Shown here: positions 1 to 64,000 of the stretch, in pieces | How the letters are laid out: every line of letters begins with the position of its first letter | Position numbering within the stretch: position 1 is the first letter of the stretch | Assembly (NCBI GenBank): GCA_964575845.1 | Contig: CAZNSX010000007.1 | Span: 80,772-144,771 of the forward strand | DNA: 64,000 nucleotides | From: an uncultured bacterium | Lineage (GTDB): Bacteria; UBA8248; CAZNSX01 | Direction: 5' to 3' | Notes under the pieces: model-generated | What the model was told of the DNA's origin: nothing | The model's database searches: none | What the model saw: the letters and a program-made list of their open reading frames with translations, nothing else | Program-made: the position numbers and the translations under genes

Positions 1-537
1 TTCTTGGCTATGGCGCCCGCCGCCACCCTGGCCGCGGTTTCGCGAGCGCTCGCACGGCCACCGCCCCGGTAGTCCCGGTGTCCGTATTTGACCCAGTAGG
101 TGTAATCGCCGTGGCTCGGACGTAAGAGCTCCTTGATGGCCTCGTAAGGAGCCGAGTCCACGGCCACGTTCTCTATCAGAAGGGAAATGGGAGCGCCCGT
201 GGTCTTTCCCTCGAATACCCCCGAGAGAATCTGCACCCGGTCGGGTTCCCGGCGGCGGGTCGTGGGGCGGCCCGGGGCGGGCCGCCCCCCCGCGCCCCCC
301 CCCCGAAACGCTTGTTGGGAAAAGGGGAGCCCCCCACCCCCCCCCGGGGGGGGGGGCGGGGGGGGGGGGGGGCCCGGGGGGGGGGGGGGCCCGCCGCCGG
401 TCGAGCTCCCTCTGAAGGTCTTCTTCGCAAAGGGGAAGCCCCGCCGGGCAGCCGTCCACCGAGGCACCCAAGGCCCGGCCATGAGACTCTCCCCAAGTGG
501 TAACCAGGAAAAGAGTGCCGAAGGTATTTCCGCCCAT
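1..537 (-). pseudogene. aroC: chorismate synthase, N-terminal part (gene runs off the left edge). The reading frame is broken by a G/C homopolymer block at about 262-402.
   Basis: My own minus-strand translation from the ATG at 537 gives [49 protein letters not shown]. From about 262 down to 1, in a different frame, it gives [88 protein letters not shown]. Both pieces match the conserved AroC N-terminus. It is absent from the ORF track because the frame is broken and the ORF is open at the window edge. Confidence 0.8.
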
Positions 538-565
538 CTTCCCCTCCCGCGCTGGCTCAGCCTCC

Positions 566-2074
566 TCAGGAGAACCCGAGCCGGGTTGCCATCTCCTCGA
601 CGAGCTCCTCAGGGGTCTTGCCCTCCCCGTCCATCTCTAAGGAGGCGATGCTCCGGTAGAGGGGAAGGCGCTCCTCATAGAGGCGCTGGAAGGATTCCCT
701 GGGTGAGTTCGGGTCCAAGAACGCCGGGAGCCCACCCTGGGAGATCCTCCTGAAGAGTTCCTCTGCCTCAAGGTGAAGGAAAACTACCCTAAGGCTTCTA
801 TCCCGCAAGAGGTCTGCCGCCTCGGGCCCAGCCAGGGGAGTGCCGCCGCCAAGGGCGATCACTTTCCCCTCGCCCTTCAGGGTTTCCTTAAGGCAGCGGA
901 GCTCCAAAGCCCTGAAACCCCTCTCGCCGAGCTCCCTGTAAATCTCCCTGAAGGTAAGGGCCCTTCCCGTCTCCTGAGAGAATAATTCCTCAATTACCCT
1001 ATCCAGGTCAAGAAACTCCTTTCCGAGCCTGAGGGCAAGGAGACTTCCTACGGTGGATTTCCCCGAGCCCTTGAAGCCGATCATGACCACATTCTCCGGG
1101 GGAGAGGAACAGCCTCTCAAAGCGTCCTTCCTCTTGAGGTAGGCCTCCACCTCCCGGGCCAGAGCCGAGAGGGCAAGCTCCTGGCTATCCTCAGAAACCT
1201 CCACCCAGTTGACTTCCGGCGCATTCTTGAACCAAGTCATCTGCCGCTTTGCATAGCGACGGGTATCCCGCTTGAGAAGCCTGAGAGCCTCCTCCTCCTC
1301 GGCTTCCCCGTGAATGACCCTCAGGAAGTGGCGGTAGCCAAGCCCTTCAAGTGCAGGGCTCCCCGGCGGTAAGCCCTCATCAAGAAGCCTCTTCACTTCG
1401 GCGGCAAGCCCTCCCCTCACCATGGCCTCCGCCCTGCGGTCTATCCTCGCATAGAGGGCAGCCCTATCCCACTTGAGACCCAACACCAAGGGGTCGGAGA
1501 AGGACCGGTGGCGGCCCTCGCGCTGAAGTCGGCTCATCGGCTCTCCCGTCTTCTCCACCACCTCGAGCGCCCTGATCACGCGACGAAGGTCCCGGGGATG
1601 AATTCTGACGGCGGCCTCAGGGTCTAGGGCTTTAAGGCGCTCATAAAGGGCCTCACCGCCCACCTTCATGGCCAGCTCCTCGAGCCTTTCCCTCACCTCA
1701 GCATCGGCCCCGGGCCCATCAAAAATACCCTTCAGGAGAGCTCTGAGGTAAAGTCCGCTTCCGCCCACGACCAGGGGCACCCGTCCCCGCTCATAGATTC
1801 CCTCCAGGGCCTTTCCCGCTTCTCGGGCATAGCGGGCGGCGCTGTAGCGCTCGGTGGGGTCGGCCACATCAAGCATATGGTGGGGAACGCGAAGCCGCAT
1901 GTGGCGAGCGGGCTTGGCCGCCCCGACTTCCAGGCGCCTGTAAACCTGGATGGAGTCAGCGCTCACGACCTCCAAGGGATAGCTCCCGGCAAGAGCGAAA
2001 GCCATCTCTGACTTGCCCGAGGCGGTCGCGCCGATGAGTGCCACCAGGGGCCTGGGGTCTCGTGACTTCTGCAT
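566..2074 (-). CDS. miaA: tRNA dimethylallyltransferase (MiaA, about residues 1-305) fused in frame to shikimate kinase (AroK, about residues 325-502)
   Basis: The N-terminus has the P-loop [13 protein letters not shown] and the MiaA-like motifs SADSIQVYR and YAKRQMTWF. The C-terminus has a second P-loop, [13 protein letters not shown], followed by LDLD, FR..E and GGG, which are typical of shikimate kinase. It is a single uninterrupted 502-aa ORF. Confidence 0.75.
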
Positions 2075-2077
2075 TGC

Positions 2078-2410
2078 TCAGGGTATCAGCCGCTTGACGG
2101 TTCTCTCGAAGGCATCAAGGTGCTCGGGGCTGAAGAGGACGAGGGGAACCTCCCTCAGGCTCCCTCCACCCTCTTGAGCATGCTCGATGATAGAGTCAAG
2201 CATGGCCCCCGACACGCCTCCCCCCATCCGGAGGCGGTTATTGGCGGCATTGACGATGGCATCGGTAGCGCACTCGGTGAGGTCGCCCTGGGAAATCACG
2301 ATTTCCAGCTCGCCCACCCGCCTTTTCGGCATGCCTCTACACCCTTGCCCCTTCACCAGGGGCTCTTCCACAAAAAAGCAGGGAGCGACCCTGCGCGGCC
2401 ACCTTCCCAT
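2078..2410 (-). CDS. short macro-domain (ADP-ribose binding) protein. The likely start is the internal Met at 2332.
   Basis: Contains the motif GDLTECATDAIVNAANNRLRMGGGVSGA, which is the macro-domain signature. The protein is only about 84-110 aa, so the central part of a normal macro domain appears to be missing. Confidence 0.55.
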   Translation of the reverse strand: MGRWPRRVAPCFFVEEPLVKGQGCRGMPKRRVGELEIVISQGDLTECATDAIVNAANNRLRMGGGVSGAMLDSIIEHAQEGGGSLREVPLVLFSPEHLDAFERTVKRLIP

Positions 2411-2434
2411 GCACTGGGATTTTTCCGAGGTCTA

Positions 2435-2761
2435 CTAATCTAGAGCACTCTCAGGGAGCTCAGGAGAGGCTGCCTCCAGAGTGGCATCCCCATCGACCAT
2501 TTCCCTGAGCTCTTTTCCGGCCTTAAAGAAGGGCACCTTCTTGGGTGGGATATATACAGAGGCACCCGTCCGGGGGTTGCGTCCTTCACGGGAGTCGCGG
2601 CTTCTTGTTCTGAAGCTCCCGAAACCCCTGAGCTCCACCTTGTCCCCCTCGCTCAGGGCGCTCACGATGCTCCCGAAGACAATGTTCACCACTCGTTCAG
2701 TATCCTTCTTGGTGAGGCTTATCTTCTCGGATATCTTCTCCACCAGTTCCGCCTTGGTCAT
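2435..2761 (-). CDS. ihfB: integration host factor beta / HU-family DNA-binding protein
   Basis: MTKAELVEKIS...VELRGFGSFRTRSR..REGRNPRTG..V.IP.K.VP.FK.GKELR is a close match to the IHF-beta pattern. Confidence 0.8.
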   Translation of the reverse strand: MTKAELVEKISEKISLTKKDTERVVNIVFGSIVSALSEGDKVELRGFGSFRTRSRDSREGRNPRTGASVYIPPKKVPFFKAGKELREMVDGDATLEAASPELPESALD

Positions 2762-2832
2762 AGGTTCTGGCCTCCTCTAGCTCCCTCGGCTCCTCCCGGA
2801 GGGGGGAGACCCCTCCTCCATTTCAGAAGGGC

Positions 2833-3729
2833 TCAGCTAAATCGATAGTTGGGCCACAGGTACTCCAGCCTGAGGCCAGGCTCCTCTAGCCTCTCGGCCA
2901 AGACCCGGAGCTGCCCCGCAAGTCTCAGAAGCCACCAGAGGAGACCCACGCGGGGCCTCCGCTCGACCACCAAGGGTTCCCCTGGAATACCCGACATCTC
3001 AGCCGCGGCCCTGATGGCATCCTTAAGGTTTCCCAGTTCATCCACCAGACCTTCTGCTTTCGCCCTCTCCCCTGAAATGATTCGGCCATCGGCCAGCTCT
3101 TGTACCCTCTCGGGTAACATCCGGCGGCCCTTGGCCACCGCTCTCACAAACTGTTCGTAGGAATCATCGATTAGACGTTGCAGTATCTTGCGATCAGCCT
3201 CGGTGAGAGGGCGCACCGGTGAGCCCAGGTCCTTATGAGCTCCACTCTTGATCACATCCACCCTCATTCCCAGCTTCTTCAGCAGCTCCTCCACATTAGA
3301 AACCTCAATGATAACCCCGATGCTCCCCGTGATGGTGCCCGGATTGGCAAATATCTTATCCGATGCGCAGGCGATGTAATAGCCACCCGACGCAGCAACA
3401 GCCCCTAAGGAACTTACTACCTTCTTACCTCTCGCCCGGAGCCGCAACAGCTCGGAGTAGATCTCCTGAGAGGCACCGACACCGCCCCCTGGGCTGTTGA
3501 TGCGCACCACAACAGCCCTTATGGAATCATCACGGCCATACTCATCGAGGATTTCCAAGACCTCTCTTGAGCGGAAAATAGTCCCTTCAAGGGTGAGGAG
3601 AGCAATCTTGGGACGCCCTGCAAACTTTCCCTCAAAGAGGTGCGGCAGTGCGAAGACGACCAGCAAAAATAACACGGCGCCAGCCGCTGCCAGCAGCACG
3701 CCGACGCCAATGATCCTCCTTCTTCGCAT
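2833..3729 (-). CDS. sppA: signal peptide peptidase SppA (36K type)
   Basis: An N-terminal transmembrane segment, then INSPGGGVGASQEIY and AASGGYYIACASDKIFANPGTITGSIGV (S49 peptidase motifs). Confidence 0.85.
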   Translation of the reverse strand: MRRRRIIGVGVLLAAAGAVLFLLVVFALPHLFEGKFAGRPKIALLTLEGTIFRSREVLEILDEYGRDDSIRAVVVRINSPGGGVGASQEIYSELLRLRARGKKVVSSLGAVAASGGYYIACASDKIFANPGTITGSIGVIIEVSNVEELLKKLGMRVDVIKSGAHKDLGSPVRPLTEADRKILQRLIDDSYEQFVRAVAKGRRMLPERVQELADGRIISGERAKAEGLVDELGNLKDAIRAAAEMSGIPGEPLVVERRPRVGLLWWLLRLAGQLRVLAERLEEPGLRLEYLWPNYRFS

Positions 3730-3750
3730 CTTTTTCTGGAGAAGGGTCGC

Positions 3751-5640
3751 CTAGGGTCCGAAGGTTTCCCCTGGCGCTTGGGGCGGCTCCGGCCTCTCCA
3801 ATCGTTCCTCGCCCTCTGCACCTTCGACCTGACCCTCGGCTAGGTGGTCAGACGGCGCAGGGCCTTCCTCGGCCTTCAGAACCTCCTGGGCCTCGGCGGC
3901 GACTTCTCGTTCCGCTTCAGCTGGCTCGGTGGCCTTGAAGATAAAGGGATCCTCCCCCGTAGCCTCCTGGAAGGCCCTGATGCTGAGGCCCAACTTTCTG
4001 GCCTCGGGGTCGATCTTTATGATCTTCATCCTCACCTCATCGCCTTCCGATACAACCTCTTCCGGCTTGCTCACCTTGTAGGGACTCAGCTCCGAGATGT
4101 GAATGAGACCTTCAAGGTCGTTATCTATTGCGGCGAAGGCGCCGAAATTGGTGATCTTAACTATCTTGCCCACCGCATCATCCCCAACCTTCCACTTCTC
4201 GATGATATTTTCCCAGGGGTCTGCCATAAGCTGCTTGAGTCCCAGGGAGAGGCGCTCCCTATCCACGTCGATGCTGAGAACAACGGCCTCCACATCTTGG
4301 CCCTTCTTCAAGATCTCAGAAGGATGCTTTATCCGCTGAGTCCAGGACATATCGGAGATGTGGATGAGCCCGTCGATCCCTTCTTCCAGAGCCAAGAAGG
4401 CGCCGAAGTCGGTGAGGTTTCGAACCTTTCCCTCCACCTTGGAGCCCACGGGATACTTATCCGCGATCAAGGTCCAAGGGTTGGGCTCACACTGCTTAAT
4501 GCCCAGAGAGATTCGCCGGCTATCCTTGTCCACATTGAGAACCGCTATATCGATAACGTCTCCTATCGCCACAACCTTTGAGGGATGACGTACCCTTTTG
4601 GTCCAGGACATATCAGAGATGTGTACCAGCCCCTCCACCCCCTGCTCCAGTTCCACGAATGCGCCATAATCGGTTATGCTGACCACCCTTCCCTTGAGCC
4701 GGGAACCCGCCGGATATTTGACATCCACATCCTCCCAAGGGTCGGGGGTGATCTGCTTATGGCCCAGGGAGACCCTTTCACGCTCTCGGTCGAACTTGAG
4801 AACCACCACCTGAGCCTGGTCCCCGACCGAGAGAAGCTCTGTGGGATGCCCCACCCTGCCCCACGACATATCGGTTATGTGAAGAAGGCCGTCGATACCT
4901 CCCAGGTCCACAAAGGCGCCGTAATCCGTTATGTTTTTCACGACCCCTGTCAAGACCAAACCCTCCCGAAGCTTTTCAAGGGTATCCTTCTTGAGTTCGG
5001 TTCTCTCTTCTTCCAGGATAACCCGGCGGGAGAGGACAATGTTGCCTCGCTTCCGGTTGAGCTTTATGATTCGGAGCCTAAGCTTTTTGCCCACGTACTG
5101 CTCCAAGTTCCGGACGGGGCGCAGGTCCACCTGGGAGCCGGGAAGGAATGCCTTCAATCCTATATCCACCGTCAGGCCGCCCTTTACCCGGGCCACCACA
5201 ACACCTTTCACCTCTTCGTTATTCTCGTAAGCCCGGCTCACCTCATCCCAAACCTTTATCTTGTTAGCCTTTTCCTTGGAGAGGACCACCTGACCTTCGG
5301 CATCTTCCCGAGTTTCCAGATAGACGTCCACCTCATCGCCGACCTTAAGGTCTCGGCCGGCGTAGCCAAATTCCGAGAGTGAGACGAAGCCCTCCGACTT
5401 ATATCCCACATCTATGAGGACGCTACCTCCTGTAATCTGAACCACCCGGCCCCTTATTATCTCGCCCTCTTTGACGTGCTTTAAGCTTTCAGCATAAAGC
5501 TGTTCCATGTCCTCAGACCTTGTCTCGCCTTCCTTTCTCTCGTCTGCGATTGCAGAGGCGTCCTCAGCTGCCGGGCCAGTCAAAGCCTCGTGTTGGCTCT
5601 CTATTTGGGAATCGGTCTCAGATGCTTTATCTTCTTCCAT
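3751..5640 (-). CDS. rpsA: 30S ribosomal protein S1
   Basis: Six S1-domain repeats are present (G..V.G.V..I...GAFV.L..G..GL.HIS). The start was moved to the ATG at 5640, which is preceded by AGGAGG. The track ORF begins at an upstream TTG at 5664. Confidence 0.9.
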   Translation of the reverse strand: MEEDKASETDSQIESQHEALTGPAAEDASAIADERKEGETRSEDMEQLYAESLKHVKEGEIIRGRVVQITGGSVLIDVGYKSEGFVSLSEFGYAGRDLKVGDEVDVYLETREDAEGQVVLSKEKANKIKVWDEVSRAYENNEEVKGVVVARVKGGLTVDIGLKAFLPGSQVDLRPVRNLEQYVGKKLRLRIIKLNRKRGNIVLSRRVILEEERTELKKDTLEKLREGLVLTGVVKNITDYGAFVDLGGIDGLLHITDMSWGRVGHPTELLSVGDQAQVVVLKFDRERERVSLGHKQITPDPWEDVDVKYPAGSRLKGRVVSITDYGAFVELEQGVEGLVHISDMSWTKRVRHPSKVVAIGDVIDIAVLNVDKDSRRISLGIKQCEPNPWTLIADKYPVGSKVEGKVRNLTDFGAFLALEEGIDGLIHISDMSWTQRIKHPSEILKKGQDVEAVVLSIDVDRERLSLGLKQLMADPWENIIEKWKVGDDAVGKIVKITNFGAFAAIDNDLEGLIHISELSPYKVSKPEEVVSEGDEVRMKIIKIDPEARKLGLSIRAFQEATGEDPFIFKATEPAEAEREVAAEAQEVLKAEEGPAPSDHLAEGQVEGAEGEERLERPEPPQAPGETFGP

Positions 5641-5775
5641 TGAAAAGTTTTTCCTCCTGTCCAATTAACATACCATAAGCACGAGCCCCAAAAATAACTT
5701 CTCACTCCTTTCCCTGGAAGCCAAGGCTAGACTCAGGCCGCTTCTGGATATTCACAAGGAAGAACTTGCCCCTTT

Positions 5776-6462
5776 TCAGAATAAGTCACCACAGCGAATT
5801 TTCACTTCTTGTATCATGAATCTCAAAACTTCGTCAATAGTTAAGTTTGTGGTATCAAGAAAAATAGCGTCCTCTGCCGGACTCAGAGGCGAGGCCTCCC
5901 GGGAGCGGTCCCGCCTATCTCGCTCCTCAATTTCCTGCCGCAGCGCCGCCCTCTCGGAAGGCCCAAGGCTCTCCCCTCTCTCTCTGAGGCGCCGTTGCGT
6001 CCGCTCCTCCAGAGAGGCATCAAGGAAGAACTTGACTTCGGCCTCCGGAAACACGACCGTACCCATGTCTCTTCCGTCCACCACCACACCGCCCCCCTGG
6101 GCAGCCCGCTTCTGAATGGAGTGCATCTCCTTCCTAACGCGCCGATGGGCTGATACCCGGGAGGCTGCGCGGCCCACCTCCTCTTCCCTTAGTTCATCCG
6201 TCACATCCTTCCCGTCAACCAGCACCCGCCAACCAGCCCCTCCCCGATGAAATCCCAGGTTCATCTTCGCCAGAGCTTCCAGGACGGAGCTTTCCGATTT
6301 GGGGTCTGCCCCCAGCCGGAGCGCCCCCCACGCCACGGCTCTGTAAAGGGAGCCGGTATCTATGTAGTCAAAGCCAAGCCTCTCAGCGAGGGCCCGCCCG
6401 ACGGTGCTCTTCCCGGCACCGGCGGGGCCGTCCACGGCGATGATGGGAAGCCGGCGCTTCAC
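5776..6462 (-). CDS. cmk: cytidylate kinase
   Basis: IAVDGPAGAGKSTVGRALAERLGFDYIDTGSLYRAVA. It has a 4-nt overlap with the upstream tyrA. Confidence 0.9.
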   Translation of the reverse strand: MKRRLPIIAVDGPAGAGKSTVGRALAERLGFDYIDTGSLYRAVAWGALRLGADPKSESSVLEALAKMNLGFHRGGAGWRVLVDGKDVTDELREEEVGRAASRVSAHRRVRKEMHSIQKRAAQGGGVVVDGRDMGTVVFPEAEVKFFLDASLEERTQRRLRERGESLGPSERAALRQEIEERDRRDRSREASPLSPAEDAIFLDTTNLTIDEVLRFMIQEVKIRCGDLF

Positions 6463-7358
6463 TCGCAGGCCCTCTCCCCCAATAGCTCAGCCCGAAGATG
6501 CCTTATCCTGGCGAAGGCGGCTTCGAGGGCAGCGCCGTCGCCTGCAGCCACATTTAACTTCAGAGAAGAGAGGGCCTCCTCGAAAGCCGATAGAGACCTC
6601 AAGACCTCTTCCCTGTTGGCAAGGAAGATATCCCGCCACATTATGGGGTCGCTTGAGGCAATGCGGGTGAAGTCCCGAAGGCCCCCGGCTGCGAAACGAA
6701 GGCTTTCCTTTCCCCTCAGTCCATCCATGAGGGCATAAGCCACCAGATGGGGGAGGTGGCTCACCTCCGCCATATATCTATCGTGAAGCTCGGGGCTAAG
6801 GCAGGCCACCTTCGCTCCCAGGCCCTCCCACAGGGACTGCACCTTATTGAGGGCTTCAGGGTTCGTCGAAGGTGTCGGGGTCAGGATGCACCACGCTCCT
6901 TGGAAAAGCTCGGCAGAGGAGGCTTCTACGCCTGAGCACTCCTTACCTGCAACGGGATGGCCCCCTATGAAATAGCGTCCCGGAGGGAGGGCTTCTTCCA
7001 GAGCCCGGACCAATGAAGCCTTCACACTCCCCACGTCGGTGAGGCAAGCTCCTCGGGCCATACAAGGGAGGACCCTTCGGGCCACACCTTCGGCTGCACC
7101 CACAGGGGTGGCGATAACGATGAGCTCGGCTCCTGCGGCGTCCTCAGGACGATTGAAAGCCTTATCGATTACCCCTAGCTCAAGGGCTCTCGCGAGGGCG
7201 CGGGGGTCTTCATCAACCCCCAGTATTTCCTGGGCAAGGCCCTTCTCTCTCATTCCCCTGGCCAGGGAGCCCCCTATGAGGCCGACCCCCATGACCGATA
7301 CCCACCGAAAGCAATTGGCCAAAGAAGCCCCCTCAGAGCCGGGCCCTCGCTTCCTCAT
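6459..7358 (-). CDS. tyrA: prephenate dehydrogenase. The start is uncertain; GTG/ATG at 7301 or 7292 is more likely than 7358.
   Basis: Rossmann motif [12 protein letters not shown] and the GGHP.AG motif ([11 protein letters not shown]). It sits in an aromatic amino acid gene context. Confidence 0.8.
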
Positions 7359-8376
7359 ATCCAGGAAGCTTCTTACCCACGGCGTCGGCGACGCGCTTGA
7401 GTTCCTCCATTAGCTCCCTGAAGCGCTCAGGCTTCAGGGATTGGGGTCCATCAGAAAGAGCTTCTGCCGGCCGGGGGTGCACCTCCATCATTGCACCGTC
7501 GGCCCCTACCGCCACGGCCCCCTTAGCCATAGGTGGGACCAGGTTCCAGAGCCCAGCGCCGTGGCTCGGGTCCACGATGATGGGCAGGTGGGTCAGCTCC
7601 TTGAGAGCGGGAACGGCACTTAGGTCCAGGGTGTATCGGGTGTGGGTCTCAAAGGTGCGGATACCCCGCTCGCAGAGGATGACCCGGCTGTTTCCCTGGT
7701 GGAGGATGTACTCGGCTGAAAGCAAGAGGTCCACCAATGTAGCACTGGGGCCCCGCTTCAGGAGCACAGGCTTCTCCTGCCCTCCCACCTCCCGCAGGAG
7801 CCGGAAGTTCTGCATGTTCCGGGCCCCAATCTGTATGATATCGGCGTATTCCCCGACGAGAGAGAGGTCTCTGGGGTCCATGAGCTCGGTGACCACTGGG
7901 AGGCCCGTTTCTTCCCGGGCCTGGGCCAGATATTTTAGACCCTCTTCCTCGAGTCCCAGGAAGCTATAGGGGGAGGTTCTGGGCTTGAAGGCTCCTCCCC
8001 GCAGGAAAGTAGCCCCCGCCTCCTTGACGGCATAGGCGACCTCGAGTGTCATCTCCCTCCCCTCAACCGAGCAGGGCCCTGCTATCACGTGGAAGTCCTC
8101 ACCGCCTATGACCCTCTCGCCAACCTTGATCTTACTATCCTGGGGGTGGAAGTCACGGCTAGCCAGCTTGAATGGCTTCATGACGGGCAGGACCTTCTCC
8201 ACCCCGCCCCAGCTCTCAAGGGGCTTATCCAGGAGGATGGTCACATCGCCGACAGCACCTATTATGGTGCGGTCCTTTCCCTGGGAGAGGTGGGCGGAGA
8301 GGCCCAGCTTCTCCAGCCGCTCGACAACGTTATCGACCTCATCCTGGGTTGCACCTAGCTTCATTACGATGATCAT
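7333..8376 (-). CDS. aroF: 3-deoxy-7-phosphoheptulonate (DAHP) synthase, class I-beta with an N-terminal regulatory domain
   Basis: Collinear with the Thermotoga-type DAHPS: MIIVMK..., [53 protein letters not shown]. Confidence 0.9.
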
Positions 8377-8388
8377 TTGGTTCTTCCT

Positions 8389-9471
8389 CTATCCCCTTCC
8401 CGACCTGACCCTTCGAAGGGCCTCTATGAAACGCTCGTTTTCCTTAGGGAGGCCCACCGTCACCCGAACGTGCCGGGGCAGGCCATAGCCCCCCAAGGGC
8501 CTTATGATGACGCCCTCCCGGAGGAGCTCTCTATAACAGTCAGCCCCATCACCCACCTCCACCAGAAGGAAATTAGCTTCAGAAGACACGTATGGCACTC
8601 CCAGCCGCTCTAGCTCCCGATAGAGATAGTCCCTCCCCCGGGAGTTCACTTCCACGCTCTTTCTCACGTGCCCTTCATCAGAAAGTGCCGCCCGAGCGGC
8701 AGCCAGGGCGAGGGAGTTTACGTTGAAGGGCTCCCTCACCCGGTTAAGACAGTCCACGAGCTCCGGGTTTCCCACCCCGTAGCCCACCCTCAGCCCCGCA
8801 AGGCCATAAGCTTTGGAGAAGGTCCGAAGAGCCAGGAGATTGGGGTAATCCCGCACCCAGGCTGCAGCGTTGGGGTAGTCGGCACGGGCGACATAGTGAC
8901 AGTAAGCTTCATCGACCACCACGATGACGCTCTTGGGGAGACTTTCGAGCAGCTCCCTCAGGGGGCCCCCTCCCACCACCGTGCCCGTGGGATTATTGGG
9001 GTTGGCCACGAAGAGGAGCTTGGTGCGGGGGCTTACCCTCTCCCTCATGGCCTTGAGGTCGTGGGTATAGTCCTTGAGGGGGACCAGAACCCGGCGGGCA
9101 TCGACGAGCTGGGCCACGATCTGAAAGACGATGAAGGCACTTTCGGAGATGATGGCCTCATCGCCCGGCTCAAGGAAAGCGTGGGCTATGATTTCCAGAA
9201 CCTCGTTCGTGCCGTTTCCCAGGATGAAATGCCCTTGGCTCAAACCATGGAATTCGGCGAGAGCGCCCCTGAGATGGTAGCCGCTGCCATCGGGATAGCG
9301 GTTCACTTCGAGGAAGGCATCCTGCAGGGCCTCAAGCGCCTTGGGGGAGGGGCCCAGAGGATTCTCATTTGAAGCGAGCTTTACGGCCGAGGCTATCCCA
9401 AGCTCCCGCTCCAGCTCATCCACTGGTTTTCCGGGCTCATAGAAGATTATATCCCGCACCCTCTTTGCCAC
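8389..9471 (-). CDS. hisC: histidinol-phosphate / aromatic aminotransferase (class II PLP enzyme)
   Basis: LASNENPLGPSP, NPNNPTG and FSKAYGLAGLRVGY motifs. The GTG at 9471 lies immediately after the pheA stop at 9473. Confidence 0.85.
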   Translation of the reverse strand: MAKRVRDIIFYEPGKPVDELERELGIASAVKLASNENPLGPSPKALEALQDAFLEVNRYPDGSGYHLRGALAEFHGLSQGHFILGNGTNEVLEIIAHAFLEPGDEAIISESAFIVFQIVAQLVDARRVLVPLKDYTHDLKAMRERVSPRTKLLFVANPNNPTGTVVGGGPLRELLESLPKSVIVVVDEAYCHYVARADYPNAAAWVRDYPNLLALRTFSKAYGLAGLRVGYGVGNPELVDCLNRVREPFNVNSLALAAARAALSDEGHVRKSVEVNSRGRDYLYRELERLGVPYVSSEANFLLVEVGDGADCYRELLREGVIIRPLGGYGLPRHVRVTVGLPKENERFIEALRRVRSGRG

Positions 9472-9472
9472 T

Positions 9473-10570
9473 CTACCCTGCACTTCGGTTCCACCTCGGG
9501 TATGAGCCGAGCACCTTGAGATAGCTGCAGCCCTCCTCAAACTCCCGGAGGGCGCCTTTCAAGGGCTCTTTCTCCCTGTGTCCTTCCACGTCCACATAGA
9601 AGACGTACTCCCAGGCCTTCCTGCGGGAAGGGCGGGACTCGATCTTGGTCATGTTTATCCCATGCTGGGCCAGAGGAGCCAAGGCATGGTAAAGAGCCCC
9701 GGCGCGATGGCGAATGCCGAAAAGCAGTGAGGTCTTATCGCAGCCCGTTGGGGATTGCTCTTCAGTCCCGATGAGGAAAAACCGGGTGTAGTTATGGGGG
9801 CTCTCGTCTATCTTCCTTGCTAGGACCTTAAGCCCGTAGAGAGCCGCCGCCTGCTCCCCGGCAACGGCCGCCGCTTCCCGCTCTTCAAGGGCGGCTTTGG
9901 CGGCGGCGGCGGTGGATGCCAGCTCCACAACCTCCACCTCGGGAAGGTGGGAAGAGAGCCACCCGCGACACTGGGCCAGGGCGTGAGGGTGGGAGTAAAG
10001 TTTTCTCACCTCTCTCAAGTCTCCCCCCCGAGCGAGGAGGTGAAGGGCAATCTCCACCAAAAGCTCCCCGCAAACTACCAGAGGGGAATCGGCCAGCATG
10101 TCCAGCGTATAGCTCACCGTTCCCTCCAGGGAGTTTTCCACGGGCACAACGCCGAATCGAGCCCTACGGGCCTCCACTTCCCGGAAAATCTCAGGAATCG
10201 TCCGGCAATCTATGTATTGGACGCCGTGGCCAAAGCGCTCAAGACCCGCCTGATGGGTGAAGGTGGCCTCCGGCCCCAAATAGCTCACCTTGAACGGCTC
10301 AACTTCAGCTCCTATGGCGGAGTCCAGCTCCCGGAAAATATGCTCCAAGCAGCGGGTAGGAAGGCTGGGTTCAGCCCCGGAGGCCCCGGAGCCCCTTTCA
10401 TCCCAGGGTGGCCTCTTCTCATGGTAGCGCTCCAGGGGGCGCTCCTCCCCCCTCTCCTTAAGGGCCTTGAAAAGGGATAGCCGATGCTCCATGAGCCGAA
10501 GGAGTTCCCTGTCGAGCCCAAGGAGTTCCTCAAGAAGAGAGTCGCGACCTTTTGAACCTTCACTTTTCAC
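9473..10570 (-). CDS. pheA: bifunctional chorismate mutase / prephenate dehydratase (P-protein)
   Basis: An N-terminal CM helix (LD.ELL.L...R), then the PDT domain (YLGPEATFTHQA, VPVENS.EG.V) and a C-terminal ACT domain (TSLLF...GALY..L). Confidence 0.9.
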   Translation of the reverse strand: MKSEGSKGRDSLLEELLGLDRELLRLMEHRLSLFKALKERGEERPLERYHEKRPPWDERGSGASGAEPSLPTRCLEHIFRELDSAIGAEVEPFKVSYLGPEATFTHQAGLERFGHGVQYIDCRTIPEIFREVEARRARFGVVPVENSLEGTVSYTLDMLADSPLVVCGELLVEIALHLLARGGDLREVRKLYSHPHALAQCRGWLSSHLPEVEVVELASTAAAAKAALEEREAAAVAGEQAAALYGLKVLARKIDESPHNYTRFFLIGTEEQSPTGCDKTSLLFGIRHRAGALYHALAPLAQHGINMTKIESRPSRRKAWEYVFYVDVEGHREKEPLKGALREFEEGCSYLKVLGSYPRWNRSAG

Positions 10571-10620
10571 GGGACAAGCTCCAGGGTGAGAAAAGCGAGT
10601 TCTTGCTCATAAGGCCTTTT

Positions 10621-10648
10621 AGTATAAAGCATTTTAGATTCCATGCAA
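10621..10648 (-). promoter_or_regulatory. candidate sigma70-type promoter inside the trpC-pheA gap
   Basis: The minus strand reads TTGCAT, a 16-nt spacer, then TATACT, about 50 nt upstream of the pheA GTG. This is sequence pattern only. Confidence 0.35.
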
Positions 10649-10846
10649 GGTCTCAGGCTTGCCAGGTGGCCTTCTCTCTCTCTTACGCCTCAGACTTTCC
10701 ATTATCCTTTTTCCCCTGAATTATGGGCTGAAGGGAATGTAGCCCGTTGAGGCCTTTTTGGGGAGAGCGGGTTAGGCGGGTAACTTTGCGGGTGTCCTTC
10801 GCTTGGTTGCTAAGATTGGCTCCGAGATCTCCTTGGCGGCACTCTC

Positions 10847-11668
10847 TCAGGCGAGGCCCACGAGCTCGCGGATCTTCTCCCTCGGGTCGTCCGCGCACAT
10901 GAGGGTCTCCCCCACCAGTATGGCTCTCACGCCCGCCCCACTGATGGCCTCCACCTGGGAGGGGCTCGTTATCCCGCTCTCGGCCACAAGGGTGAGAGCG
11001 GCGCGGCGCTCAGGAGGAATCTTGCCCGCGAGCTTAAGTGTCATGCCGGGATTTGTCTTGAAGGTTTTGAGGTCGCGGTTATTGATACCGATGATAAGAG
11101 TTGAAGTCCCGAGCGCGCGTGAGAGCTCTTCCTCGGTATGCACCTCGAGAAGAGCCTCCATCCCGAGCTCCCTGCTCAAGGCGAGAAGCTCCCCAAGCTC
11201 CCGGTCACCCAGGATAGCGGCTATGAGAAGCACGGCGTCGGCTCCGAAGAGGCGCCCCTCATAAACCTGGTAGGGCTCCACCGTGAAGTCCTTCTGAAGA
11301 AGGGGGAGTGAGACACGCTCTCTCACACGGGTGAGATGCCCGAGCTCCCCACGAAAGCCCCTCCTCTCAGTGAGGACCGATATGGCCGAGGCGCCACCCT
11401 CCTCATAGAGAAGGGCCTTCTTCTCGGGCTCATACCGGGAAGCGATGAGGCCCCGGGAGGGAGACGCCTTCTTGAGCTCGGCGATGACGTGAAGGGAGGC
11501 GCCGGAGGGAGGCGGCGCCCTGAGGGCTCCCAGAAAATCCCGCGGCGGAGGGGCCTCCCTGAGGCGGGCTTTGAGCTCGGAAAGGGGAACCCGTGCCCTT
11601 CTCTTTTCGAGGTCCTCCCGGACGCCTTCAAGGAGGCTGCCGAGAAGGTTTGACTTTTTTGTCACCAT
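10847..11668 (-). CDS. trpC: indole-3-glycerol phosphate synthase
   Basis: IAELKKASPS.G, LTE...F.G, KDF and INNRDL motifs. Confidence 0.9.
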   Translation of the reverse strand: MVTKKSNLLGSLLEGVREDLEKRRARVPLSELKARLREAPPPRDFLGALRAPPPSGASLHVIAELKKASPSRGLIASRYEPEKKALLYEEGGASAISVLTERRGFRGELGHLTRVRERVSLPLLQKDFTVEPYQVYEGRLFGADAVLLIAAILGDRELGELLALSRELGMEALLEVHTEEELSRALGTSTLIIGINNRDLKTFKTNPGMTLKLAGKIPPERRAALTLVAESGITSPSQVEAISGAGVRAILVGETLMCADDPREKIRELVGLA

Positions 11669-11682
11669 GGGAAAAAGATGGC

Positions 11683-12693
11683 TCAGCGGTTTGTGAACTC
11701 CCTGAGGCCCTCAAGCTTCTTGAGGGCTGCTCCGGAGTCTATGGCTTGGGCCGAAGCCTCTACTCCCTCCTTCAGGTCTGAGGCTATCTCGCCAGCATAA
11801 AGGGCGGCCGCGGCGTTCAGGAGCACAACGTCCCGCTCCGGGCCCTTCTTTCCTCTCAAGACCTCGAGGGTTATGCGGGCGTTCTCTCCGATGTCGCCTC
11901 CCCGGATGCTCTCGGGCCCGGCCCGGCGGAGGCCGAGCTCCTCGGGGACTAAGGTGTAGCCTCTGACAGAGCCTCCGGCAAGCTCGGCCACCCGGGTGGG
12001 AGCGCAGATACTGACCTCATCCATGCCATCCTCGCCATGCACCACGAGAGCCCTATGGCTTCCAAGTGCCCCCAGGACCCGTGCGAGCAGCTCTGTCAGC
12101 CTTCCATCATACACTCCTATGAGCTGGGCACGGGCACCGGCGGGATTCGTGAGTGGCCCCATTATATTGAAGATGCTCCTCACGCCGAGCTCCCTGCGGG
12201 GCCCTATGGCGTGCCTCATGGCTCCGTGATGGATGGGGGCGAAGAGGAATCCTATCCCCAGCGTATCCAGACATTCTCTCACCCGCTCGGGAGGAGCCTC
12301 GATATTGACGCCCAGAGCCTGAAGGAGGTCGGCGCTCCCGCAGCGGCTGCTCACGGCACGGTTTCCATGCTTTGCCATGGGCGCACCGGCCCCGGCGGCC
12401 ACAAGGGCCGCCACGGTGGAAATATTGAAAGTGTGAGCGCCGTCGCCGCCGGTGCCAGCGGTGTCCACCAAGAGGTGATGGCGAGAGCTTATCTTCAAGG
12501 CCCTGGCCCTCATGGCCCTTGCGCTGCCCACGATCTCCTCCACCGTCTCACCCTTGATCCTGAGGGCCATGAGATAGCCACCTATCTGGGCGGGGGTGGC
12601 CTCCCCGGCCATGATCTCATCCATCACAGCCTGGGCTTCCTCAGCCGTCAGGTCACGCCCCTCAACAAGCTTTGCTATGGCCTCTCTGATCAT
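11683..12693 (-). CDS. trpD: anthranilate phosphoribosyltransferase
   Basis: VDTAGTGGDG..TFNIST and KHGNR..SS..GSADLL motifs. Confidence 0.9.
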   Translation of the reverse strand: MIREAIAKLVEGRDLTAEEAQAVMDEIMAGEATPAQIGGYLMALRIKGETVEEIVGSARAMRARALKISSRHHLLVDTAGTGGDGAHTFNISTVAALVAAGAGAPMAKHGNRAVSSRCGSADLLQALGVNIEAPPERVRECLDTLGIGFLFAPIHHGAMRHAIGPRRELGVRSIFNIMGPLTNPAGARAQLIGVYDGRLTELLARVLGALGSHRALVVHGEDGMDEVSICAPTRVAELAGGSVRGYTLVPEELGLRRAGPESIRGGDIGENARITLEVLRGKKGPERDVVLLNAAAALYAGEIASDLKEGVEASAQAIDSGAALKKLEGLREFTNR

Positions 12694-12731
12694 TTCTAAT
12701 TCCGCTCCGGAAGAAAGGTCATGAGCCCCTC

Positions 12732-13319
12732 TCAGGCCGCCTCAACCACGTTTCTCAGAAGGGCTTTCCCTTGGGCCGTGAGGATGGACTCGGGATGAAA
12801 CTGCACCCCCTCTAGCCTCATGCCCCGTCCCCGAAGGGCCATCACCTCCCCCACCTGCGTTCGAGCTGAAACCTCGAACTCTCGCGGCAGGCTCTCCTCC
12901 TCCACGATGAGAGAATGATAGCGGGTCGCCTCAAAGGGGTTGGGAAGCCCCTTGAAGGCACCCTTACCATCATGGTGGATGGGGGAGGTTTTTCCGTGCA
13001 TGATGCGGGGTGCTCTCACGACCCTTCCACCGAAAGCGAAGGCTATGGCCTGATGGCCCAGGCAAACTCCGAAGATGGGCACTCTGCCCGCCGCCTTCTC
13101 TATGAGGGGCACGGTGATGCCAGCCTGCTCGGGCCTGCCTGGCCCGGGTGAGATGACGATGAGCTCATAGCCCCCCTGAAGGGCCTGCTCGGGGGTCAAG
13201 GCATCATTTCGCATGACATCCACTTCCGCTCCCAGCTCGGAAAGATATTGGACGAGATTAAAGGTGAAGGAATCATAGTTATCGATCATGAGAACCCGCT
13301 TCAAGGCTTCACTCCCCAA
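12732..13319 (-). CDS. trpG: anthranilate synthase component II (glutamine amidotransferase)
   Basis: IDNYDSFT.NLVQYL, GVCLGHQ and QFHPES motifs. Confidence 0.9.
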   Translation of the reverse strand: MGSEALKRVLMIDNYDSFTFNLVQYLSELGAEVDVMRNDALTPEQALQGGYELIVISPGPGRPEQAGITVPLIEKAAGRVPIFGVCLGHQAIAFAFGGRVVRAPRIMHGKTSPIHHDGKGAFKGLPNPFEATRYHSLIVEEESLPREFEVSARTQVGEVMALRGRGMRLEGVQFHPESILTAQGKALLRNVVEAA

Positions 13320-13322
13320 ATT

Positions 13323-14810
13323 TTAGTCCAGGCCCCCCTGGGCCATCTCCATGGCCCGGATGAGAGCCCTCCCTTTGTTCATGGTTTCTTCAAATTCGCG
13401 CTCGGGCGTGGAATCATATACCACGCCTGCTCCCACCTGAAGGTATACCTTTCCTCCGGAGACGATGATCGTTCTTATGGTTATGCAGGTGTCCATGTTG
13501 CCGGTGAAGCCGAAGTAGCCCACGGCTCCGGCATAGGGCCCCCTCCTCGTGGGCTCCAGCTCATCTATTATTTCCATGGCCCTCACCTTTGGAGCCCCCG
13601 AGACGGTCCCCGCAGGAAAACAGGCCCTCATCACATCGTAGGCCGTCTTGCCCGACGCGAGTTCCCCCCGCACATTTGAGACGATGTGCATCACGTGGGA
13701 GTATCGCTCCACCACCATGAGCTCATTCACCTCTACCGTTCCCCGGCGAGAGACCCGGCCCACGTCATTTCTGCCGAGGTCCACCAGCATAATGTGCTCG
13801 GCCCGCTCCTTCACATCTGAGAGAAGCTCTTCCTCAAGCACGCGGTCCTCCAATTCTGTCCTACCCCGGGGTCTCGTGCCCGCAATGGGCCTCACCTCCA
13901 CCCTCTCCCCTTCCCGGCGGACAAGTACCTCCGGCGAGGAGCCCACCAGGATGAGGTCATTAAGCCTCAGGTAGAACATATAGGGGGATGGGTTTATGGT
14001 GCGAAGAGCTCTATACATATTGAAGGGATGGGCCCTCAGGGGAGCCTCCAGCCGCTGGGACAAAACCACCTGAATGGCATCGCCGGCCTCCACATAGCCT
14101 TTTGCCCGAAGAACCGCCTCTTCAAAGCCCTCCTTGCTGAAGTTGGAGCCGAGGGTTATGGAAGCACCCCCCATCTCCCCCTGATGAAAGGGAGGTCTGG
14201 GAGCCTTGAGCTTTCGGATAATCCCCTCGATGCGCTCAGTGGCCCTCCGGTAGGCCCCCTCAACATCCCCATCACTCAGGTGGGCGTTACAGACCACCTT
14301 GATCTTCTGGGCTACGTTGTCGAAGATGAGGAGGCTGTCGGTTATGATGAAAAAACAGTCAGGAAGGTCGAGGTCGTCCTCACTGAGCTCGGGCAGGCGC
14401 TCGAAGAAGCGCACCATGTCATATGCCATGTAGCCGACGGCTCCCCCGAAGAACCGCGGAAGTCCCTCGGGCAGGGCGGGCCGGTACCCGGCCATGAGTT
14501 CCTCAAGCGCCTGAAGCGGGTCCTTCACCCCATCTCTTTCATCCACCCTTCCCTCGCTTCTCACCCAGACGCGGTCGCCCTTGCTGCTGAAAACGAGAGA
14601 GGGCTCGGACCCGAGAAAACTGTAGCGTGCCCACTTCTCCCCTCCCTCAACGCTCTCAAGAAGGAAGGAGCCAGTCCCCCCTTCTATCTTGAGGAAAGCC
14701 GAGACCGGGGTTTCAAGGTCCGCCATGATCTCCCGGTAAACGGGAACCAGATTGCCTTTCCGGCAGAGCCTTTTGAACTCATTGAGGTCGGGGCAATAGC
14801 TGACGGCCAT
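13323..14810 (-). CDS. trpE: anthranilate synthase component I
   Basis: Chorismate-binding motifs are present ([44 protein letters not shown]). The start is set at the ATG at 14810 (MAVSYCPD), which is preceded by GGGAAGGAA. Confidence 0.9.
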
Positions 14811-14834
14811 CTTGATTCCTTCCCAAATCCAGAG

Positions 14835-14873
14835 ACAAAAAAGCCATGAACCGGAGAGTTCGGCCCATGGCTT
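14835..14873 (-). terminator. intrinsic terminator / attenuator hairpin 24 nt upstream of the trpE start
   Basis: The minus strand reads AAGCCATGGGCCGAACTCTCCGGTTCATGGCTTTTTTG. This is an 8-bp stem (AAGCCATG/CATGGCTT, with inner CCG/CGG pairs) followed by a T6 run. Confidence 0.55.
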
Positions 14874-14904
14874 TCTAACTAACAGCAACAAGCTTTACAG
14901 AAGG

Positions 14905-14994
14905 TCAGACTGCGGCCGAGCCCTCCTCACACCGAGAGCTTCGCCAGCACCACCTGTATACTCTCCAGAAGTCTCGAAGCCCGGCCGCAATCAC
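14905..14994 (-). promoter_or_regulatory. candidate trp leader peptide ORF (29 codons, 3 Trp)
   Basis: A GTG-initiated ORF preceded by AAGGG, translating as V/M-IAAGLRDFWRVYRWCWRSSRCEEGSAAV*. It lies between the predicted promoter and the terminator hairpin. Confidence 0.4.
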
Positions 14995-15038
14995 GTCCTT
15001 ACCCTTTATCCAGAATTCATGGAAAAGTTCACGGACTA

Positions 15039-15067
15039 AAAATATAAGCCCCTTCCTTCTCTGTCAA
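15039..15067 (-). promoter_or_regulatory. candidate sigma70-type promoter for the trp operon leader
   Basis: The minus strand reads TTGACA, a 17-nt spacer, then TATTTT. Confidence 0.4.
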
Positions 15068-15197
15068 GAGAATTTTATGCCGCTCCCTTCTGGACGGCCC
15101 GATGGGGATAAACGAGACCAGCAAGGCCGAATGAGATGTGACGGCCTTGAGGTTTTCGGAAGGGGCTCTGGGGTGAGGCGCAGCCTTTTCCTCCCCA

Positions 15198-16097
15198 TCA
15201 CCCCTCCTCTTCAGCCTTTAGCTGATAGCCGCAGAAGGGACAGAAATCCCCCTCTGCGGGCAGGGGCCTCTGGCAGCGACCGCAGTAGGTCTGAATGTGT
15301 GCGGGGAGGTACTCTATCCTTTCGCCGCAGGCCGTGCAGAAGCTTCCACCCTCAGGGGTCAGGCGGCCACAGTGGGGGCAGCGCACGAGAAGCCGCAGAG
15401 TTCCCTCCCGGAACGGGGAGATGCGCTGATACTCCTTTACTCTTCGCCAGGTCATCCTGCCCAGAAGGAGCATCAGCGGGATAACGGCCAGCACCAGTGG
15501 TGATCGGGTAAAGAGAAAATAATCATAGAGCCCGTGAAGGAACATGGCTCCGAGAAGCCCCCAGAGGACGCTCCGCCTGGCCCTTCCCGCCCGCAGGGCG
15601 ACCATCCCTACGGGGAATCCCCAGAGACATGAGAAAAAAAGATGGCCCAGGGTGGAAAATACGGCCCTTCCAACCATAACCCCTGCGCCTAGCTCAAGGA
15701 CATAGAAGACATTCTCCAGGGAGGCGAAGCCAAGGGCGGAGGCCGATGCATATACTAGGCCGTCCATGGGCTCATTAAACTGACGGCTGCGAAAGACTGT
15801 GAGGCGGACCGCAAGAAATTTAAAGATTTCCTCAACCGGGCCAACCACAAGGAAGCAGATGAAAAACAAACCGAGAAGACCGCCGGGCAGTGCCCTGGCG
15901 TCCTCCCTCATGTATCGGCCCAGGTCGCCGAGCAGGAGGTTCTCCACGACCCCGGCGGGGATCACGGCACCCGCCCCCAGAGCAAAAACACCCAGGACCA
16001 TGCGCCAGGGCTCCCGCTCGTACTTATCCAGGCGCCGGATCAGAACGAGGTAGACTATCCCCGGCGCAAATCCCAGGAACGCAATGAGAATGGTCAT
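15198..16097 (-). CDS. prsW: PrsW-family intramembrane metalloprotease with two C-terminal zinc ribbons
   Basis: A multi-transmembrane protein with EEIFKFLAV and FLHGLYDYF (PrsW E-E-x3-K and H-x3-D motifs). The C-terminus has CPHCG..x..CTACG and CGRCQ..x..CPFCG. Confidence 0.7.
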   Translation of the reverse strand: MTILIAFLGFAPGIVYLVLIRRLDKYEREPWRMVLGVFALGAGAVIPAGVVENLLLGDLGRYMREDARALPGGLLGLFFICFLVVGPVEEIFKFLAVRLTVFRSRQFNEPMDGLVYASASALGFASLENVFYVLELGAGVMVGRAVFSTLGHLFFSCLWGFPVGMVALRAGRARRSVLWGLLGAMFLHGLYDYFLFTRSPLVLAVIPLMLLLGRMTWRRVKEYQRISPFREGTLRLLVRCPHCGRLTPEGGSFCTACGERIEYLPAHIQTYCGRCQRPLPAEGDFCPFCGYQLKAEEEG

Positions 16098-16128
16098 GGA
16101 TGGAATTCAGCGGAGCCCACGGGGCGAG

Positions 16129-16761
16129 TCACTCCCGGACGACCACTGTGTCCACGATCTTATCATGCAGGCCCTGCTTTCGCTCGGTCCAGATGACCAT
16201 GAGAAAGCCTATGTAGAAGATGAGAGCGGAGAGCCCATAAGCAAAGTACCGACCCATGGCCCGGCCATAGCCCACCCGGCTCCCGTCAGAGCGCACCACC
16301 CTGAGGCGGCATATACGCTTTCCCGGCGTCCATCCGTAGCGGCCGATAAAAAGGGTAAAGTAGAGGATGGAAACGACAAAGCCAAGGAGTGTGCTCATTG
16401 CCCTTAATCCTTCAGGGGCATCAGGGGGGATGGAAAGGGCGAGGAGGAACCCACAGAGAAACGCGAAGAGGGATAAGAAGATAATATCCAGGATATAAGC
16501 CCGCGCGCGAATCCAGAAGCCCGCATAGTGCAGGCGTGGGAGCCTGAGCTCAAAGCCCCGCTCATCATGCTCTGGCTCTGCCATCTTTAGGCCTGCTCCA
16601 CAGGTGGGACATATGGCTGAATCCACCGGGTGGGCGGCGCCGCAATTTGGACAGGAAGGGAGGGTTTGCTCGCTCGGGAGTTCCTCCCCGCAGCCCATGC
16701 AGAAGTTGCTCCCAGGCGGGTTGACCCGACCGCAATTCTTACACCTGACCTCTGACATCAT
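16129..16761 (-). CDS. RDD-family membrane protein with an N-terminal double zinc ribbon
   Basis: Start taken at MMSEVRCKNCG...CMGCG...CPNCG...CPTCG. This is followed by an RDD-like transmembrane domain (YAGFWIRARAYILD, GWTPGKRICRLRVV, QGLHDKIVDTVVV). Confidence 0.7.
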   Translation of the reverse strand: MMSEVRCKNCGRVNPPGSNFCMGCGEELPSEQTLPSCPNCGAAHPVDSAICPTCGAGLKMAEPEHDERGFELRLPRLHYAGFWIRARAYILDIIFLSLFAFLCGFLLALSIPPDAPEGLRAMSTLLGFVVSILYFTLFIGRYGWTPGKRICRLRVVRSDGSRVGYGRAMGRYFAYGLSALIFYIGFLMVIWTERKQGLHDKIVDTVVVRE

Positions 16762-16775
16762 CGGGTCGAAGTCCC

Positions 16776-17510
16776 TCAATAACAGACCCTCACGAGAAAT
16801 AGGCCGCGTGCGGGAGCCGTGGGGCCGGCCCTCCGCCGGTCCCTGGAGGAGAATAGCTCGGCCATTTGCTTGGGAGATAGCTTTCCCCTCCCCACAAGAA
16901 CTAGAGTCCCAACCATCGTGCGGACCATATATCTGAGGAAACCCTCGGCCGTGACCCAGAAGGTGAGGAACTCTCCCCACCTCTCGATGCGAAACTCCCG
17001 CACGGTGCGCACTGTTGAGAGAACCCCTCTCCCTGAGCCAGAGAAGGCGGCGAAATCGTGAGAGCCCACGAAATAGGAAGCCGCCTCCCCCATGGCCTCA
17101 AGCTCCAGTGATGTCCTTAGATGCCAGCAGTAGCGCCTCCAGAGGGCTGAAGGGAAGGGTCTATTGAGGATGAGGTACTTATAGGTCTTCTCCTTGACGG
17201 AGTACTGGGGATGGAAGGAAGGAAGGGCTTCTTCCGCCTCCAGAACAGCGATGTCCTTGGGCAGAAGAGCATTCAGAGCAGAGGCAATCTTACCAGCGGA
17301 AAGGGCCAGCTTTGTCTCGAAACTCGCCACCTGACCCAGGGCGTGCACCCCGGCGTCGGTGCGTCCTGCCGCCTTGACCCTCACCTCCTCTCCGGATAGC
17401 TTCTTGATTGCCTCTTCCAGCACTCCCTGGATTGTGGGTACGCCGGGCTGGAGCTGCCAGCCGTGGTAGTCACCGCCATCGTACTCAAGGGTGAGGCGGA
17501 TAATCCGCAC
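16776..17510 (-). CDS. truA: tRNA pseudouridine(38-40) synthase
   Basis: YDG..Y.GWQ.Q and AGRTDAGVHA motifs. Confidence 0.9.
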   Translation of the reverse strand: MRIIRLTLEYDGGDYHGWQLQPGVPTIQGVLEEAIKKLSGEEVRVKAAGRTDAGVHALGQVASFETKLALSAGKIASALNALLPKDIAVLEAEEALPSFHPQYSVKEKTYKYLILNRPFPSALWRRYCWHLRTSLELEAMGEAASYFVGSHDFAAFSGSGRGVLSTVRTVREFRIERWGEFLTFWVTAEGFLRYMVRTMVGTLVLVGRGKLSPKQMAELFSSRDRRRAGPTAPARGLFLVRVCY

Positions 17511-17513
17511 CCC

Positions 17514-20306
17514 TTAGCGCCCCTCCAGGCCGAGAACTTTCCTCAGGTAGCGCCCCGTATGTGAGCCCGCAGCCTCCGCCACCTCCTCGGGACTCCCCTG
17601 GGCCACGATCTCACCGCCCTCATCGCCTCCCTCCGGGCCGAGGTCAATGATGTAATCGGCGGTTTTGATTACATCCATATTGTGCTCGATCACGATGACT
17701 GTGTTTCCCCCCTCGGTCAGGCGGCGGAGAACCGAGAGAAGCATCTCTATGTCGGCGAAGTGGAGGCCCGTCGTGGGCTCATCCAGTATGTAGAGAGTTC
17801 TCCCCGTTTCCCTCTTCGATAGCTCCCGCGAGAGCTTGACGCGCTGGGCTTCCCCACCGGAGAGTGTCGTCGCCGGCTGCCCCAGACGGATGTAACCCAG
17901 GCCCACATCCTTGAGTGTCTTGAGCTTCCAGCGCAGGGCCGGCACACTCTCGAAGAAATCGAGCGCGGCGTCCACCGTCATGTCCAGCACCTCGGCGACA
18001 GACTTTCCCTTGTACTTCACCTCCATGGTTTCCCGGTTGAAGCGTCTCCCCTTGCACACCTGGCATGTGACGTAAAGGTCGGGCAGGAAGTGCATCTCTA
18101 TCTTTAGCAGACCCTGTCCCTGGCAAGCCTCGCACCTCCCTCCGCTCACGTTAAAGCTGAAACGGCCGGGCCGGTAGCCCCGCTTTCGGCTCTCCGGCAC
18201 CAGAGAGAAGAGTTCCCTTATTTCAGTGAAAACACCCGTGTAGGTGGCGGGGTTAGAGCGGGGCGTGCGCCCGATGGGGGACTGGTCTATCTCGATGACC
18301 TTGTCTATTGCCTCGGCCCCTCGGAGCCCCTTGTGACGCCCCGGGCGGTTGGGCGAGCGGTAAAGCTTTCGTGCCAGGGCCCTGTAGAGGATCTCGCTCA
18401 CGAGCGTGCTTTTTCCGGAGCCTGACACCCCTGTGATGCAAGTGAGGAGCCCAAGGGGGATGCCCACATCGATGTTCTTGAGATTATGCTCTGAAGCCTT
18501 GAGGATCGTGAGGAACTGTCCGTCAGTGCGCCGCCTCTCAGAGGGTATGGGGATGTCCAGCTTTCCCGAGAGGTACCGACCGGTGAGGCTTCCTGGGACC
18601 TTCATAATCTCCTGGGGCGTGCCCTGGGCTACCAGGTAGCCCCCCTCGGCCCCCGCCCCGGGCCCGAGGTCGAGCACCCAGTCTCCGGTGAGGATGGTCT
18701 CCCGGTCATGCTCTACCACGATAACGGTATTTCCCATGTCGCGCAGCCGCTCGAGGGTGTCCAGAAGGCGGCGGTTATCCCGCTGGTGGAGGCCGATGCT
18801 GGGCTCATCCAGGATGTATAGGACACCCACGAGGCTCGCTCCTATCTGGGTGGCGAGCTTTATCCTCTGCCCCTCACCGCCCGCCAGAGTGGCGGCCGGG
18901 CGGTCGAGTGTAAGGTAGTCGAGACCCACCCGCCTCAGAAACTCGAGCCTCTCCCTTATCTCCTTGAGGATGCGCTCGGCCACTAGCTCCCTCTCGGCCG
19001 GAAGGTGAAGCCCATCGAAAAAGCCCGAGGCCTCCTTGATTGGCATGCGAGTTATGTCGGCGATGGAGAGGCCACCCACTCTCACGGCCAGACTCTCAGG
19101 TTTCAGCCTGGCCCCACGGCAGGCGGGGCAGGGAAGCATCCGCATGTACTCTACCACCTCGCTCTCTTCTTCTTCAGGGTCCCACTCCCGCCAGCGTCCC
19201 CGAAGCTCAGGCACAACCCCCTCGAACTCTCCCCTCTTGCGCAGGCGGCCGTTGCCGCCGTGGAGAATCAGCTTCTGCTGGCTCTTGGGCAAACGGCCGA
19301 AGGGTCGGTCCAGGTCCACTCCCAACTCCCTCTCAAACCTCTCCAGAACTCGGCGGTAGCGCGAGGGACTCTCCTGTGCCCATGGCCTCAAGGCCCCCTC
19401 TCTCAGGGAGAGTTCCCTGTCGGGTACCACCAGCTCGGGGTCCACATCCCAGCTCACCCCCAGGCCGTCGCAGTGGGGACAGGCACCGTAGGGGCTGTTG
19501 AAGGAGAACATCCGGGGGGCCAGCTCGGGAAAGCTCAAACCGCACCTTGGGCATGAGTGCTTGCTGCTGAAGAGAAGCTCCTCCATGCCCGAAGGGGCGA
19601 TGAGCGCCAGGCCTCCGGCATGCCTCAGGCTCGTCTCAAGGGAGTCGGCCAGACGCCCCTCAATGCCAGGCCTCACCTTGATGCGGTCCACCACAACCTC
19701 AATGGTGTGCTTCTTGTTCTTAGCCAGGCGTATCTCCTCATCCAGCTCCCGAAGCGCACCGTCCACCCTGACCCGCAGGAAGCCCCGCCGCAGCATGTCA
19801 TTGAGCTCCTTGCGGTACTCCCCTTTGCGGCCCCTCACAATGGGAGCCAGAACCTGAAGGCTGACCCCTGAGGGAAGGGCCATGACCCGGTCCACCATCT
19901 GCTGCACTGTCTGGGAGCGGATGGGAAGTTTGCACTCATGGCAGTGGGGCTCGCCCGCCCGTGCGAAAAGGAGCCTCAGGTGGTCATAGATCTCCGTAAC
20001 AGTGCCAACGGTGGAGCGCGGGTTCTTGCTGACCGTCCTCTGCTCTATTGAGATGGCGGGAGAGAGACCCTCGATGGCGTCCACGTCGGGTTTGTCCATC
20101 TGATCCAGAAACTGGCGGGCATAGGCCGAGAGGGACTCCACGTATCTGCGCTGTCCCTCGGCATAGAGGGTGTCAAACGCGAGAGAGGATTTACCCGAGC
20201 CGCTGAGGCCCGTTACGATGATGAGCTTGTCGCGGGGGATCTCGACGTGAATGTCCTTGAGGTTATGTTCTCTGGCGCCCTTGATGATGATCTTTCGCTG
20301 GGGCAT
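17514..20306 (-). CDS. uvrA: excinuclease ABC subunit A
   Basis: A 930-aa protein with two ABC ATPase modules ([23 protein letters not shown]) and the UvrA zinc modules. Confidence 0.95.
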
Positions 20307-20341
20307 GGGTAGCTTCCCCGGGTGAGAAGAGTGGAAAGCCT

Positions 20342-21376
20342 TCAGGCCGCCTTAAAGCGCTCAAGCCCGACGCCGTCTAAGGGCTCCCCGCACCGGGGAC
20401 AGGAGCCCTCCACGAGCTCATGGCGCCTTATGGAGAACCCCCATCGCTCGATAAGGAGGGCTTTGCACTTGAAGCAGAAGGTGCTCTCCGCCTCGCTTCC
20501 CGGGAGATTTCCGGCATACACATAACGGAGGCCGGCCGAGCGGCCAAGCTCCACGGCCCGGGCAATGGTCTCCGGGGGAGTGGGCGGCCTGTCGGTCATC
20601 TTGTAGCTCGGGTGAAAACGCGAGACATGCCAGGGGATTTCGGGACCGAGTTCAGCTATGAACCTGGCGATATCCTCAAGCTCCTCACCGGTGTCATTGA
20701 GGCCCGGAATGAGGAGGGTAGTGACCTCGACCCAAACCCCCAGCTCCTTCATGAGCCTCAGGGCCCTCAGCACTCCTTCCAGGCGAGCCCCCCCGCAGAA
20801 CCTCTTATAGAAATCGTCCCGGAATGCCTTGAGGTCTACGTTAGCGGCATCGAGAAAGGGAGCCACCTCCCTCAAGGGCTCCTCCTCCATGTAACCATTA
20901 GTGACAAAGACGTTTGCAATCCCGGCTGAGCTGGCCAGCCGCGCCGTGTCAAGGGCATACTCCAGGTAGATGGTAGGCTCGGTGTAGGTGTAGGAAATGC
21001 TCCGGCATCCGGCCCTCTGGGCGGCCTCCACTATTTCCTTGGGGCTGACCTCGCGGCCCCCCTCGAAGTTCTCCTCCGGCTCCACCTGGGAGATGGAGGC
21101 ATTCTGGCAGTGCTGGCAGCGGAAGTTACAGCCCTGGGTGGCGATGGAAAAGGAAGTGGAGCCGGGATAGAAGTGAAAGAGAGGCTTCTTCTCGATGGGG
21201 TCCACGTTGGCGGCGATGAGGCGGCCATAAACCAGGGAGTAAAGGGTGCCCTCGCGGTTCTCCCGGACATTGCAGAGTCCCCGCTTTCCCGCGGATATTA
21301 CGCAGCGAAAGGGACAGAGCCGACACCGGACCTTACCCTCCGTCCCCCTCTCGTAGAAAGATGCTTCCTTCAGCAT
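20342..21376 (-). CDS. amrS: AmmeMemoRadiSam system radical SAM enzyme
   Basis: An N-terminal CRLCPFRC...C motif, then the radical SAM motif [11 protein letters not shown]. The overall pattern is PFL-activase-like, and the gene is adjacent to a Memo-family gene. Confidence 0.8.
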
Positions 21377-21394
21377 AAAAGCTCCAGAGTCGTG

Positions 21395-22204
21395 CTACTT
21401 CAGCAGAAAGCCTGCGTAACCCACGATGTAGGAAGTATCGCCCGTTACATCGGCCGAGGTCATATACTTCACAAGCTCCGCCTCTGTGGGCCCCAGGGCT
21501 TTGCAGGCGGTCAGCACCGCCGCCGTGGGACCCGGACCGCACATGGTGAGCCTGAGCACCCTCACCGTCCTCAGGAGCCCCTCCGGGTCCAGCTCCAGGA
21601 TGCGGTCAATTGCGGGCTCATCCATGAGCCTCACGGCCTCCGCCGTGCTTCCATGAATGTGTGTCATATCCGTCGAGCCCACGAAAACCACTTCTCCCGC
21701 CCGCTCCTTCACGGCCTCGGCCAGGGCTTGCCCCAGCTCCCGGCAGAACTTCCACTCGGCCCGCCAGAGAGTAATGGGCACGATGCGGAACTCCTGGGAG
21801 AAGTACTGCATGAAGGGAAGCTGAACCTCAAGGGAGTGCTCATGCAGGTGGGCTTGGGGGTCTTCTGAAAGGAGATGGCTCCTTTCTTTGATAGAGGCCG
21901 CCAGCTCTCCGTCTATCTCCACTTCCCCCAAGGGCGTGCGCCAGCTTCCCTCGGCCATTATAGAGGCGGGAGACCCGTAGCCGGAGTGGTTGGGGCCCAA
22001 GATAACAAAGGTCTTGGGGAAAGCAATTCTAGAATAGATAGCCCCGGCCACAGCACCCGAAAAATCCAGGCCCGCATGGGGCACAATTAACCCTTTAGCC
22101 GGAACCTTTTCGGCCACGGGTTCCATGTACTGGGCCACCTGAGCCCTCAGTCCTTCAGGGGTAGCCTTGTAGAACTGGCCAGCCACGGCCGCCTCCCGCC
22201 TCAT
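21395..22204 (-). CDS. amrB: MEMO1-family protein (AmmeMemoRadiSam system protein B)
   Basis: MRREAAVAGQFY..., VPHAG, LGPNH and GSTDMTH motifs. The start is set at the ATG at 22204, preceded by GGGGAGG. Confidence 0.8.
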   Translation of the reverse strand: MRREAAVAGQFYKATPEGLRAQVAQYMEPVAEKVPAKGLIVPHAGLDFSGAVAGAIYSRIAFPKTFVILGPNHSGYGSPASIMAEGSWRTPLGEVEIDGELAASIKERSHLLSEDPQAHLHEHSLEVQLPFMQYFSQEFRIVPITLWRAEWKFCRELGQALAEAVKERAGEVVFVGSTDMTHIHGSTAEAVRLMDEPAIDRILELDPEGLLRTVRVLRLTMCGPGPTAAVLTACKALGPTEAELVKYMTSADVTGDTSYIVGYAGFLLK

Positions 22205-22454
22205 AACCCTAACCTCCCCCTGCCAAAGCCAGATTCCGTATGAACGGCTCAATAAATCGAAAGGATAATCAAAATATTATAACGCAGGCGGAATGATATG
22301 GGAACGTCTTCTGATGTTTGGTAGGCTCTCACGCTTATTCATCTCCCTCTTCTCATTCGCGAAATAAAAAAGAGTTCAATCGATATCGCCCACGTGAGGA
22401 GAGCTCCTGAGGTTCTTTGGGGTTCTGCTTGCCTGGATGGGTGATGACTGCGAA

Positions 22455-23255
22455 CTAGGAAGGGTCGCGGCGGAGCACCAGCATTATGTTCTCGTCGAAC
22501 CATTCGATGCGTTCGGGATTCGGAAAGCTCCGTCGGATGTTGAACGCAAACCGCTCCGCCGCCGCCTCGAACTCATCTGATGAGTAAAGGAAGAGGGTAG
22601 AGTAATGCTTCTCCCGGGCCTGGCAGAGAAGCCTATCCAGACTGGATACCCGACTATAGCGGAAGCGCCCGACCTCCTCGAGGTTCAGATGCTCTGACCC
22701 ACATACGCACTTCTCCATATAGGCCAGCTCATAGAGCCGGGTTTCTTTCTCCAGGAAACCCGGAAAGTGGGTGCCCCAGATGCTCCGGGTATTCTGGTCA
22801 GGAAGACGCGTGTAAATGAACAGATGACCGCTTCTCTTGATGGAGGTCCCCGCTTTTTGAAGGAAATTATTGAAGTCGAAGTGGTGGACAGCGTTGAATG
22901 TGAAAATGCAGTCAAGAGAGCGCTCCTTGAGTGAGAGGTTCTCTATGCTAGATACGAGGGTTTCAAAATTGTGGAAGCCGTTGGCGGTGAAATAACTCTC
23001 CGCCTCCTTCAGCATTTTCGGGTTTATGTCCACGCACGTAAGATGCAGGTTCGGGAGGTGATGGAAAAGCAGCAGACCGTAGCGTCCGTCTCCGCATCCG
23101 ACATCGGCCGCCTTCAGGTGCTCCCGGCCCTCGAGTCTTTCCTTGATGAAAAGGATGGGCTCTATGTCGGTTGTCCGTAAGTCCCTGTAGGCACTGGCGA
23201 TCCGGGAGAAGTGGCTTTGCATTTCTTGGTGGGACGTTTTCCGCCTTTCGAGCAT
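22455..23255 (-). CDS. class I SAM-dependent methyltransferase
   Basis: Motif I, ADVGCGDGRYGLLL. The gene sits in a visibly AT-richer segment. Confidence 0.7.
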   Translation of the reverse strand: MLERRKTSHQEMQSHFSRIASAYRDLRTTDIEPILFIKERLEGREHLKAADVGCGDGRYGLLLFHHLPNLHLTCVDINPKMLKEAESYFTANGFHNFETLVSSIENLSLKERSLDCIFTFNAVHHFDFNNFLQKAGTSIKRSGHLFIYTRLPDQNTRSIWGTHFPGFLEKETRLYELAYMEKCVCGSEHLNLEEVGRFRYSRVSSLDRLLCQAREKHYSTLFLYSSDEFEAAAERFAFNIRRSFPNPERIEWFDENIMLVLRRDPS

Positions 23256-23552
23256 TAAATTTTCCTCTGCTTCCAGACCAACTTATCGGGGCTCGAAAAA
23301 GGAAATTCTAGGAAAAAACATGTATACCAAGAAATTTCGCGGATGAGAACCTGAACTTTCGGGAATCCCTCTCCTTTGTCAATTCATAAAAGTATAGCAT
23401 CGCCACGATATCATGCAATCCTCACTTCGGTATCCTTATGGTAAGCTCGTTAGGCCATCAAAGGGTTTTTCAGCCGCAAAATCAGAAATCACGCAAGGAA
23501 CAGGGACGGATAGACGACACATTCTTGCCCGCGAGTCCATCAGATAGACTCA

Positions 23553-23576
23553 GGGCGGGACCAGGGGGCCCCGCCC
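23553..23576. terminator. GC-rich hairpin downstream of the respiratory operon
   Basis: GGGCGGG, a 10-nt loop, then CCCGCCC, 25 nt beyond the stop at 23600. There is no clear U-run on the minus strand. Confidence 0.3.
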
Positions 23577-23599
23577 TTTGGCCATCTTGGGAGTTTCTG

Positions 23600-24589
23600 C
23601 TATTTGAAGACCAGCTTGTATGCCTCTTCCTTGGTGAAGCTGTGCTCCTTCTCACCAGTATCGTCAAAGACGGAGAGGCCAAAAAAGTAGCTCTTGGAGT
23701 TGTCGAACTGGACGTCATCGGTGTTCCCCGTGCGGAGCTTCCTCCTGAGCTCCAGAGTCCAACGGCCCCTTGCGTGGCGCCCGCCGGCATCGATATCGCC
23801 GCGGCTTCCCACCGGCCGCTCCAGAACCTCGCGGGGTACCACCGCACCCTTCTTCAGCTTAGTTCCGGACTCTAAGGGAACGGCGTCCTTCTTCATGAGC
23901 ACGGGGCCCCACTTCCCGCCCTTAGGGACGAGCTTTGGGGCCTTTTTCTCCTTATCCCAGTTTCCCGAGTAGCTTCCTGCGGCCTTCTTGTCGCCCTTCC
24001 TTCCGGTCTTCTCATCTCCCTCTTCGGCGACCTCGTGCTGCAGGTACTGGTCGTCCGCATAGCCCGCGGGGTTTGACCTCTGGGCCTTCCAGTGCCACAC
24101 ATCCCCCAGCTGGTCAGCGGCGTCAGTTTTCATGAAGAAGATTTCCTTATCGCCCTTCTTCTCCTTGTGGCAGACGGCGTCGCAGCCCTTTGCCGCGAAA
24201 TCCTTGATGTTGCCGTTTATGTCCCAGAGCAGGCCGAGGCGGTCCTCGTTTCCCTTGCGCTTTTCCCAGCTCGCTCCCGTCCACATGTAGACCCGGTTCT
24301 GGCTCAGGGTCTTGTCCGGCCAGCGGAAGAGAAAGTAGACGTATTCCTCATCATAGAGGGCCTTCATGGTGACCGTGATGTCCCCTATCTTCCCCTCCTT
24401 GACGGGAATGCGCGTGGCCCGGACCTTGTTCCAGGCCTTATCCACTTTGCCGTCAATTACAGGGCCCTTCTTGACCTTAACTGCCGTGACGGTCTTCTCG
24501 GCGAAGGCATCGAGAGTACCCCCCAGGATTGCGAGAGCCCCCGCCATGGCTAGAGCCACCAAGACCTTTATCGTGCCAGCATACCGCAT
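23600..24589 (-). CDS. secreted EB_dh-like (ethylbenzene-dehydrogenase gamma / DOMON-like) putative haem-binding protein
   Basis: A signal peptide followed by VIDGKVDKAWNKV...YFLFRWPD...WHWKA. From memory this resembles the haem-b gamma subunits of periplasmic type II DMSO-reductase-family enzymes. Confidence 0.55.
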   Translation of the reverse strand: MRYAGTIKVLVALAMAGALAILGGTLDAFAEKTVTAVKVKKGPVIDGKVDKAWNKVRATRIPVKEGKIGDITVTMKALYDEEYVYFLFRWPDKTLSQNRVYMWTGASWEKRKGNEDRLGLLWDINGNIKDFAAKGCDAVCHKEKKGDKEIFFMKTDAADQLGDVWHWKAQRSNPAGYADDQYLQHEVAEEGDEKTGRKGDKKAAGSYSGNWDKEKKAPKLVPKGGKWGPVLMKKDAVPLESGTKLKKGAVVPREVLERPVGSRGDIDAGGRHARGRWTLELRRKLRTGNTDDVQFDNSKSYFFGLSVFDDTGEKEHSFTKEEAYKLVFK

Positions 24590-24685
24590 AGAATGTCCCT
24601 CCTTTCAGTTGAGAGCTTCCTCTCTTCCGGGGCCGCTTCTCGGCCCCTCGGGCATCGCCCAGCTAAGGCCCCTATCGCGGGGCCC

Positions 24686-25909
24686 TCACTCCTTTGCCCC
24701 TGACGGCCGATAGCGCCTCTGCAGAAGCTTCACATACTCCAGGATATGGGCCAGCTCATCCTCCTTGAGCCTCGGCCAGAGGACCCCCTTCTCCCAGGTC
24801 TTCTCTTCCATCTCGGCGGCGTGGTTCCACATCTCGGTGACTATGTCGAGGGAAGATTCCCACTCCTGGACAAGAGCCAGGTTGGGGCCAACCTTATCCT
24901 TCGTCCTCCCTTTGCCCTTAACGGGATGGCATTCGCCGCAACGCTTTTCCTGAAAGAGCCGCTCTCCCTCCGTGGGGTCGCCCGGGGGGTCGGCGTACTG
25001 GATGAAGTAGAGGTAGGTGATTATGTCAGAGAGTTCCTGAGGCTCGAGCCTGGGCTGCTCGATCTCAAGCCTCTCCATGGTCCGCCACATGGCACCGCCA
25101 TGATTCCAGAGGATTCCGGCAATGGTGGAGACGCTTCGCCTTAACGCACGCGTTCCCAGGTCAGGGCCCACATTACCGCCCCGCCCGTTCACGGCGTGGC
25201 ATCGCGAGCAACCCTTCTCCTCGAAGAGCCGCCTGCCCTCCAGCGCGTTTCCCGGTGAGAGATAGACCCGCCTCCTGACGTCCTCAAAGGTGCTCTTTGC
25301 CCTTATGTATGCCACAAGGTCCAGGATTTCCTGCCCCCGGAAGAGTGGCCGCTTCACTCCCGCCCGCCTCATGGCTTCTTCCATCTCCTTTCCACGGTTC
25401 CACATGGCGGCCGTGATGAATACGGGTGAGATGAATGGCCGGTACTTATCCAGGGTGGGACCCAGAGATCCTCCCTTACCTCCCACAGAATGGCAGCCCC
25501 CGCAGCCCATCTCTCCGAAGAGCCGCTCCCCCGCCTCGGGATTTCCCTTTCGGTCAAAGTAGTTGAGGTAGTAGAGAAAGGAGACCAACCTCCTCATCTC
25601 CTCCCGCTGAAAGCGGGGCCTGGGAACGCCGAGGCGCCGGAACTCCTTCTGCATTTTGGGCGCGTGGTACCACATCACGCCTGCCATGCCCAGGAAGCTG
25701 TAATCTAGTTGGAGCTTTCCCAGGTCGGGTCCGCTCCTGCCGCCCTCCCCCTGAATGGCGTGGCAGCGCAGGCAGCCCTTTACCACGAAGAGCCGGCTTC
25801 CCTCGCTCGGGTTCTCCGGAAGGAGCTCTGCCAGGGAAGGGGAGGCCCCCGCAACCATCGCCAAGAGAAGCGCGACCCGGAGCAGCTTCACCTTCCAGGA
25901 AGCTTTCAT
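24686..25909 (-). CDS. periplasmic cytochrome c with four tandem class-I monohaem domains
   Basis: Starts MKASWKVKLL (signal peptide). Four CxxCH motifs (CLRCH, CGGCH, CSRCH, CGECH) each sit in an approximately 95-aa repeat of the form G.RLF..KGC..CH...G.GG..GP.L...W.H...M. This is the real C-terminal part of the 898-aa track ORF. It has an ATGA overlap with the upstream gene. Confidence 0.8.
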   Translation of the reverse strand: MKASWKVKLLRVALLLAMVAGASPSLAELLPENPSEGSRLFVVKGCLRCHAIQGEGGRSGPDLGKLQLDYSFLGMAGVMWYHAPKMQKEFRRLGVPRPRFQREEMRRLVSFLYYLNYFDRKGNPEAGERLFGEMGCGGCHSVGGKGGSLGPTLDKYRPFISPVFITAAMWNRGKEMEEAMRRAGVKRPLFRGQEILDLVAYIRAKSTFEDVRRRVYLSPGNALEGRRLFEEKGCSRCHAVNGRGGNVGPDLGTRALRRSVSTIAGILWNHGGAMWRTMERLEIEQPRLEPQELSDIITYLYFIQYADPPGDPTEGERLFQEKRCGECHPVKGKGRTKDKVGPNLALVQEWESSLDIVTEMWNHAAEMEEKTWEKGVLWPRLKEDELAHILEYVKLLQRRYRPSGAKE

Positions 25910-26157
25910 TTTCCCTCCCTCCCGGCTCGCATCCCCCAGAAGACATAGTTGACCACGCCCAGCAGGAGAAGGAAGACCGGGACCGCCACGATGGATATTC
26001 CTATGGAAGCCGAAGGCACATCCCTCAACTCTATCGAGAGCCGAATCAGGCTCACGATCCAGCCGACGATGCCCAGAATCAAGACAAAGAAGAGGACCAG
26101 GACGGCCAGCTGAATCGCCCGCACGGCCCTGGGGCTCGGCTCTTTCCCTGAAGCCAT
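25906..26157 (-). CDS. small two-transmembrane protein in the ActD-like position
   Basis: An 83-aa protein with two hydrophobic helices, tightly packed between the NrfD gene and the cytochrome gene. Confidence 0.5.
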   Translation of the reverse strand: MASGKEPSPRAVRAIQLAVLVLFFVLILGIVGWIVSLIRLSIELRDVPSASIGISIVAVPVFLLLLGVVNYVFWGMRAGREGK

Positions 26158-26172
26158 AGGGGCTCTCCCTTC

Positions 26173-27516
26173 TCAAGCGCTCCCGGGGGCGAGGGGAGGC
26201 TCGGGCATGTATCTCCGGACCCTCTCCTCCACTTCCCTGACGCCCAGTTCCCTTCCCTCCTGAACCTCCCAGATGGAGACAATGGGGAAGAACTTGGTGA
26301 AGAGGAGGAAAAGCAGGACAAAGAGGGCGAAGGACCCGACCAGAATCCCCCATTCCACCAGGCTGGGGATATAAATCCCATGGGGCAGCTCCAGGCTGGG
26401 GGTTGCAAGGGTGGGCACGATGATTATGAAGCGCTCGAGCCACATGCCCAGGATGACGCTCAGGGAGGCTATGAGGGTCCCCTTTATGGTTCGAAACCTC
26501 CTTATGCCCATGAGGGTCATGGGTACGGCGAAGTTGGCCACCACCATAGTCCAGAAATAGGGGGCATGGGGACCCGTGAACTTGGCCCAGAAGACCTTCA
26601 TCTCCTCGGGCTCGCCGCCGTAGTAGCCCGTGAGGTACTCGGCAAAGGTGAAATAAAACCAGAGGAAGGACATGACGAGGAGGAGGATACCCAGGTAGTT
26701 GAAGTGGATGGGCTTGAGATAAGACTCTAAGTGGTAGGCCTTCCTGAAGGCCAGCATGACGATGATCAGTGCCGCGATGCCTGAGTAAATGGCCCCGGCG
26801 ACAAAATAGGGGCCGAAGATCGTGCTGTGCCAGCCGGGCTGAAGGGTCATGGAGAAAACAAAAGAGACCACCGTGTGCACGGATACGGCCACGGGGATTA
26901 CCACCACGGCCATGATGGCTATGGCCACGTTCAGAACCCTCTGCTGGCGGGCGGTACCCTGCCAGCCCAGGGAAAGCACCTGATAGAGCCACCGGTAGCG
27001 GCTGGTCCCGTCGCGCAGGATGGCTATGTCGGGGATCAAGGGTATGTAGAGGTATATGGTGCTGGCCATGAGATAGGCGGAGATGCTGGTCACATCCCAG
27101 AGCAGGGGCGACTGATAGCGCCCGTACCATAGAATGTTGAGCAGTCGGTCGGGACGGCCCAGGTCTACTATGATGTTGGCCGCGCCTATGAAGAGGACCA
27201 TCACCGTTATGACCTCGGCCATTCGGGTTATGGGCCTGCGCCACTCGGCCTTTGCCATGCGGAGGATGGCCGAGATGAGGGTTCCCGCATGGCTTATGCC
27301 GATGAAGAAGACGAAGTTGGTGATGTAGAAGCCCCAGGAGACGGGCTGATTGAGGCCCGTGACCCCCAGGCCCCCGAACCACTGGACCACATAGGAGGCC
27401 AGGCCCCAGGCGACGAGGAGCAGGAGAAATCCCAGAAAAAACCAGAACCTCCAGCCCGTCGAAAGGATCGGCCCGAGGAGGAGATGATCCTGAAAGGCCT
27501 TTTCAGAGGAGTTCAT
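26173..27516 (-). CDS. NrfD/PsrC/ActC-type polytopic quinone-interacting membrane subunit
   Basis: A 447-aa protein with about 10 transmembrane helices and GLGVTGLNQPVSWGFYITNFVFFIGISHAGTLISAILR...WRRPITRMAE. It overlaps the FeS gene by 14 nt. Confidence 0.85.
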   Translation of the reverse strand: MNSSEKAFQDHLLLGPILSTGWRFWFFLGFLLLLVAWGLASYVVQWFGGLGVTGLNQPVSWGFYITNFVFFIGISHAGTLISAILRMAKAEWRRPITRMAEVITVMVLFIGAANIIVDLGRPDRLLNILWYGRYQSPLLWDVTSISAYLMASTIYLYIPLIPDIAILRDGTSRYRWLYQVLSLGWQGTARQQRVLNVAIAIMAVVVIPVAVSVHTVVSFVFSMTLQPGWHSTIFGPYFVAGAIYSGIAALIIVMLAFRKAYHLESYLKPIHFNYLGILLLVMSFLWFYFTFAEYLTGYYGGEPEEMKVFWAKFTGPHAPYFWTMVVANFAVPMTLMGIRRFRTIKGTLIASLSVILGMWLERFIIIVPTLATPSLELPHGIYIPSLVEWGILVGSFALFVLLFLLFTKFFPIVSIWEVQEGRELGVREVEERVRRYMPEPPLAPGSA

Positions 27517-28201
27517 CCTTCTCCCCTTCTATCAGGTAGACCACCTTGGGGCGGGTGCCCAGCTCCTCCAGCAACCGGAAGGCCCGGGAGCTCTTGTGGA
27601 GGCGAGAGACCGCGCTATCAGGGTCCTCCAAGTCGCCGAAGGTTATAGCTCCCGCCGGGCAGGTCTGGGCACACGCCGGGATGAAATCCCCTTCCTCTAG
27701 CTCTCTCCCCTCGGCCCTGACGCGGTCCCTTGCCTTCTGGAGGCGGTGGACGCAGAAGGTGCACTTCTCCACCACTCCTTTGGGCCTCAGGGCTACATCG
27801 GGGTTTCGGTGAGTGCGCAGGTCCTCTCGATTGGTATAGAGATGCCAGTTGAAATACTTGGCCGTGTAAGGACAGGCGGCCATGCAGAACCTGCACCCTA
27901 TGCAGCGGGCGTAGTTCTGGGCCACGATGCCCTCGGGGTCCCGGTAGGTGGCGTGCACCGGGCAGACTTTGGTGCAGGGAGGCTCATCGCAGTGGAGGCA
28001 GGGCCTGGGGATATAGCGGGCGTGAACCCTGGGATAGGGGCCGGCAACCTCTGTCACCATGTCCATCCAGCTAAGGATCCTTCCCCTGGCCGCTTCGCCG
28101 GGTTCCACATAGGGGACATTGTTCTCAGACTTGCAGGCGAGGACGCAGGCCTGGCAGGCGGTGCATCGGTCAAGGTCGATAGCCATTCCCCAGAGGGGCA
28201 T
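27503..28201 (-). CDS. 4Fe-4S ferredoxin-type subunit (PsrB/NrfC/ActB2-like)
   Basis: Several CxxCxxCxxxC(P) clusters: CTACQACVLAC, CLHCDEPPCTKVCP, CIGCRFCMAACP, CTFC...CAQTCP. Confidence 0.85.
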   Translation of the reverse strand: MPLWGMAIDLDRCTACQACVLACKSENNVPYVEPGEAARGRILSWMDMVTEVAGPYPRVHARYIPRPCLHCDEPPCTKVCPVHATYRDPEGIVAQNYARCIGCRFCMAACPYTAKYFNWHLYTNREDLRTHRNPDVALRPKGVVEKCTFCVHRLQKARDRVRAEGRELEEGDFIPACAQTCPAGAITFGDLEDPDSAVSRLHKSSRAFRLLEELGTRPKVVYLIEGEKDELL

Positions 28202-28214
28202 GCCCCGGTCCTCC

Positions 28215-30698
28215 TTATGCTTTCCTCACCTTGACCCGAGTTCCTGTCAGCACCCCGAGACCCCTCAGGGTATCCTCTTCGGGGATGATGATGGAGCTGG
28301 GGTTTGCCCCCGTCTTCCCGGCCCATTCGCTCAGCGCCTTGTGCCCCTGGCCAAAGGGAATATTGACCACTCCGGGCATGGCCCCCGCGTAAAGCCTGGC
28401 CCTCACCTTTATCTTCCCCTTGGAGGATTCCACCCAGACCAGGTCTCCATCCTTTATCCCCAGCCTCCTTGCCGTGGCCGGGTTCAGCTCCACCCAGTTC
28501 CCCCAGCGCATTCGCAAGTGGACGCCCAGACTCTCCTGAAGCTCGGGCAGGAGGGCCGTCCTCCCTCCCATCTGGCTCATGAGCTTATAGGTATTGAGCA
28601 CCAGAAGAGAATCACTCTCCGCGGACTCCCCCTCGGAGGGCTGATAGTGCGGGAGGAAGAGCTTATCACCACGGGCGGCCAACTTCTGCTCCTTAAGGAT
28701 TCGCTCCAGGGCTTCCTGGGGGGAGAGCTTCTCCCTCAGCGCCACCTCTTCCGCCGCCCCATCGAGGAGGCGCTTCAGGCCCAGGGAGTAGAACTCATAC
28801 CGCCCGCTCTCGGTCTTGAGCAGATGCTTCACGCCGCCGTAAGAATCCTCCGGGTCCCACCACGCCCCTCTCTTTCGGAGGGCTTCCCAGAACTCATCAT
28901 AGTCTTCGAACTCCTTCGCTCGGTAGCCCTGGCCAGCCAGGATTCGTCTGAAGGCTTCATCCGCTGGCTCTGAGACCACATATCCCCGCTCCGCCTCAAA
29001 GAGGCCCTGGCCGCGCTCATAGAGGAGGTCCGCATAGCTCTCCCATTCAAAGGCCCCAGAAAGAGGCTCTCCCACGGCACGGGCGAGTTCGAGGAGAAGG
29101 TCTCCTGTGGAGCGGGTGTTGTGGAGGGGCTTAACGGCCGGCCGCCCCAGGCTGAAGGCCGTGAAGCCTGAGAGGTGGGCCATGCTGTCATCCTGCCAGC
29201 GCTCCAGATAGGTGGAGTCGGGAAGGACGAGGTCGGCTTCAAGTGCGCTCTCATCCATGAAGGGGGAGAAGCTCACCACCAGAGGCACCCGCGCAAGAGC
29301 CCGCTTGAGCTCCTCTCCGCGCGGGTGAGAGAAAAGCGGGTTCGTAAAATAGAAGAAGAGCACCTCCAGCCCATAGGGCTCGCCCTTGAGAAGGGCCCGG
29401 GGCAGAGCCTCCACCGCATGGTCTGCCAGGAAATACTTCCCCTTCCCGGCCCCGTCTATCCGGGGCATGGAGAGCCCCCTCCTCGCAACCTCATCCAGCT
29501 CCGGCTCCTCCCAGGGAGCCAGGGGCAACTCCCCCTGGATGAGGATCGTCCCCGGCTTTCCAAGGTTGCCGGTCAGGGCGTTCAGGCTGTGAATGGCGAG
29601 ACGGGTGTATATGTCGTTCGGGTGAAAGGCGGGGCCCCGCTCGCCGAGGGCCAGAGCGCTCTTGTGCTCAGAGAACGCCCGGGCCATGGCGATGATGTCA
29701 CGTATGGGAACCCCTGTTATCTCGGAGACCCTGGGAAGGGTATATTCTTGGAGGACTAGGCTCTTATAGCCCATGTGGCGGCGCCCGGCCTCGTCAGGCC
29801 AGTCCTCAAACCCAAAGGTGTGCTCCCTCACGAATTCCTTATCAAAGCGCCCCTCGCTCACGATCACATGGGCCAGGCCAAGGGCAAGGGCGCAGTCGGT
29901 CCCGGGCCTTATGGGAACCCAACGGTCAGCTTTGGCCCCTGTGACCGAGAGGCGGGTCTCCACCTGGACCAGCTTTCCCCGCCGACCGGGTCGGCCCTGT
30001 CGGAGGTGTCCGTAAGTGGAAAGCTGGTATACGGGAGAGATCCAGGACTCCAGCAGGTTGCAGCCGAAGGAGAGGATGAAATCGCACTCTCTCAGGTCAT
30101 AGCTAAGGGGGAGCCGAATTCCCTGGGTGAGAAAGTGCGTCTTCGTCACCTTCTCCACTTCAAGGCAGCGGTTTCGGATGTAGTTGGGAGAGCCATAAAC
30201 GCGGAAGAACCTCTGAATAAGGCCGTCCACAGAGCCCCGGTATTGCCCCCCCAGGAGGGCCACCTTATGGGGCTCACCCTTCTCCCGCAGCTCCCCCAGG
30301 CGACCGGCCAAAGTCCTTAATGCCTCCTCCCAGCTTATGGGCTGCCAGCGGCCCTCGCCCCGTTTTCCGCTGCGGCGAAGAGGCCCGCGGATACGCTCGG
30401 GATGGTAGAGGAACTGAAGGCCTGCATGGCCCTTGGGGCAGAGGCGGCCGCGGTTTACGGGATGGTTGGGGTTTCCCTCGATCTTTACAGCGCGCCCATC
30501 CACCACCCTCACAAGAATCCCACACCCCCCCGGGCAGACCTGGCAAATGGTGGGCACCAGCTCTTCCTCGTAGTCCGGCCAGGGGTCTCTCTCAATGGAG
30601 GAGACCTCGCTAAGAGCCCCTCCCCCCTTGGCCAGGGCCGCGGCACCGGCGGCCATGCCTCCGAGCAACTTAAGGAATCCCCTTCGGTCGAGAAGCAT
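28215..30698 (-). CDS. TAT-exported molybdopterin (bis-PGD) oxidoreductase large subunit, Psr/Phs/ActB1/QrcB-like
   Basis: A twin-arginine signal (DRRGFLKLLGG) and an intact N-terminal FS0 motif (CQVCPGGCGILV...x...RLCPKG). It is 827 aa. Confidence 0.85.
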   Translation of the reverse strand: MLLDRRGFLKLLGGMAAGAAALAKGGGALSEVSSIERDPWPDYEEELVPTICQVCPGGCGILVRVVDGRAVKIEGNPNHPVNRGRLCPKGHAGLQFLYHPERIRGPLRRSGKRGEGRWQPISWEEALRTLAGRLGELREKGEPHKVALLGGQYRGSVDGLIQRFFRVYGSPNYIRNRCLEVEKVTKTHFLTQGIRLPLSYDLRECDFILSFGCNLLESWISPVYQLSTYGHLRQGRPGRRGKLVQVETRLSVTGAKADRWVPIRPGTDCALALGLAHVIVSEGRFDKEFVREHTFGFEDWPDEAGRRHMGYKSLVLQEYTLPRVSEITGVPIRDIIAMARAFSEHKSALALGERGPAFHPNDIYTRLAIHSLNALTGNLGKPGTILIQGELPLAPWEEPELDEVARRGLSMPRIDGAGKGKYFLADHAVEALPRALLKGEPYGLEVLFFYFTNPLFSHPRGEELKRALARVPLVVSFSPFMDESALEADLVLPDSTYLERWQDDSMAHLSGFTAFSLGRPAVKPLHNTRSTGDLLLELARAVGEPLSGAFEWESYADLLYERGQGLFEAERGYVVSEPADEAFRRILAGQGYRAKEFEDYDEFWEALRKRGAWWDPEDSYGGVKHLLKTESGRYEFYSLGLKRLLDGAAEEVALREKLSPQEALERILKEQKLAARGDKLFLPHYQPSEGESAESDSLLVLNTYKLMSQMGGRTALLPELQESLGVHLRMRWGNWVELNPATARRLGIKDGDLVWVESSKGKIKVRARLYAGAMPGVVNIPFGQGHKALSEWAGKTGANPSSIIIPEEDTLRGLGVLTGTRVKVRKA

Positions 30699-30732
30699 CT
30701 CTTATAATCTCTCAGCTAAAGAAGCCAATTTC

Positions 30733-31251
30733 TCAGTGGTGGCAGGCATTACAGTCAACGCTCACCCTCTTGAGCTTATGACAGTCGATGCAGGCCTCCA
30801 TGCTTACGGGCACAGTAGCTTCTGACGGAGGAGCAGAGAGATGGGCAAAATCTCCGTGGCACTCCCCGCATTCAACCTTTCCGAAGACCACGTGACGCTT
30901 GTGGGAGAAGTTAACGGTGTCGGGAACCTGGTAGAGCCGCCGCCAGGGGATCTCAAGCCGCCGGTCGGCATACTCCCTAAGCCTCTTTTCCTCTTCGGTC
31001 TTGACCTCACCGCCCGAATGGCAGGAGGTGCAGATGCTGAGGGAAGGCCTTCCTGCAACCGGCCGCTTTTCATAATATTTGTGGCAGGTCCGGCAGGTTA
31101 TCTTCTCCTTCCCTTCCTCCACCTTGGCTTCCATGTGCTTCTTGTGGTTGAACCTTAAGGGCTGAGTTATACCTCCGCCCCTGAAGATTAAGCCCGCCGC
31201 CGCGATGAGCACACCCACCAAGGCCAAGAAGACTATGCCCTTCGTGCTCAC
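30733..31251 (-). CDS. membrane-anchored pentahaem cytochrome c (ActA/QrcA-like)
   Basis: An N-terminal transmembrane helix and five CxxCH motifs (CRTCH, CTSCH, CGECH, CIDCH, CNACH) within 172 aa. Confidence 0.8.
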   Translation of the reverse strand: MSTKGIVFLALVGVLIAAAGLIFRGGGITQPLRFNHKKHMEAKVEEGKEKITCRTCHKYYEKRPVAGRPSLSICTSCHSGGEVKTEEEKRLREYADRRLEIPWRRLYQVPDTVNFSHKRHVVFGKVECGECHGDFAHLSAPPSEATVPVSMEACIDCHKLKRVSVDCNACHH

Positions 31252-31557
31252 GTCCCCTCCTCTGCGGCACGGGCTTCTATGAGATTATCCAGTTCCACAA
31301 GGTCGATGGGCTTCAGCAGGGTGGAAGCTGCCAGCCTCCCTTTCTTGTAGCGCCTGGGTGAAGTGATTGGACTCCCTGCACCTCTCGACGAAGTATTCAC
31401 ATTCTCTTAGATGGTGGCCCTTACCGCGTGAGGAGCGCCCAGGGGGCACTGCGCAGGCATCAACCGGCGTCGCGGTGACGCACTCCTCCACGAGCCGCTT
31501 CTCCTGAGCGAGGCTCGTATTGGCCCTCGCCGCATAGACAAACATCCGCTTGCCCAT
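31248..31557 (-). pseudogene. possible decayed gene remnant. Its C-terminal tail resembles the end of a CheY-like receiver domain.
   Basis: One frame ends ...STLLKPIDLVELDNLIEARAAEEGT*, with its TGA overlapping the GTG start of the pentahaem cytochrome (GTGA). The upstream coding-looking sequence (MGKRMFVYAARANTSLAQEKRLVEEC...) is in another frame. No single frame gives a complete domain. Confidence 0.25.
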
Positions 31558-32118
31558 GCCGGTGGCATATGCCGCCAGGTTGGCCCGGAAGATGTCGGAA
31601 GCTCAGAAAATTGCTCTGTAGGAATAATTGCCGAGGTTCGGCTGGGCAGTGCTTTTGGCCGCTTAACCGACCTCGGATCCACCCCCCGGTGAACCTATCG
31701 CCGAGCCCATCTTGTGCTCAACTCAGCAAAGTATAGCAAGAAATGACGAACTCGGTCAATAGTTCGATCAGTAATAAGATTTCGGTGCTTCCTTAGAGCT
31801 CAAACTATGTGATTGGGCGGCGCCCTCCGCCTCAAGCAAGAGCCCGAGGCACTCTTATGGAAGCTGCTCCAGCTCCCGCAATCCCCCGGGTCGGTAGCAG
31901 AAAGGCTCGTATGGGGCAACGCAGCCAACTGGACCGTGGATAATCTATTCAGGCCGCGTGCCCCGCCCCCGCGCGTCTCTCCCTTGCCGCTCCTCGCACC
32001 TCCGAGAAGAGCGTCTCATTGAATATTTATTGGAGCTAGAGCTTATGGCTTCGGCCGGATGTTAAGATAGGCATACGAATCGGGTCTCGCGAGAGATGTT
32101 TTCACGGAGGGGAAATAG

Positions 32119-32925
32119 ATGGATGTTACCAAGATGACAGACTACGAGGACCGGCTTAACCGATTCCTGCGACTCAGCACTTTCCCGGTGGCGGTGGGCT
32201 TTCTCAGGAGCTGGGACGAGGTGCCCCCGCGCACAAGGCGCCCGGCAAAAGACCTCGGCAACCGCTTCACCACCTGCCAGGCCATCACGATGGCCCGGCA
32301 CTGGGGCTGGGCGCTCGCGCTTGGCCGGGAGGACAGCAGCTGCGTCCTCGGTGCGATGGCGCTTGGGCTGGAAAAGCGGCTTCCCTCTTACGAGGGGGGA
32401 AACCTCTGCATCGACCTCTACACGGAGAGCCTCGACGCGGGGCGCACGAGCGAGGAGAGCGTGCCGAAGCTGCCCGAGGGTGAGTACGTGGGCGTCATCG
32501 TCTCGCCACTTTCCCGGACGGCCTTCGAGCCGCACTCGGTAGTCATCTACGGCACGAGCGCCCAGATAATGCGCCTCGGACAGGCCTGGCTATGGAGACG
32601 GGGAGGGACATTGACGAGCGAATTCCGCGGGCGGGTCGATTGCGCCGACCTCACCATCGCCCCCCTCACGATGGGAAAGCCGCAAATGGTCATTCCCTGC
32701 ACGGGCGACCGAGTCTTCGGCCAGGTTCAGGACCACGAGGTGGCCTTCAGCTTTCCGTTCTCACTGGTGGAGGAGGTCCTCGAAGGGCTGGAGGCCACCC
32801 ACAAGGCGGGAGCTGCGCGCTATCCCGTGACAAAGTGGCTGAACTACACGGCCAGCTTCCCGCCCTCTTACGAAAACTATCGCAAGATGCTCGATGAAGC
32901 CGGGCCTCCTGAGCAGAAGAGGTAG
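32119..32925 (+). CDS. DUF169-family protein
   Basis: LRLSTFPVAVGFL...C..I..AR and overall size fit the DUF169 (COG2043) pattern as I recall it. Confidence 0.55.
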   Translation: MDVTKMTDYEDRLNRFLRLSTFPVAVGFLRSWDEVPPRTRRPAKDLGNRFTTCQAITMARHWGWALALGREDSSCVLGAMALGLEKRLPSYEGGNLCIDLYTESLDAGRTSEESVPKLPEGEYVGVIVSPLSRTAFEPHSVVIYGTSAQIMRLGQAWLWRRGGTLTSEFRGRVDCADLTIAPLTMGKPQMVIPCTGDRVFGQVQDHEVAFSFPFSLVEEVLEGLEATHKAGAARYPVTKWLNYTASFPPSYENYRKMLDEAGPPEQKR

Positions 32926-33035
32926 TGCCGGCCGCGAGAATACGGGAGGGGCAGACCATGGCACGCGGAGCCCTTCGGGTCCTGCCCGCATATTAGGGCT
33001 CAACCTCTGCATTCAGATGCCACTTGCCTAGGGTC

Positions 33036-33058
33036 AAGAAATCTGATTTCTTTTTTGT
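33036..33058 (+). terminator. AT-rich hairpin plus T-run downstream of the DUF169 gene
   Basis: AAGAAATCTGATTTCTT followed by TTTTG. Confidence 0.45.
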
Positions 33059-33099
33059 CCTGACCTCGCACGGAGGCCTTACCAGCACCTGAAGGTGTC

Positions 33100-36000
33100 T
33101 CAGACCCACGCGTGAAGGGAGCGCCGATCGCGGATGAGCTTTTCCTTTGAGAGGTCCTTGAGGGAGGCGTCTTGCAGTCTTTCCAGGATCCCCCTTATCT
33201 CATCATCCATCCCGCCGTCACCACATTTTTTTCTAGCCGATTCTTCCGCGCATATTCTGGCTTCCTCGTACTCACCCGTGGCGGCAAGAGCGCAGGCCAA
33301 AGATAGGTAGGCTTCCGACATCCTTGCCGGAGCCTGAATTTGCTCCCCAACCTCTAAGCTTCTTCGGAGCACTTTTACCGCCTCTCCATGTTCCCCCTTC
33401 TCCGTGAGCGCGCGGCCCAGGTTCTCAAGGGTCACGGCCACGCCTTCGGTGTGTTTGATCTCCTCTCTGAATTTCAGGCTCTCCTGGTAGCAATCAACCG
33501 CCTTATCGAGCTGGTTCAGGCAGTGATAAACATTGCCCAGGCTGTTTAGGGATGTGCCTGTCCCCAGGGCATCACCCACCTGACGCCGGATGTCCAGAGC
33601 CTTTTGATAATATTCGACCGCTTCCCCGTAGGACCCGCGCAGGCACGCAACCAAGCCCAGGTTGTAAAGTGACGAGGCCATGCCCGGGAGGTGTTCCAGC
33701 GCCTCCTCGCTCTCAAGACATTTTTCAAAATGCCCCGTTGCTTTCTCATAGTCCCCCTCCCTGACGAAGGAGGCCCCCAGCACGTTGTGGGCGCGCGTGA
33801 TGTCGGAGAGGCTCCCCAGTTCCTCGGCAAGGCGGAGGCTCTCGTAAGCCCAGCGCCTCGCCTCTTGACAATCGTGCTGGCGGAAGTGAATCCAGCCGAG
33901 CAGGCCCAAACACCTACTCATCTCGACGGAACTCTCCCCCCCGGGGAAGGCCTCCAGCACCTCCTTGGCTTCGAGAAGCTTGCGCAGGCCATCCTCGAAC
34001 TTTCCGCGCCTCTCATGGGCCAACCCGACCCTGGCTTTTGCCCGGGCCCACTCCAGGGGCCATTTTCTCCTGGCGGGGTCTTCTTCCTCAAGGAGGGCGA
34101 GCAATACCTCGTTTTCCCGGATGGACCTCTCATATTCGGCGGTGAAGAAATAGACGCTGCTCAAGCCCTCTCTGGCCTGTATAATGAATCCCGTTTTCTT
34201 GGCCTTTCCCTCAGGGCTAAGTTTCCCGAACGCCCCGATGGCCCGCCGGTAACACTCAGCAGCCTCTTCGTTTGCGTAAACCTCCTTGGCCTTATTCCCG
34301 GCCCTCCCCTGGAACTCGAGGGCGCTCTCCCAGGCCTCGCCGTAATAGTAGTGGTGGGCCAGGATGCCCCAGTTCTCCTCCAACCTCTCAGGATAAAGCT
34401 CCCCTATGGCGGAGGCGACGGCCCGGTGCAGTTCCCTTCGCCTCTTGAGCAGGAGGCCCCCGTAAGCAACCTCCTGGATGAAAGCATGCTTGAAACTGTA
34501 AATAGGTTCCGGGAAATGAGACTTCTCGTAAATGAACTCTGCACCCTCCAGTTCTTTCACATGCTGTTCGAGTTTTTCCTTCTCGACGCTCACCCTCTGG
34601 AGAAGGGGGAGGGAGAAGTCTCTGCCAAATACGGAGGCCTCCTGGAGGGTTCGCTTAACTTCACCCTCCAGATGGTCGATCCGGGCCGATATCACCTCCT
34701 GAATGGTGCCGGGCACCTCCATTCTCGTGAGCGCGTCCGCGCCCCGGTACGTGAGATCTTTGGCCACCGCCCCGCTCTCCACTAAAGATTTAGTTATCTC
34801 CTCTATGTAGAAGGGATTGCCCTCGGCTTTGGCCAGGATTAGCCTTCTGACCTCCTCAGATACCCTTTCCGTCTCCAGGATGTTCTCTATTATCTCGTTG
34901 CACTCTCCTTCGGAAAGCCGGTCCACTGCTATCTGGTTGAAATATGACTTGCCCGCGCACTCGCAAGCGTATCCGGGTCTGAAGGTTACGAGGACCATCA
35001 TGGAGCTTCCCGCTATGGAGTCGACCAAAAATTTGAGAAGCTCCTCAGATGTCTTATCAATCCAGTGTAGGTTTTCGAGGACCATCACAAGAGGTCGAAC
35101 CTGGCATTCCTTCAACACGACAGCCCTAATGGCCTCGAAGGTCCTCCGCCTTCTCTCGAGGGGCTCGAGGCTCCTCAAGAGTTCTGCCCCCTCCCCTTCC
35201 AAGCTCACCGAAAATAGGTTCAGAAGGAAAGGCGAAGCCCATCTCAGGTCCCCCCCTATCCCGTCAAGTTTTCTCTCGACCTTATGGCGGATGTTCTCCT
35301 CTCGGTCGCGCTCTTCGACCTGAAATTCTCTTTTTAACAGCTCTATCCAGGGCAGGTAAGCCACGGAGCTCCCGTAGGAGACGCAGCGGCCCTCGAGGTA
35401 TCCGGTGTCCTCACCCGTAAGGCTCTTTCTGAACTCGTAGAGCAGCCTTGATTTCCCGACTCCCGCCTCACCGACAAGGCATACCAACTGTCCGCGACCG
35501 CTCTTCACCTTTTCTTTGCAATCCCGCAGCGTGTCGAGCTCCCGCGCCCGGCCCACGAGTCTCGTGAGCCTTCGCTCCTCAGAGAGGTCGGCCCGGATGC
35601 TCTTGACCCCCGTGACCCTGTAAGCGGAAACCTTTTCCTCCCTTCCCTTCACCTCAAGTTCACCTACCGGCTCAAACTCGAAGTACTCTTTCACCTTTTG
35701 GTAACTATTCTCACTTACCAGGATGGTCCCCGGGGAGGCCAGGCTCTCCATGCGGGCGGCCAAGTTCGTGGTGTCGCCCACAGCGGTGTAGTCCATCCGG
35801 AGGTTATTGCCTATGCTCCCCACAACCACAGGGCCGGTGTTGAGTCCTATCCGGACCCCGAAAGCAATACCCCTCTCACACTTGAGCTCTTCCCCGTAAG
35901 CCCCTAACGCCTCCTGCATCGAGAGGGCCGCGTGGACCGCCCTCCTGGGCCCATCCTCGTGGGAGATGGGCGCACCGAAGAGGGCCATTATGCCGTCCCC

Positions 36001-36456
36001 CGTGAACTGGTTCACCGACCCCTCGTAGCGGTGCACCGAATCCATGAGGATTTCAAAGCACCTGTTCATCATTGAGTGAACCTCTTCGGGGTCGAGCCTC
36101 TCGGAGATGGAGGTAAATCCGCTGACATCAGCGAAGAGCACCGTGACTATCTTCCTCTCCCCTTCGATGGCGCTCTTGGAGGAGAGGATTTTTTCCGCAA
36201 GATGCCTGGGAGTGTAACTCTGGATCTTCTGGTTTAGGTCCTCGGCGGCATATCCGGGCGGCATCCGCTCTTCCGCAGACGGCGAGGGCTCGGTCAACTT
36301 TCGGCCGCAGCCCCCGCAGAAGGAGAAATCCGCGGGGTTTTCAAACCCGCAGGCCGGGCATAGATTCCCCAGCCGCGAGCCGCATCTCCCGCAGAAATTC
36401 ACCCCTGCGGGGTTTTCAAATCCACATTGGCGGCAAATCATTTTGCCGGTCCTCAT
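33100..36456 (-). CDS. multidomain signalling protein: double zinc ribbon, class III adenylate/guanylate cyclase, AAA/STAND ATPase, TPR repeats
   Basis: CRQCG..CGRCG..CPACG..CGGCG; then RKIVTVLFADVSGFTS...FTGDGIMALFGAP (cyclase core); then a P-loop, LVGEAGVGKSRL; then a long TPR-like helical C-terminus. Confidence 0.85.
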   Translation of the reverse strand: MRTGKMICRQCGFENPAGVNFCGRCGSRLGNLCPACGFENPADFSFCGGCGRKLTEPSPSAEERMPPGYAAEDLNQKIQSYTPRHLAEKILSSKSAIEGERKIVTVLFADVSGFTSISERLDPEEVHSMMNRCFEILMDSVHRYEGSVNQFTGDGIMALFGAPISHEDGPRRAVHAALSMQEALGAYGEELKCERGIAFGVRIGLNTGPVVVGSIGNNLRMDYTAVGDTTNLAARMESLASPGTILVSENSYQKVKEYFEFEPVGELEVKGREEKVSAYRVTGVKSIRADLSEERRLTRLVGRARELDTLRDCKEKVKSGRGQLVCLVGEAGVGKSRLLYEFRKSLTGEDTGYLEGRCVSYGSSVAYLPWIELLKREFQVEERDREENIRHKVERKLDGIGGDLRWASPFLLNLFSVSLEGEGAELLRSLEPLERRRRTFEAIRAVVLKECQVRPLVMVLENLHWIDKTSEELLKFLVDSIAGSSMMVLVTFRPGYACECAGKSYFNQIAVDRLSEGECNEIIENILETERVSEEVRRLILAKAEGNPFYIEEITKSLVESGAVAKDLTYRGADALTRMEVPGTIQEVISARIDHLEGEVKRTLQEASVFGRDFSLPLLQRVSVEKEKLEQHVKELEGAEFIYEKSHFPEPIYSFKHAFIQEVAYGGLLLKRRRELHRAVASAIGELYPERLEENWGILAHHYYYGEAWESALEFQGRAGNKAKEVYANEEAAECYRRAIGAFGKLSPEGKAKKTGFIIQAREGLSSVYFFTAEYERSIRENEVLLALLEEEDPARRKWPLEWARAKARVGLAHERRGKFEDGLRKLLEAKEVLEAFPGGESSVEMSRCLGLLGWIHFRQHDCQEARRWAYESLRLAEELGSLSDITRAHNVLGASFVREGDYEKATGHFEKCLESEEALEHLPGMASSLYNLGLVACLRGSYGEAVEYYQKALDIRRQVGDALGTGTSLNSLGNVYHCLNQLDKAVDCYQESLKFREEIKHTEGVAVTLENLGRALTEKGEHGEAVKVLRRSLEVGEQIQAPARMSEAYLSLACALAATGEYEEARICAEESARKKCGDGGMDDEIRGILERLQDASLKDLSKEKLIRDRRSLHAWV

Positions 36457-36666
36457 CCCCTACATTGCGGCAAATGGATAGCAGCCACCTCAGAGGTTCC
36501 CCCGTCTGAGCCAGAGTTAAAGCCTCAGCGCTGGTAGGAGAAATTATGATGCAGGGGGATAGAATTTATGATGGTACTCGGTGCCACAAAAGTCAACTAG
36601 GAAATAGATTAATAATTATTCTAAAAAAGAAAGAACCGATGCGCACCGCGAAACTCACAGCGCACT

Positions 36667-37233
36667 TCACGACGCGCCGGGAAGCTTGCTGCTTCCTTTT
36701 TCCCAAAGCGAGCGCAGGCGCAGGAGGTGCTCCCGCCCTCCCCTCCTGAGCGCTACTATCTCCGCCATTACGCTCAGGGCGATATCAGCCACTTCTTTGG
36801 AGCCGAGGTTAAGTCCCAAGGGGGCACAAACCCTCGCGAGCCTCTCCTCCGGCACCCCCTCACCTCTCAGCCTTCTCAAGGTTGCGGCCGACCTTCTTCT
36901 ATGGCCCATGAGACCAACATAGGCCGGGTCCTGACCGAGAGCTATCCTCAGAGCGGGCTCATCCCAGAGGTGGTCCCGGCTGGCTATGACGAGGTAGCTA
37001 TCCTCCCCCAAGGGAAGGGAGGAGAGCTTTTCCTCTATGTTCCCGATGCGGATCTCGCTCGCTTCAGGAAATAGCTCTTTCGTTGCAAATGCGGCGTCAT
37101 CCTCAAGTACCACCACCCTAAACCCCAGCCACGCCGCCAGCCTGCAGAGATAGGGTGCAAAGGCTCTCGCTCCCACTATAAAAAGATTGGGAGGGCTTTC
37201 CTCGGCAGGGGTCTTCCCGGTCCCTTCTGTCAT
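36667..37233 (-). CDS. XdhC-family accessory protein (Rossmann-like C-domain only)
   Basis: LFIVGARAFAPYLCRLAAWLGFRVVVLED...SRDH..D..AL...L....YVGLMG.R.R resembles XdhC_C. The N-terminal XdhC/CoxI domain is absent. Confidence 0.6.
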   Translation of the reverse strand: MTEGTGKTPAEESPPNLFIVGARAFAPYLCRLAAWLGFRVVVLEDDAAFATKELFPEASEIRIGNIEEKLSSLPLGEDSYLVIASRDHLWDEPALRIALGQDPAYVGLMGHRRRSAATLRRLRGEGVPEERLARVCAPLGLNLGSKEVADIALSVMAEIVALRRGGREHLLRLRSLWEKGSSKLPGAS

Positions 37234-37257
37234 GGGGATTTCTCCTTCCTCCTCACC

Positions 37258-37662
37258 CTAGCGCTCCTCCCAGTCTACGTACCACTCTAGGCTCTTTGAG
37301 CCGGGGGTGGGGAGGCCCGAGACCCTGGTGGAAAAAGGAAGTGACGCGCCTTCGCGCAAAGCGGCCCCGATTGGGATCGAATGAAGCTTTACCACAATAC
37401 CCCTGAAATCCTTGAATATAAGGTTGATCTCCTTTATGTATACGAGGTCCCACTTGGAGGGATGAAGGTTCCTCAGGCTGCCCTCGATGAGTAGCTCCCC
37501 GGCCTCCAACTCCTGCCAGCTCCAGGTGAGGGCGATGCCCTCCTGCTTGAAGAGCTGAACCTTTCTTTCAGGAACACTCTCGAGGAGCTTCGCCCCGGCT
37601 CCGGGAGGCACCCATCCCAGCAGAAAGCTCAAGAGCACGAGAGTCGCTAGGATCAACCTCAA
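37258..37662 (-). CDS. hypothetical small secreted protein; the start is uncertain
   Basis: The track ORF runs 37258-37974, but only the distal part looks protein-like. A TTG at 37662, preceded by GGGAGA, gives MRLILATLVLLSFLLGWVPPGAGA (signal-peptide-like). I recognise no family. Confidence 0.3.
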   Translation of the reverse strand: MRLILATLVLLSFLLGWVPPGAGAKLLESVPERKVQLFKQEGIALTWSWQELEAGELLIEGSLRNLHPSKWDLVYIKEINLIFKDFRGIVVKLHSIPIGAALREGASLPFSTRVSGLPTPGSKSLEWYVDWEER

Positions 37663-37973
37663 GGCTTTTCTCCCATGGGGCTCGGAGAAAACCGCCTTTA
37701 TTATTTTGCACGGAAAGGCCCTTGTCAAGAAAGGCGGGGGAGAGGAGGTGAGGGCGGTGAATGGCCCACGGGCGGGGCCACCTCTGCCCTTCAGATAATA
37801 AGGCTGAATTGGGGGAAGACGCCCACCAGCACCTGGCCCTCCGCGCATCATTAAAGTATAATCGAAAAGATGAGATCGGTCGCTTTTTGTTTTCCTGTGA
37901 AGAGGTTTTTGAGCCTTTTGCTTCACCGGTATGCCGGGCGAGCCCGGACAGGGGGCCTGAGGAACCCCTCCCA

Positions 37974-39866
37974 ATGAAGTTTGCCCTATCTGTACTACCC
38001 CTTTTCCTGCACTCCTTTCCCACGCCCCATTTGGGGCTTGCGTGCCTCGCGGCTTACCTGAAGAGCAGGGGCTTCAGGCCCCGGATAATAGACCTCCGGC
38101 ACGAGCGGAGCCCTTACGCTCTCGAGCTCTACTACTCCCAGCCCAACGCTCAGAGGCAGTTCGTGAGCGAAATCATGGAGTATCCCCTCCTGGCGTCTGT
38201 CCTCAAGAGGTATCTGAAGGGTCGAGATGCTGAGGAGATGCTCCGGGTGAGGGAGGATGACCCCATGCTGCAGGAGTGGGCTCTTGAGCGAACCCTTCTT
38301 CCCGAGGAGGTGGCCGCCAATCTGAGGAGGGCTCATCTCCTTCTGCGCAGAAGCCTGAGGCTTTTCAGGGACTATGAGGTGGTGGGGTTTTCCCTCTATC
38401 ACACAAACCTCTACCTGACGGCCGTCCTCGCCGCGCTCCTCAGGCGCGAAAACCCGTCCACCCTTCTTTTCTTCGGGGGCCCCCAGGTGACACAGAGTGC
38501 CCTGACGAGGGAGCTCCTCCTGGAGACCGGCCTTGCCCACGGGCTCGTGGTAGGTGAGGGAGAAGGGACGATGGCAGAGCTCCTGGGGCGTCTCAGGGCG
38601 GGCCTCTCCTGGGAGGATATTCCAGGCCTCCTTACCCAGAAAAACCGGAACGGCGAGGAGCCCTGCGAGAGCCCCCCGGTGAGAGACCTCGATGAACTTC
38701 TGGTGCCTGATTTCGAGGAGTTCTCTCTCGGCCGGTTCGTCCCTTTCACCCTTCCCCTTTATGCCAGCCGGGGCTGCCCCTACCGGTGCAGCTTCTGCTC
38801 CGAGCGCGACCTTCTGGGCCCCTACCGCCGCAGGAGCCCGGGCAGGGTGGTCGAGGATATGAGGGCACTCGGCCGGCGCTTCAGGACGCGCCTTTTCATA
38901 TTCGCAGACAGCATGCTCAACGGCTCCCCAAAATGGCTCGAGGAGTTTGCCGATAGACTCACCCGCGAGCGGGGAGGCTTCCTCTGGGGTGGAAACTTCA
39001 AGGCCAGGCTCGATGGGGCCACCGTGAGGAAGCTCAAGCGGGCCGCCCTGAACCATGCGGAGATGGGGGTTGAGTCCTTCGCTGATTACACCCTGGAGCT
39101 AATGAACAAGCGCCAGACCTCGAGTGAGAGCCTCGCAACCCTGGAGCGGCTGTTGAAGTCGGGCATCTCTGTCAAGCTCAACATCATAACTGGCTTTCCC
39201 TCCGAGAGCGCCCGCGATTTTTCCGCCACCCTTTCGGCCTGCCGTGAGCTGAGGAGGCAGTTTTGCGGGCGTGACGGCAGGGCCTCCCTCTACATCCAAG
39301 TCCAGCCCTTTCAGCTTAGGCCCTCCTCGGCCATGTACAGGGACCCCGAGCGCTTCGGTCTCGGGGTGGAGGGCTGGAGGGGCCCGAGGGGCCTCCCTCT
39401 GGATTCGCGCCTAAAGCGCCTTGGAGAGCGGCTGCCCTACACCTTCACCGTAAAGGGGCTCGACCCGGCCGAGAGCCACCACCGCTACGAGCTCCTCCAT
39501 AAGGTGAGCCGCGGTACGGACTACCCCGGCCGCTTCAGGCGGGCTCTTGAGAAGGTGGTGCGGGAGAGCCTTAAGGGCACCGACCGGGTTCGGCTCGCTC
39601 CGGAGGGGAACTTCCGCTGCGAGGTTCAGCCGGAGGGTGGAGATAGGGTCCGCCTCATGCATCGCAAGGATTTCATGGGCTTCTCCCTCACCCTCGACGC
39701 CCTGGGAAAGAAAATGGTGCAGGAGCTAGGGAGGGAGCGGGAGGTGGGGGAGCTTCTGAGAGAGCTTAAGGGCCAGTTCCCCGGCCGGGGGGAGGAGGAG
39801 ATGAAGGGGATCTTGAGCCGCCTCGCCGCCCTCAACTTCGTGAAAATAACCTGCTCGAAATCCTGA
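37974..39866 (+). CDS. B12-binding-domain radical SAM enzyme with a PqqD-like (RRE-like) C-terminal domain
   Basis: Starts at the ATG at 37974 (MKFALSVLP...). The B12-like N-domain has PHLGLACLAAYLKSRGF. The radical SAM motif is ASRGCPYRCSFC. The last approximately 90 aa (FSLTLDALGKKMVQELGREREVGELLRELKGQFPGRGEEEMKGILSRLAALNFVKI) follow the PqqD / RiPP-recognition-element pattern. Confidence 0.8.
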   Translation: MKFALSVLPLFLHSFPTPHLGLACLAAYLKSRGFRPRIIDLRHERSPYALELYYSQPNAQRQFVSEIMEYPLLASVLKRYLKGRDAEEMLRVREDDPMLQEWALERTLLPEEVAANLRRAHLLLRRSLRLFRDYEVVGFSLYHTNLYLTAVLAALLRRENPSTLLFFGGPQVTQSALTRELLLETGLAHGLVVGEGEGTMAELLGRLRAGLSWEDIPGLLTQKNRNGEEPCESPPVRDLDELLVPDFEEFSLGRFVPFTLPLYASRGCPYRCSFCSERDLLGPYRRRSPGRVVEDMRALGRRFRTRLFIFADSMLNGSPKWLEEFADRLTRERGGFLWGGNFKARLDGATVRKLKRAALNHAEMGVESFADYTLELMNKRQTSSESLATLERLLKSGISVKLNIITGFPSESARDFSATLSACRELRRQFCGRDGRASLYIQVQPFQLRPSSAMYRDPERFGLGVEGWRGPRGLPLDSRLKRLGERLPYTFTVKGLDPAESHHRYELLHKVSRGTDYPGRFRRALEKVVRESLKGTDRVRLAPEGNFRCEVQPEGGDRVRLMHRKDFMGFSLTLDALGKKMVQELGREREVGELLRELKGQFPGRGEEEMKGILSRLAALNFVKITCSKS

Positions 39867-40015
39867 GGCCACCTTCTCCGGAAATTATGAGATCGGGCGG
39901 GAGGCGGGGACTTTCCCGATATTGATAATTCAGGAGAGGGGGGGCCTCCTCCTCTCAAGCCCGGAGACCGGGAGAGGAAGGGCGCAAGCGGGAGAGCTCC
40001 CCTTTGTTTCCGCCC

Positions 40016-41596
40016 CTAGCCGCCGTCTCCTCCGGTATATTTCACCCCGTAAAGATAGATGCGCTGGTCGGGCCTGGGCTGCCAGGCGATGCGCTCGCTC
40101 ACGCCGTAGAGGTCGTATTGCATCCAGAGGAAAACCCAGGGCGCCTCATCGTGGATGATATCCTGGAGTTCATGGATGAGCCGGACGCGCTCTATCTTGT
40201 TGAAGGTAACCAGGAGCTTTGCATATTTCTGCTCGAATTCTTCATTGTACCAACCTGTCAGGTTCGCAAAGAGCTTATTGTGCAGGATGCCCACATCGGC
40301 TTCGCCGTCGAAGCCTGAACCGAAGCCCAGGAGAAAGAGGGGGTCCGGATTGCGCTCCCTGTAACGCTTCACGGTGTAGACGGCCCACTCCAGGGGGACC
40401 ACCTCCACGTAAAGGCCTATCCTTTTGAAATCGGCCGCGACGGCCTGGGCCATCTCCTCATCCTTGAGGTAGCGGCCCACGGGAGTATCCAGGAGCACCT
40501 TGAAGGGTTTGCCGTCCCGGTCTATGAACCCGTCGCCGTCAGAGTCCCTGAGGCCCGCCTCCCTGAGGAGCTCTCTTGCCTTATCAGGGTCATAGGGATA
40601 TGCCCTTAGGCGTGGGTCGTTGAAGGGCGGGTTCACGATGGTTGCCATCTTCTTGCCCACCCCCCCCAGGAGGAACTTGGAGATGGCTTCGAAGTTGACG
40701 GCGTAGTTGAGAGCCTGCCGCACGCGCTTGTCTCCGAAGGGCCACCTGTCGCAACGAATGCCCAGGTGGATACGGCGTCCCCCCTGTATGGCCGCAAGCC
40801 TCGCTCCCTTGGCCCGGCGGATGATGTCAGCCTGCTCCGGGGAGACGTTCACTATGATGTCCGCGCCTCCGGTCTCAAGCTCGGCCACCCGCGCGGATGC
40901 CTCCGGCACCGGCCGCCAGATGATGGTCTTCACATCTGGCACACCGCGCCAGTAATCCTCAAAGGCCTCCATCCGGATGTGATCGTCCTTAACCCATTCC
41001 ACCAACCGGTAAGGGCCAGTGCCCACAGGCTGGCGGGTCACCTCCCGGGGGGAGAGCCTGCTGTAATATCCTGGCGCCAGGATGTATGCGTTGACGAGCC
41101 AGGGGAGCATGTTGGGGACAGGCTCCTTCGTGTGTATCCTCACGGTGTAATCATCCAATATCTCCGTCCTATCCAGGGAGATGTGCCTGGGAACCGTGAG
41201 CGTAACCTTAACTTCGGGGTCCAGCATCCGGTCGAAGGTGAATTTCACAGCCCGCGCATCAAAGGGCTCCCCGTTGTGAAACTTCACCCCTTTGCGCAAC
41301 TTGAAGGTCCAGGCCAGGCCGTCCTCGGAAATGGACCAGGATGTCGCAAGCGCCGGCTCTATCTCCATCTTCCAGTTGCGGAAGACGAGCGAATCGAACA
41401 TGTTGAGCAAAAAGGAAAGCTCGATGCTTGAGGTATAGAACTGGGGGTCGAGTTTATTGGCGTCAACCCCCACAAGAACCACTGCGGGTTTGGGCGACTT
41501 GGCACCGAGCGCGGGGGTGGAAAGGAGGGCCATGGCGAGAAAAAACCCGGCCGCAAGGAAAACAGAAGGACGGCTCTTCATAGCTTCAGCCCTCAT
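40016..41596 (-). CDS. ABC transporter substrate-binding protein, family 5 (peptide/nickel type)
   Basis: A signal peptide, LV....W....LA.SWE.S.DG..WTF.LRKGVKFHNGEPF.A..V.F, and a size of 526 aa. There are no adjacent permease or ATPase genes. Confidence 0.85.
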   Translation of the reverse strand: MRAEAMKSRPSVFLAAGFFLAMALLSTPALGAKSPKPAVVLVGVDANKLDPQFYTSSIELSFLLNMFDSLVFRNWKMEIEPALATSWSISEDGLAWTFKLRKGVKFHNGEPFDARAVKFTFDRMLDPEVKVTLTVPRHISLDRTEILDDYTVRIHTKEPVPNMLPWLVNAYILAPGYYSRLSPREVTRQPVGTGPYRLVEWVKDDHIRMEAFEDYWRGVPDVKTIIWRPVPEASARVAELETGGADIIVNVSPEQADIIRRAKGARLAAIQGGRRIHLGIRCDRWPFGDKRVRQALNYAVNFEAISKFLLGGVGKKMATIVNPPFNDPRLRAYPYDPDKARELLREAGLRDSDGDGFIDRDGKPFKVLLDTPVGRYLKDEEMAQAVAADFKRIGLYVEVVPLEWAVYTVKRYRERNPDPLFLLGFGSGFDGEADVGILHNKLFANLTGWYNEEFEQKYAKLLVTFNKIERVRLIHELQDIIHDEAPWVFLWMQYDLYGVSERIAWQPRPDQRIYLYGVKYTGGDGG

Positions 41597-41671
41597 ATCG
41601 TCAAAGAACCAAAAGTGGGGGGCCGGATCCCTTCTTTCATCCCGAAATAGCCTTTAGCGAGCAGCCGGTGC

Positions 41672-42145
41672 TCATTCCACCCTCACAAGCGCCTGAGCCT
41701 CCCAGAGACCATGGAGGTTACAGCGCTCAAGTGCCAGAAGGCTCACCGACTTCTCAAGCCTCACGCTCAAGGTGGCCGCGGGGTTTGAGAACCGGTGGAA
41801 GAGGTCCAAGCGGGCGATGGGTTCATTTCCCGCAAAGAGCTCTATGTACTGGATATAGTGGGGCGGCGTCATGACGTGGAGTCTTTTTCCCACCTCTATG
41901 CGCACCTCGAAGGGCTCCCCTTTCTTCACCCTTGCAGGAGCGGTAATCACGGGAGCGTGGGTGAGCTCTAGCCCCTGTGGAGCCATCGGGTCTCGTGCCC
42001 GGTTTATCCCCTCAAATAGGGAGGGATCCACCCGGACATCGTAGATGGTCTCTGAGGCCCCTGCGGGCCGGGCCCCGAGAGTCGTGAGGGCCGCAGCTCC
42101 GGCCACGAGCCTTCCGAATTGCCTTCTGCTCAGCATTTCCTTCAT
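41672..42145 (-). CDS. TAT-exported desulfoferrodoxin/superoxide-reductase-like (SORL) protein
   Basis: A twin-arginine signal (SRRQFGRLVAGAAAL) and SOR-like motifs H.PVI, H.M....HYI.YIEL and CNLHGLWE. Confidence 0.6.
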   Translation of the reverse strand: MKEMLSRRQFGRLVAGAAALTTLGARPAGASETIYDVRVDPSLFEGINRARDPMAPQGLELTHAPVITAPARVKKGEPFEVRIEVGKRLHVMTPPHYIQYIELFAGNEPIARLDLFHRFSNPAATLSVRLEKSVSLLALERCNLHGLWEAQALVRVE

Positions 42146-42661
42146 CTTGGGTCCTCCCCGACTCCCCCTTCAACCCTGGGGGGGGCATCCGCCCTCAGCT
42201 CTTCCCAGCCCTTGAGGATATACCTTTCCCCATCCACTTCCCCTATCAAGAGGCCATGGGTGCATAGCTCACCCAAGGCCTTGAGTACCTCCCCGCAGTC
42301 CCCATCCTCAAGCTCGGCGGGGATGTCATAAAAGATAAGGCCTTGTTGGCCCGTGCGAGCTTCCCCTGCGCAGCCAAGAATTCTCTCCTTCTCGAAGGCT
42401 CTGCTCGGACGGGAAAGGTGGGCTCAACTTCCGCCAATCCTAACACAGGGGTTCCTTCCACTTCAATTCTCCCGGATTAGAGAAATAAATTCATAACACG
42501 AAACTCTCACTTTTTCTCTTGCTAACCCCAAGGGATCGCCTTATATTTCGCGTAAGCTTCCTTCGTGGCGCCGAATTCATTGCCTTCCAGGGGGAGGTGG
42601 TTCATCCATCTTAGCGTTTCCCTTTTGAACGGCCTCGATATCCTACGTCAGGAGGTGAGCC

Positions 42662-42913
42662 ATGCCTGAGACGCCAGTCGGGAAAGTGTCCCACTACTTC
42701 GCTAAGATCGGTGTAGCCGCAATCGAGATCCAAGGAGAAATGAACGTGGGCGACCGCATCCGCATCGCTGGCCACAGCACGGATTTCGAGCAGGAGGTCG
42801 AGTCCATGCAGCTTGAGCATGAGTTCATCCAGAAGGCGGAAACGGGCCAGTCGGTGGGGATCAAGGTGGTCGAACGCGTGAGGGAGGGGGATGTAGTCTA
42901 TAAGATAACTTAG
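42662..42913 (+). CDS. small EF-Tu-domain-2-like beta-barrel protein ('translation elongation factor-like protein')
   Basis: An 83-aa protein, VGKVSHYFAKIGVAAIEI.G.M.VGD.I.I.G......Q.V.SMQ.....I..A..G..VGIKV. The pattern is recalled from small stand-alone homologues. Confidence 0.45.
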   Translation: MPETPVGKVSHYFAKIGVAAIEIQGEMNVGDRIRIAGHSTDFEQEVESMQLEHEFIQKAETGQSVGIKVVERVREGDVVYKIT

Positions 42914-43155
42914 CCCCCCAGAGGCCAAATTTTTGGGCATAATCCATCCCCAAGTCTTACCCCCAGCCCTTGGCGGGGGTAATTTTTTCCTTCCCCTCGC
43001 CGCAATTTAACCGTTCAATGGTTTCAAAAGGCTGCAACCGGAGGAGAGGAAGCCCCTGCGGCCGTCCCGGCCACCCGCCGGGGGAATGAAGGCCCTCAGA
43101 TGATATGTCTCCTGCGACGGAGGTTCCGCAAATCGCGAACCTTCGGGGGGATTCA

Positions 43156-44076
43156 ATGCGGAAGCTGAATTTAAAGACCCCCCTTCTCAACGCGAGCGGT
43201 GTTTTCTCCTTCATAGATGTCTTCGAGCGGCTTGAGGAGCTGGGAGCTCCCTTCGGTGCCTTCGTAACAAAATCCGCCGGCCCGAGGGAGCAGCTCGGCA
43301 ACGAGAACCCCGTGGTCTATGACACGGGAGCGGTGATGCTGAACTCCCTTGCGCTTCCCTGCCAGGCCCCGGAAGACCTGGCGGAGGAGCTTAAGATGAG
43401 CCGCCTCAGGACACCCCTCATCGTGTCTGTCTTCGGCTCTTCAGCCGGGGAATATGCGGAGGTCACGGCCAAGCTCGAGGCTTACGCCTCCGGGATAGAG
43501 CTTAATCTGAGCTGTCCCAATTTCATCCCCGGCGAGGAGAGCCTAATGCGCATCGTGGGCCAGGACCCGGAGCTCGTGTCCCTGGCCGTGGGAGCCGCAC
43601 GGGGGGCCACGGATAAGCCCTTGATCGCCAAGCTCACCCCAAATGCCGACTATCTCCCCGTGGCCCGCGCGGCGGAAGAGGCGGGGGCCGATTATCTCGC
43701 GTGCGCGAACACTCTGGGCCCCGGCCTCGCGCTCGACATTTACTCCCGCCGCCCGGTCCTGGCCGGGCTCTATGGCGGGCTCTCGGGCCCGGCCGTCCGG
43801 CCCATCACCCTCAAGATGGTCTGGGAGGTCTATAAGGCGGTAAAAATTCCCATCATCGCGTATGGCGGGATTGCGAAGTGGGAAGATGCCGTCGAGTATG
43901 CCCTTGCGGGCGCGAGCCTCTTCGGGCTCGGGACCTGCTTCTCCTATAAGACGACAGAGGAGGTCGTCGCGCTCACCCATGAGATAGCCCGCGGGATAGA
44001 GGGCTACCTCGCGGGCCGCCCCCTCGAGAAGATAGTGGGGTGTGCCTGCCAGCAGGCAGGGGGAGCCCATGGCTGA
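43156..44076 (+). CDS. pyrD: dihydroorotate dehydrogenase, class 1B catalytic subunit
   Basis: L.TPLLNASG, ELNLSCPN and GGI....DA.E...AGAS motifs. The start is set at the ATG at 43156. Confidence 0.85.
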   Translation: MRKLNLKTPLLNASGVFSFIDVFERLEELGAPFGAFVTKSAGPREQLGNENPVVYDTGAVMLNSLALPCQAPEDLAEELKMSRLRTPLIVSVFGSSAGEYAEVTAKLEAYASGIELNLSCPNFIPGEESLMRIVGQDPELVSLAVGAARGATDKPLIAKLTPNADYLPVARAAEEAGADYLACANTLGPGLALDIYSRRPVLAGLYGGLSGPAVRPITLKMVWEVYKAVKIPIIAYGGIAKWEDAVEYALAGASLFGLGTCFSYKTTEEVVALTHEIARGIEGYLAGRPLEKIVGCACQQAGGAHG

Positions 44077-44809
44077 GGGCTACCTCCCCCGCCGCGTCGT
44101 GCAAAACCGTCGCGAGAGCCGCACCACCTCAACCCTTTTCTTCGAGCCCCCCCTAGAGCCCGAGCCCGGCCAGTTCGTCATGGCCTGGCTTCCAGGCCTC
44201 GGGGAGAAGCCCTTCAGCCTCTCTTACAGGGACGCCATCACCGTGCGTGCGGTGGGCCCTGTGACAGAGGCCCTAACTGCCCTGAAGGCAGGAGACCGCC
44301 TCTGGCTGAGGGGTCCTTACGGGAAAGGATTTCCACAAGGCGATGGCTATCTGCTCCTGGGAGGAGGCTGCGGGATTGCCGCGCTTAGGCTCCTGGCCGA
44401 GAGGACGCCTAACCCCACGGTCCTCCTGGGCGCAGAAACAAAGGAGGAACTTCTTTTCCTTGAGGAGTTTCAGTCCCTTGGCGAGGTGCGGGTCGCAACA
44501 GAGGACGGGAGCCTGGGCCACAAGGGGCTTGTGAGCGAGCTTCTGCCGGCGGAAGGGAAGCTCTTGGCCGTGTGCGGGCCAGAGGGGATGCTGGTTGCCG
44601 CCAGAGAGCGGCTGGAGCAGCCTCCCGAGAGGATCTTCTACTGCCTTGAGAGGTACATGAAGTGCGGCATGGGCCTCTGCGGCCACTGCACCTGCTCGGG
44701 CTGGAGGGTATGCATCGACGGCCCCGTCTTTGACGGAATGCGGGTCGCCTCCATGGGCGATCTCGGCCGCCGCCGGAGGGCCCGCAGCGGAAAGTGGGAG
44801 AGGTTTTGA
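44069..44809 (+). CDS. pyrK: dihydroorotate dehydrogenase electron-transfer subunit
   Basis: An FNR-like fold and a C-terminal 2Fe-2S motif, MKCGMGLCGHCTC. It overlaps the pyrD stop. Confidence 0.8.
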   Translation: MAEGYLPRRVVQNRRESRTTSTLFFEPPLEPEPGQFVMAWLPGLGEKPFSLSYRDAITVRAVGPVTEALTALKAGDRLWLRGPYGKGFPQGDGYLLLGGGCGIAALRLLAERTPNPTVLLGAETKEELLFLEEFQSLGEVRVATEDGSLGHKGLVSELLPAEGKLLAVCGPEGMLVAARERLEQPPERIFYCLERYMKCGMGLCGHCTCSGWRVCIDGPVFDGMRVASMGDLGRRRRARSGKWERF

Positions 44810-44819
44810 GGAAGGCCCT

Positions 44820-45893
44820 TCAGAGCTTGAACTCAAGGCCCACGCCTTCCGCCACCTGCCGCAGCTTCTCCACGACGAGGGAATTCAGCTTTATCCCCTC
44901 CTTTCGCGAGATGGCCTCGGCCTCAAACTCGGGCTCGCCCGCCACATAGACCCGCTCCCTCCCCGGCGCCTTGGCGGAGCGCTTCATCTCACTCAAGGCC
45001 TCATCAACCGCGTCCTTGAACTCCCACGCGGGCCTGAAGCCACCCACCCTTAGTGCTCCGAAGAAGTGGCCCACGCCCGCGCCGGGTGCCTTGGGGTCGA
45101 AGACGGAAGTGAGCTTGCGGCCGAAGCTCGCCCCGGAGAGCGGGCCCGAAAGTAGGTCAACCATGAGGGCGAGCCCGTAGCCCTTGTGGCCCCCGAGTTC
45201 CTTTGTCCAGCCGAGCGGAAGATGGAGCACGCTCATGGGGATCATCCCACGGTGGTCAAGCTCTAACTTCTCCCCCGTCTCAAAGACCCAGCCCTCGGGG
45301 ACCGGTTTTCCCTGGCGCAGGGCCACCTCTATCTTCCCGGAGGAGACGGCGCTTGTCGCCATGTCGAGCACAAAATGGGGCTCCCGGCCCGCGGGTATCG
45401 CAATGCTGAAGGGGTTAGTGCCCAGCATCCCCTCCCGGCCCCAGAGGGGGACGACCCTGGGACTCGCGTTACTCAGCGCAATTCCCACCATGTCATGCGG
45501 GAGGGCCATCATCGAGTAGTAGCCCGCGATCCCGAAGTGGCAGCTATTCTTCACCGCCACAAATCCCGCGCCGAGCTCCTCCGCCTTCCTTATGCACTCC
45601 TTCATCGCCCTGACGCCCGCCAGCATGCCGAGGCCGTTCGCCGCGTCCAGAAGGGCCGTCGCAGGGGAGAAGGAGGTGAGCTCCATCATGGGGCGGGGGT
45701 TTATCTTCCCCTCCCACATTCTCCCGATGTAGTAGGGGAGGCGGGCGACGCCGTGGGAGCTTATCCCCCTCAAGTCCGCGGAGATGAGCACATCTGCGGA
45801 GGTGCCCGCATCGGCCTCCGGCACGCCCTGGCGCCTGAAGACCTCCTCGACGAAAGACCTCAGATTCTCTTCCTTTACGGTATGCTCTGACAT
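44820..45893 (-). CDS. Ldh_2 family (malate / L-lactate / sulfolactate-type) dehydrogenase
   Basis: SADLRGISSHGV.RLP.Y, N.CHFG.AGYY and G.HKGYGLA... motifs. The start is set at the ATG at 45893. Confidence 0.8.
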   Translation of the reverse strand: MSEHTVKEENLRSFVEEVFRRQGVPEADAGTSADVLISADLRGISSHGVARLPYYIGRMWEGKINPRPMMELTSFSPATALLDAANGLGMLAGVRAMKECIRKAEELGAGFVAVKNSCHFGIAGYYSMMALPHDMVGIALSNASPRVVPLWGREGMLGTNPFSIAIPAGREPHFVLDMATSAVSSGKIEVALRQGKPVPEGWVFETGEKLELDHRGMIPMSVLHLPLGWTKELGGHKGYGLALMVDLLSGPLSGASFGRKLTSVFDPKAPGAGVGHFFGALRVGGFRPAWEFKDAVDEALSEMKRSAKAPGRERVYVAGEPEFEAEAISRKEGIKLNSLVVEKLRQVAEGVGLEFKL

Positions 45894-46151
45894 TTCGATT
45901 GGCCTCCCTGAAAAAGAGCGCCCCCTCCGAATAATATAAAAGGGGGCCTTTGTCAACGGGAGCGCCTTCAGCCGGGCGGGGCACGGCCGCGCCCCCGATA
46001 CCCGATTGGCGCGCAAGGGCGTTCCTGTTGAAAGCTACCCCCGGCGTTGCTATCATAGCTCAGACTTCAGGTTATTCTCCTCAGCCGCAGCCGCCCTTTG
46101 CCCCCTGGAGCGGCCGGCTCCCGGCCTCAAGGGGGCGGATGGAGGCTCAAG

Positions 46152-46391
46152 ATGAAGGTCGCATACATACTCGTCAGGGTCTCGCCCGGCCACATCGAGG
46201 AAGTGGCCTCGCACCTCACGTCCATAAAGCAGATAATGGAAGTCTATGCCATAAGCGGCGAGTACGACATCATCGCCAAGGCCCTCATGGAAAACTATGA
46301 CGAGATAATCGACATAGTCCCCCACGGCGTCCAGCGCGTAAAGGGGGTTGAAAGGACGAATACCTTATTTACTTTTAGTGCGTTTATGTAG
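46152..46391 (+). CDS. stand-alone Lrp/AsnC ligand-binding (RAM) domain protein
   Basis: MKVAYILVRV.PG....V...L..I..I.EVYAISGEYDII.K; 79 aa; GGAGG upstream. Confidence 0.6.
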   Translation: MKVAYILVRVSPGHIEEVASHLTSIKQIMEVYAISGEYDIIAKALMENYDEIIDIVPHGVQRVKGVERTNTLFTFSAFM

Positions 46392-46723
46392 AGGGGGGGG
46401 TTGGGGGAAGGAGGGTCAGGGGGGGCATTCGCGGGCCGCTGACTGCCAAACTTATGGCGGGAACGGCTGTTCGGGCTGCAGTCCCTAGGCCAGGGGCAAA
46501 GGATCACTGACCAGTAATTTTAGCCTCATTATACTCCACAGAGAACAGCTCACTCACTCCACCACAGCTGCCGGGATGGCGGAGGAATTTCAGGACCGTG
46601 CGGGGGCAGGGTTGCTCTGACAGATGTATTTCGGGGAGACATTTTTCTGTATTTCTAAAAAGACCCCTGCACGATAAGGCATGCAGATAATTCGGAGTTT
46701 TTACCTCTTGAGCTTCCAGGTCA

Positions 46724-47359
46724 TCATTTGGGCCACGCCTCTTTGCAGCGGAAATTGTTACACACGCGCCTATTTTCGTGGATATGGAGGCCTAATTTAG
46801 CGACAACTGACGGAAAGAGTGCTTCCAAAATTTCAGACGCAATCGCGATTGCTTTTGTCGCCTCCTCCTTGGAGACCAGGTCGGCTTGGTGAATAATCTT
46901 GTTACGTCGCTGCTGGAGCTCTTGCATCTCCTCCCAAAGAGGTTTCGAAGATCCGGAGCGCTTAAAGCTTTTAAGATCAACGCCGCCATATTCAGACAGA
47001 ATCCGAAATAAGGGATCGTTAAATTTGCTCAAGCTGGTGTACCTGATTACCAGGTCAGCGATGATTCCTGCTATCGATTCGCTGTGAACGAGGCCATACA
47101 CCACTGGCTTGAGCAACGTAACTTTGAGTCCCACTTCGACAGCGATAGCCGCAAATATGTGCGCAGCCGTAAAATGCTCGGGAAGGAGGCGGCGGGCTTC
47201 GGCTAGTGAGCGCAAGGGAGCCTCAGCAACCAGCGGATTAGCCACATAGAATGACTGCAAACGTTCAGCGGTGAATTCTTCGATCGCCAGCACTCTATGC
47301 TCCTGATACAATTCAATTATCCACTCCTCATAACGAGCCTCTTCCTCCGTCATGGACAT
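46724..47359 (-). CDS. uncharacterised protein with an RNxxxH (HEPN-type) motif
   Basis: An all-helical 211-aa protein with the motif LQQRRNKIIHQAD (R-x4-H, with Asn after Arg) near the C-terminal third. GGAGGG lies 6 nt before the ATG at 47359. It is in an AT-richer segment. Confidence 0.6.
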   Translation of the reverse strand: MSMTEEEARYEEWIIELYQEHRVLAIEEFTAERLQSFYVANPLVAEAPLRSLAEARRLLPEHFTAAHIFAAIAVEVGLKVTLLKPVVYGLVHSESIAGIIADLVIRYTSLSKFNDPLFRILSEYGGVDLKSFKRSGSSKPLWEEMQELQQRRNKIIHQADLVSKEEATKAIAIASEILEALFPSVVAKLGLHIHENRRVCNNFRCKEAWPK

Positions 47360-47380
47360 ATACAACCCTCCACGAAATCC

Positions 47381-47445
47381 TAGCCGGGTAGGTCACGGCT
47401 GCGCCGTGACCCTTGCTAACGGTGAGGCGCAGCCTCACCCTACCC
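47381..47445. repeat. composite palindromic intergenic element, copy a (module A + module B)
   Basis: tagccGGGTAGGTCACGGCtgcGCCGTGACCcttgctaacGGTGAGGCgcaGCCTCACCCTACCC. It has two perfect hairpins and terminal inverted GGGTAGG / CCTACCC. The TAG stop of the 90-aa ORF lies inside it. Confidence 0.85.
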
Positions 47446-47712
47446 CGCTTCCTCAATCTTTTCCCACTCCGCGCCCTCTCCATCAGGTCTGATGCAATGT
47501 CTCGCCCCGTTATCAAAAACAACTAGAGCACAAAAATCAGGCGTAATCTCCTGGCCCTCATAAGGCTCATGAGGAATTATTTCGACTACTGTTCCTTTCA
47601 CACCTTTCTCTAACCAAACCCCATTCGGCCAGGGCTCCTCCGATACTTTCAGGTCCCAACGCCATTTCCCGCCGATCCATTCCACTCTATCATCCTTCTT
47701 GAGAAAAGGCAT
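47440..47712 (-). CDS. small hypothetical protein, probably beta-rich and SH3-like
   Basis: A 90-aa protein. AAGGAGG lies 7 nt before the ATG at 47712. KGVKGTVVEIIPHEPYEGQ...ALVVFDNG is reminiscent of small DUF4926-type proteins (recollection only). Confidence 0.55.
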   Translation of the reverse strand: MPFLKKDDRVEWIGGKWRWDLKVSEEPWPNGVWLEKGVKGTVVEIIPHEPYEGQEITPDFCALVVFDNGARHCIRPDGEGAEWEKIEEAG

Positions 47713-47739
47713 CTTCACTCCTCCTTTATCTATGTGTAT

Positions 47740-47811
47740 AAGCCGGCTAGGTCATAGCTGCGGCGCGCTCAGTATTTTCATACAATCCTGGGGTGAAACC
47801 TCAGCCTACCT
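47740..47811. repeat. composite palindromic element, copy b (degenerate)
   Basis: aagccGGCTAGGTCATAGCTGCGGCGCGCTCAG...caatcctGGGGTGAAACCTCAGCCTACCT. Confidence 0.7.
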
Positions 47812-47826
47812 GACTATCATTTCAAA

Positions 47827-47860
47827 ATAATGCTGAGCAGCTTCCTCAGCCATCCCACCC
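47827..47860. repeat. module-B-only copy (b2)
   Basis: ataatGCTGAGcagcttcCTCAGCCATCCCACCC. Confidence 0.7.
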
Positions 47861-47920
47861 GTGCCATCTAAACCTCGAAATTCTCTGGAGCCAGAGTACC
47901 GAGAGCATATGTTTTAAACA

Positions 47921-49243
47921 TCATTGCGTGCGAAATTCCTCAAGGATATCTCTAAAGAATGTCCATTTCGTAATATCGGGGAGGTTTCTTAGCTCCGCAT
48001 ACGAATACCAGTTGTCATTGAGTTCCATCGCCGCAAGAGCCTTTTCAGCCTCTTCAAGATATATCTCAGAATTACCAGGGTCAACGATAGGTAATCGTAA
48101 AAGGAGAAGCTCGAGGCCTGCTATGTTTGGCATAATGTCATACACGACACTTCCAATATGCAGGGCTGAAGCAACCTGTTCTTTTTCTAATGGTTCATAT
48201 CCTTGCAAATGGCTCATATCCATCCATCGCTGGACTATTTCAACCGGCTTCTCTGCAAGTGTTTCTTTGGCGGGCCATGAAACAAATGCTCCCGTTGGAT
48301 ATATCCCCCTTTGATGAAGACTACTCAACACCTCTATATTTCTTATTATATCTCCGTAAGAAATTCCTACCCGCTCAAAAGTAAGCCGCCAAAACTCCTT
48401 CCAGAAATCCAGACCCTCTTTAGCAAGTTCTTGATGTTGTCCTAAGAGCTCGAAACGGTCTTTCCCCGCTTTTCGCGCCGCAAGCCAAAACAGGCGCTTT
48501 CTCTCCTTATCGGGCATTTCCTGAATCTCACTTTCGCTTAGACCGTTAGCCCAGTTATATTGTTCTGTGAGAACGCTTCTCTCCATGTCTTTGTAGATAA
48601 GCGAGCAGATTCTTTCCATGTTAAACCAATAAATCCGCGGTATATCCTTCTTCCTTATTATCCCCAGGTCATCTTCCTCTGCAACTTCTAGTAGCTTTCT
48701 TTCTATTTCTTTCGCTTTACTTGAGGGGTCTCGGATAATGGCTTGGAAAATATAAAACATGATGTTTTGGTTAACGACTTGCATTCTTTTCCAATGCTCT
48801 TCATTGAGGTATCTCGCGTCAGTGGGAAATCCTCGTGATTCAAGTAATTCTTTCTCGTAGGGCTTCCACCGGGCATGAACGATAACATTTCGGAGGTACT
48901 TAATTGCCAAGTAGTCATCGATGATTTCATTACTCGCTTTGACCCCTGCTTGCTCAAATGCATCACGCAAGCTTTTAATCTTTTCGCCATTCTTGGCGCC
49001 CTCTTTAAAGTAAATTGTTAAAATATTCAAGCCATGCTGCTCTTTCCATTTTTCTTTCCATTCCTTAAGCGCACTTTCAATGCTGGCGATCATCATTACA
49101 GCAAATATACGGCAATAGGAGGCATTACAGAGGTCTCTAACTGCCGCCTTCAAGGGGTGCGTTAAAGCGGCTAATCTCCCGCTCTGAAGAAAAATAATAT
49201 CATCGGTATAGATCTCAATAGCCTCAGCTCGTGGCATGACCAT
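47921..49243 (-). CDS. uncharacterised 440-aa protein: an N-terminal RNxxxH (HEPN-type) domain and an unknown helical C-terminal region
   Basis: The motif IKYLRNVIVHARW (R-x4-H) lies about 125 aa from the N-terminus, preceded by a helical segment. The remaining approximately 270 aa match nothing I recognise. GGAGGAG lies 6 nt before the ATG at 49243. It is in an AT-richer segment. Confidence 0.6.
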   Translation of the reverse strand: MVMPRAEAIEIYTDDIIFLQSGRLAALTHPLKAAVRDLCNASYCRIFAVMMIASIESALKEWKEKWKEQHGLNILTIYFKEGAKNGEKIKSLRDAFEQAGVKASNEIIDDYLAIKYLRNVIVHARWKPYEKELLESRGFPTDARYLNEEHWKRMQVVNQNIMFYIFQAIIRDPSSKAKEIERKLLEVAEEDDLGIIRKKDIPRIYWFNMERICSLIYKDMERSVLTEQYNWANGLSESEIQEMPDKERKRLFWLAARKAGKDRFELLGQHQELAKEGLDFWKEFWRLTFERVGISYGDIIRNIEVLSSLHQRGIYPTGAFVSWPAKETLAEKPVEIVQRWMDMSHLQGYEPLEKEQVASALHIGSVVYDIMPNIAGLELLLLRLPIVDPGNSEIYLEEAEKALAAMELNDNWYSYAELRNLPDITKWTFFRDILEEFRTQ

Positions 49244-49266
49244 AATATCTCCTCCAACACTCATCA

Positions 49267-49370
49267 GCGTAGGTCACGGCTGCCCTATAGCTAAATATAG
49301 CCGAGTAGGTCACCGCTACGCCGTGACCTACTTATCCCCCATAATGCTGAGCGGCGACCTCAGCCTACCC
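49267..49370. repeat. composite palindromic element, copy c (extra half module A + module A + module B)
   Basis: gcGTAGGTCACGGCtgccctatagctaaatatagccgAGTAGGTCACcgctacgccGTGACCTACTtatcccccataatGCTGAGcggcgacCTCAGCCTACCC. Confidence 0.85.
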
Positions 49371-49516
49371 AAGCACCTATTTAGCATAAAAGAAAAAGAG
49401 CTACAAGAATATTGAATTGTGCGAGAACCACAGGCGAAATCAGTGACTTCCCTGGATTTTTGTTCACATGTCAAGAATTTATCAAGGGCGGGCTGGGCCT
49501 TGGCGAGGCGCTGCTC

Positions 49517-50296
49517 CTACTTCTCCACCTTCTCCAATTCCCTTTCCCGCTTCCCCGTCAGGTCGGCCGCGGCGAAGCCTGGAAGGTGGGGCAGGGCCAT
49601 GCGGAAGTCGGCGATCTCATCCACCTCGATCGTGCCCGATGCGGTCACGAGGTCGAGGACATGGCCGCCGCGGCTGCGGTCCTCTGAGAGGAAGTGGAAG
49701 TGGTAGCCGGGTATGTTGAGCCCTGCGACGTAGGGAGGCGTGCGGAAGCCGATGAGCGTCCCCTTGACGCCCCTGTAATCGAACACCGCCTGCCCTTCGA
49801 CCACTTTTGCCAGAGGTCGGTAGGGCCGGGTTTGGGCGGGGACACTGCGCACCTTCATCGAGCGGAAGAGGCCGTCGATGCGGAAGGCCTGGAAGTGGTT
49901 GGCGTTGGCGACGGCGCCCTCAAGGAGCGCCCGCAGGTCCTTGTAGGAGAGGCCGCCCGGCAGGGGAAGGGTCTTGTCCGCATCGAAGAAGGTGACCACG
50001 GCGAAGGGCGTGGCCATCCCGGGCGCCACCGGGTAGGCCCGTCCGTCCGTCCTCACCTGGTAGAAGGTTCCCTCCAGCATGACGAGCTCGCCGTCCAGGC
50101 GGTTTAAGGTGCCGAGCCCCACATCCCCGTGCCGGGCGAGCTCGGCGAAGGTCATGTCCCCGTCGTAGAGACCGTGCAGGAGGGCGTTGATGGTGGAGTA
50201 CTGGAAGAGGGTGTCGGGACGCTCCCCGGCCAGGGCCCCGAAGGCAAGGGCGAGGACGAGGAGGGCCCCCAGCAGGCATCTAAGAATCGGCTTCAT
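49517..50296 (-). CDS. budA: alpha-acetolactate decarboxylase with a signal peptide
   Basis: TLFQYSTINALLHGLYDGDMTFAELARHGDVGLGTLNRLDGELVMLEGTFYQVRTDG, plus the C-terminal GYHFHFLSEDR..GGHVLD, matches the AlsD/BudA pattern. Confidence 0.9.
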   Translation of the reverse strand: MKPILRCLLGALLVLALAFGALAGERPDTLFQYSTINALLHGLYDGDMTFAELARHGDVGLGTLNRLDGELVMLEGTFYQVRTDGRAYPVAPGMATPFAVVTFFDADKTLPLPGGLSYKDLRALLEGAVANANHFQAFRIDGLFRSMKVRSVPAQTRPYRPLAKVVEGQAVFDYRGVKGTLIGFRTPPYVAGLNIPGYHFHFLSEDRSRGGHVLDLVTASGTIEVDEIADFRMALPHLPGFAAADLTGKRERELEKVEK

Positions 50297-50329
50297 CCGT
50301 GTTCTCCTGACGTCCGGCGGAAACTTGTA

Positions 50330-50389
50330 AAGCCGGGCATAGCTATGGCGTGACCTACATAGACGGTGAGGCGCAGCCTCACCCCACCC
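50330..50389. repeat. composite palindromic element, copy d
   Basis: aagccGGGCATAGCTATGgcGTGACCTACatagacGGTGAGGCgcaGCCTCACCCCACCC. Confidence 0.8.
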
Positions 50390-50420
50390 AACTGATTTTC
50401 CATGGAATTCTCATGAACAC

Positions 50421-51323
50421 CTACTTTCCCTTCATCTTTTCCCATTTCGCCCACCGGGCTTTGGCGGCCGCGGCGGGGAAGTGGACCAAATGGCACTTGA
50501 AACAGCTGTCCATCCCGAATCTCATCCAGATCGCCCCGACCGTCTTAGGAGTAGCGGAAGGGTCATCCAGAGCCCGCCCGAGCTTGTCTAAAAGAACCCT
50601 CGCGTCCTCATCGACGAAGTACTTCCTCTCGGTCTCATGGCAGAAAGCGCAGACCCCCCTCAGCGCCTGGAACCTTGCTTTGAACCTCTGAAGCTGCTTT
50701 TGAGCGTTCTCCCTCTGGCCCTGCTCGAAGTCCAGCAATATTCCCACAATGCTTTCGTCGAGGTGCAGCATCAGTTGGAGATAGACGACCTCCTCATTCG
50801 TCACCGGGTCTTTCACCCTTATCGTGTCGAAATCACGCCAGTGGTACCTTTGTTGAACCGAGGGCATGGTGGCTACGTGACAGTCAAAACAAAGCCCGCC
50901 CAATTTCTCGTGCGCCGCCAACACTTCTCCCTGGGCGCCGCTCTTGAGCGCTCTCCCGAGCTCCTCCACCGGGCCCATCGGATAGTTCTTCTCCCATTCG
51001 GGCACTATTTTGGATATTTCCACATACTGGGCCTTGAACCTCTCGAAATCGGCCCTGGCATTCTTAGTGTCGCCCTCAAGCAGGTCGGCGACAATTCCCA
51101 CAAAGGAAGAGTTCAACTCCAGCATTTTCACGAGATAGACGGGCTGCTCAGCCTTGGGAGGATAGAGCTTGTCCAGAGAGCTCGGAGGCGGAGCGGAGAA
51201 GGCCGCCGGGTTCCAGCTCTCAAGTTTGAAGCCTTCCGTTTTGCGACCCTGGGCATTTGCGAACGGGAGCGCAACGGCCAGAACGGTCAGGATACATATT
51301 AACTGTAAAGCTATTTTTCGCAT
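50421..51323 (-). CDS. secreted trihaem c-type cytochrome
   Basis: A signal peptide and three CxxCH motifs (CFDCH, CAFCH, CFKCH), each at the end of a helical approximately 90-aa segment (cytochrome c'-like arrangement). Confidence 0.7.
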   Translation of the reverse strand: MRKIALQLICILTVLAVALPFANAQGRKTEGFKLESWNPAAFSAPPPSSLDKLYPPKAEQPVYLVKMLELNSSFVGIVADLLEGDTKNARADFERFKAQYVEISKIVPEWEKNYPMGPVEELGRALKSGAQGEVLAAHEKLGGLCFDCHVATMPSVQQRYHWRDFDTIRVKDPVTNEEVVYLQLMLHLDESIVGILLDFEQGQRENAQKQLQRFKARFQALRGVCAFCHETERKYFVDEDARVLLDKLGRALDDPSATPKTVGAIWMRFGMDSCFKCHLVHFPAAAAKARWAKWEKMKGK

Positions 51324-51399
51324 AGTACCTACTCTCCTTTTGAGTTGGAAAAGCGTTTCAGCTGGTTTCTGCCAAGAGAAAAGCTTCGTCTCCCCTCCC

Positions 51400-51516
51400 C
51401 TATTCCGTCTTGAACCTGAAGGCGCCGTATTTCTTCAGGATGCGCTGATAATCCCCCTGGTAGATGCGGTCATATTCTTTGAGCCAGCCGTGGGATTCTT
51501 CTCTCCAGTGAATGCT
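51400..51516 (-). pseudogene. orphan 3' end fragment of a CN-hydrolase paralogue
   Basis: It translates as SIHWREESHGWLKEYDRIYQGDYQRILKKYGAFRFKTE*. The C-terminus of the 52262-53305 gene reads YWREDLEGWLKEYDRIYQGDYARILKKYGGPFRFKTE*. About 110 bp are alignable, and by eye most aligned positions are identical. It starts directly after the hepT stop. Confidence 0.75.
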
Positions 51517-51852
51517 CTACCCCAGCGACCGCAGGATTTCCTGTGCCTTTCCCTTGAGCTTTGGCAGGTCCTCCCCCACCGTTTTCCAGACCTCTTCCAG
51601 GTCAATCCCGAAATACTCATGCACCAACACGTTTCGCATGGCGATGACGGCACCCCAAGGGACCGCCGGATTTTGCTCCCGCAGCCGCCGTGATAATCCC
51701 GAGGCCGCCTCGCCGATGATTTGGAGATGATGAACCATCCAGACCTGGATGAGCTTATCTTTGCGGAAGGCCTCCTTGCCTTTGGTCGCTTGGCTTTCGA
51801 TGTTTGAGATGGCTTCGAGGATATCCAGGAGGCGCTGCCGGTCGTCTCTCAA
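51517..51852 (-). CDS. hepT: HepT-type HEPN toxin (DUF86)
   Basis: LLDILEAISNIE..., IIGEAA and AMRNVLVHEYFGID (R-x4-H) motifs. A TTG start at 51852 overlaps the mnt stop (TTGA). Confidence 0.8.
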   Translation of the reverse strand: MRDDRQRLLDILEAISNIESQATKGKEAFRKDKLIQVWMVHHLQIIGEAASGLSRRLREQNPAVPWGAVIAMRNVLVHEYFGIDLEEVWKTVGEDLPKLKGKAQEILRSLG

Positions 51853-52139
51853 AGGGGAACCGCTTCTCGCATGACGCGCTCCCGGACGCGTGGCCTGAGG
51901 CCTCGGTCGCTCACCAGGTTGACCTTGCACCCCAGGAGGGCTTCCAGTTCCTGTGCGAGCGCCGCATGCGTGAAGAGGCTCATGTCCGGCCCCGGGTCGA
52001 TGAGCAGGTCGATGTCGCTCTCAGAGTCCGCCTCCCCCCGCGCCACCGAGCCAAAGACGCGCACGTTGCGGGCCCCATAACGGTCTATGACCCGCAGGAC
52101 TTCCTCTCGTTTTTGCTTCAGAAGGGTATGGAGCTTCAT
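51849..52139 (-). CDS. mntA: MNT-type nucleotidyltransferase antitoxin
   Basis: VRVFGSVARGEADSESDIDLLID (minimal NTase G-S-x10-D-x-D motif); 96 aa. Confidence 0.85.
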   Translation of the reverse strand: MKLHTLLKQKREEVLRVIDRYGARNVRVFGSVARGEADSESDIDLLIDPGPDMSLFTHAALAQELEALLGCKVNLVSDRGLRPRVRERVMREAVPL

Positions 52140-52212
52140 TGCAATACTTCGGCCTTTAGTTTGAACCAGAGAGGAGGATTGGCTTTCTTGAGCATTATAG
52201 CACTTTCCGAGA

Positions 52213-52241
52213 CAATGCTCAGCCGCGGCCTGAGCCTACCC
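52213..52241. repeat. module-B-only copy (e)
   Basis: caatGCTCAGccgcggcCTGAGCCTACCC. The stem carries a compensated G/C swap relative to copy c. Confidence 0.75.
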
Positions 52242-52261
52242 GAATTAACCTTCCCCCTCCC

Positions 52262-53305
52262 CTACTCCGTTTTGAACCTGAAAGGGCCCCCGTATTTTTT
52301 CAGGATGCGCGCGTAATCCCCCTGATAAATCCGGTCGTACTCTTTGAGCCAGCCCTCAAGGTCCTCGCGCCAGTATAAGTAATCGTAGGAGTAGGGGCTC
52401 CGCTCGGCAAGGCGCTTGTAGATCTCGGGGTAGCGCTCGAAGATCTGGCCGGGGCGGCAGCCGATGGGCTTCCAGTCGGGGTCATCGGGTTTTGAGAGGT
52501 TCTCCTCGTCGTAGTTCCGGGTGCGGAGGTAGCGGAGGCGGTCCATGTCGAGGTCTATGACGAGTATTCCGGGCTCCTCAAGCGTCCCGAGCATTTCCTC
52601 CGGGCCGGCAACGAGCGCGCCAGCGCTCGTAGTTGAGTAGCCGACGCCTTTTATCGAGTAAAGATGCTGGGTGACGATCACGTAGTAGAGGTTTTCAGCG
52701 GCGCGAGAGCGGGCGACGCAGCGCCAGGTGTCCCTCAGTCTGATGCCGGTCCTGCTGTGGGTCCCGTGGACGGGCGAGACGATTATCTCGGCCCCATCGA
52801 GCATGAGGAGCCTGCCGAGCTCCGGTACGAAGAGCTCGCTGCAGATGGAAAGGCCGATGCGGCCGAGCTCCGTCTTGACTACGCAAGACCCCTCGCCCGG
52901 AAGCAGATGCGCCTTTCCGTCATAGAGGTAGGCGTTGAGGGGAGGGGTGTCCGGCTGCTGGCGGCGGTAGTGGGCTACCTCTTTCCCCTCGGGAGAGATG
53001 AGCCTTAAGGTGAGATATTGCGCGCCCGGAATCTCGCTCTCTATCACATCGCCCGCAATTATATGCATCCCGTGCTCTTTCGCCTTCTCCTTGAGCCTCT
53101 CAAGGGGCTTGAAGGGATACTTCGGGTTATCGAGCGGCCCCGTTGCCGGCCCAGGGTAGCCTTCCGGGTAGAGGAGAAGTTCTACACCCTTAGATGCGGC
53201 CTCGTCCGCATAGTTTATTGCGTTCTCTGCGTTCTGCCACTCGGCCTCACCGAAAAAGGATGCCGGCAGCACAGCACCGACTCTTACCTTTGAGGGAGAA
53301 GACAT
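52262..53305 (-). CDS. carbon-nitrogen hydrolase (nitrilase superfamily) protein
   Basis: LLLYPEGYPGP (Glu), a conserved Lys region, and RIGLSICSELFVPE (Cys nucleophile). AAGGAGGA lies upstream of the ATG. Confidence 0.75.
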   Translation of the reverse strand: MSSPSKVRVGAVLPASFFGEAEWQNAENAINYADEAASKGVELLLYPEGYPGPATGPLDNPKYPFKPLERLKEKAKEHGMHIIAGDVIESEIPGAQYLTLRLISPEGKEVAHYRRQQPDTPPLNAYLYDGKAHLLPGEGSCVVKTELGRIGLSICSELFVPELGRLLMLDGAEIIVSPVHGTHSRTGIRLRDTWRCVARSRAAENLYYVIVTQHLYSIKGVGYSTTSAGALVAGPEEMLGTLEEPGILVIDLDMDRLRYLRTRNYDEENLSKPDDPDWKPIGCRPGQIFERYPEIYKRLAERSPYSYDYLYWREDLEGWLKEYDRIYQGDYARILKKYGGPFRFKTE

Positions 53306-53585
53306 CGTTATTCCTCCTTAAGAAATTATATTTAAGTTATTTCTCCAGTTCCTCCCCGAACCCCTTGCCCTCCCCCCCCCGCACTAAGGGATGAGCCCCC
53401 CCGCAGGCTAACTCTAGCGCAAAGGATGAGGTGCTTGCAAGAATAGTGAGGTGGGGGAAGGGACTCCCCTCTCGGGGCCATCGCGGCTACCGCGGCAATG
53501 GCGGGGAATAACTTTTTGACTCAGTCGTGCTCCAGGGGTATTTTCCGGGCATGGTTTTTTCAACTCGCGCCCGAGGAGGGACAGC

Positions 53586-54449
53586 ATGAACAAGAGAAAG
53601 CGCTTCAGGGAGCTCATCATGAGGGAGGAGATCCTGCTCCTTCCTCTGGCCCACGACGCCCTCACGGCAAAGCTCATAGAGAGGGCCGGCTTTGATGCCT
53701 TCGGCATGGGAGGCTTCGCCACCTCCTCAACCCTTTTGGGCAAGCCTGATGTGGGGCTTCTCACCTTCTCCGAGATGGTTGGCTATGCGACGAACCTCGT
53801 CGCGGCGACCACCATCCCCATGCTGGCCGACGCCGATACCGGATATGGAAACGTGACGAATGTCATGCGGACGGTCTCTGAGTATGAGAGGGCCGGAGTG
53901 GCGGGCATAATCCTCGAGGACCAGGTATCACCCAAGCGCTGCGGCCACATGGCGGGAAAGGAGGTCATCCCCTGCGGGGAAATGGTCGGGAAGATAAGGG
54001 CCGCACTCAGGGCCAGGGAGGACCCGGACCTCCTGATCATGGGGCGGACCGATGCCCGCGCCCCCTTAGGGCTCAAGGAGGCCATAGAGCGGGGCCGGGC
54101 CTACGCGGAGGCGGGTGCGGATATGATCTTCATCGACGCTCTGGAAACGGCGGAGGAGATGGCCGAGGCCAATCGCGCGATCCCCGCTCCTACGCTTGCC
54201 AATATGGTCGAGGGAGGGAGAAGCCCCCTTCTTCCGGCAAGAGAGCTCCAGGCGCTGGGGTTTGCGGCGGTTGCCTATGCGATAACGCTCACCCTTTTCA
54301 TCGCAAAGGGGGCGCTCGAACTTCTTTGCCGTCTGAGGGAGAGGGCCTCAAACACGGGGCTCCTCCAGGAGCTCATGCCTTTTGATGACTATAATAAGCT
54401 TGTGGGGCTCCGGGAGATAAGGGAGGTCGAGGGGGAACTCACCGGCTAG
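53586..54449 (+). CDS. isocitrate lyase / PEP mutase family enzyme (methylisocitrate lyase or carboxyvinyl-carboxyphosphonate phosphorylmutase-like)
   Basis: ADADTGYGN, GIILEDQVSPKRCGHMAGKEVIP and RTDA motifs. Confidence 0.8.
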   Translation: MNKRKRFRELIMREEILLLPLAHDALTAKLIERAGFDAFGMGGFATSSTLLGKPDVGLLTFSEMVGYATNLVAATTIPMLADADTGYGNVTNVMRTVSEYERAGVAGIILEDQVSPKRCGHMAGKEVIPCGEMVGKIRAALRAREDPDLLIMGRTDARAPLGLKEAIERGRAYAEAGADMIFIDALETAEEMAEANRAIPAPTLANMVEGGRSPLLPARELQALGFAAVAYAITLTLFIAKGALELLCRLRERASNTGLLQELMPFDDYNKLVGLREIREVEGELTG

Positions 54450-54559
54450 GGCTCACACCTAGGAGGCCGTAGAGGTGGCTGGAACCACCGACCTGCGTCG
54501 CATCCTGGAGGCGGCCCATGAGAGAAGGGCCCTTCATCTCCAGCGTCCATAAGAAGCTC

Positions 54560-54585
54560 GGGCTCCACGCTTTTGCATGGAGCCC
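54560..54585. terminator. perfect 8-bp hairpin between convergent genes
   Basis: GGGCTCCAcgcttttgcaTGGAGCCC. The T-runs are weak on both strands. Confidence 0.35.
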
Positions 54586-54745
54586 GAGGGGAACCCATCG
54601 CCTTGCCCAGCCTCTTAGGGCTCAGGGATTGGGTGACTGGAGTCAGCAGCCGATGGGGCCGACCTTACCCGCCCTCTTGCCAAGGCCTGACGCTTCCCCT
54701 GAGAGGGAGGCGGTAGTGAGACCCTCGGGGCGGCTGCTCCTTAGC

Positions 54746-54862
54746 TCACCTTCTCCTTTTGGCAGAGCCTTTCTTTTTGGCTGGGGCCTTTTTCTTGGCT
54801 GGGGCTTTTTTCTTGGCGGCCTTCTTTTTCGCGGCTTTCGCTTTCATCGCGGGTGAGGTCAT
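54746..54862 (-). CDS. 38-aa lysine/alanine-rich basic peptide (histone-H1-tail-like AKKK repeats)
   Basis: My own translation is MTSPAMKAKAAKKKAAKKKAPAKKKAPAKKKGSAKRRR*. GGAGGG lies 7 nt upstream of the ATG. It falls below the ORF-track size cutoff. Confidence 0.4.
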   Translation of the reverse strand: MTSPAMKAKAAKKKAAKKKAPAKKKAPAKKKGSAKRRR

Positions 54863-55189
54863 CAACTACCCTCCTCTTCCGGACGGGACAACAATAAATT
54901 TGCGTCAGGCCCCACTCACATTCGACCCCGATGGGTCGATATCAAGCCGCTTAAGGAGCTCAAGACGAGAAGAAATTGCCCTCATCATCTTGAGCGTAGC
55001 AATTTTTAACATATTAGATTCAGAACTGTCAAGAAAATTTTTCGCTTTTTTAAGAAACCGGACCTGAAAATTTTGCAAGAAACTTTTTCAAATGAAAATT
55101 AAGGCGCAGGGAAATTATTTCCCCCATAATAGGGTTTTTATACTCTGAAATCTCGTCTCTTGAGAGCAGCCCTCAAGGAGGAAAGCTAT

Positions 55190-56575
55190 ATGCTGGGCCA
55201 CAAGAAGAGGATTATGGCTCTGGCCGTATTGGCCCTTACCCTTTCGGGTTACAGGGCCTGGGCTTCGGAGCCCCGGTGGGATGTGAAAGAGCACTTCCTT
55301 TCCAATGGGTTAAAGGTTCTGCTCTTGGAGGACCACAGAGCCCCGGTCCTCACTTTTCAGGTCTGGTACCGGGTCGGGTCCCGAAACGAAGCCCCCGGTC
55401 AAACGGGTCTTTCTCATATGCTGGAGCACATGATGTTCAAGGGCACTCCGCAATACGGGCCGGGGGTCTTCTCAAATTTGGTACAAAAACAGGGTGGTCG
55501 CCACAACGCCTTTACCAGCCGAGACTATACTGCCTATTTCGAGACCCTGGCCTCAGACCGGGCGGAGGTTGCTCTGAAGCTCGAGGCCGACCGCATGGTG
55601 AATCTCCTCCTGGACCCCGAAGAGATAGCACGGGAGCGGCGGGTGGTGATGGAGGAGCGGCGCTCCTCGGTGGAGAACCGTCCCGAGCGTGAACTCTTTG
55701 AGAAGGTGGCGGCCACAGCCTACAAAGTTCATCCCTACCGCTGGCCCATCATAGGCTGGGCGGAGGATATAAGAAATTTCAACCGAGAAAAGCTTCTCTC
55801 CCACTACCGCAAATACTATACGCCTGGCAATGCAACCCTCATCTTGGTGGGCGACTTCGATGCGGCCGATATGCTCAAGCTTGTGGAGCGTTATTTTGGC
55901 TCCATCCCTGCAGGGCCATCGGCCCCCAAGCTAAATTCCGTTGAGCCTCCCCAGCGGAGAGAGCGAAGGGTCACACTGGAAAGGGTTGCCCGCCTCCCCT
56001 CGGCTGTCATGGCATTCCATGTTCCCAACATCCTCTCGCCTGATGCCTTCCCCCTGGAGGTTCTCGCCGCTATCCTGGGGGGCGGGAAAAGTTCGCGACT
56101 GCATCAAGAACTCGTTTACCGCCGGGGGATGGCTCTCTCCTCAGAGGCCGACTACTCGCTCTTGAGCGCCGACCCTGGCCTCCTCTATGTAAATGCGCAG
56201 GCTTCCCGCGAGACGGACGTCCGCGAACTCGAGTCCGCCGCCCGGCAAGTGGTGGAAAGGCTGAAGGAAGGGCTTGTCGGGGAGGAGGAACTGGCCAGGG
56301 CCAAGAAGAGCCTCAGGACGAAGTTCATCCTGGCCCAGGACTCCCAATTTTATCGGGCGATGCTCTTGGGCAGGGCGGAGAGCGTGGCCGGCTGGCGGCT
56401 GGTTAAGAAATACCTACAGCACATTGAAGCCGTGAGGGCCGAGGATGTTCGGCGGGTGGCCCGACGCTACCTCGTGGCGGAAAACCGCACGGTGGGAACC
56501 TTGATACCACTGAAGGGGAAGGCCCCAGCGAAACCCTCGGCCCCGGTGAGACACCCAAAGAGCCAGAGGAGGTAA
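55190..56575 (+). CDS. M16-family zinc peptidase (active subunit)
   Basis: HxxEH motif (GLSHMLEHMMFKGT) and a signal peptide. AAGGAGG lies 8 nt before the ATG at 55190. Confidence 0.85.
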   Translation: MLGHKKRIMALAVLALTLSGYRAWASEPRWDVKEHFLSNGLKVLLLEDHRAPVLTFQVWYRVGSRNEAPGQTGLSHMLEHMMFKGTPQYGPGVFSNLVQKQGGRHNAFTSRDYTAYFETLASDRAEVALKLEADRMVNLLLDPEEIARERRVVMEERRSSVENRPERELFEKVAATAYKVHPYRWPIIGWAEDIRNFNREKLLSHYRKYYTPGNATLILVGDFDAADMLKLVERYFGSIPAGPSAPKLNSVEPPQRRERRVTLERVARLPSAVMAFHVPNILSPDAFPLEVLAAILGGGKSSRLHQELVYRRGMALSSEADYSLLSADPGLLYVNAQASRETDVRELESAARQVVERLKEGLVGEEELARAKKSLRTKFILAQDSQFYRAMLLGRAESVAGWRLVKKYLQHIEAVRAEDVRRVARRYLVAENRTVGTLIPLKGKAPAKPSAPVRHPKSQRR

Positions 56576-56579
56576 TCCC

Positions 56580-57911
56580 ATGGCCAAGGCATCTTTTGCC
56601 GGAAAGCTGGCTTTTCTCTTCTTCCTTTTCATTGCAGCAACCGCCTCCCCCGCTCCTCTGGCCGAGAGGAGGGTTCTTCCCAACGGCATTGTTCTGCTGT
56701 CCTCAGAGCAAAAGTCTCTTCCCATCGTGACGGTGCGCCTTGCCGTGCAGGCCGGCTCCACCATGGAGCAGCCTGCGAAGGCGGGCCTCGCCAACCTCAC
56801 GGCGAGGCTTCTCACAGGGGGGACCGAGGAGCTGAGCGCCCCCGAGATTAGCCGCAGGGTCGATTCCCTGGGCGGCAACCTTTCCGTCTCAGCAGGAAGA
56901 GACTATCTCTGGGCCGGAATCTCTACCCTGAGGGAGGACCTGGATGAAGGTCTGAAGCTTTTGGCCGACATCCTCATCAACCCCACCTTTCCGGAGGAGG
57001 AGTTTCAGAAAAAGCTCCACCTGGTGCAAGGCCAAATCCTTAAGTCTCAGGAAAGGCCAGGATGGGTGGCCAAGAGGACTTTCCGGCAGACCCTCTTCGG
57101 CGAGCACCCCTACGGCCGGCCGGTGGAAGGCACGCTCGAGAGCCTCAAGGGGATAAAAAGGGATGACGTCATCGCCTTTCACAGAGACCACTACCTTCCC
57201 AACCGCACCATAATCGCCCTGGTCGGAGACCTATCGCATCAAGAGGCGGAGGGAGCCGTGAGAAGGTGGTTTGGAGGCTGGCGTCGGGGCCCTGAGACAA
57301 AGCCATTCCTGGGGCCCCTCCCAGATCGCACCGGGTTTACCGTCAAGAAAATCGACCGACCTCTGTCGCAGGCCCATATTCTCATGGGCCACGAAGGCAT
57401 CCCGCGCAACCACCCCGACTACTATACCGTCCAGGTAATGAACTACATCTTGGGCGGAGGTGGCTTTGAGTCCAGGCTGCTTAAGAACCTCAGGGAGGAG
57501 CGAGGGCTGGTCTACAGTGCCTCCAGCTATTTCATGTCGGGAATACACGCGGGCTATTTCCTTTTGGGATTTCAGACCGAAAACTCCTCAGCCAACCTGG
57601 CTATTGACCAGGCTCTGGCCGAGCTGAGACGCCTGCGAGAGGAGGGGGTAACCGACGCGGAACTCTCGGATGCGAAGGCATACTTTACGGGGAGCTTCCC
57701 CATGCGCTACGCCACAAATAAGGGTAGGGCCAAGCTTTTACTAAAGCTTGAACTCTACGCCCTGGGACTGGACTATCCAGAGCGTTACTCCAAACTTATA
57801 AATGCTATAGACCGCGAAGCTGTCCTCCGAGCCGCCAGGAAATATCTTCATCCCGAAAGGCTCCTCCTCACGGCCGTTGCCGACCAGAAAAAGGCGGGAC
57901 TAAATTACTAG
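56580..57911 (+). CDS. M16-family peptidase, non-catalytic partner subunit
   Basis: M16 fold pattern without HxxEH, immediately downstream of the active subunit. Confidence 0.8.
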   Translation: MAKASFAGKLAFLFFLFIAATASPAPLAERRVLPNGIVLLSSEQKSLPIVTVRLAVQAGSTMEQPAKAGLANLTARLLTGGTEELSAPEISRRVDSLGGNLSVSAGRDYLWAGISTLREDLDEGLKLLADILINPTFPEEEFQKKLHLVQGQILKSQERPGWVAKRTFRQTLFGEHPYGRPVEGTLESLKGIKRDDVIAFHRDHYLPNRTIIALVGDLSHQEAEGAVRRWFGGWRRGPETKPFLGPLPDRTGFTVKKIDRPLSQAHILMGHEGIPRNHPDYYTVQVMNYILGGGGFESRLLKNLREERGLVYSASSYFMSGIHAGYFLLGFQTENSSANLAIDQALAELRRLREEGVTDAELSDAKAYFTGSFPMRYATNKGRAKLLLKLELYALGLDYPERYSKLINAIDREAVLRAARKYLHPERLLLTAVADQKKAGLNY

Positions 57912-58106
57912 GATAGTTGATGTGGCGGGCGTAACTTTCCGCCCACTTTTCTAATTCGATAGGGTGGTCTCCAGCACCAGCTCTTACCCGGCCCTTCATC
58001 CCGCCTTGATTTAAAAGGTAAAGTCGGTTAAGATTATAAATGAAATCACCAGGTCGGAACAGGTCTTGGGGCGGACATCTCGGTTCGTGCTGCTGGGAGA
58101 TCGGCT

Positions 58107-58574
58107 ATGGAGAAAGAGGGCCACGGGATCCGCGAGCGCATCACGGCGGACCTCACCGGCGCCATGAAGCAGAAGGATGTTCTCCGCACCTCCACACTTC
58201 GCATGATCCTGACCCAGCTCACCCACAAGGCCAAAGAAAAGGGCCAGAGAGTGGACGAGGGGCAGATAGTGAAGCTCCTGTACACCATGCTCAAGCAGCG
58301 CCAAGAGGCTGCCGAGCAGTTCGCTCGGGCGGGCCGACCCGAGCTGGCCGAGAAGGAAAGGGCCGAGATGGGCATCATCGAGGGCTATCTGCCAGCCCAG
58401 CTAGACACTGAAGAGATCCGGGCTGAGGTCCGCGAGGCCATTGCGGAGCTGGGCGCCAGCGGCATGAGGGATATGGGAAAAGTCATGGGATACATGACAA
58501 AGAAGCTGGCCGGGCAGGCCTCTGGCGGCACCATTAGCGAGGTAGTCAAGGAAGAGCTGGGTGGCGCCGGATGA
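58107..58574 (+). CDS. yqeY: GatB/YqeY domain protein
   Basis: I..DL..AMK.KD......LR.I......K...  E....I..YLP is the typical YqeY pattern. Confidence 0.8.
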   Translation: MEKEGHGIRERITADLTGAMKQKDVLRTSTLRMILTQLTHKAKEKGQRVDEGQIVKLLYTMLKQRQEAAEQFARAGRPELAEKERAEMGIIEGYLPAQLDTEEIRAEVREAIAELGASGMRDMGKVMGYMTKKLAGQASGGTISEVVKEELGGAG

Positions 58575-58583
58575 GGAGAGCCT

Positions 58584-58901
58584 ATGGCTTACGAGATGCA
58601 TTCCCTCTACGAGATCCTTGAGTGTGGACCAGATCGTGAGGAAATAATCTCGGCCCTGGCCGAGAGAAGTTGCCGCGTCTTCGAGGTGATTCAGCCCGCC
58701 GACGCTCTCGTCCCCTACCACGTCCACGAGGAGGACGAGGTGATAATCATGCTCGAAGGCCAGGTGAAGATGAATATCGAAGAGGAGCTCATCGTCATCG
58801 GCCTGGGCGATGTCCTGACGGTGAAGGCCGAGTCGATTCATTCGGCCATGACCATGGATAAGAAGCCAGCCAAGCTTTTGCTTGCCTATGGCTGCATTTA
58901 G
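58584..58901 (+). CDS. cupin domain protein
   Basis: YHVHEEDEVIIMLEGQV is cupin motif 1. Confidence 0.65.
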   Translation: MAYEMHSLYEILECGPDREEIISALAERSCRVFEVIQPADALVPYHVHEEDEVIIMLEGQVKMNIEEELIVIGLGDVLTVKAESIHSAMTMDKKPAKLLLAYGCI

Positions 58902-59015
58902 CCTGAGCTTGCCTTACCCCTTGCCACTGAAAAATCCCCTCCGATGAAAGAAAGCTCGTGAGAGAGTGCAAACCCTTAGGGTGCCCTTTCTTTGGCCTCA
59001 GCCTGGAGGATAGCC

Positions 59016-59357
59016 ATGGATATTTACAGTTGGAGCGATATACCCGAAAAGCACGTCTTTGAAGGGGCTCGTCGGCGCACCATCGTAGGGGAGAAACTGC
59101 TCATCCTGCGGCAGTGGTGGGAGCCCGGATGCGAAGGTCCCGGACTCCACAGCCACCCCGAGGAGGAGCAGTTCACCATGGTGCTCGAAGGAGAGGTCGA
59201 AGTGATGATAGGTGGGGAGAAGGCCACACTAAAGGCCGGCCAGGCGGTGCGGTTCCCTCCGCGCTCCCAGCATATGACACGTGCCGTGGGCGAGCGACCG
59301 GCCTTCTTGGAGGAGGTCTTCTCGCCGGTGCCCGAGGGTATCGCACGTCAGGCCTAG
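59016..59357 (+). CDS. cupin domain protein
   Basis: GLHSHPEEEQFTMVLEGEVEV...G.AVRFPP...H. The start is set at the ATG at 59016, after GGAGGA. Confidence 0.65.
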   Translation: MDIYSWSDIPEKHVFEGARRRTIVGEKLLILRQWWEPGCEGPGLHSHPEEEQFTMVLEGEVEVMIGGEKATLKAGQAVRFPPRSQHMTRAVGERPAFLEEVFSPVPEGIARQA

Positions 59358-59364
59358 GCCTCCC

Positions 59365-60018
59365 TCAGATAATCTCCACCCGGATGTCTGAGGCGGCATT
59401 TGCCAGGAGGTCTTTAAAAGCTCGGGCCTCTTCTTCGCTCGCCACGATGGCCCCATAGTGCATGGGGATTGCCACCTTGGGGTGGATGGTCTGGGCGGCG
59501 GCCACCGCCTCCTCGGGAGTCATGACATAGGTGCCACTCACGGGCAGGAGCGCGATGTCGATTTTCTTCAGCTCCTTCATCTCCGGGATGTAATCGGTAT
59601 CGCCCGTATGGTATAGGCGAACGCCGCCCATCGTCAAGACGAAGCCCAGGTTCTCTTCACTCGGCGGGTGGAAGACCTCCTTGCGCTCAGGGTCTCGATA
59701 TTTATCGATATTGTAGGCCCTGACCGCCTCCACCTTCACCCCCTTTACGGTCTGACTCTCGCCGGGAAGGATGACCCTGAAGTTTCCGCCCAACTTGGCC
59801 TTGGAGGAACTGGAGCCCACCAGGACGGTATCCTCTTTGGATACCTGCTTCACCTTATCGGGGTCGCAATGATCGAAATGGTCATGGGTTATGAGAATAA
59901 GGTCCGCCTTCTCGGGCTCGTCGGGCAGCACGTAAGGGTCCACATAGACCACCTGTTCCCCTTTGACCTTTATGGTATCGTGGCCGAGCCTCTCTATTTC
60001 CAGCCCCATGATTTTCAT
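59365..60018 (-). CDS. metallo-beta-lactamase-fold hydrolase (UPF0173-like)
   Basis: ITHDHFDHCD motif; 217 aa. Confidence 0.75.
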   Translation of the reverse strand: MKIMGLEIERLGHDTIKVKGEQVVYVDPYVLPDEPEKADLILITHDHFDHCDPDKVKQVSKEDTVLVGSSSSKAKLGGNFRVILPGESQTVKGVKVEAVRAYNIDKYRDPERKEVFHPPSEENLGFVLTMGGVRLYHTGDTDYIPEMKELKKIDIALLPVSGTYVMTPEEAVAAAQTIHPKVAIPMHYGAIVASEEEARAFKDLLANAASDIRVEII

Positions 60019-60214
60019 CTCGCTCGCCCTCCCTTATGCAACGAAACCAAAGCTTGGCACTTTCAGGTATGGCCGGGGTTCCAATCGGCCTCCCCGCACC
60101 CCGCTCGCAGGCCCGTAACCTTGCCCAAAGCTGGAGCCCGATGGGAGCCCAATCCGATACCGGCGGCATAACTTCCAAAGAACGCAAGGGACCCCATGCC
60201 TGAGAAATCCCCTT

Positions 60215-60679
60215 TTATTCCTCCTCTATTTGTCCTTCCCACTCTATTGCAATGCCCCGCCTCACGCTCTGGGAGGCCGGGCACTTGCTTTCGTGAACCT
60301 CCAGAGCCCGCTCTGCCTCCTCCCTCTTGCCCCTTGGGATCTTGACGTGGTATTTGACGTGGATGCGGGTTATCAAAGCCTGGCCGTCCACCTTCTCGAT
60401 GTAGCCCTCCACCTCCGAGATCAGCTTATCGGGGTGGCTAGGAATCCCGCGCGCCTCCAGCGCGCCGCCAAGGTTTCCAGTCATTCAGGCGGCAACGGCC
60501 GAGATGATGTGGTCCAATGTGGCCGGAAGCTCCTCTTCCACCTCCCGGCCGTAAAACTTCTTTATCCCCCCGTGCATGCCGTATCGGACGGGTTCTTTGA
60601 AGTCCTCAATATAGGCCCTTCTCAGAACCCCTTTATCCTTCAATATCTTCACCCTTGATACATGAACCACCTCTCCCAT
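60215..60679 (-). CDS. osmC: OsmC/Ohr-family peroxiredoxin with an in-frame TGA (60485-60487) at the catalytic Cys position; candidate selenoprotein
   Basis: Two track ORFs (60485-60679 and 60215-60484) are in the same frame, separated only by TGA. The joined sequence reads ...LDHIISAVAA-U-MTGNLGGAL...EVHESKCPASQSV. This aligns with the OsmC AAHAAC-FSMAL and CPVS motifs. Confidence 0.65.
60441..60478 (-). other. SECIS-like stem-loop starting 9 nt downstream of the in-frame UGA
   Basis: The minus strand reads GGAAACCUUGGCGGCGCGCUGGAGGCGCGCGGGGAUUCC. The lower stem is GGAA.CC/GGAUUCC, the upper stem is a 6-bp GCGCGC stem, and the apical loop is UGGAG. Confidence 0.5.
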
Positions 60680-60725
60680 AAGGCAAACCTCCTCTCTATT
60701 AGACGTCCTCTGTGTCTCTTAGGCC

Positions 60726-62333
60726 CTACCTTCGATCCCGCTTCTTTTCTGTTTTCTCCCTCTCCCGGTCCCGGAGAACGCGCCTCAGGATCTTGCCCGA
60801 GGCGGACTTGGGGATGGAGTCCAGAAACTCCACCTCTCTCACCCTCTTGTAGCCGGCAACATGCTCGGCCACAAAGGCCATTATTTCATCGGCCGAGGCC
60901 CTGGCCCCATCTTTGAGCACCACGAAGGCCTTGGGGATCTCCCCCGCCTCACTGTCGGGCTTGCTCGTGACGGCGCAGTCGGCAACGGCAGGATGGCGAT
61001 GCAGGAGAGCCTCCACCTCCCCGGGGGCAACAGCGAAGCCCTTGTATTTGATCATCTCCTTCTTCCGGTCCTTAATATAAACGTAGCCATCCTCATCCAT
61101 GGCGACGAGGTCACCCGTATAGAGCCAGCCCTCCCGCAGCACCCTCTCTGTCTCCTCCTCATCTCGCCAGTATCCCTTCATAACGTGGGGGCCCCTGACA
61201 ACTAGCTCTCCTACCTCTCCCGGCGCCACCTCCTCCCCACTCTCGGGATCAACCACTTTCTGGGGCTGGTCGGAGACAGGGGGCCCTATTGACGAGGGCT
61301 CGATGAGATCTGGCTCAAAATGGTTCATGTGGGTCACGGGAGAGGCCTCCGTGAGGCCATACACCATGAAGGTGGGAACTCCCGTGAGTTCCTCCAACCT
61401 GCGGCGCACCTCCGGGGGAAGGGAGGCGGCGCCGCTGGCGATGAAGCGCAGGCTTGAGAGGTCAAACTTCTTAAGGCTCGGGTACTCACAGAGAGAGAGA
61501 AGCGCAGGCGGCACCCCGTAGAAGAGGGTGACCCGGTGCTTCTCGATGAGCCTCAGGCACTCCTCGGCATTGAAGCGCTCCATGAGAACCTGGGCGGCGC
61601 CCTCATAAATGCACCCCCCCATTATCATGGTGCCGAAGATGTGATAGAGGGGAAGGAACACTATGACCCTATCCCGCTCGGTGACCCGGTGATTGGCGAC
61701 GAACTGGATGTAGTTGCTCACCAAATTACGGTGGGTAAGCATAACTCCTTTGGGAAGACCCGTGGTGCCGCTTGAGTAGGGAAGAGCTATGAGGTCCTCT
61801 GAAGGGGCAATAGGGGGTGCAGGAGGGCGGGAGGGGGGGTAGTCTCTCAAAAGCTCGTGGAAGAGGGGAAGGCCGTCGGCCGATGAATCCCCCACAAGAA
61901 CCACCGTTTCGAGCTCTGGCAGCTCCCCTCTGACCGCCCTGAGGATGGGGTAGTTATCTTCGTGCACTATGGCGACCCTGGCCCCGGAATCACGATGCTG
62001 GTGAAGCGTCTCCTCTTCCTTGAAGGTGGGGTTCAGCGGGGTGAATATGGCTCCCAGCTTGGAGACGGCATATACCGCTATCACAAACTCCGTTCGGTTA
62101 AACATGAAAAGTGAAACCCGATCTCCCTTCCGGACTCCCAGCTCCCTGAGGGCATGAGCAAAACTATTGGAGAGGGCTTCCAGCTCCCGGAAGGTTATCT
62201 CTTCATCCTCGAAGATTAGGGCTACATGGTCTGGAACCCGCCGCAGGCTCTCCTCAAGCATCCCGTGGAAGGGGATGTCGGGATATTCCAGGGAAGGCCT
62301 GAAATATTTCGGAAGCCGGCGCTTGCGCTCCAT
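60726..62333 (-). CDS. AMP-dependent acyl-CoA synthetase/ligase (FadD-like)
   Basis: YSSGTTGLPKGVMLTH, YGLTE, TGDL and IKYKGF..AP.E.E motifs. Confidence 0.85.
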   Translation of the reverse strand: MERKRRLPKYFRPSLEYPDIPFHGMLEESLRRVPDHVALIFEDEEITFRELEALSNSFAHALRELGVRKGDRVSLFMFNRTEFVIAVYAVSKLGAIFTPLNPTFKEEETLHQHRDSGARVAIVHEDNYPILRAVRGELPELETVVLVGDSSADGLPLFHELLRDYPPSRPPAPPIAPSEDLIALPYSSGTTGLPKGVMLTHRNLVSNYIQFVANHRVTERDRVIVFLPLYHIFGTMIMGGCIYEGAAQVLMERFNAEECLRLIEKHRVTLFYGVPPALLSLCEYPSLKKFDLSSLRFIASGAASLPPEVRRRLEELTGVPTFMVYGLTEASPVTHMNHFEPDLIEPSSIGPPVSDQPQKVVDPESGEEVAPGEVGELVVRGPHVMKGYWRDEEETERVLREGWLYTGDLVAMDEDGYVYIKDRKKEMIKYKGFAVAPGEVEALLHRHPAVADCAVTSKPDSEAGEIPKAFVVLKDGARASADEIMAFVAEHVAGYKRVREVEFLDSIPKSASGKILRRVLRDREREKTEKKRDRR

Positions 62334-62513
62334 CGCTTCTCCTCCGGGATTTCAGACTCAGGGTCTCCTCCTCGGTCGCCCATTTTAGCATAAAGGTGGG
62401 CCTAGAATAGAAGGGGTGGATGATTTTTGTGAGCCCGAGGGTGGGATTATGGACTATAATTGAGATTTGGGCGTTATCCCAATTCGAGCAACGCTTGTAA
62501 GGAAAGGAAGGGA

Positions 62514-64000
62514 ATGGCATTCGATGTAATTGGAAAGCGAATCCCCCGGGCCGACGGCCCCCTCCAGGCCGCGGGCTCTCCCATTTACGTTGATGACCTC
62601 CCCTTTCCCAACATGCTCTACGGCGCCATCAAGCGGGCCGAGTACCCTCACGCGCGCATCATTGCCGTCGACACCTCCGCCGCGGAGGCCATGAAGGGTG
62701 TCGCGGGAGTCATAACCCATAAGGACATCCCCCTTAACCGCTACGGCCCAAAGTTTCAGGACCAACCCGTCCTTGCCGATGACCGCGTTCGCTGCATGGG
62801 GGACCCAGTGGCGGCTGTGGCCGCCGAGAGCGAGGAGATCGCGCAGGAGGCCCTGGGAAAGATAAAGGTCACCTACGAGGAGCTCCCTCCGGTCCTGGAC
62901 GCCTTTGAGGCCCTTGAGCCCGAGACCATAAAGATCCACCCTAACCATCCCATTGGAAACCTGGTCTTGAAGTGGAAGATAAGGAAGGGGGACGTGGAGG
63001 CCGGCTTCCGGGAGGCAGACCTCGTCCTGGAAGAGAGGTACGACTCCTATGCTCAGGAGCATGCCTCCATAGAGACCCATGTATGCGTGGTAGAAGCTGA
63101 CCATACGGGTAAGATCACCGTTCACGCCACAACCCAGAGGCCCTTTCTCTTCAGGTCGGACCTCTCACACGTGCTGCGGCTCCCCATCCCTAAGGTGAGG
63201 GTCGTTCCCGCCAACATGGGAGGGGGCTTCGGCGGAAAGCATGAGATTGTCCAGGAGGCTCTTGCGGCCATCTTTGCCCTGAGGACGGGACGACCCGTGA
63301 AGTTCCGTTTCAGCCGAGAGGATGAGTTCATCGCCTCCACCGTGCGCCACACCTTTTACATGACCTTCAAGACGGGCGTCATGCGCGACGGGACGATCAC
63401 CGCCCGTCAGATCGAGTTCCTCTCTGACGGCGGCCCCTACACCTCTTGGGGGGAGACCACCGTTTCTAAGGCGGCGCTTATGGGTGCGGGCCCTTACCGC
63501 GTGCCTAACCTCAAGCTGGACGCCCTACTTGTCTATACCAATAACTGCGTTGCCGGAGCGGTGAGAGGGTTCGGGGTCACCCAGTCAACCTTCGGATGTG
63601 AGAGTCACATGGACTCCCTGGCCGAGAAGCTCGGGATGGACCCCAGGGAGTTCAGGGTCAGGAATAGCATGCGGCCGGGGGATAAGGCCCACAGCGGCGA
63701 TCCCCTCTCAAGTTGCGCCGTGGTGGAGTGCATGGAGGCCGCAAGTGAGGCCGTTGGCTGGGGCAAGCCCCCTCCCTATGAGTCCGCCCATCCCCACAAG
63801 CGCTACGGACGGGGCATTGCCTCCATGATATATCCTATCGGCTTCACCGCTTACCATAACCCCAGCTCCGCCTTCGTGAGGGTCAATGAGGACGCCAGCA
63901 TAACGGTTTTATCGGGTTGCGCGGACTGCGGGCAGGGCTCCAACGTGGTTCTTGCTCAGATTGCCGCTGAAGAGCTGGGGATTCCCTTCGAGAGCGTATT
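62514..64000 (+). CDS. xanthine dehydrogenase / aldehyde oxidase family molybdopterin-binding subunit (5' partial, runs off the right edge)
   Basis: My own translation from the ATG at 62514 (after AAGGAAAGGAAGGG) is MAFDVIGKRIPRADGPLQAARGSPIYVDDLPFPNMLYGAIKRAEYPHARI...QEHASIETH...GGGFGGK...GAVRGFG. These are a/b-hammerhead and Mo-binding motifs. It is absent from the ORF track because no stop occurs inside the window. Confidence 0.85.
   Translation, partial: MAFDVIGKRIPRADGPLQAAGSPIYVDDLPFPNMLYGAIKRAEYPHARIIAVDTSAAEAMKGVAGVITHKDIPLNRYGPKFQDQPVLADDRVRCMGDPVAAVAAESEEIAQEALGKIKVTYEELPPVLDAFEALEPETIKIHPNHPIGNLVLKWKIRKGDVEAGFREADLVLEERYDSYAQEHASIETHVCVVEADHTGKITVHATTQRPFLFRSDLSHVLRLPIPKVRVVPANMGGGFGGKHEIVQEALAAIFALRTGRPVKFRFSREDEFIASTVRHTFYMTFKTGVMRDGTITARQIEFLSDGGPYTSWGETTVSKAALMGAGPYRVPNLKLDALLVYTNNCVAGAVRGFGVTQSTFGCESHMDSLAEKLGMDPREFRVRNSMRPGDKAHSGDPLSSCAVVECMEAASEAVGWGKPPPYESAHPHKRYGRGIASMIYPIGFTAYHNPSSAFVRVNEDASITVLSGCADCGQGSNVVLAQIAAEELGIPFESV

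Follow-up and report, generated by a model that had tools for sequence, protein, structure and literature searches.

A conserved ACIII/Qrc-type gene cluster whose Arr/Psr-like large subunit may still bind molybdenum

Our preferred interpretation of the seven-gene operon described here, to which we give roughly an even chance, is that it encodes a periplasm-facing, quinone-coupled complex of the ACIII/Qrc type with a non-degenerate large subunit, in which a Mo(W)-bisPGD cofactor most likely remains bound. A previous sequence-only reading of this DNA had proposed that an ACIII/Qrc-type scaffold is here combined with a large subunit like that of Psr or Arr, and database comparisons bear this out: the products of genes G1, G3 and G4 are closest to ActA, ActB2 and ActC, whereas that of G2 is closest to ArrA and PsrA.

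The genes, G1 to G7, occupy positions 23600-31251 on the minus strand of the window (the 64,000-nucleotide stretch of DNA analysed), and an ORF check of the sequence recovered all seven exactly where they had been placed. The spacings from G1 through to G7 are +34, +13, -14, +15, -4 and +96 nt, which fits the earlier description of 4-14 nt overlaps and gaps of less than 100 nt; similarly, Pfam agrees with the domain calls made for G2, G3, G4, G6 and G7. G1 begins with a GTG codon and has a GGAGG ribosome-binding site, whilst the start of G6 (MKASWKV) is internal to a longer, mechanically defined ORF. The genes flanking the operon are unrelated housekeeping genes, and the only further ORF with a CxxCH motif in the window encodes a 3-haem protein 19 kb distant. 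A weak candidate sigma-70-like promoter lies ~480 nt upstream of G1 (31730..31759, minus strand), matching 10 of 12 consensus positions and carrying an extended -10 TG, with sites of this kind being no more numerous in the region than in shuffled sequence. The 830-nt leader matches no Rfam family, the Moco riboswitch included.

The resemblance to ACIII lies in three subunits. G1 (30733-31251, minus strand) encodes a 172 amino acid ActA/QrcA-like pentahaem cytochrome c with five CxxCH motifs and one N-terminal transmembrane helix as its membrane anchor. Its best PDB matches are ActA chains (6btm_A, 1e-16; 8k9e_A and 6f0k_A, 1e-13; the range extending to 1e-11), and in almost every clade A locus the gene precedes the Mo gene. 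G3 (27503-28201, minus strand; 232 amino acids; Pfam Fer4_11) encodes the iron-sulfur subunit, the best match of which is the ActB2 domain of 6f0k_B (1e-59), with PsrB and ArrB behind at ~1e-38. The 16 cysteines of G3 point to four clusters, 4x[4Fe-4S]: its motif RCIGCRFCMAACP retains a Cys where all four solved ActB chains have Thr (RCxGT(R/K)YC), and this Thr-for-Cys replacement, the 3Fe-4S signature, is absent from G3. G4 (26173-27516, minus strand) encodes a 447 amino acid ActC-type, quinone-interacting member of the NrfD family (Pfam NrfD, 3e-36) with ~10 transmembrane helices. Residues 22-419 match 6f0k_C at 4e-73, and also 6btm_C, 6lod_C and 8k9e_C, whereas PsrC (2vpw_C) gave no match at E <= 0.01 in the PDB search; identity among clade A loci is 63-72%.

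The large subunit has different affinities. G2 (28215-30698, minus strand) encodes an 827 amino acid, predicted Tat-exported protein of the Mo-bisPGD type, with the Tat motif RRGFLK and a complete four-domain organisation (PF04879, 1.7e-20; PF00384, 3e-31; PF01568, 2e-16). Against the PDB it matches, over its full length, both ArrA (6cz7, 4e-87) and PsrA (4e-67), with ligand Cys aligned to Cys; these two were also the only named references in the phylogeny of G2. ActB chains match far more weakly (1e-10 to 1e-18). For the AlphaFold model of G2 (pLDDT 88.6), Foldseek gives a TM-score of 0.80 with ArrA, and its top 50 hits contain no ActB chain. When aligned to G2, the ActB1 region of 8k9e_B has no Cys at any of the five FS0 and ligand positions, and the same is true of 6f0k_B, 6lod_B and 6btm_B within the reach of their shorter alignments.

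The FS0 motif of G2, C52-x2-C55-x3-C59-x27-C87 followed by Lys89, is intact, as had been noted, and all five residues are 90-100% conserved within the clade. It had also been taken as a sign of catalysis, and this cannot be sustained: in a set of the 137 closest representatives (50% identity), FS0 is kept by most and yet the ligand-loop Cys is missing from 114, so that FS0 alone is not diagnostic. Judging by the alignments, the informative cofactor features are instead Cys178 and Asp268. Cys178, in the ligand loop, aligns with the Cys that, in ArrA and PsrA, we take to ligate Mo, and by alignment only G2 would therefore have a protein ligand to Mo at the conserved position. Within the clade, 139 of 143 sequences (97%) have this Cys, with Asp in three of the four exceptions. 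Asp268 belongs to a PGTD motif, the equivalent Asp being conserved in ArrA, PsrA and NapA. The two residues co-vary across the 137 representatives (both present in 15, Cys only in 8, Asp only in 5, neither in 109; Fisher p = 1e-10, uncorrected for phylogeny), Asp268 being found in ~4% of Cys-less relatives and both residues in 13 of 13 clade members tested. G2 thus retains what one would look for in a functional molybdoenzyme, from which we infer that it contains the metal.

As to what such an enzyme might act upon, ArrA LLRGRYS aligns with LLGGQYR in G2 (HMMER alignment). The (R/K)GRY motif of ArrA is, we assume, the arsenate-binding one, and with RGRY replaced by GGQY in G2 a substrate cannot be proposed from homology.

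Several observations count against a catalytic reading. The ligand loop of G2 is 2-3 residues shorter than that of ArrA and PsrA, the protein of this operon has ETR where both its own family and true Mo enzymes have DPR, and the operon encodes neither a dedicated Tat or REMP chaperone nor any step of Moco biosynthesis. Among the nearest relatives Cys-less proteins predominate and the characterised ones, QrcB and ActB, are cofactor-less, so that the prior expectation for this radiation is tilted towards a non-catalytic role.

Of the next two genes after G4, G5 (25906-26157, minus strand) encodes a small protein of 83 amino acids with two hydrophobic segments, predicted to be transmembrane helices, that is conserved in the clade but belongs to no known family: there are no matches in Pfam, NCBIfam or PDB, ActD included. 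The gene order had been likened to ActA-ActB1-ActB2-ActC-ActD, of which A-B1-B2-C stands and ActD does not, since G5 shows no similarity to it. By tblastn, G5 homologues (44-68% identity) lie between G4 and G6 in 36 of 36 clade A loci, these loci having been chosen for the presence of both G5 and G6. G6 (24686-25909, minus strand), in the ActE position, encodes a periplasmic protein of 407 amino acids with a signal peptide and four class I cytochrome c domains (four Cytochrom_C stretches in Pfam, 1e-33), each of its four CxxCH motifs being followed by an (M/L)W motif. It has no ActE match in the PDB and belongs to the core gene set of clade A. A second NrfD gene (ActF) is absent from the operon.

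G7 (23600-24589, minus strand) encodes a secreted, 329 amino acid haem protein with the EB_dh fold (PF09459, 4e-39; 135 bits against a gathering cut-off of 33.3), whose family profile matches NxrC (7b04_C, 7e-11) better than EbdC (0.03). The earlier assignment to the EB_dh fold is therefore sound; its haem-b type is less so. The G7 family shares a W-x-W-K motif with EB_dh haem subunits but has a CX3CH motif, C136-x3-C140-H141, that all 120 of 120 homologues carry; with this invariance G7 is probably not a plain haem-b protein. His316 (98% conserved) lies roughly where EbdC presumably has its Lys haem ligand, and Lys168 is 93% conserved. These residues suggest that the haem is covalently bound and His-ligated. 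Nor are EB_dh proteins partnered only with type II DMSO-reductase-family enzymes, described earlier as their normal partners: G7 accompanies an ACIII-like complex, and its distant homologues lie within Rieske/cytochrome b (quinol oxidase) operons.

Relatives of the large subunit are encoded in at least 554 species-level genomes. In 80 retrieved loci, the operon's clade is represented in MAGs of Rokubacteria, Methylomirabilota, Binatia, Tectomicrobia, Nitrospinota and others. G1-G6 form a syntenic, conserved cluster across many phyla; the full seven-gene set recurs less often, with G7 adjoining the cluster in 6 of 23 clade A loci, making it an accessory gene. In a Nitrospiria locus (L054) the ligand Cys has been lost and the NrfD subunit is distant. 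Recurrent neighbours of clade A loci are small cytochromes c, Rieske/cytochrome b genes and, in 9 of 36, MtrA/MtrB-like conduits, comprising an MtrB/PioB porin (PF11854, 1.8e-101) and a decahaem MtrA-like cytochrome at most ~6 kb upstream; at several of these loci the conduit genes are directly upstream and on the same strand.

How might the complex work? G4, as the ActC-like, 10-helix subunit, would exchange electrons with the quinone pool and, like its counterparts in ACIII and Qrc, would probably couple this to proton movement. G3, with its four [4Fe-4S] clusters, would form the trunk of a wire from which two routes could depart, one reaching the Mo active site of G2 by way of FS0 and the other running through the pentahaem G1 to the four-domain G6 and, where present, G7, and from there to the pool of periplasmic cytochromes and their terminal partners. 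With two routes leaving the trunk, quinone, c-type cytochromes and the Mo site would meet in the complex as at a three-way junction. The substrate of the Mo site would be small and periplasmic, with oxyanions and compounds of sulfur or a metalloid as plausible candidates.

The operon might instead encode a plain ACIII-like complex, acting as a quinol:cytochrome c oxidoreductase or, uphill and in reverse, as a cytochrome c:quinone reductase, with G2 a Mo-free structural cap that holds FS0; we regard this as possible but doubtful. It accords with the Act-like character of G1, G3 and G4, with the operon's having no chaperone or Moco gene, and with the pattern seen in most of the nearest relatives, where the ligand Cys is lost and FS0 kept. 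QrcB and ActB are cofactor-less by experiment (PMC6303296, PMC10100899), a Sideroxydans ACIII-like cluster induced by Fe(II) has been assigned to reverse electron transport (PMC8788666) and the same architecture is annotated as ACIII-like in two publications (PMC9386147, PMC12342949). Cys178 and Asp268 would then have been kept for structure, or their own disappearance would be trailing behind that of the function. Such an explanation sits poorly with a Cys retained in nearly all of a clade spanning many phyla and replaced mostly by Asp, with the presence of Asp268 throughout the clade members tested and its rarity in Cys-less relatives, with a full four-domain ArrA-like fold predicted with high confidence, and with a G3 that is missing the 3Fe-4S signature of all solved ActB chains. 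Furthermore, canonical actABCDEFG is reported in all Binatota genomes (PMC8262859) and Binatia MAGs have the present cluster too, so that, on this phylum-level comparison, the cluster may there be an addition and not the sole complex III.

We think it improbable that the complex serves a pathway of extracellular electron transfer as its inner-membrane module, analogous in function to CymA, ImcH or CbcL and linking the quinone pool to an outer-membrane porin-cytochrome conduit for Fe(II)/Mn(II) oxidation or metal reduction. A quarter of clade A loci do have conduit genes nearby, PioA/PioB homologues in Rokubacteria have been singled out as possible iron oxidisers (PMC10654088), and iron reduction has been proposed for the ACIII-like cluster of MBNT15 (PMC9386147). 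Set against this, the conduit is missing from about three quarters of clade A loci, there is no MtrA/MtrB-like gene within the 64 kb examined here, and the conserved Mo-ligand Cys would be left unexplained.

Returning to a cofactor-binding G2, we tentatively suggest, whilst thinking it rather unlikely to hold in full, that the clade is a living intermediate between the catalytic Arr/Psr molybdoenzymes and the cofactor-less ACIII/Qrc proteins, with a Mo site that carries out an unrecognised periplasmic reaction and is wired both to quinone and, via a nine- or ten-haem chain, to cytochrome c. If so, that reaction could, given how widely the clade and its relatives are distributed, be a form of lithotrophy or respiration that has gone unaccounted for in soils and aquifers.

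Compared with known systems, the operon shares with ACIII (ActABCDEF; 6F0K, 6BTM, 6LOD, 8K9E) an anchored pentahaem ActA-like cytochrome, an ActB2-like iron-sulfur protein and a 10-helix ActC-like subunit, as well as the order A-B1-B2-C followed by a small transmembrane protein and a c-type cytochrome. It differs in that the fused B1-B2 of ActB is split into G2 and G3; in that G2, like ArrA and PsrA, keeps the FS0 motif, ligand Cys and PGTD Asp that solved ActB1 lacks; in that ActB2 has one [3Fe-4S] and three [4Fe-4S] clusters, unlike the 16-Cys G3; and in that ActF is absent, the four-domain G6 replaces monohaem ActE and G5 is unlike ActD. Qrc (QrcABCD), the menaquinone reductase of sulfate reducers, likewise has an anchored multihaem cytochrome and Mo-enzyme-like, four-cluster iron-sulfur and 10-helix NrfD subunits, all encoded by separate genes, but neither the class I cytochrome nor the EB_dh partner of the operon. 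In NCBIfam, G1-G3 have Qrc models among their best matches, and all four Qrc models fall short of their equivalog cut-offs (bits/cut-off: QrcA 83/180, QrcB 310/440, QrcC 280/400, QrcD 44/570), as do ArrA (316/1600) and PhsA (302/694) for G2, and Cys178 and Asp268 argue against a cofactor-less G2 of the QrcB kind.

From the respiratory arsenate reductases/arsenite oxidases (ArrAB(C)/ArxAB(C)) and the polysulfide/thiosulfate reductases (PsrABC/PhsABC) come the best matches of G2 in both sequence and structure, ArrA and PsrA, having in common with it the Tat signal, FS0, Cys ligand position, CPKG lysine, PGTD motif and four domains. The shorter ligand loop and GGQY of G2 set it apart from these enzymes, as do the extra haem subunits of the operon and its ActC-type G4, the anchor of PsrABC/PhsABC being of the 8-TMH PsrC type.

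Close parallels are clusters already published as ACIII-like which are also known from genes and not biochemistry, and share with the operon a split ActB, the same FS0 spacing and, in some, the lack of ActF. They include the actAB1B2CDEF clusters of FeOB, with an ActB1 (alias 'Mob') bearing CX2CX3CX27C (PMC4643136, PMC3770913), the Nitrospirales actAB1B2CDE cluster without ActF/G (PMC12342949) and that of MBNT15, with ActABCD and an ActE-like protein with four haems (PMC9386147). The Mo-ligand residue and PGTD Asp are not addressed in the descriptions available from these four papers. In the FeOB clusters as described, unlike in the operon, ActF is still present and ActE is monohaem; related FS0-bearing ACIII-like clusters in Sideroxydans are strongly induced by Fe(II) (PMC8788666). 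The idea that neither of the last two genes is part of a known set survives for the EB_dh accessory G7 and not for G6: going by the MBNT15 description, the architecture with its four-haem ActE-like subunit is already on record as 'ACIII-like' (PMC9386147), and the operon is a variant of it.

The seven genes of the operon (G1–G7, numbered in order of transcription) are closely set on the minus strand between 23600 and 31251, an arrangement proposed in the sequence-only reading and borne out here by ORF coordinates, spacings and Pfam matches. G1 (30733–31251) encodes a 172 amino acid protein with five CxxCH motifs and one N-terminal TM helix, G2 (28215–30698) an 827 amino acid Mo-bisPGD-type large subunit with Fe4S4, molybdopterin and dinucleotide-binding domains, G3 (27503–28201) a 232 amino acid protein with 16 cysteines and a 4Fe–4S dicluster domain, and G4 (26173–27516) a 447 amino acid member of the NrfD family. 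These are followed by G5 (25906–26157; 83 amino acids, two TM helices), G6 (24686–25909; 407 amino acids, four CxxCH motifs within four class I cytochrome c stretches) and G7 (23600–24589; 329 amino acids, EB_dh), with successive spacings from G1 to G7 of +34, +13, −14, +15, −4 and +96 nt. On one flank lie genes for a methyltransferase, Memo, a radical SAM protein, UvrA and aromatic amino acid biosynthesis, on the other a divergent DUF169 gene and one for an adenylate cyclase/TPR protein; because both flanks comprise housekeeping genes unrelated to it, the operon is self-contained. The ~830 nt leader 5′ of G1 (31252–32118) is unusually long for an intergenic region. Its sole promoter-like site is at 31759–31730, and a scan of the operon region for promoters and terminators gave nothing above shuffled expectation. 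No Rfam family, the Moco riboswitch included, was detected in the leader, the whole window or 13 related loci.

Several other features of the window may be recorded. GC content is 0.50–0.52 across 46000–51500 against ~0.60 elsewhere, and this region, which may be foreign or poorly characterised DNA, holds two ORFs without a Pfam family (47921–49264, 447 amino acids; 50421–51323, 300 amino acids), with three CxxCH motifs in frame 50424–51434, the frame of the second ORF. Double zinc-ribbon (DZR) domains occur in three proteins near the operon (15198–16980 and 33100–36456), fused to a PrsW intramembrane protease, an RDD membrane protein and a 1118 amino acid adenylate cyclase/AAA/TPR protein. 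At 566–2074 (minus strand), a 502 amino acid ORF joining IPP transferase (MiaA-like) and shikimate kinase domains represents an unusual fusion or, alternatively, two genes called as one.

The affinities of the subunits are mixed. Among solved structures, G1 matches ActA of alternative complex III (ACIII), G4 matches ActC of four ACIII structures (4e-73 to 7e-68) with no match to PsrC, and the best match of G3 is the ActB2 domain (1e-59), with PsrB and ArrB behind at ~1e-38. G2, on the other hand, is matched by HMMER to ArrA (6CZ7) over its full length at 4e-87 and to PsrA at 4e-67, versus 1e-10 to 1e-18 at most, over short stretches, for ActB chains. Its AlphaFold model (pLDDT 88.6, pTM 0.89) superposes best on ArrA (TM 0.80) and PsrA, followed by other genuine Mo/W enzymes, with no ActB chain among the top 50 structural matches. 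NCBIfam puts all tested subunits between families: G2 scores 316 bits for ArrA, 310 for QrcB and 302 for PhsA, all far under the curated cut-offs, and G1, G3 and G4 also miss those for Qrc. Specific identities were rejected on similar grounds. G2 is not an ArrA/ArxA, scoring far under the cut-off and reading GGQY for RGRY; a bona fide Qrc is discounted by cut-offs missed in the window and in four other clades of relatives; and equating G5 with ActD is without sequence support.

To compare cysteine motifs, the G2 N-terminus was concatenated with G3 and aligned to solved ActB chains. Where aligned, canonical ActB1 has no Cys at any of the four positions of FS0, the N-terminal cluster of G2, and none at the Mo ligand position, as in ‘STLT-LGGYGTG...GTDLFAQ’ versus ‘TICQVCPGGCG...RLCPKG’ in the window. 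G2 carries C52, C55, C59 and C87, then Lys89, and also Cys178, which HMMER aligns with a Cys of ArrA and PsrA that, following the literature, we regard as the Mo ligand. In the third cluster motif, each of the four ActB2 domains has RCxGT(R/K)YC, with Thr where the second Cys would be; this 3Fe–4S signature of ACIII is missing from G3, which reads RCIGCRFCMAACP and whose 16 cysteines are sufficient for four [4Fe–4S] clusters. By these comparisons the complex is a mosaic, with an ACIII-like scaffold and what looks like a Psr/Arr-like cofactor complement.

Relatives of G2 form more than 120 database clusters at 47–57% identity, plus one at 92%, all from metagenomes or MAGs, and at least 554 genomes encode one in a scan limited to a single genome per species. 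Among the matches listed are Rokuibacteriota, Methylomirabilota, Binatia, Tectomicrobia, Nitrospinota and Desulfobacterota, together with Acidobacteria, Chloroflexi, Planctomycetia and Verrucomicrobiia. The window’s own clade of loci (clade A), defined by tblastn of the seven window proteins against 85 loci and a motif table, has NY(I/V/L)R-x-R-C in the Mo subunit, CIGCRFCMAACP in the FeS subunit, G1 upstream, G5 and G6 downstream, and an ActC-like G4 at 63–72% identity. A Syntrophaceae group lacks the ligand Cys, G5 and G6 and reads CIGVRMC (3Fe–4S type); in a mixed group the ligand Cys and G5 are again missing, though G6 is present. Where G1 is missing, loci have the classical HSSIC(A/E/S)DG motif together with a distant NrfD subunit and encode ordinary Psr/Arr-like enzymes of three genes. 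All these other groups stay under the QrcB cut-off. Of the 23 clade A loci with sufficient sequence downstream, six have G7 next to the cluster, and two more have it at another place in the locus; the conserved unit is G1–G6, and the EB_dh gene is accessory.

G6, a core gene of clade A, has four class I cytochrome c domains and a signal peptide but no lipobox. It sits at the position of ActE, to which no similarity was found, and its identification as ActE was rejected for want of sequence support. The family profile of G7 matches NxrC at 7e-11 and EbdC at 0.03, with a W-x-W-K motif common to them, marking it by sequence as a remote EB_dh-fold protein. The proposal of a haem-b-type EB_dh protein is upheld as to fold (PF09459 and the NxrC profile) but probably does not hold for the haem, since C-x3-C-H is found in 120/120 homologues, with His316 in 98% and Lys168 in 93%, which suggests that the haem is bound covalently, with His ligation, and is not haem b. 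The closest homologue (83% identity) is from a Nitrospinota MAG, so that the window probably derives from a relative of that organism. Distant homologues are encoded within Rieske/cytochrome b operons, in the order Rieske, cytochrome b, EB_dh on a SAR202 contig (L086:7374–9966) and Rieske, EB_dh, cytochrome b, EB_dh in a second locus (L087:8448–12191), where they appear to stand in for a cytochrome c1-type subunit; a Rieske/cytochrome b and EB_dh module also lies downstream of the cluster in loci L024 and L082. On this evidence G7 appears to be a general haem partner, in the periplasm, for complexes that oxidise quinol, which fits a role in electron exit or entry in the window’s operon. A literature search for EB_dh (PF09459) paired with Rieske/cytochrome b yielded no relevant report.

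Is the Mo site functional? Intact FS0 had been read as a mark of catalysis, a view that did not survive a survey of the 137 nearest full-length representatives at 50% identity: the ligand-loop Cys is absent in 114, the large majority still have FS0, and because most Cys-less relatives retain it FS0 is not diagnostic. Within the clade the ligand position is better kept (Cys in 139 of 143 sequences, Asp in three, Asn in one). The Asp sequences form a small subclade (P0030, P0038 and P0043; motif NYIRL(L/N)D), and since Asp is known to ligate Mo in other families of enzymes, the ligand may have been switched here and not lost. Of 92 positions at which the window protein agrees with both ArrA and PsrA, the sole sharp separator of groups is Asp268 of the PGTD motif (PGQD in ArrA; PGTD in PsrA and NapA), which probably touches the dinucleotide cofactor, given its conservation in solved enzymes. 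It is present in 100% of Arr/Psr-like sequences, 13/13 of clade A and 4% of Cys-less relatives, which otherwise read PGTE or PGTY; the two-by-two table of Cys and Asp268 is 15/8/5/109 (Fisher p = 1.4e-10, not corrected for phylogeny). Retention of core positions separates the groups weakly (clade A 0.80, Arr/Psr-like 0.84, Cys-less relatives 0.72). A neighbour-joining tree whose only named outgroups were ArrA and PsrA, transcribed from HMMER output, makes clade structure visible, but its scope does not extend to placing the clade against true ActB1 or QrcB.

Some observations point the other way. The G2 ligand loop falls two to three residues short of those of ArrA and PsrA, ETR stands in the window protein where the family has DPR, no chaperone, Moco gene or Moco riboswitch was found near the operon, and the characterised relatives QrcB and ActB are described as cofactor-less (PMC6303296, PMC10100899). 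Such features would suit the same chassis with the large subunit as a non-catalytic cap, an explanation that the Cys178 and Asp268 pattern makes doubtful but to which we still give appreciable weight. Balancing these points, we consider it about as likely as not that the Mo site is both occupied and catalytic, and the most likely reading, itself about evenly poised, is a quinone-coupled, periplasm-facing ACIII-type complex retaining a functional Mo-bisPGD subunit, in which quinone, a long haem wire and the Mo site would meet in one junction. The third explanation, a dedicated inner-membrane module for porin–cytochrome electron transfer, draws on the neighbours of 36 clade A loci, whose flanking ORFs were clustered. 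Nine of them (L019:950–3262, L029:5071–8414, L037, L043, L045, L082, L018, L027 and L035), labelled as Rokuibacteriota, Binatia, Deltaproteobacteria, Syntrophobacteraceae or unclassified, encode within ~6 kb upstream an MtrB/PioB porin (PF11854, 1.8e-101) together with a decahaem MtrA-like cytochrome, and in several the pair is immediately upstream on the cluster’s strand and may share one long operon with it. Small class I cytochromes neighbour 11/36 loci, nine-haem anchored cytochromes also recur, and Rieske and cytochrome b genes lie downstream in 6–8. In roughly one case in four, the complex thus sits in a respiratory/extracellular-electron-transfer island; the 64 kb window has no MtrA/MtrB-type conduit, and we consider the porin-dedicated role unlikely.

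Among the clade A loci clustered, no Moco-biosynthesis gene was a recurrent neighbour (at least three loci), MoaA- and MoeA-like genes being found upstream in L002 and L003 only. These two loci (L002:1–5586 for the first) are the closest relatives beyond the window’s own species, at 57% identity; a LysR-type HTH protein, a HisKA_3 kinase and a GerE-type response regulator are encoded before the cluster, and the MoaA- and MoeA-like genes and an NrfA-like cytochrome c552/NrfD cluster further upstream.

In ACIII and Qrc, a molybdoenzyme scaffold has, in the textbook account, lost its cofactor and turned into a machine for electron transfer alone. Present annotations of the genes studied here are ‘ACIII’, ‘QrcB-like’ or ‘anaerobic selenocysteine-containing dehydrogenase’, and the Cys178 and Asp268 pair offers a simple sequence test to tell potentially catalytic from degenerate members of this widespread complex, which stands at an evolutionary transition and is a candidate for a novel lithotrophic or respiratory process in uncultured phyla that abound in soil and groundwater. 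Split ActB1/ActB2 clusters, termed ‘ACIII-like’ or ‘Mob’, have been described in neutrophilic Fe(II) oxidisers, with the exact CX2CX3CX27C motif in ActB1 (PMC3770913, PMC4643136, PMC10654088); in Sideroxydans such clusters are strongly induced by Fe(II) and assigned to reverse electron transport (PMC8788666). An actAB1B2CDE cluster without ActF/G is known from Nitrospirales (PMC12342949), and ActB neighbours ArxA/ArrA in superfamily phylogeny (PMC10100899). The passages of these papers that were consulted say nothing about the residue that ligates Mo, the Asp of PGTD, an all-[4Fe–4S] FeS subunit or an EB_dh partner with CX3CH; as annotation the architecture is thus already known, while neither the cofactor-competent reading nor the accessory partner appears in those passages. 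Duarte et al. (PMC6303296) noted that NrfD subunits with ten helices are found only alongside ‘catalytic’ subunits that are non-standard and cofactor-less. If its Mo site is intact, clade A would be an exception to this rule and, with an ACIII membrane and haem chassis beside an apparent Mo site, would shed light on how ACIII arose.

Follow-up and report, generated by a model that had tools for sequence, protein, structure and literature searches.

With regard to the repeats that separate its genes, a run of same-strand genes from an uncultured bacterium raises the question whether such a locus is an integron array without its integrase (CALIN) or a place where REPs have gathered and imitate one. 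The run lies in a 64-kb stretch of DNA, here called the window. In our assessment the repeats are reasonably likely to be a lineage-specific family of GTAG-tagged REPs, BIME-like or REPIN-like, gathered in an islet of accessory genes, which probably makes the locus a curious but ordinary case. The family is private to this lineage; the REP/BIME kind itself is well known.

Genes of the array

Eight minus-strand genes, separated by gaps of 80-273 nt, form a compact and mostly promoterless same-strand run of the kind seen in attC/CALIN cassette arrays, with one divergent promoter region upstream and one canonical terminator at the end:

46657-46687, minus strand: canonical terminator (hairpin and T-run), closing the run past the 211-aa gene
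46724-47359, minus strand: 211-aa gene, HEPN-like (RNKIIH; weak profile matches), GC 0.50
47440-47712, minus strand: 90-aa orphan gene, GC 0.50
47921-49243, minus strand: 440-aa orphan gene with an invariant RN-x3-H motif, GC 0.43
49517-50296, minus strand: acetolactate decarboxylase (ALDC) with signal peptide, GC 0.66 (E = 4.6e-81)
50421-51323, minus strand: 300-aa trihaem c-type cytochrome with three CXXCH motifs
51517-52139, minus strand: mnt-hepT type VII toxin-antitoxin pair (mnt 51849-52139, hepT 51517-51852)
52262-53305, minus strand: CN-hydrolase, first gene of the same-strand run

Among the gene identities given in the original prediction, those of ALDC, HepT, MNT and CN_hydrolase are solid and the cytochrome does carry its three CXXCH motifs, whereas the label "HEPN-like" comes down to RNxxxH motifs and weak matches, which for the 211-aa gene are HEPN_RiboL-PSP (E = 7.7e-4, below the cut-off) and Csx1 (E = 0.004). 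The mosaic base composition noted earlier is equally real, with GC contents of 0.43-0.66 per gene. Family searches with the 90-aa gene gave no match, the closest kin of the cytochrome in the reference genomes reach just 28-36% identity, and the best protein matches are labelled Nitrospinota at identities of at most 76%. Homologues of the 440-aa gene are genuine integron attC cassette genes in other organisms (loci L055, L056 and L058), a status of this family that the first reading had missed.

Anatomy and distribution of the repeat units

Eleven repeat units and one relic are located between 47.3 and 52.3 kb. Their coordinates and sequences agreed with the first description when they were read again:

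47382-47411, plus strand: type A unit, copy 1 (unit proper 47386-47411, GGGTAGGTCACGGCTGCGCCGTGACC), AGCC-GGGTAG-GTCACGGC-TGC-GCCGTGAC-C; left half of composite 47381-47445, the best preserved
47421-47445, minus strand: type B1 unit, copy 1, GGGTAG-GGTGAGGC-TGC-GCCTCACC, also written GGGTAGG-GTGAGGC-TGC-GCCTCACC
47741-47811: degenerate composite, copy 2, with decayed A (47745-47770, plus strand) and B-like unit (47784-47811, minus strand)
47829-47857, minus strand: solitary B2 with mutated head, GGGATGG-CTGAGG-AAGCTG-CTCAGC-ATT
49264-49370: composite, copy 3, with half-A (49267-49283, plus strand), full palindromic A (49303-49333) and B2 (49343-49370, minus strand)
50330-50389: composite, copy 4, with decayed A (50335-50360) and B1 (50365-50389, minus strand)
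51511-51523, minus strand: hairpin-less relic GGGGTAG/AGCATT
52214-52241, minus strand: solitary B3, GGGTAGG-CTCAGG-CCGCGG-CTGAGC-ATT, 20 nt past the CN-hydrolase stop

All units follow one plan, in which a GGGTAG(G) head directly abuts a GC-rich hairpin with a perfect or near-perfect stem, so that the tetranucleotide GTAG stands at one end of a palindrome as it does in REPs and BIMEs. The head is intact in 7 of the 11 units, and decayed copies show the variants GGCTAG, GGGATG, GGGTGG and ATGTAG; in copy 4 the decayed A keeps an intact head on the minus strand and the B1 head reads GGGTGGG. Types A and B1 consist of GTAG, a perfect stem of 8-9 bp and a 3-nt loop, amounting to 23 nt with 8-bp arms. 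Across the units stems measure 6-12 bp and loops 3-7 nt, the short GC-rich stem-loops typical of REPs, and the A unit of copy 3 is a perfect palindrome with 12-bp arms (49305-49331). The B2/B3 consensus, GGGTAGG-CTSAGG-N6-CTSAGC-ATT, is found at 49343-49370 and 52214-52241 with the head on the minus strand. Intact units have a GC content of 0.64-0.76, compared with 0.59 for the host, and it remains high even beside genes of GC 0.43-0.50.

In each A+B composite two units with unlike stems are joined in inverted orientation, GTAG outermost. Four such head-out pairs (spacers of 6-15 nt) occur together with two solitary B units, the mixture of heterodimers and singletons familiar from REPs and BIMEs. 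The covariation claimed for the module-B stems was confirmed by direct reading: among GGTGAG/CTCACC, GCTGAG/CTCAGC and GCTCAG/CTGAGC, two stem positions have flipped on both arms together, and two more such flips separate A from B1; these are real compensatory changes in a small sample. Composite copy 1 folds at -21.8 kcal/mol (z = -4.05 vs shuffles) into a three-way junction, in which two hairpins are closed by a short stem made of the paired ends (5-7 bp). Copy 3 likewise folds better than its shuffles (z = -3.38), in contrast to copy 2 (z = -0.97). As originally proposed, the TAG of the GGGTAG head serves as stop codon in two cases, the 90-aa ORF (B1 copy 1) and hepT (relic).

All 11 units are extragenic: they occupy 5 of the 6 array gaps, whereas not one of the 33 gaps outside the array holds a unit (gaps of at least 30 nt compared; Fisher p = 1e-5). 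Within the 64-kb window, part of a 211,869-bp contig, all of them lie inside 5 kb of array. The 19-mer GGTGAGGCGCAGCCTCACC gave 5 matches vs 0.07 expected in the chance control. Type A always ends 21-34 nt ahead of the next start codon and B heads all point toward the upstream gene, a regularity that rests on n = 4-7. The 15-nt match at 15172-15186, 32 kb off the array, exists as a partial B1 copy (E = 0.003), but it has neither the second stem arm nor the CCTACCC tail. In addition, two Logan contigs, from a separate assembly of this organism, overlap each other at the A unit 47382-47411 alone, a hint that A is present in further contexts.

REPs, attC sites and other readings

The leaning of the original prediction toward a REP/BIME-like family agrees with this anatomy: GTAG head, 23-nt build, head-out heterodimers and singletons, and TAG stop. 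We further counted for it the compensatory stems, the GC-rich units, the contig overlap at the A unit, the partial copy 32 kb away, the absence of any attC signal and the fact that no Rfam family matches the repeats. Against it we counted the confinement to 5 kb, which would not be expected of a family with many dispersed copies, and a placement of A and B (n = 4-7) so regular that it suits cassettes better than random insertion. The repeat family was not found in reference genomes or JGI metagenome contigs, and no RAYT (Y1_Tnp, PF01797) was detected among the ~56 ORFs of the window, both of which also count against it. REPs are functionally defined by high copy number and linkage to RAYTs.

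Closest in build are the group-3 REPs of Stenotrophomonas maltophilia (REPtron Sm; SMAG elements), which comprise GTAG, an 8-bp perfect palindrome and a 3-nt loop in 23 nt total (PMC8266576) and likewise occur as singles and inverted pairs; they differ in that the stems are unrelated, that about a dozen units are found here in one 5-kb stretch and that no cognate RAYT is present in the window. Head-out dimers, heterodimers of unlike stems, short variable spacers, singletons and stops formed by the TAG of the head are all described for GTAG REP families, as is the clustering of one family at few loci (PMC3733652). Blocks at few loci instead of dispersal are seen for the GTAG-23 REPs of Thermomicrobium roseum and the dRS3/NIME arrays of Neisseria, although these clusters are mostly arrays of repeats with short spacers, whereas here one repeat stands per intervening gene (PMC3733652). 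The Y/Z REP pairs of E. coli BIMEs share inverted pairs of two subtypes with unlike stems, a GTAGG(C) head and a position between genes of the same operon, yet E. coli REP stems are imperfect and bulged and BIMEs are dispersed in hundreds of copies. In Pseudomonas an inverted REP pair (REPIN; Bertels and Rainey) is the presumed mobile unit and single REPs are decayed remnants, which fits our pairs and singles; REPIN arms are near-identical and form one long hairpin, whereas here the arms differ and only ends of 5-7 bp pair.

In the REP explanation, each unit joins a GTAG head to a short, GC-rich hairpin and stands singly or in a head-out inverted pair with unlike stems. By analogy with studied REPs, a HUH enzyme of the RAYT/TnpAREP type, its gene lying in another part of the genome, would recognise the units as folded single strands and copy or move them into intergenic DNA. 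Units would have accumulated in a 6-kb islet of accessory genes gained by horizontal transfer, which comprise three genes of HEPN type, a toxin-antitoxin pair, an orphan, ALDC and cytochrome. There they would form inter-cistronic hairpins in the mRNA and fragile or recombinogenic points in the DNA, with one relic marking a rearrangement junction.

The locus resembles attC/CALIN arrays in several respects: a structured repeat stands at each gene boundary, the genes share one strand, a stop codon can lie within the repeat, the cargo includes toxin-antitoxin genes, and a single strand folds with its 7-nt ends paired. Vibrio VCRs, which are integron attC sites, were first described as REP-like repeats. 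A true integrase-less array with merely atypical attC sites would account for the compact same-strand genes, the toxin-antitoxin content and the one gene family known from attC cassettes, but we consider it highly improbable and the CALIN reading is close to refuted. Scanning the array gaps for AAC..GTT, with the R-box consensus taken from the literature, yielded nothing, and the best copy is branched, whereas attC folds into a single, linear and imperfect hairpin that carries an L box and extrahelical bases. An attC heuristic that recovered 5 of 6 attCs in L055 (L stems of 10-11 bp) gave background matches of 8-9 bp in the window and none in the intergenic array gaps. The best score of our own attC covariance model R1 across 44-56 kb was 8.2 bits (E = 3.9), compared with E = 5e-4 to 2e-9 for held-out true sites and down to 8e-19 for controls, a negative that is limited because R1 was built from one lineage. 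The original prediction had itself recorded that canonical attC cores and an intI are absent from the window; both statements hold, the latter for a tyrosine recombinase of the intI type (PF00589) in any window ORF. The cassette-like look can instead be put down to the position of REPs between genes of one strand and to their ability to provide TAG stops, and it is no proof that REPs are integron recombination sites.

The hairpins might also be signals selected at the RNA level, acting to stabilise the mRNA, to mark processing sites or to attenuate transcription. They would then be local duplicates in one operon and neither mobile nor sites of recombination. All units are indeed on the transcribed strand between cistrons, stem pairing is kept through compensatory changes, and a single promoter region and a single terminator serve the run. 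We nevertheless find this unlikely: a T-rich tail follows one unit only, constraint is weak in decayed copies, and what is conserved is the GTAG head, which stays unpaired and in REPs is a recognition feature for a DNA enzyme. Moreover, since the genes come from different sources, it is unlikely that the DNA between them goes back to a single duplicated segment. A role at the RNA level is compatible with REPs and hardly a rival to them.

Intrinsic terminators were rejected, the T-rich tail being confined to the unit at 47850-47832 and the true terminator lying at 46687-46657.

That the composites are MITEs derived from an insertion sequence is barely credible. Copy 1 does have terminal inverted repeats of 7-11 bp, read directly, but no copy is flanked by a target-site duplication on direct reading, single units occur, length and spacer vary, and the window is without a transposase.

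If they are REPs, the repeats add a REP/BIME family from an uncultured lineage, show REPs mimicking a cassette array, which calls for caution in integron/CALIN screens, and illustrate how REPs colonise the flanks of recently acquired low-GC genes.

The relic and the question of gene capture

The relic predicted as AATGCT/CTACCCC at 51511-51523 is present, its TAG forms the hepT stop, and it lies exactly at the junction with a duplicated CN-hydrolase tail:

51392-51510, minus strand: second, non-functional copy of the CN-hydrolase tail (~118 bp; last 36 codons plus 8 nt)

This duplicate is 79% identical to 52254-52374. The two tails differ by 11 synonymous vs 5 non-synonymous codon changes plus one in-frame codon deletion and therefore diverged under purifying selection. 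In E. coli, rearrangements and IS insertions are known to take place at BIMEs.

The relic at this junction and the 440-aa homologues in attC arrays keep alive a reading in which the composites are sites of integron-like cassette capture that employs different sites and a different enzyme, either a RAYT-like HUH protein or an unknown recombinase. Here GGGTAGG/CCTACCC would take the role of the R box, and a gene with its downstream composite would be the mobile unit. The reading accommodates one site per gene boundary in a single orientation, type A 21-34 nt before each start, 7-bp ends that pair and close a folded structure, the restriction of units to the array, the GC mosaic and the accessory, toxin-antitoxin and HEPN gene content. 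We judge it quite improbable all the same, as recombinase genes of every kind are absent from the window, a defined site would not be expected to occur as solitary B units or a half-A, the last gene is without a site, and the build of the units is that of ordinary REPs; nor was a second array or a variant strain found in reference genomes or JGI metagenome contigs. Very doubtful, too, is its boldest form, in which pairs of GTAG hairpins are gene-capture junctions and a RAYT-like or unknown enzyme inserts and excises single accessory genes at these folded sites, the 440-aa gene having switched between this platform and the attC one. Were it true, it would link two hairpin systems that operate on single strands, REP/RAYT and integrons, and would involve REPs in gene capture, a point left open ever since they were discovered.

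Under the REP explanation, the locus offers a clean case of a REP relic sitting at a rearrangement junction. The 118-bp duplicate of the CN-hydrolase tail abutting this relic had gone unnoticed in the first reading.

Build and distribution of the repeat units

Direct reading of the sequence bears out the earlier description of palindromic repeats in the gaps of the minus-strand accessory gene array at 46724-53305, and both proposed modules, A and B, were recovered as intergenic repeat families by a repeat search. When each unit was re-derived from head to body, all units followed a common plan, i.e., GGGTAG(G) and then a GC-rich stem-loop. The motif forms of the family are GTAGGTCACSGC-N3-GCSGTGAC, GGTGAGGC-N3-GCCTCACC and GCTSAG-N6,7-CTSAGC, with GGGTAGG heads.

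Table. Repeat units and terminator of the array (window positions, strand of the head or hairpin, description)
47386-47411, plus: type A, GGGTAG-GTCACGGC-TGC-GCCGTGAC
49305-49331, plus: type A, perfect palindrome with 12-bp arms
49267-49283, plus: type A, half-copy
47745-47770, plus: type A, decayed copy
50335-50360, minus: type A, decayed copy whose intact head is on this strand
47421-47445, minus: type B1, GGGTAG-GGTGAGGC-TGC-GCCTCACC
50365-50389, minus: type B1, same build
49343-49370, minus: type B2/B3, GGGTAGG-CTSAGG-N6-CTSAGC-ATT
52214-52241, minus: type B2/B3, same build
47829-47857, minus: type B2/B3, decayed copy
47784-47811, minus: type B2/B3, decayed copy
46657-46687, minus: canonical hairpin and T-run terminator directly after the 211-aa gene, closing the run

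Owing to the shared head-plus-stem-loop plan, A and B are regarded as one superfamily whose two types are separated by paired stem flips. The B stems GGTGAG/CTCACC, GCTGAG/CTCAGC and GCTCAG/CTGAGC have two base pairs changed on both sides, and two further stem pairs differ between A and B1, such that the covariation claimed for the module-B stems is confirmed, albeit in a small sample. Intact units have a GC content of 0.64-0.76, also beside genes with values of 0.43-0.50, as would be expected if elements of host type had spread into acquired DNA.

The family resembles GTAG-tagged REPs in its anatomy. These occur as singletons and dimers, with the GTAG ends outside in most dimers, many of which are heterodimers with unlike stems and spacers of 1 to 100 bp, and the TAG of the head is often the stop codon of a flanking ORF (Di Nocera et al., 2013, PMC3733652). 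Dispersal is usual among these families, but T. roseum GTAG-23 forms clusters at few loci (PMC3733652). In S. maltophilia, group-3 REPs span 23 nt, with GTAG in front of a perfect 8-bp palindrome that has a 3-nt loop (Corneloup et al., 2021, PMC8266576), a build exactly matched by units A and B1. TnpAREP cannot recognise its REPs without the GTAG head (PMC8266576), which explains the strong conservation of this unpaired head relative to the rest of the unit. This point-by-point fit to published REPs supports the REP/BIME-like reading already offered in the original prediction, and we consider the array elements a putative REP/BIME family on anatomical grounds. In practice, REPs are defined by high copy number together with a cognate RAYT. 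The probability that the elements represent a less ordinary system is small.

Within the window, the units are strongly clustered. The 19-mer of B1 has five matches vs. 0.07 expected, and units are present in five of the six array gaps vs. none of the 33 others (39 window gaps of at least 30 nt; Fisher p = 1e-5), while the sixth array gap holds a hairpin-less relic, GGGGTAG|AGCATT, at the hepT stop codon (51511-51523, minus strand). The sole notable match outside the array is the 15-nt exact B1 match at 15172-15186 directly after the prsW stop (E = 0.003). This match to module B, listed in the original prediction, is indeed present but has neither a second arm nor a CCTACCC tail, and it may represent a decayed solitary unit. 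A 15-nt inverted match at 46573 was dismissed, being at chance level for the region.

Exact scans for B1, the A palindrome and B2/B3, covering 185,579 reference genomes and, in a single scan, the JGI metagenomes, detected no genome with the family; they yielded single chance-level matches or none, and the B1 matches were devoid of the CCTACCC tail. Two unrelated, lower-GC metagenome contigs each contain one perfect intergenic palindrome, GTAGGTCACNGC-N3-GCNGTGACCTAC, with arms identical to type A (L049:4401-4427, GC 0.37; L050:1300-1326, GC 0.50). The same organism was also assembled independently (Logan, SRR14802573), and two contigs of that assembly (end of L037, start of L076) are 100% identical to the window. 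The two overlap by just 29 nt (47383-47411), which comprise hairpin A and CTACCCGGC. An overlap confined to A implies, for a de Bruijn assembly, that the graph branches on either side of this sequence, and unit A therefore probably has other flanks elsewhere in the sample, as judged from the contig overlap and not from a count of copies.

A T-rich tail follows one unit only, and the terminator at 46657-46687 is the sole clear one for the eight-gene run. By analogy to REPs elsewhere, stabilisation or punctuation of the transcript may be a function of the hairpins, and such a role is compatible with the REP reading.

Comparison with integron attC sites

The original prediction had pointed out a resemblance to an integron array lacking its integrase (CALIN), while correctly stating that canonical attC cores are missing and that intI is not encoded in the window. 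No AAC...GTT boxes are present in the array gaps, and the best composite copy does not fold into one bulged hairpin; it forms two hairpins and a short closing stem (dG -21.8 kcal/mol, z = -4.05 vs. shuffles). When about 56 ORFs of the whole 64 kb were scanned against Pfam, no integrase, RAYT or transposase was revealed.

For the 440-aa protein, the protein database yielded just 13 homologues. Its three closest homologues with available context (47-60% identity) reside in low-GC same-strand arrays featuring a textbook attC per gap, in which an ...AAC box is combined with an L stem of 10-11 bp and a GTTRRRY box (L055:58-5240, L056:2049-4396 and L058:1385-1438). In other organisms, the 440-aa family thus belongs to the cassette genes of integrons. 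These arrays served as positive controls. A heuristic based on AAC..GTT boxes and the L stem recovered five of six L055 sites, and its matches in the window were 8-9 bp background only, none of them in array intergenic gaps. The covariance-model check suggested earlier was performed with a model of our own derived from seven control sites of a single lineage, whose negative result is accordingly not absolute; it detected two held-out sites with E = 5e-4 and 2e-9, and its best score in the window (44-56 kb) was 8.2 bits, E = 3.9. Rfam gave no match to the array elements. Taken together with sequence and fold, the negative model result leaves very little support for attC sites. A candidate attC relic that directly follows the stop codon of the 440-aa gene (47861-47925) was also rejected, as its fold is not significant (z = -1.59) and it was missed by both heuristic and model.

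A rearrangement joint within a repeat unit

The last 36 codons of the CN-hydrolase gene plus 8 nt (52254-52374) recur at 51392-51510 (118 bp, 79% identity). This second tail directly follows the hepT stop, with the junction GGGGTAG|AGCATT|C-ACTGG. Compared by eye, the tails differ by an in-frame deletion of one codon and by codon substitutions, 11 of them synonymous and five non-synonymous. As the changes are mostly synonymous, the tails diverged with both under purifying selection, and they derive from two once-functional genes, not from a decaying target duplication. In the simplest reading, a segment with tail X, B3, mnt-hepT and, in addition, a unit of type B would have become fused to the 3' end of a CN-hydrolase gene already resident there. 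The fusion would have come about through two crossovers, one homologous and the other illegitimate, or through loss of most of a second paralogue. By either route the illegitimate joint lies within a REP unit. REPs are recognised rearrangement points, with which this position agrees, and the joint is the best single fact for a role in recombination. RAYT enzymes cut at C|T sites (PMC8266576), but loss of the B hairpin by such cuts was rejected as origin of the relic since it would not yield GGGTAG|AGCATT.

The units could in principle have acted as cassette junction sites at which genes were captured. Besides the joint, this idea draws on the spacing between the end of type A and the next start codon, which is always 21-34 nt, on the B heads, all of which point to the upstream gene, and on array genes that are accessory and of mixed origin, one of them, that for the 440-aa protein, being a cassette gene in other arrays. 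However, the window does not encode an enzyme for such capture, some units are solitary or reduced to a half, a site is missing from the last gene and a second example was not found, so that we regard capture at REP junctions as improbable. The locus itself is recorded elsewhere only in one Logan contig of 100% identity. The nearest relatives of the CN-hydrolase (at most 76% identity, labelled Nitrospinota) are not syntenic, the best hepT homologue (73% identity) lies at a locus where such repeats are absent, and relatives of the cytochrome reach only 28-36% identity.

Gene content and further features of the window

The window is a core chromosomal setting with trp and aro genes, uvrA and pyrD (Pfam scan). 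Mosaic base composition of the array is evident from per-gene GC contents of 0.43 to 0.66 vs. 0.59 for the window. Among the predicted gene identities, those of acetolactate decarboxylase (ALDC), HepT, MNT and CN-hydrolase are corroborated by firm family matches and that of the trihaem cytochrome by three CXXCH motifs in the 300-aa protein. The HEPN-like labels are based on RNxxxH, which is common to all three HEPN-type genes, and on weak matches; all HEPN matches of the 211-aa protein are sub-threshold. The 440-aa protein has no family match, RN-x3-H is invariant in 14 homologues, and the matches of notable probability (0.72-0.84) in a PDB fold search with its model are all HEPN toxins, none of them significant.

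Outside the array, the following features were observed.

340-390, within the ORF at 176-496: long G run with few C, about where a 47-kb Logan contig apparently ends; possibly an assembly artefact or a homopolymer tract
566-2074, minus: one 502-aa ORF combining an IPP transferase (miaA-like) domain and a shikimate kinase domain
15198-16980 and 33100-36456, minus: double zinc-ribbon (DZR) domains in three proteins, i.e., a PrsW protease, an RDD protein and a 1118-aa adenylate cyclase-AAA-TPR protein
23600-31251, minus: cluster for a molybdopterin oxidoreductase, a 4Fe-4S subunit, an EB_dh-like haem subunit, an 898-aa cytochrome c protein and a c7-type cytochrome, which looks like a respiratory complex

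Follow-up and report, generated by a model that had tools for sequence, protein, structure and literature searches.

Two putative solo HEPN-type proteins and an unrelated small-domain gene, probably stacked as independent mobile elements at a variable bacterial locus

HEPN domains are four-helix bundles in which core helix 3 ends with a conserved Rx4-6H motif, with N, D or H after the arginine, an insert lies between helices 2 and 3, and helix 2 has a conserved acidic residue, typically as E-x3-[KR] (PMC3710099). Precedents for HEPN defence nucleases that act alone are ApeA and DARNA/PD-T7-3 (bioRxiv 10.64898/2026.01.26.701840; bioRxiv 10.64898/2026.02.22.705581). DARNA (PD-T7-3) from E. coli is a HEPN nuclease that cleaves tRNA anticodons and acts in abortive infection as a single protein (bioRxiv 10.64898/2026.02.22.705581; PMC9519451), for which activation by ssDNA, a dodecameric state and a tRNA target have been described (bioRxiv 10.64898/2026.02.22.705581). 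Mobile HEPN genes have also been reported. Anantharaman et al. 2013 described an ‘Integron cassette HEPN’ family (PDB 3jrt), a mobile cassette with conserved Rx4-6H (PMC3710099), and AbiV was reported as an integron cassette, together with homologues of cassettes that lie outside integrons and have no attC (bioRxiv 10.1101/2024.07.02.601719).

Here, we describe three neighbouring minus-strand ORFs (gene1, gene2 and gene3, of 440, 90 and 211 aa) within a 64,000-nucleotide stretch of DNA from an uncultured bacterium, in the following simply referred to as the window. Each ORF has a good ribosome-binding site, and palindromic repeats lie in the spacers (Table 1). The GC minimum of the window is the bin 48001-49000, with 0.437 compared to 0.59 overall. 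ORF coordinates, GC bins and repeats thus agree with the layout given in an earlier note on this DNA, i.e. three minus-strand ORFs in the most AT-rich stretch, with palindromes between them and consensus-like ribosome-binding sites. The GC3 values were 0.44 for gene1, 0.50 for gene2 and 0.56 for gene3, compared to 0.68-0.88 for host genes, and all three genes are compositionally foreign by this measure. An MNT-HepT pair is located 2.5 kb from the three genes.

Table 1. Features of the locus (positions in the window; gene coordinates include the stop codon).
Feature	Position	Strand	Description
terminator-like hairpin	46666-46687	-	intrinsic-terminator-like hairpin with T-run, downstream of gene3
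gene3	46724-47359	-	211 aa, preceded by GGAGGG; helical, HEPN-like; E75-x3-K79 and R152-N153-x3-H157
gene3 motif (R152-H157)	46889-46906		residues 148-160: LQQRRNKIIHQAD
element E5	47378-47446	-	between gene2 and gene3; two inverted copies, foldable as a 24-bp imperfect hairpin
gene2	47440-47712	-	90 aa, preceded by AAAGGAGGA, strong ribosome-binding site; single small conserved domain unrelated to the flanking genes
element E4	47740-47857	-	between gene1 and gene2; first hairpin twice plus degenerate second hairpin
first hairpin of E4 with T-run	47832-47850		terminator-like score
gene1	47921-49243	-	440 aa, ATG preceded by GGAGGA; all-helical in the AlphaFold model, with HEPN-like N-terminal lobe (~1-170) and C-terminal helical lobe (~198-440)
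gene1 motif (R118-H123)	48875-48892		residues 114-126: IKYLRNVIVHARW
element E3	49262-49371	-	upstream of gene1; hairpin GGGTAGG-CTGAGG-N6-CTCAGC, then GTAGGTCACGGCGTAGCGGTGACCTAC and an extra half copy
promoter-like site	49485-49456		upstream of gene1
element E2	50335-50389	-	between 300-aa cytochrome-like gene and acetolactate decarboxylase gene; same repeat family
MNT-HepT pair	51517-52139		
element E1	52212-52242	-	between CN_hydrolase gene and MNT-HepT pair; first hairpin only

In the case of gene1, the family comprises 58 proteins without a Pfam domain. The three motif residues R118, N119 and H123 (RNxxxH) are invariant in 56/56 relatives, and E56 is found in 52 of these, with D in three more. 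The position four residues after E56 is occupied by E, K or Q, so that E-x3-[KR] is not strict. In the AlphaFold model (pLDDT 88.4), E56 sits inside helix 30-70, and H123 is the last residue of helix 105-123, after which come helices 128-136 and 148-170. In this predicted structure, core helix 3 thus ends with an Rx4-6H motif whose arginine precedes a polar residue, and a conserved acidic residue is present in helix 2. The gene1 protein itself gave no match in Pfam, NCBIfam, PADLOC or PHROG, and scattered weak matches (E 0.006-0.06) were seen among its 56 relatives, to DUF4145 in three, to DUF3644 in two and to Csx1/Csm6/CARF_HEPN in one each. The PDB profile search returned no matches, and Foldseek matches were local only (1wwp, target-normalised TM 0.55, and 7ae6, 0.48, both with probability 0.66 and E >2). 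No significant profile or fold match of gene1 to a recognised HEPN family was found in any of these searches (Pfam, NCBIfam, PADLOC, PHROG, Foldseek, PDB), and it is mainly the motif and the predicted topology that argue for HEPN.

The gene3 family is larger, with 129 proteins. In the aligned relatives, R152 is conserved in 94/94 and H157 in 93/94, and at the position after the arginine, 82 relatives have N, nine have D and three have H. Both E75 and K79 are present in all 94 and lie in the long helix 63-91 of the AlphaFold model (pLDDT 90.1). Helix 141-158 of this model terminates with R152..H157 and precedes helix 164-188, and helices 94-125 and a hairpin are placed between helices 63-91 and 141-158. 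The gene3 protein consequently shows Rx4-6H with N/D/H after the arginine and E-x3-[KR] in helix 2. Its predicted structure follows the HEPN plan of a four-helix bundle in which core helix 3 ends with the motif and helices 2 and 3 are separated by an insert. The best Pfam match was RiboL-PSP with 19.9 bits, below the cut-off of 28.4. Among the relatives, sub-threshold Pfam matches to HEPN, Swt1, Apea, AbiV and Cthe2314 and weak PADLOC matches to DUF3644 (26/94), RTasHEPN, CARF_HEPN, Csx1/Csm6 and Cas13a were detected, so the weak profile matches are almost exclusively HEPN models. Foldseek gave 1wol (probability 0.66, target-normalised TM 0.47, E >1).

In both models (pLDDT 88 and 90), a long helix terminates C-terminally with the motif and a further long helix comes next, the placement by which HEPN active sites are defined (PMC3710099). 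Comparing the two families by hhalign superposed the RN..H helices (P = 0.008, with a probability of only 5%). As judged from the alignments, the RNxxxH motifs of gene1 and gene3 exceed chance; the conservation bears out the R-x4-H signature that had been pointed out earlier in the two larger proteins. The fold and profile searches against HEPN families gave a mixed answer: the weak matches, consistent for the gene3 family and sparse for the gene1 family, point in the direction of HEPN only, but all are below significance (best Foldseek E 0.2-0.6, Pfam below the gathering thresholds). Altogether, the predicted structures and the weak matches suggest a HEPN fold for gene1 and gene3, and the best reading is that they represent two distinct families of uncharacterised stand-alone HEPN-superfamily proteins.

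The described system most similar to gene1 in its published description is DARNA. Both are all-helical products of one gene (440 aa in gene1, 456 aa in DARNA), with an N-terminal HEPN-type domain (~1-170 and 1-159), an Rx4H motif at nearly the same place (R118x4H123 and R117x4H122) and a helical C-terminal domain of ~240-300 aa next. Gene1 is thus predicted to share the DARNA architecture of N-terminal HEPN, Rx4H near 120 and large helical C-terminal domain. In contrast, no relationship at the sequence level was found. Gene1 has no match to PF18737 (MAE_28990), apparently reported for PD-T7-3. No PD-T7-3 PADLOC match at E <=1 was obtained with gene1, its 56 relatives and the Klebsiella homologue, where the presence of the PD-T7-3 model in PADLOC-DB 2.0.0 is deduced from that of the PD-T7-4 and PD-T4-2 models. 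Likewise, the PDB matches of gene1 did not include 9tra or the related DARNA entries, and a search of 5,426 E. coli genomes with the DNA of a Klebsiella relative as query gave no gene1 homologue.

With ApeA and AbiV, gene1 and gene3 would share the style of partnerless one-gene HEPN effectors in variable or defence contexts, AbiV being also an integron cassette, brcN (bioRxiv 10.1101/2024.07.02.601719). A few gene3 relatives weakly match HEPN_Apea and HEPN_AbiV, but only with E 0.002-0.006 in 1-2 of 94 relatives, far under the family thresholds, and sizes and extra domains differ from those of gene1 and gene3. The 3jrt family shares the integron-cassette lifestyle with the relatives of gene1 and gene3, whereas the copies in the window lack a flanking attC; because 3jrt is not among the listed fold and sequence matches of gene1 and gene3, these were taken as HEPN families other than the 3jrt family. 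For HepT-MntA (HEPN-MNT, type VII), the likeness consists of the Rx4H signature and of HepT structures (7ae6, 7ae8, 6m6u) among the few local fold matches. However, gene1 and gene3 proteins are 1.5 to 3 times larger and have extra domains. It had been stated earlier that they are unlike the DUF86 HepT of the window and have no MNT partner, and both statements stand: the best BLASTP match to this HepT has E 0.13, and no adjacent NTP_transf_2 gene exists here or in the homologue loci. With no DUF86/HepT-like Pfam match in addition, gene1 and gene3 were rejected as type VII members.

To see the three genes in a wider context, 125 related loci (1.10 Mb) were compared, with relatives of gene1 in 86, of gene3 in 38 and of gene2 in one. 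Two of the three families were found together in 0/125 loci, in a set in which many contigs are short and the power to see neighbours is limited. Relatives of gene2 and gene3 were absent from 80 metagenome loci with gene1 relatives (tblastn, family HMM), as were relatives of gene1 and gene2 from 28 genomes with gene3 relatives. Clustering of the flanking ORFs yielded no conserved neighbour family for gene1 or gene3, and a comparison of loci with 300 nt or more of upstream sequence (46 for gene1, 12 for gene3) revealed no conserved non-coding flank.

In the case of gene2, no match was obtained in Pfam, PADLOC, NCBIfam or PHROG. A word-indexed search gave no relatives, as for an apparent orphan; exhaustive phmmer detected 21, with 34-51% identity. 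Since these relatives exist, gene2 encodes a real small domain. They are stand-alone or fused to SAP, DUF192 or DUF6782, and F3, W28, P29, G31, W33, G40 and W83 are invariant. Gene2 is a member of a separate and rare domain family, which occurs in unrelated contexts and architectures and for which no link to HEPN genes was detected. The role as antitoxin or adaptor previously proposed for gene2 finds no support.

Elsewhere, both HEPN-like families are found as integron cassettes, i.e. as ORFs flanked by attC on the same strand. Searching with a covariance model (R1) gave matches of 22-77 bits beside gene1 or gene3 relatives. In detail, a canonical attC site (GGCTAAC...GTTAGCC) is found on the same strand and at most 150 nt away from gene1 relatives in 13 loci (L016, L025, L010, L035, L017, L040, L057, L069, L062, L018, L001, L121, L122); the training set of R1 contained no site from L017, L018, L057, L069, L121 and L122. 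Gene3 relatives have such sites in L081/L082 (both sides) and L103. The two families occur in several phyla, in one archaeal genome and on Klebsiella, Burkholderia and Cupriavidus plasmids. Some neighbours are suggestive of defence or mobility: a restriction-modification pair in the integron array of the gene1 relative in L121, SieB as the gene next to that in L122, the PADLOC candidates PDC-S11 and PDC-S26 adjoining the relative on a Klebsiella plasmid, and, close to one gene3 relative, genes for a NERD-kinase-helicase, an integrase and a transposase. The best reading is a horizontal spread of both families as one-gene units, often as integron cassettes.

In the window itself, R1 without filters gave no attC in 46-53 kb (three chance-level matches in the whole window, E 3-6), and the scan of ten neighbouring genes turned up no integrase. 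These two observations on the window copies speak against stacking.

The spacers of the locus carry a different repeat. With up to three mismatches, GGTAGGCTGAGGN6CTCAGC had 6 matches compared to 0.12 expected. The elements are confined to 47.4-52.2 kb of the window, in one orientation and with one between each gene pair. The stop codon of gene2 lies inside the GGGTAGG head of E5, whose single-strand DNA fold has -24.7 kcal/mol (z = -4.75). As E2 lies beside unrelated genes, the repeats are not specific to HEPN genes. They were absent from every other compared locus, and an exact-pattern scan of 185,579 GTDB genomes gave 0 copies. REP/REPIN (BIME) elements are mobilised by RAYT transposases and have many dispersed genomic copies. 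We take the palindromes to be similar to these, with a GTAG head, a GC-rich imperfect palindrome and inverted doublets forming long hairpins, an intergenic position and clustered partial copies. They differ from REP/REPIN elements in that all copies in the window are gathered in 5 kb, with no dispersal seen over its 64 kb.

Several other explanations have to be weighed against independent stacking. The earlier note had regarded the three genes as a single defence or toxin-antitoxin module, which in a specific form would comprise two HEPN toxins and gene2 as antitoxin or adaptor, expressed from the promoter-like site upstream of gene1. The common strand, short spacers, good ribosome-binding sites, the terminator-like hairpin after gene3 and the shared foreign composition favour this, and local co-transcription of the three genes is possible from strand, spacing and repeats. 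However, the comparative data are already against one module, and this reading is largely refuted and very unlikely: the trio was never found together, nor any pair, in the 125 loci, no neighbour is conserved, the rare gene2 family is found in unrelated contexts and architectures, and homologues elsewhere are separate one-gene attC cassettes. Additionally, gene1 and gene3 are 12 points apart in GC3, and a terminator-like hairpin follows gene1. A 94-aa gene after one gene3 relative (L111) could be seen as a counterpart of gene2, but its protein has no similarity to gene2. Regarding the fold, it is unlikely, if less surprising given Pfam, PDB-sequence and Foldseek matches below significance, the scattered gene1 matches and the low hhalign probability, that gene1 and/or gene3 are not HEPN proteins and that RNxxxH is a structural or binding motif of another helical fold with a non-nuclease role. 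Against this, it is precisely R, the polar N and H that are invariant, the motif is at a helix end as in HEPN and a conserved acidic residue lies in the preceding long helix. Moreover, the weak gene3 matches are HEPN models, DUF3644 included, and the local fold matches with probability 0.66 are to HEPN proteins only.

The palindromes allow two further explanations. They could be recombination sites of a non-IntI system, the locus then being a decayed or unconventional integron-like array that captured genes singly. Such an array is improbable, since the locus has no AAC/GTT core and 0 attC matches (covariance model, unfiltered), no recombinase among the ten neighbouring genes and no exact-pattern copy in the genomes scanned, and the architecture of the repeats presumably resembles REP/REPIN; in its favour are the single element per gene pair, the single orientation and restricted range, the long imperfect hairpins, genes heterogeneous in function and GC3, and the true integron cassettes among the homologues. 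We consider it most improbable that gene1 and gene3 are toxins with a structured-RNA antitoxin made from the upstream palindromes, as in AbiF/type III. Repeats of this family are also found ahead of gene2, of the acetolactate decarboxylase gene and of the MNT-HepT pair, they are missing from all other loci, and the upstream regions of the 46 gene1 and 12 gene3 loci share no conserved flank. This outweighs the structured repeats immediately upstream of both genes and the precedent of AbiF, where HEPN toxins have RNA antitoxins.

The locus is thus probably a stack of three independently acquired single-gene mobile accessory elements and not a system, because of the zero co-occurrence, the attC cassettes, the differing GC3 and the lack of conserved neighbours. 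At the level of function, gene1 and gene3 would most likely each dimerise via the HEPN domain, with a composite Rx4H RNase site as the result, and each would most likely act singly as an abortive-infection-type effector in conflict or defence. The enzyme may be held inactive by its own non-catalytic parts and turned on by an infection cue. The brake would be the ~240-aa C-terminal helical lobe in gene1, and the ~60-residue N-terminal extension together with the insert between the helices in gene3. Gene2 would be an unrelated small-domain protein in the same stack, and the three genes would sit among REP-like palindromes that likewise part unrelated neighbours. The genes, the conservation of the motifs, the missing co-occurrence, the attC sites beside homologues and the foreign composition are observed, while RNase activity (in HEPN proteins metal-independent and reliant on R and H), dimerisation, defence role and regulation are inferred. 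According to this best reading, the locus holds two solo HEPN-type putative RNases and an unrelated small-domain gene, stacked at a variable locus.

As a more tentative possibility, which we hold to be doubtful as a whole, the gene1 family (~430 aa, N-terminal HEPN-like lobe with invariant D..LAIKYLRN...H, conserved C-terminal helical lobe) might be an unrecognised clade of infection-sensing single-protein HEPN abortive-infection nucleases, similar to DARNA and mainly spread as integron cassettes, and the non-attC palindromes between all genes of this 5-kb stretch might at the same time mark a second, non-integron route of stacking into a small defence island.

Two further observations concern the genes themselves. 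A solo HEPN toxin usually requires a brake; for gene1 and gene3 no brake was identified, which counts against the solo reading. Concerning the gene starts, a longer ORF of 447 aa at gene1 starts at 49264; the start codons used here are identical in the database representatives P0001 (440 aa), P0179 (90 aa) and P0059 (211 aa).

The earlier note had described three minus-strand ORFs, here called gene1, gene2 and gene3, and an ORF check found all three at the claimed place, each with the ribosome-binding site attributed to it. Their start codons match those of the database representatives (P0001 for gene1, P0179 for gene2 and P0059 for gene3). The trio indeed lies in the most AT-rich part of the window, as the bin at 48-49 kb has the lowest GC content (0.437, compared to 0.59 overall). 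The GC3 values of gene1, gene2 and gene3 are 0.44, 0.50 and 0.56, below the 0.68-0.88 of the surrounding genes and also unequal among themselves; all three genes are therefore compositionally foreign and mutually different. The RNxxxH peptides quoted from the 440-aa and 211-aa proteins are present as well, namely IKYLRNVIVHARW (residues 114-126 of gene1) and LQQRRNKIIHQAD (residues 148-160 of gene3).

Positions in the window of the three ORFs (stop codons included) and of the palindrome clusters E1-E5
Feature	Position	Strand	Product and ribosome-binding site
gene1	47921-49243	minus	440 aa; GGAGG-type
gene2	47440-47712	minus	90 aa; GGAGG-type
gene3	46724-47359	minus	211 aa; GGAGG-type
E1 palindrome cluster	52212-52242		
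E2 palindrome cluster	50335-50389		
E3 palindrome cluster	49262-49371		
E4 palindrome cluster	47740-47857		
E5 palindrome cluster	47378-47446		

These genes had been proposed to form an undescribed three-gene defence or toxin-antitoxin system. The suggested survey of co-occurrence was carried out, and it returned zero loci with two of the three families. A metagenome scan for the gene1 family gave 78 loci, and 2 more were added by direct look-up; neither tblastn nor a family HMM run on all ORFs detected a relative of gene2 or gene3 in these 80 loci. Likewise, no relative of gene1 or gene2 was found in the 28 loci obtained from a scan for the gene3 family with one genome per species. Of the 125 fetched loci (1.10 Mb) as a whole, 86 hold a relative of gene1, 38 one of gene3 and a single locus one of gene2, with zero overlap. 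Clustering of the flanking ORFs of the gene1 and gene3 families gave no conserved neighbour, and the recurrent flanking ‘families’ were shadow ORFs inside the gene1 and gene3 relatives themselves and nothing else. Apart from attC sites, no conserved non-coding RNA was seen up- or downstream of the homologues in their loci, which counts against a conserved RNA antitoxin. With no co-occurrence and no conserved neighbour, the proposal of a three-gene system was abandoned. Judged by the comparative data, independent mobile genes have been stacked at this locus and their adjacency is accidental; gene1 and gene3 are members of two uncharacterised solo-HEPN families. The trio illustrates that adjacency within a variable locus is no evidence for a system, and this outcome spares the expensive experimental pursuit of a supposed one.

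The families of gene1 and gene3 comprise 58 and 129 hypothetical proteins, respectively. Neither gene1 nor gene2 has any match in Pfam, NCBIfam, PADLOC or PHROGs, and the library matches of gene3 are sub-threshold and to HEPN models only, the best being RiboL-PSP, whose 19.9 bits fall short of the 28.4 cut-off. Insight into both HEPN candidates was gained from their family alignments. In the case of gene1 (alignment A1, 56 sequences), D110, L112, A113, K115, Y116, L117, R118, N119 and H123 are invariant, and position 56 is E in 52 sequences and D in 3 others. In the case of gene3 (alignment A2, 94 sequences), E75, K79 and R152 are invariant, H157 is kept in 93 sequences, and R152 is followed by N in 82 sequences, by D in 9 and by H in 3. 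The HEPN definition consists of an Rx4-6H motif in which the arginine is followed by ‘mostly N, D or H’ (PMC3710099); the conserved Rx4H and the residue after the arginine in both families thus fit this published description.

AlphaFold models were computed from the family alignments, and both are all-helical and of high confidence, with pLDDT values of 88.4 (gene1) and 90.1 (gene3). In the gene1 model, H123 marks the end of helix 105-123 and the acidic E56 lies within the long helix 30-70. In the gene3 model, H157 ends helix 141-158, which is followed by helix 164-188, and E75 and K79 are both located within helix 63-91. In the Foldseek comparison suggested for these models, full-length models gave no significant match (both models against PDB, gene1 also against BFVD). 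The sole local PDB matches at a probability of 0.66 were HEPN proteins for both models: for gene1, 1wwp and 7ae6, a HepT toxin; for gene3, 1wol, with HepT entries and Csm6 lower in the gene3 list.

The family profiles of gene1 and gene3 found no HEPN entry among PDB sequences. When members of the gene3 family were scanned singly, the matched models were mostly HEPN: in Pfam these included HEPN, RiboL-PSP, Swt1, Apea, AbiV and Cthe2314, and in PADLOC DUF3644 (26 of 94 members), with further matches to RTasHEPN, CARF_HEPN, Csx1/Csm6, Cas13a, PD-T4-2_B and PD-T7-4. Single scans of gene1 members gave few matches (DUF4145 in 3, DUF3644 in 2, and Csx1, Csm6 and CARF_HEPN in 1 each). An hhalign comparison of A1 with A2 aligned the RN..H helices alone (P = 0.008, probability 5%) and was not counted as proof. 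Altogether, we regard gene3 with good confidence as a divergent HEPN protein, and gene1 is probably one too, on the basis of its motif, predicted topology and local fold matches. The assignment of two RNxxxH proteins to HEPN is supported by the family-wide motif and the predicted topology, gene3 being the stronger case of the two. Neither protein resembles the DUF86 HepT of the window, in agreement with the earlier note.

Regarding mobility, attC sites of the canonical integron type (GGCTAAC ... GTTAGCC), which show the imperfect hairpin usual for them, were identified downstream of gene1 relatives. A home-made finder combining a regular expression with folding proved far too unspecific, with 12 matches inside normal coding sequence of the window, and was dropped; instead, a covariance model (R1) was trained on eight attC sites (A6), and sites were accepted within 150 nt on the same strand. 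R1 placed attC near gene1 relatives at 13 loci, several of them two-sided or in arrays, and 6 of these 13 had given no site to the training set. Near gene3 relatives, it detected attC at L081/L082 (two-sided, with a third site further on) and at L103. Only about 44-46 gene1 loci have a testable flank and R1 is narrow, so these counts are lower bounds. Both HEPN families are mobile as cassettes and distributed as solo genes. HEPN proteins were described as integron cassettes in 2013 (PMC3710099), small defence systems abound among cassettes, the HEPN protein AbiV being one of them, and cassette homologues outside integrons without attC are documented (bioRxiv 10.1101/2024.07.02.601719).

Several surroundings of gene1 relatives can be described individually. 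In L121 (600-9360), the integron array also carries a RE_XamI/Eco57I restriction-modification pair; in L122 (8001-10010), the next gene after the relative encodes SieB (superinfection exclusion), and an attC separates the two; and in L120 (6989-10840), a homologue of 30% identity, carried by Klebsiella IncF plasmids, adjoins the PADLOC candidates PDC-S11 and PDC-S26. The DNA of this Klebsiella homologue had no match in E. coli genomes. These surroundings, like those of gene3 relatives, are of a variable or conflict type. One gene3 relative lies near a NERD-kinase-helicase, an integrase and a transposase, and others are on Burkholderia and Cupriavidus plasmids. A further gene3 relative (L083, 5326-5946, 61% identity) belongs to a Hadarchaeota archaeon genome, and others occur in at least eight bacterial phyla, indicating wide horizontal transfer, also across domains. 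A phage origin is unsupported, as the viral-contig scans gave only 2 contigs with gene1 relatives, none with gene2 relatives and 2 with gene3 relatives.

The spacers between the genes do contain palindromic elements, as had been noted; these are a repeated element in five clusters, with the consensus GGGTAGG-CTGAGG-N6-CTCAGC-ATTRT, then (GTAG)GTCACGGCG-N-AGC-N-GTGACCTAC-N-CGGCTA. A GTAG-headed, GC-rich palindrome is found between every gene pair of 47378-52242, always in a single orientation, and within the 64-kb window the element is confined to this 5-kb stretch. E5 folds either into a long imperfect hairpin or into two small ones. Palindromes also stand ahead of the MNT-HepT pair and of the acetolactate decarboxylase gene, whose GC3 (0.88) is host-like; they are thus not specific to the HEPN genes. 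A canonical attC identity was rejected, because AAC/GTT cores are absent and unfiltered R1 had no match in 46-53 kb. No integrase was present among the ten neighbouring genes scanned, the window had no match when scanned for Rfam families and tRNAs, and an exact-pattern scan did not find the palindrome in any GTDB genome. In form (GTAG head, GC-rich palindrome, inverted doublets) the clusters are similar to REP/REPIN elements.

Two further features were observed in this stretch. Firstly, the stretch of about 125 nt that follows the HepT stop (51383-51509) is an 84%-identical copy of 52254-52374, where the CN_hydrolase gene has its 3' end; the copy extends over the hydrolase stop codon and the following GGGGAGGGG. 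The block of E1, MNT and HepT is therefore flanked by direct repeats, which look like an insertion footprint or the remnant of a second hydrolase gene. Secondly, a 300-aa ORF beside the acetolactate decarboxylase gene (50421-51323) starts with a signal-peptide-like segment, contains three CxxCH motifs and weakly matches the MtrC/MtrF domains of outer-membrane cytochromes; its sequence probably encodes a small multihaem cytochrome.

Most likely, gene1 and gene3 would each act alone. HEPN domains usually dimerise and form a composite Rx4H RNase site, and those of gene1 and gene3 probably do the same. ApeA and DARNA are inactive until an infection cue and then cleave tRNA anticodon loops (bioRxiv 10.64898/2026.01.26.701840; 10.64898/2026.02.22.705581); we hypothesize that both enzymes would similarly rest inactive until switched on by infection. 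Beyond the conserved motif, the predicted topology, the solo distribution and the mobility as cassettes, we infer RNase activity, dimerisation, a defence role and regulation. Compared to the description of DARNA, gene1 is similar in size (440 versus 456 aa), in the extent of its HEPN-type lobe (about 1-170 versus 1-159) and in its catalytic motif (R118x4H123 versus R117x4H122), and it also has a large helical C-terminal lobe. No sequence link to DARNA (PD-T7-3) was found, and PADLOC showed no such match for gene1, the members of its family or the homologue from Klebsiella. By analogy, gene1 possibly works like DARNA or ApeA, membership not being claimed. The smaller gene3 is a solo HEPN-type protein with an N-terminal extension. 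In a more speculative reading, gene1 may represent a clade of DARNA-like sensor-nucleases disseminated through integrons, and the local palindromes may reflect a non-integron stacking mechanism. The gene1 family has its domain organisation in common with DARNA, a nuclease solved recently, and no detectable sequence similarity to it; if confirmed, this would widen the sensor-nuclease class. Stand-alone HEPN-type families of about 430 and 210 aa, occurring as one-gene cassettes across many phyla, are reasonable candidates for small anti-phage or addiction modules; the conceptual advance is modest, since there are precedents both for HEPN proteins that defend alone and for HEPN cassettes in integrons.

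In the case of gene2, a word-indexed search returned the protein itself only, and the resulting orphan status was rejected when exhaustive phmmer gave 21 relatives (34-51% identity) with a common domain of about 85 residues. This domain occurs standalone or fused to SAP, DUF192 or DUF6782 domains, and no link to HEPN genes was found among the relatives, one of which lies in a row of small genes with tight spacing. The domain (relatives P0180-P0200) is rare and has no Pfam model, its invariant residues are W28, P29, G31, W33 and W83, and two proteins longer than 1,100 aa contain partial repeated matches to it. The TAG stop of gene2 (47440-47446) falls in the GGGTAGG head of palindrome E5, so that the repeat supplies the final codons of the gene.
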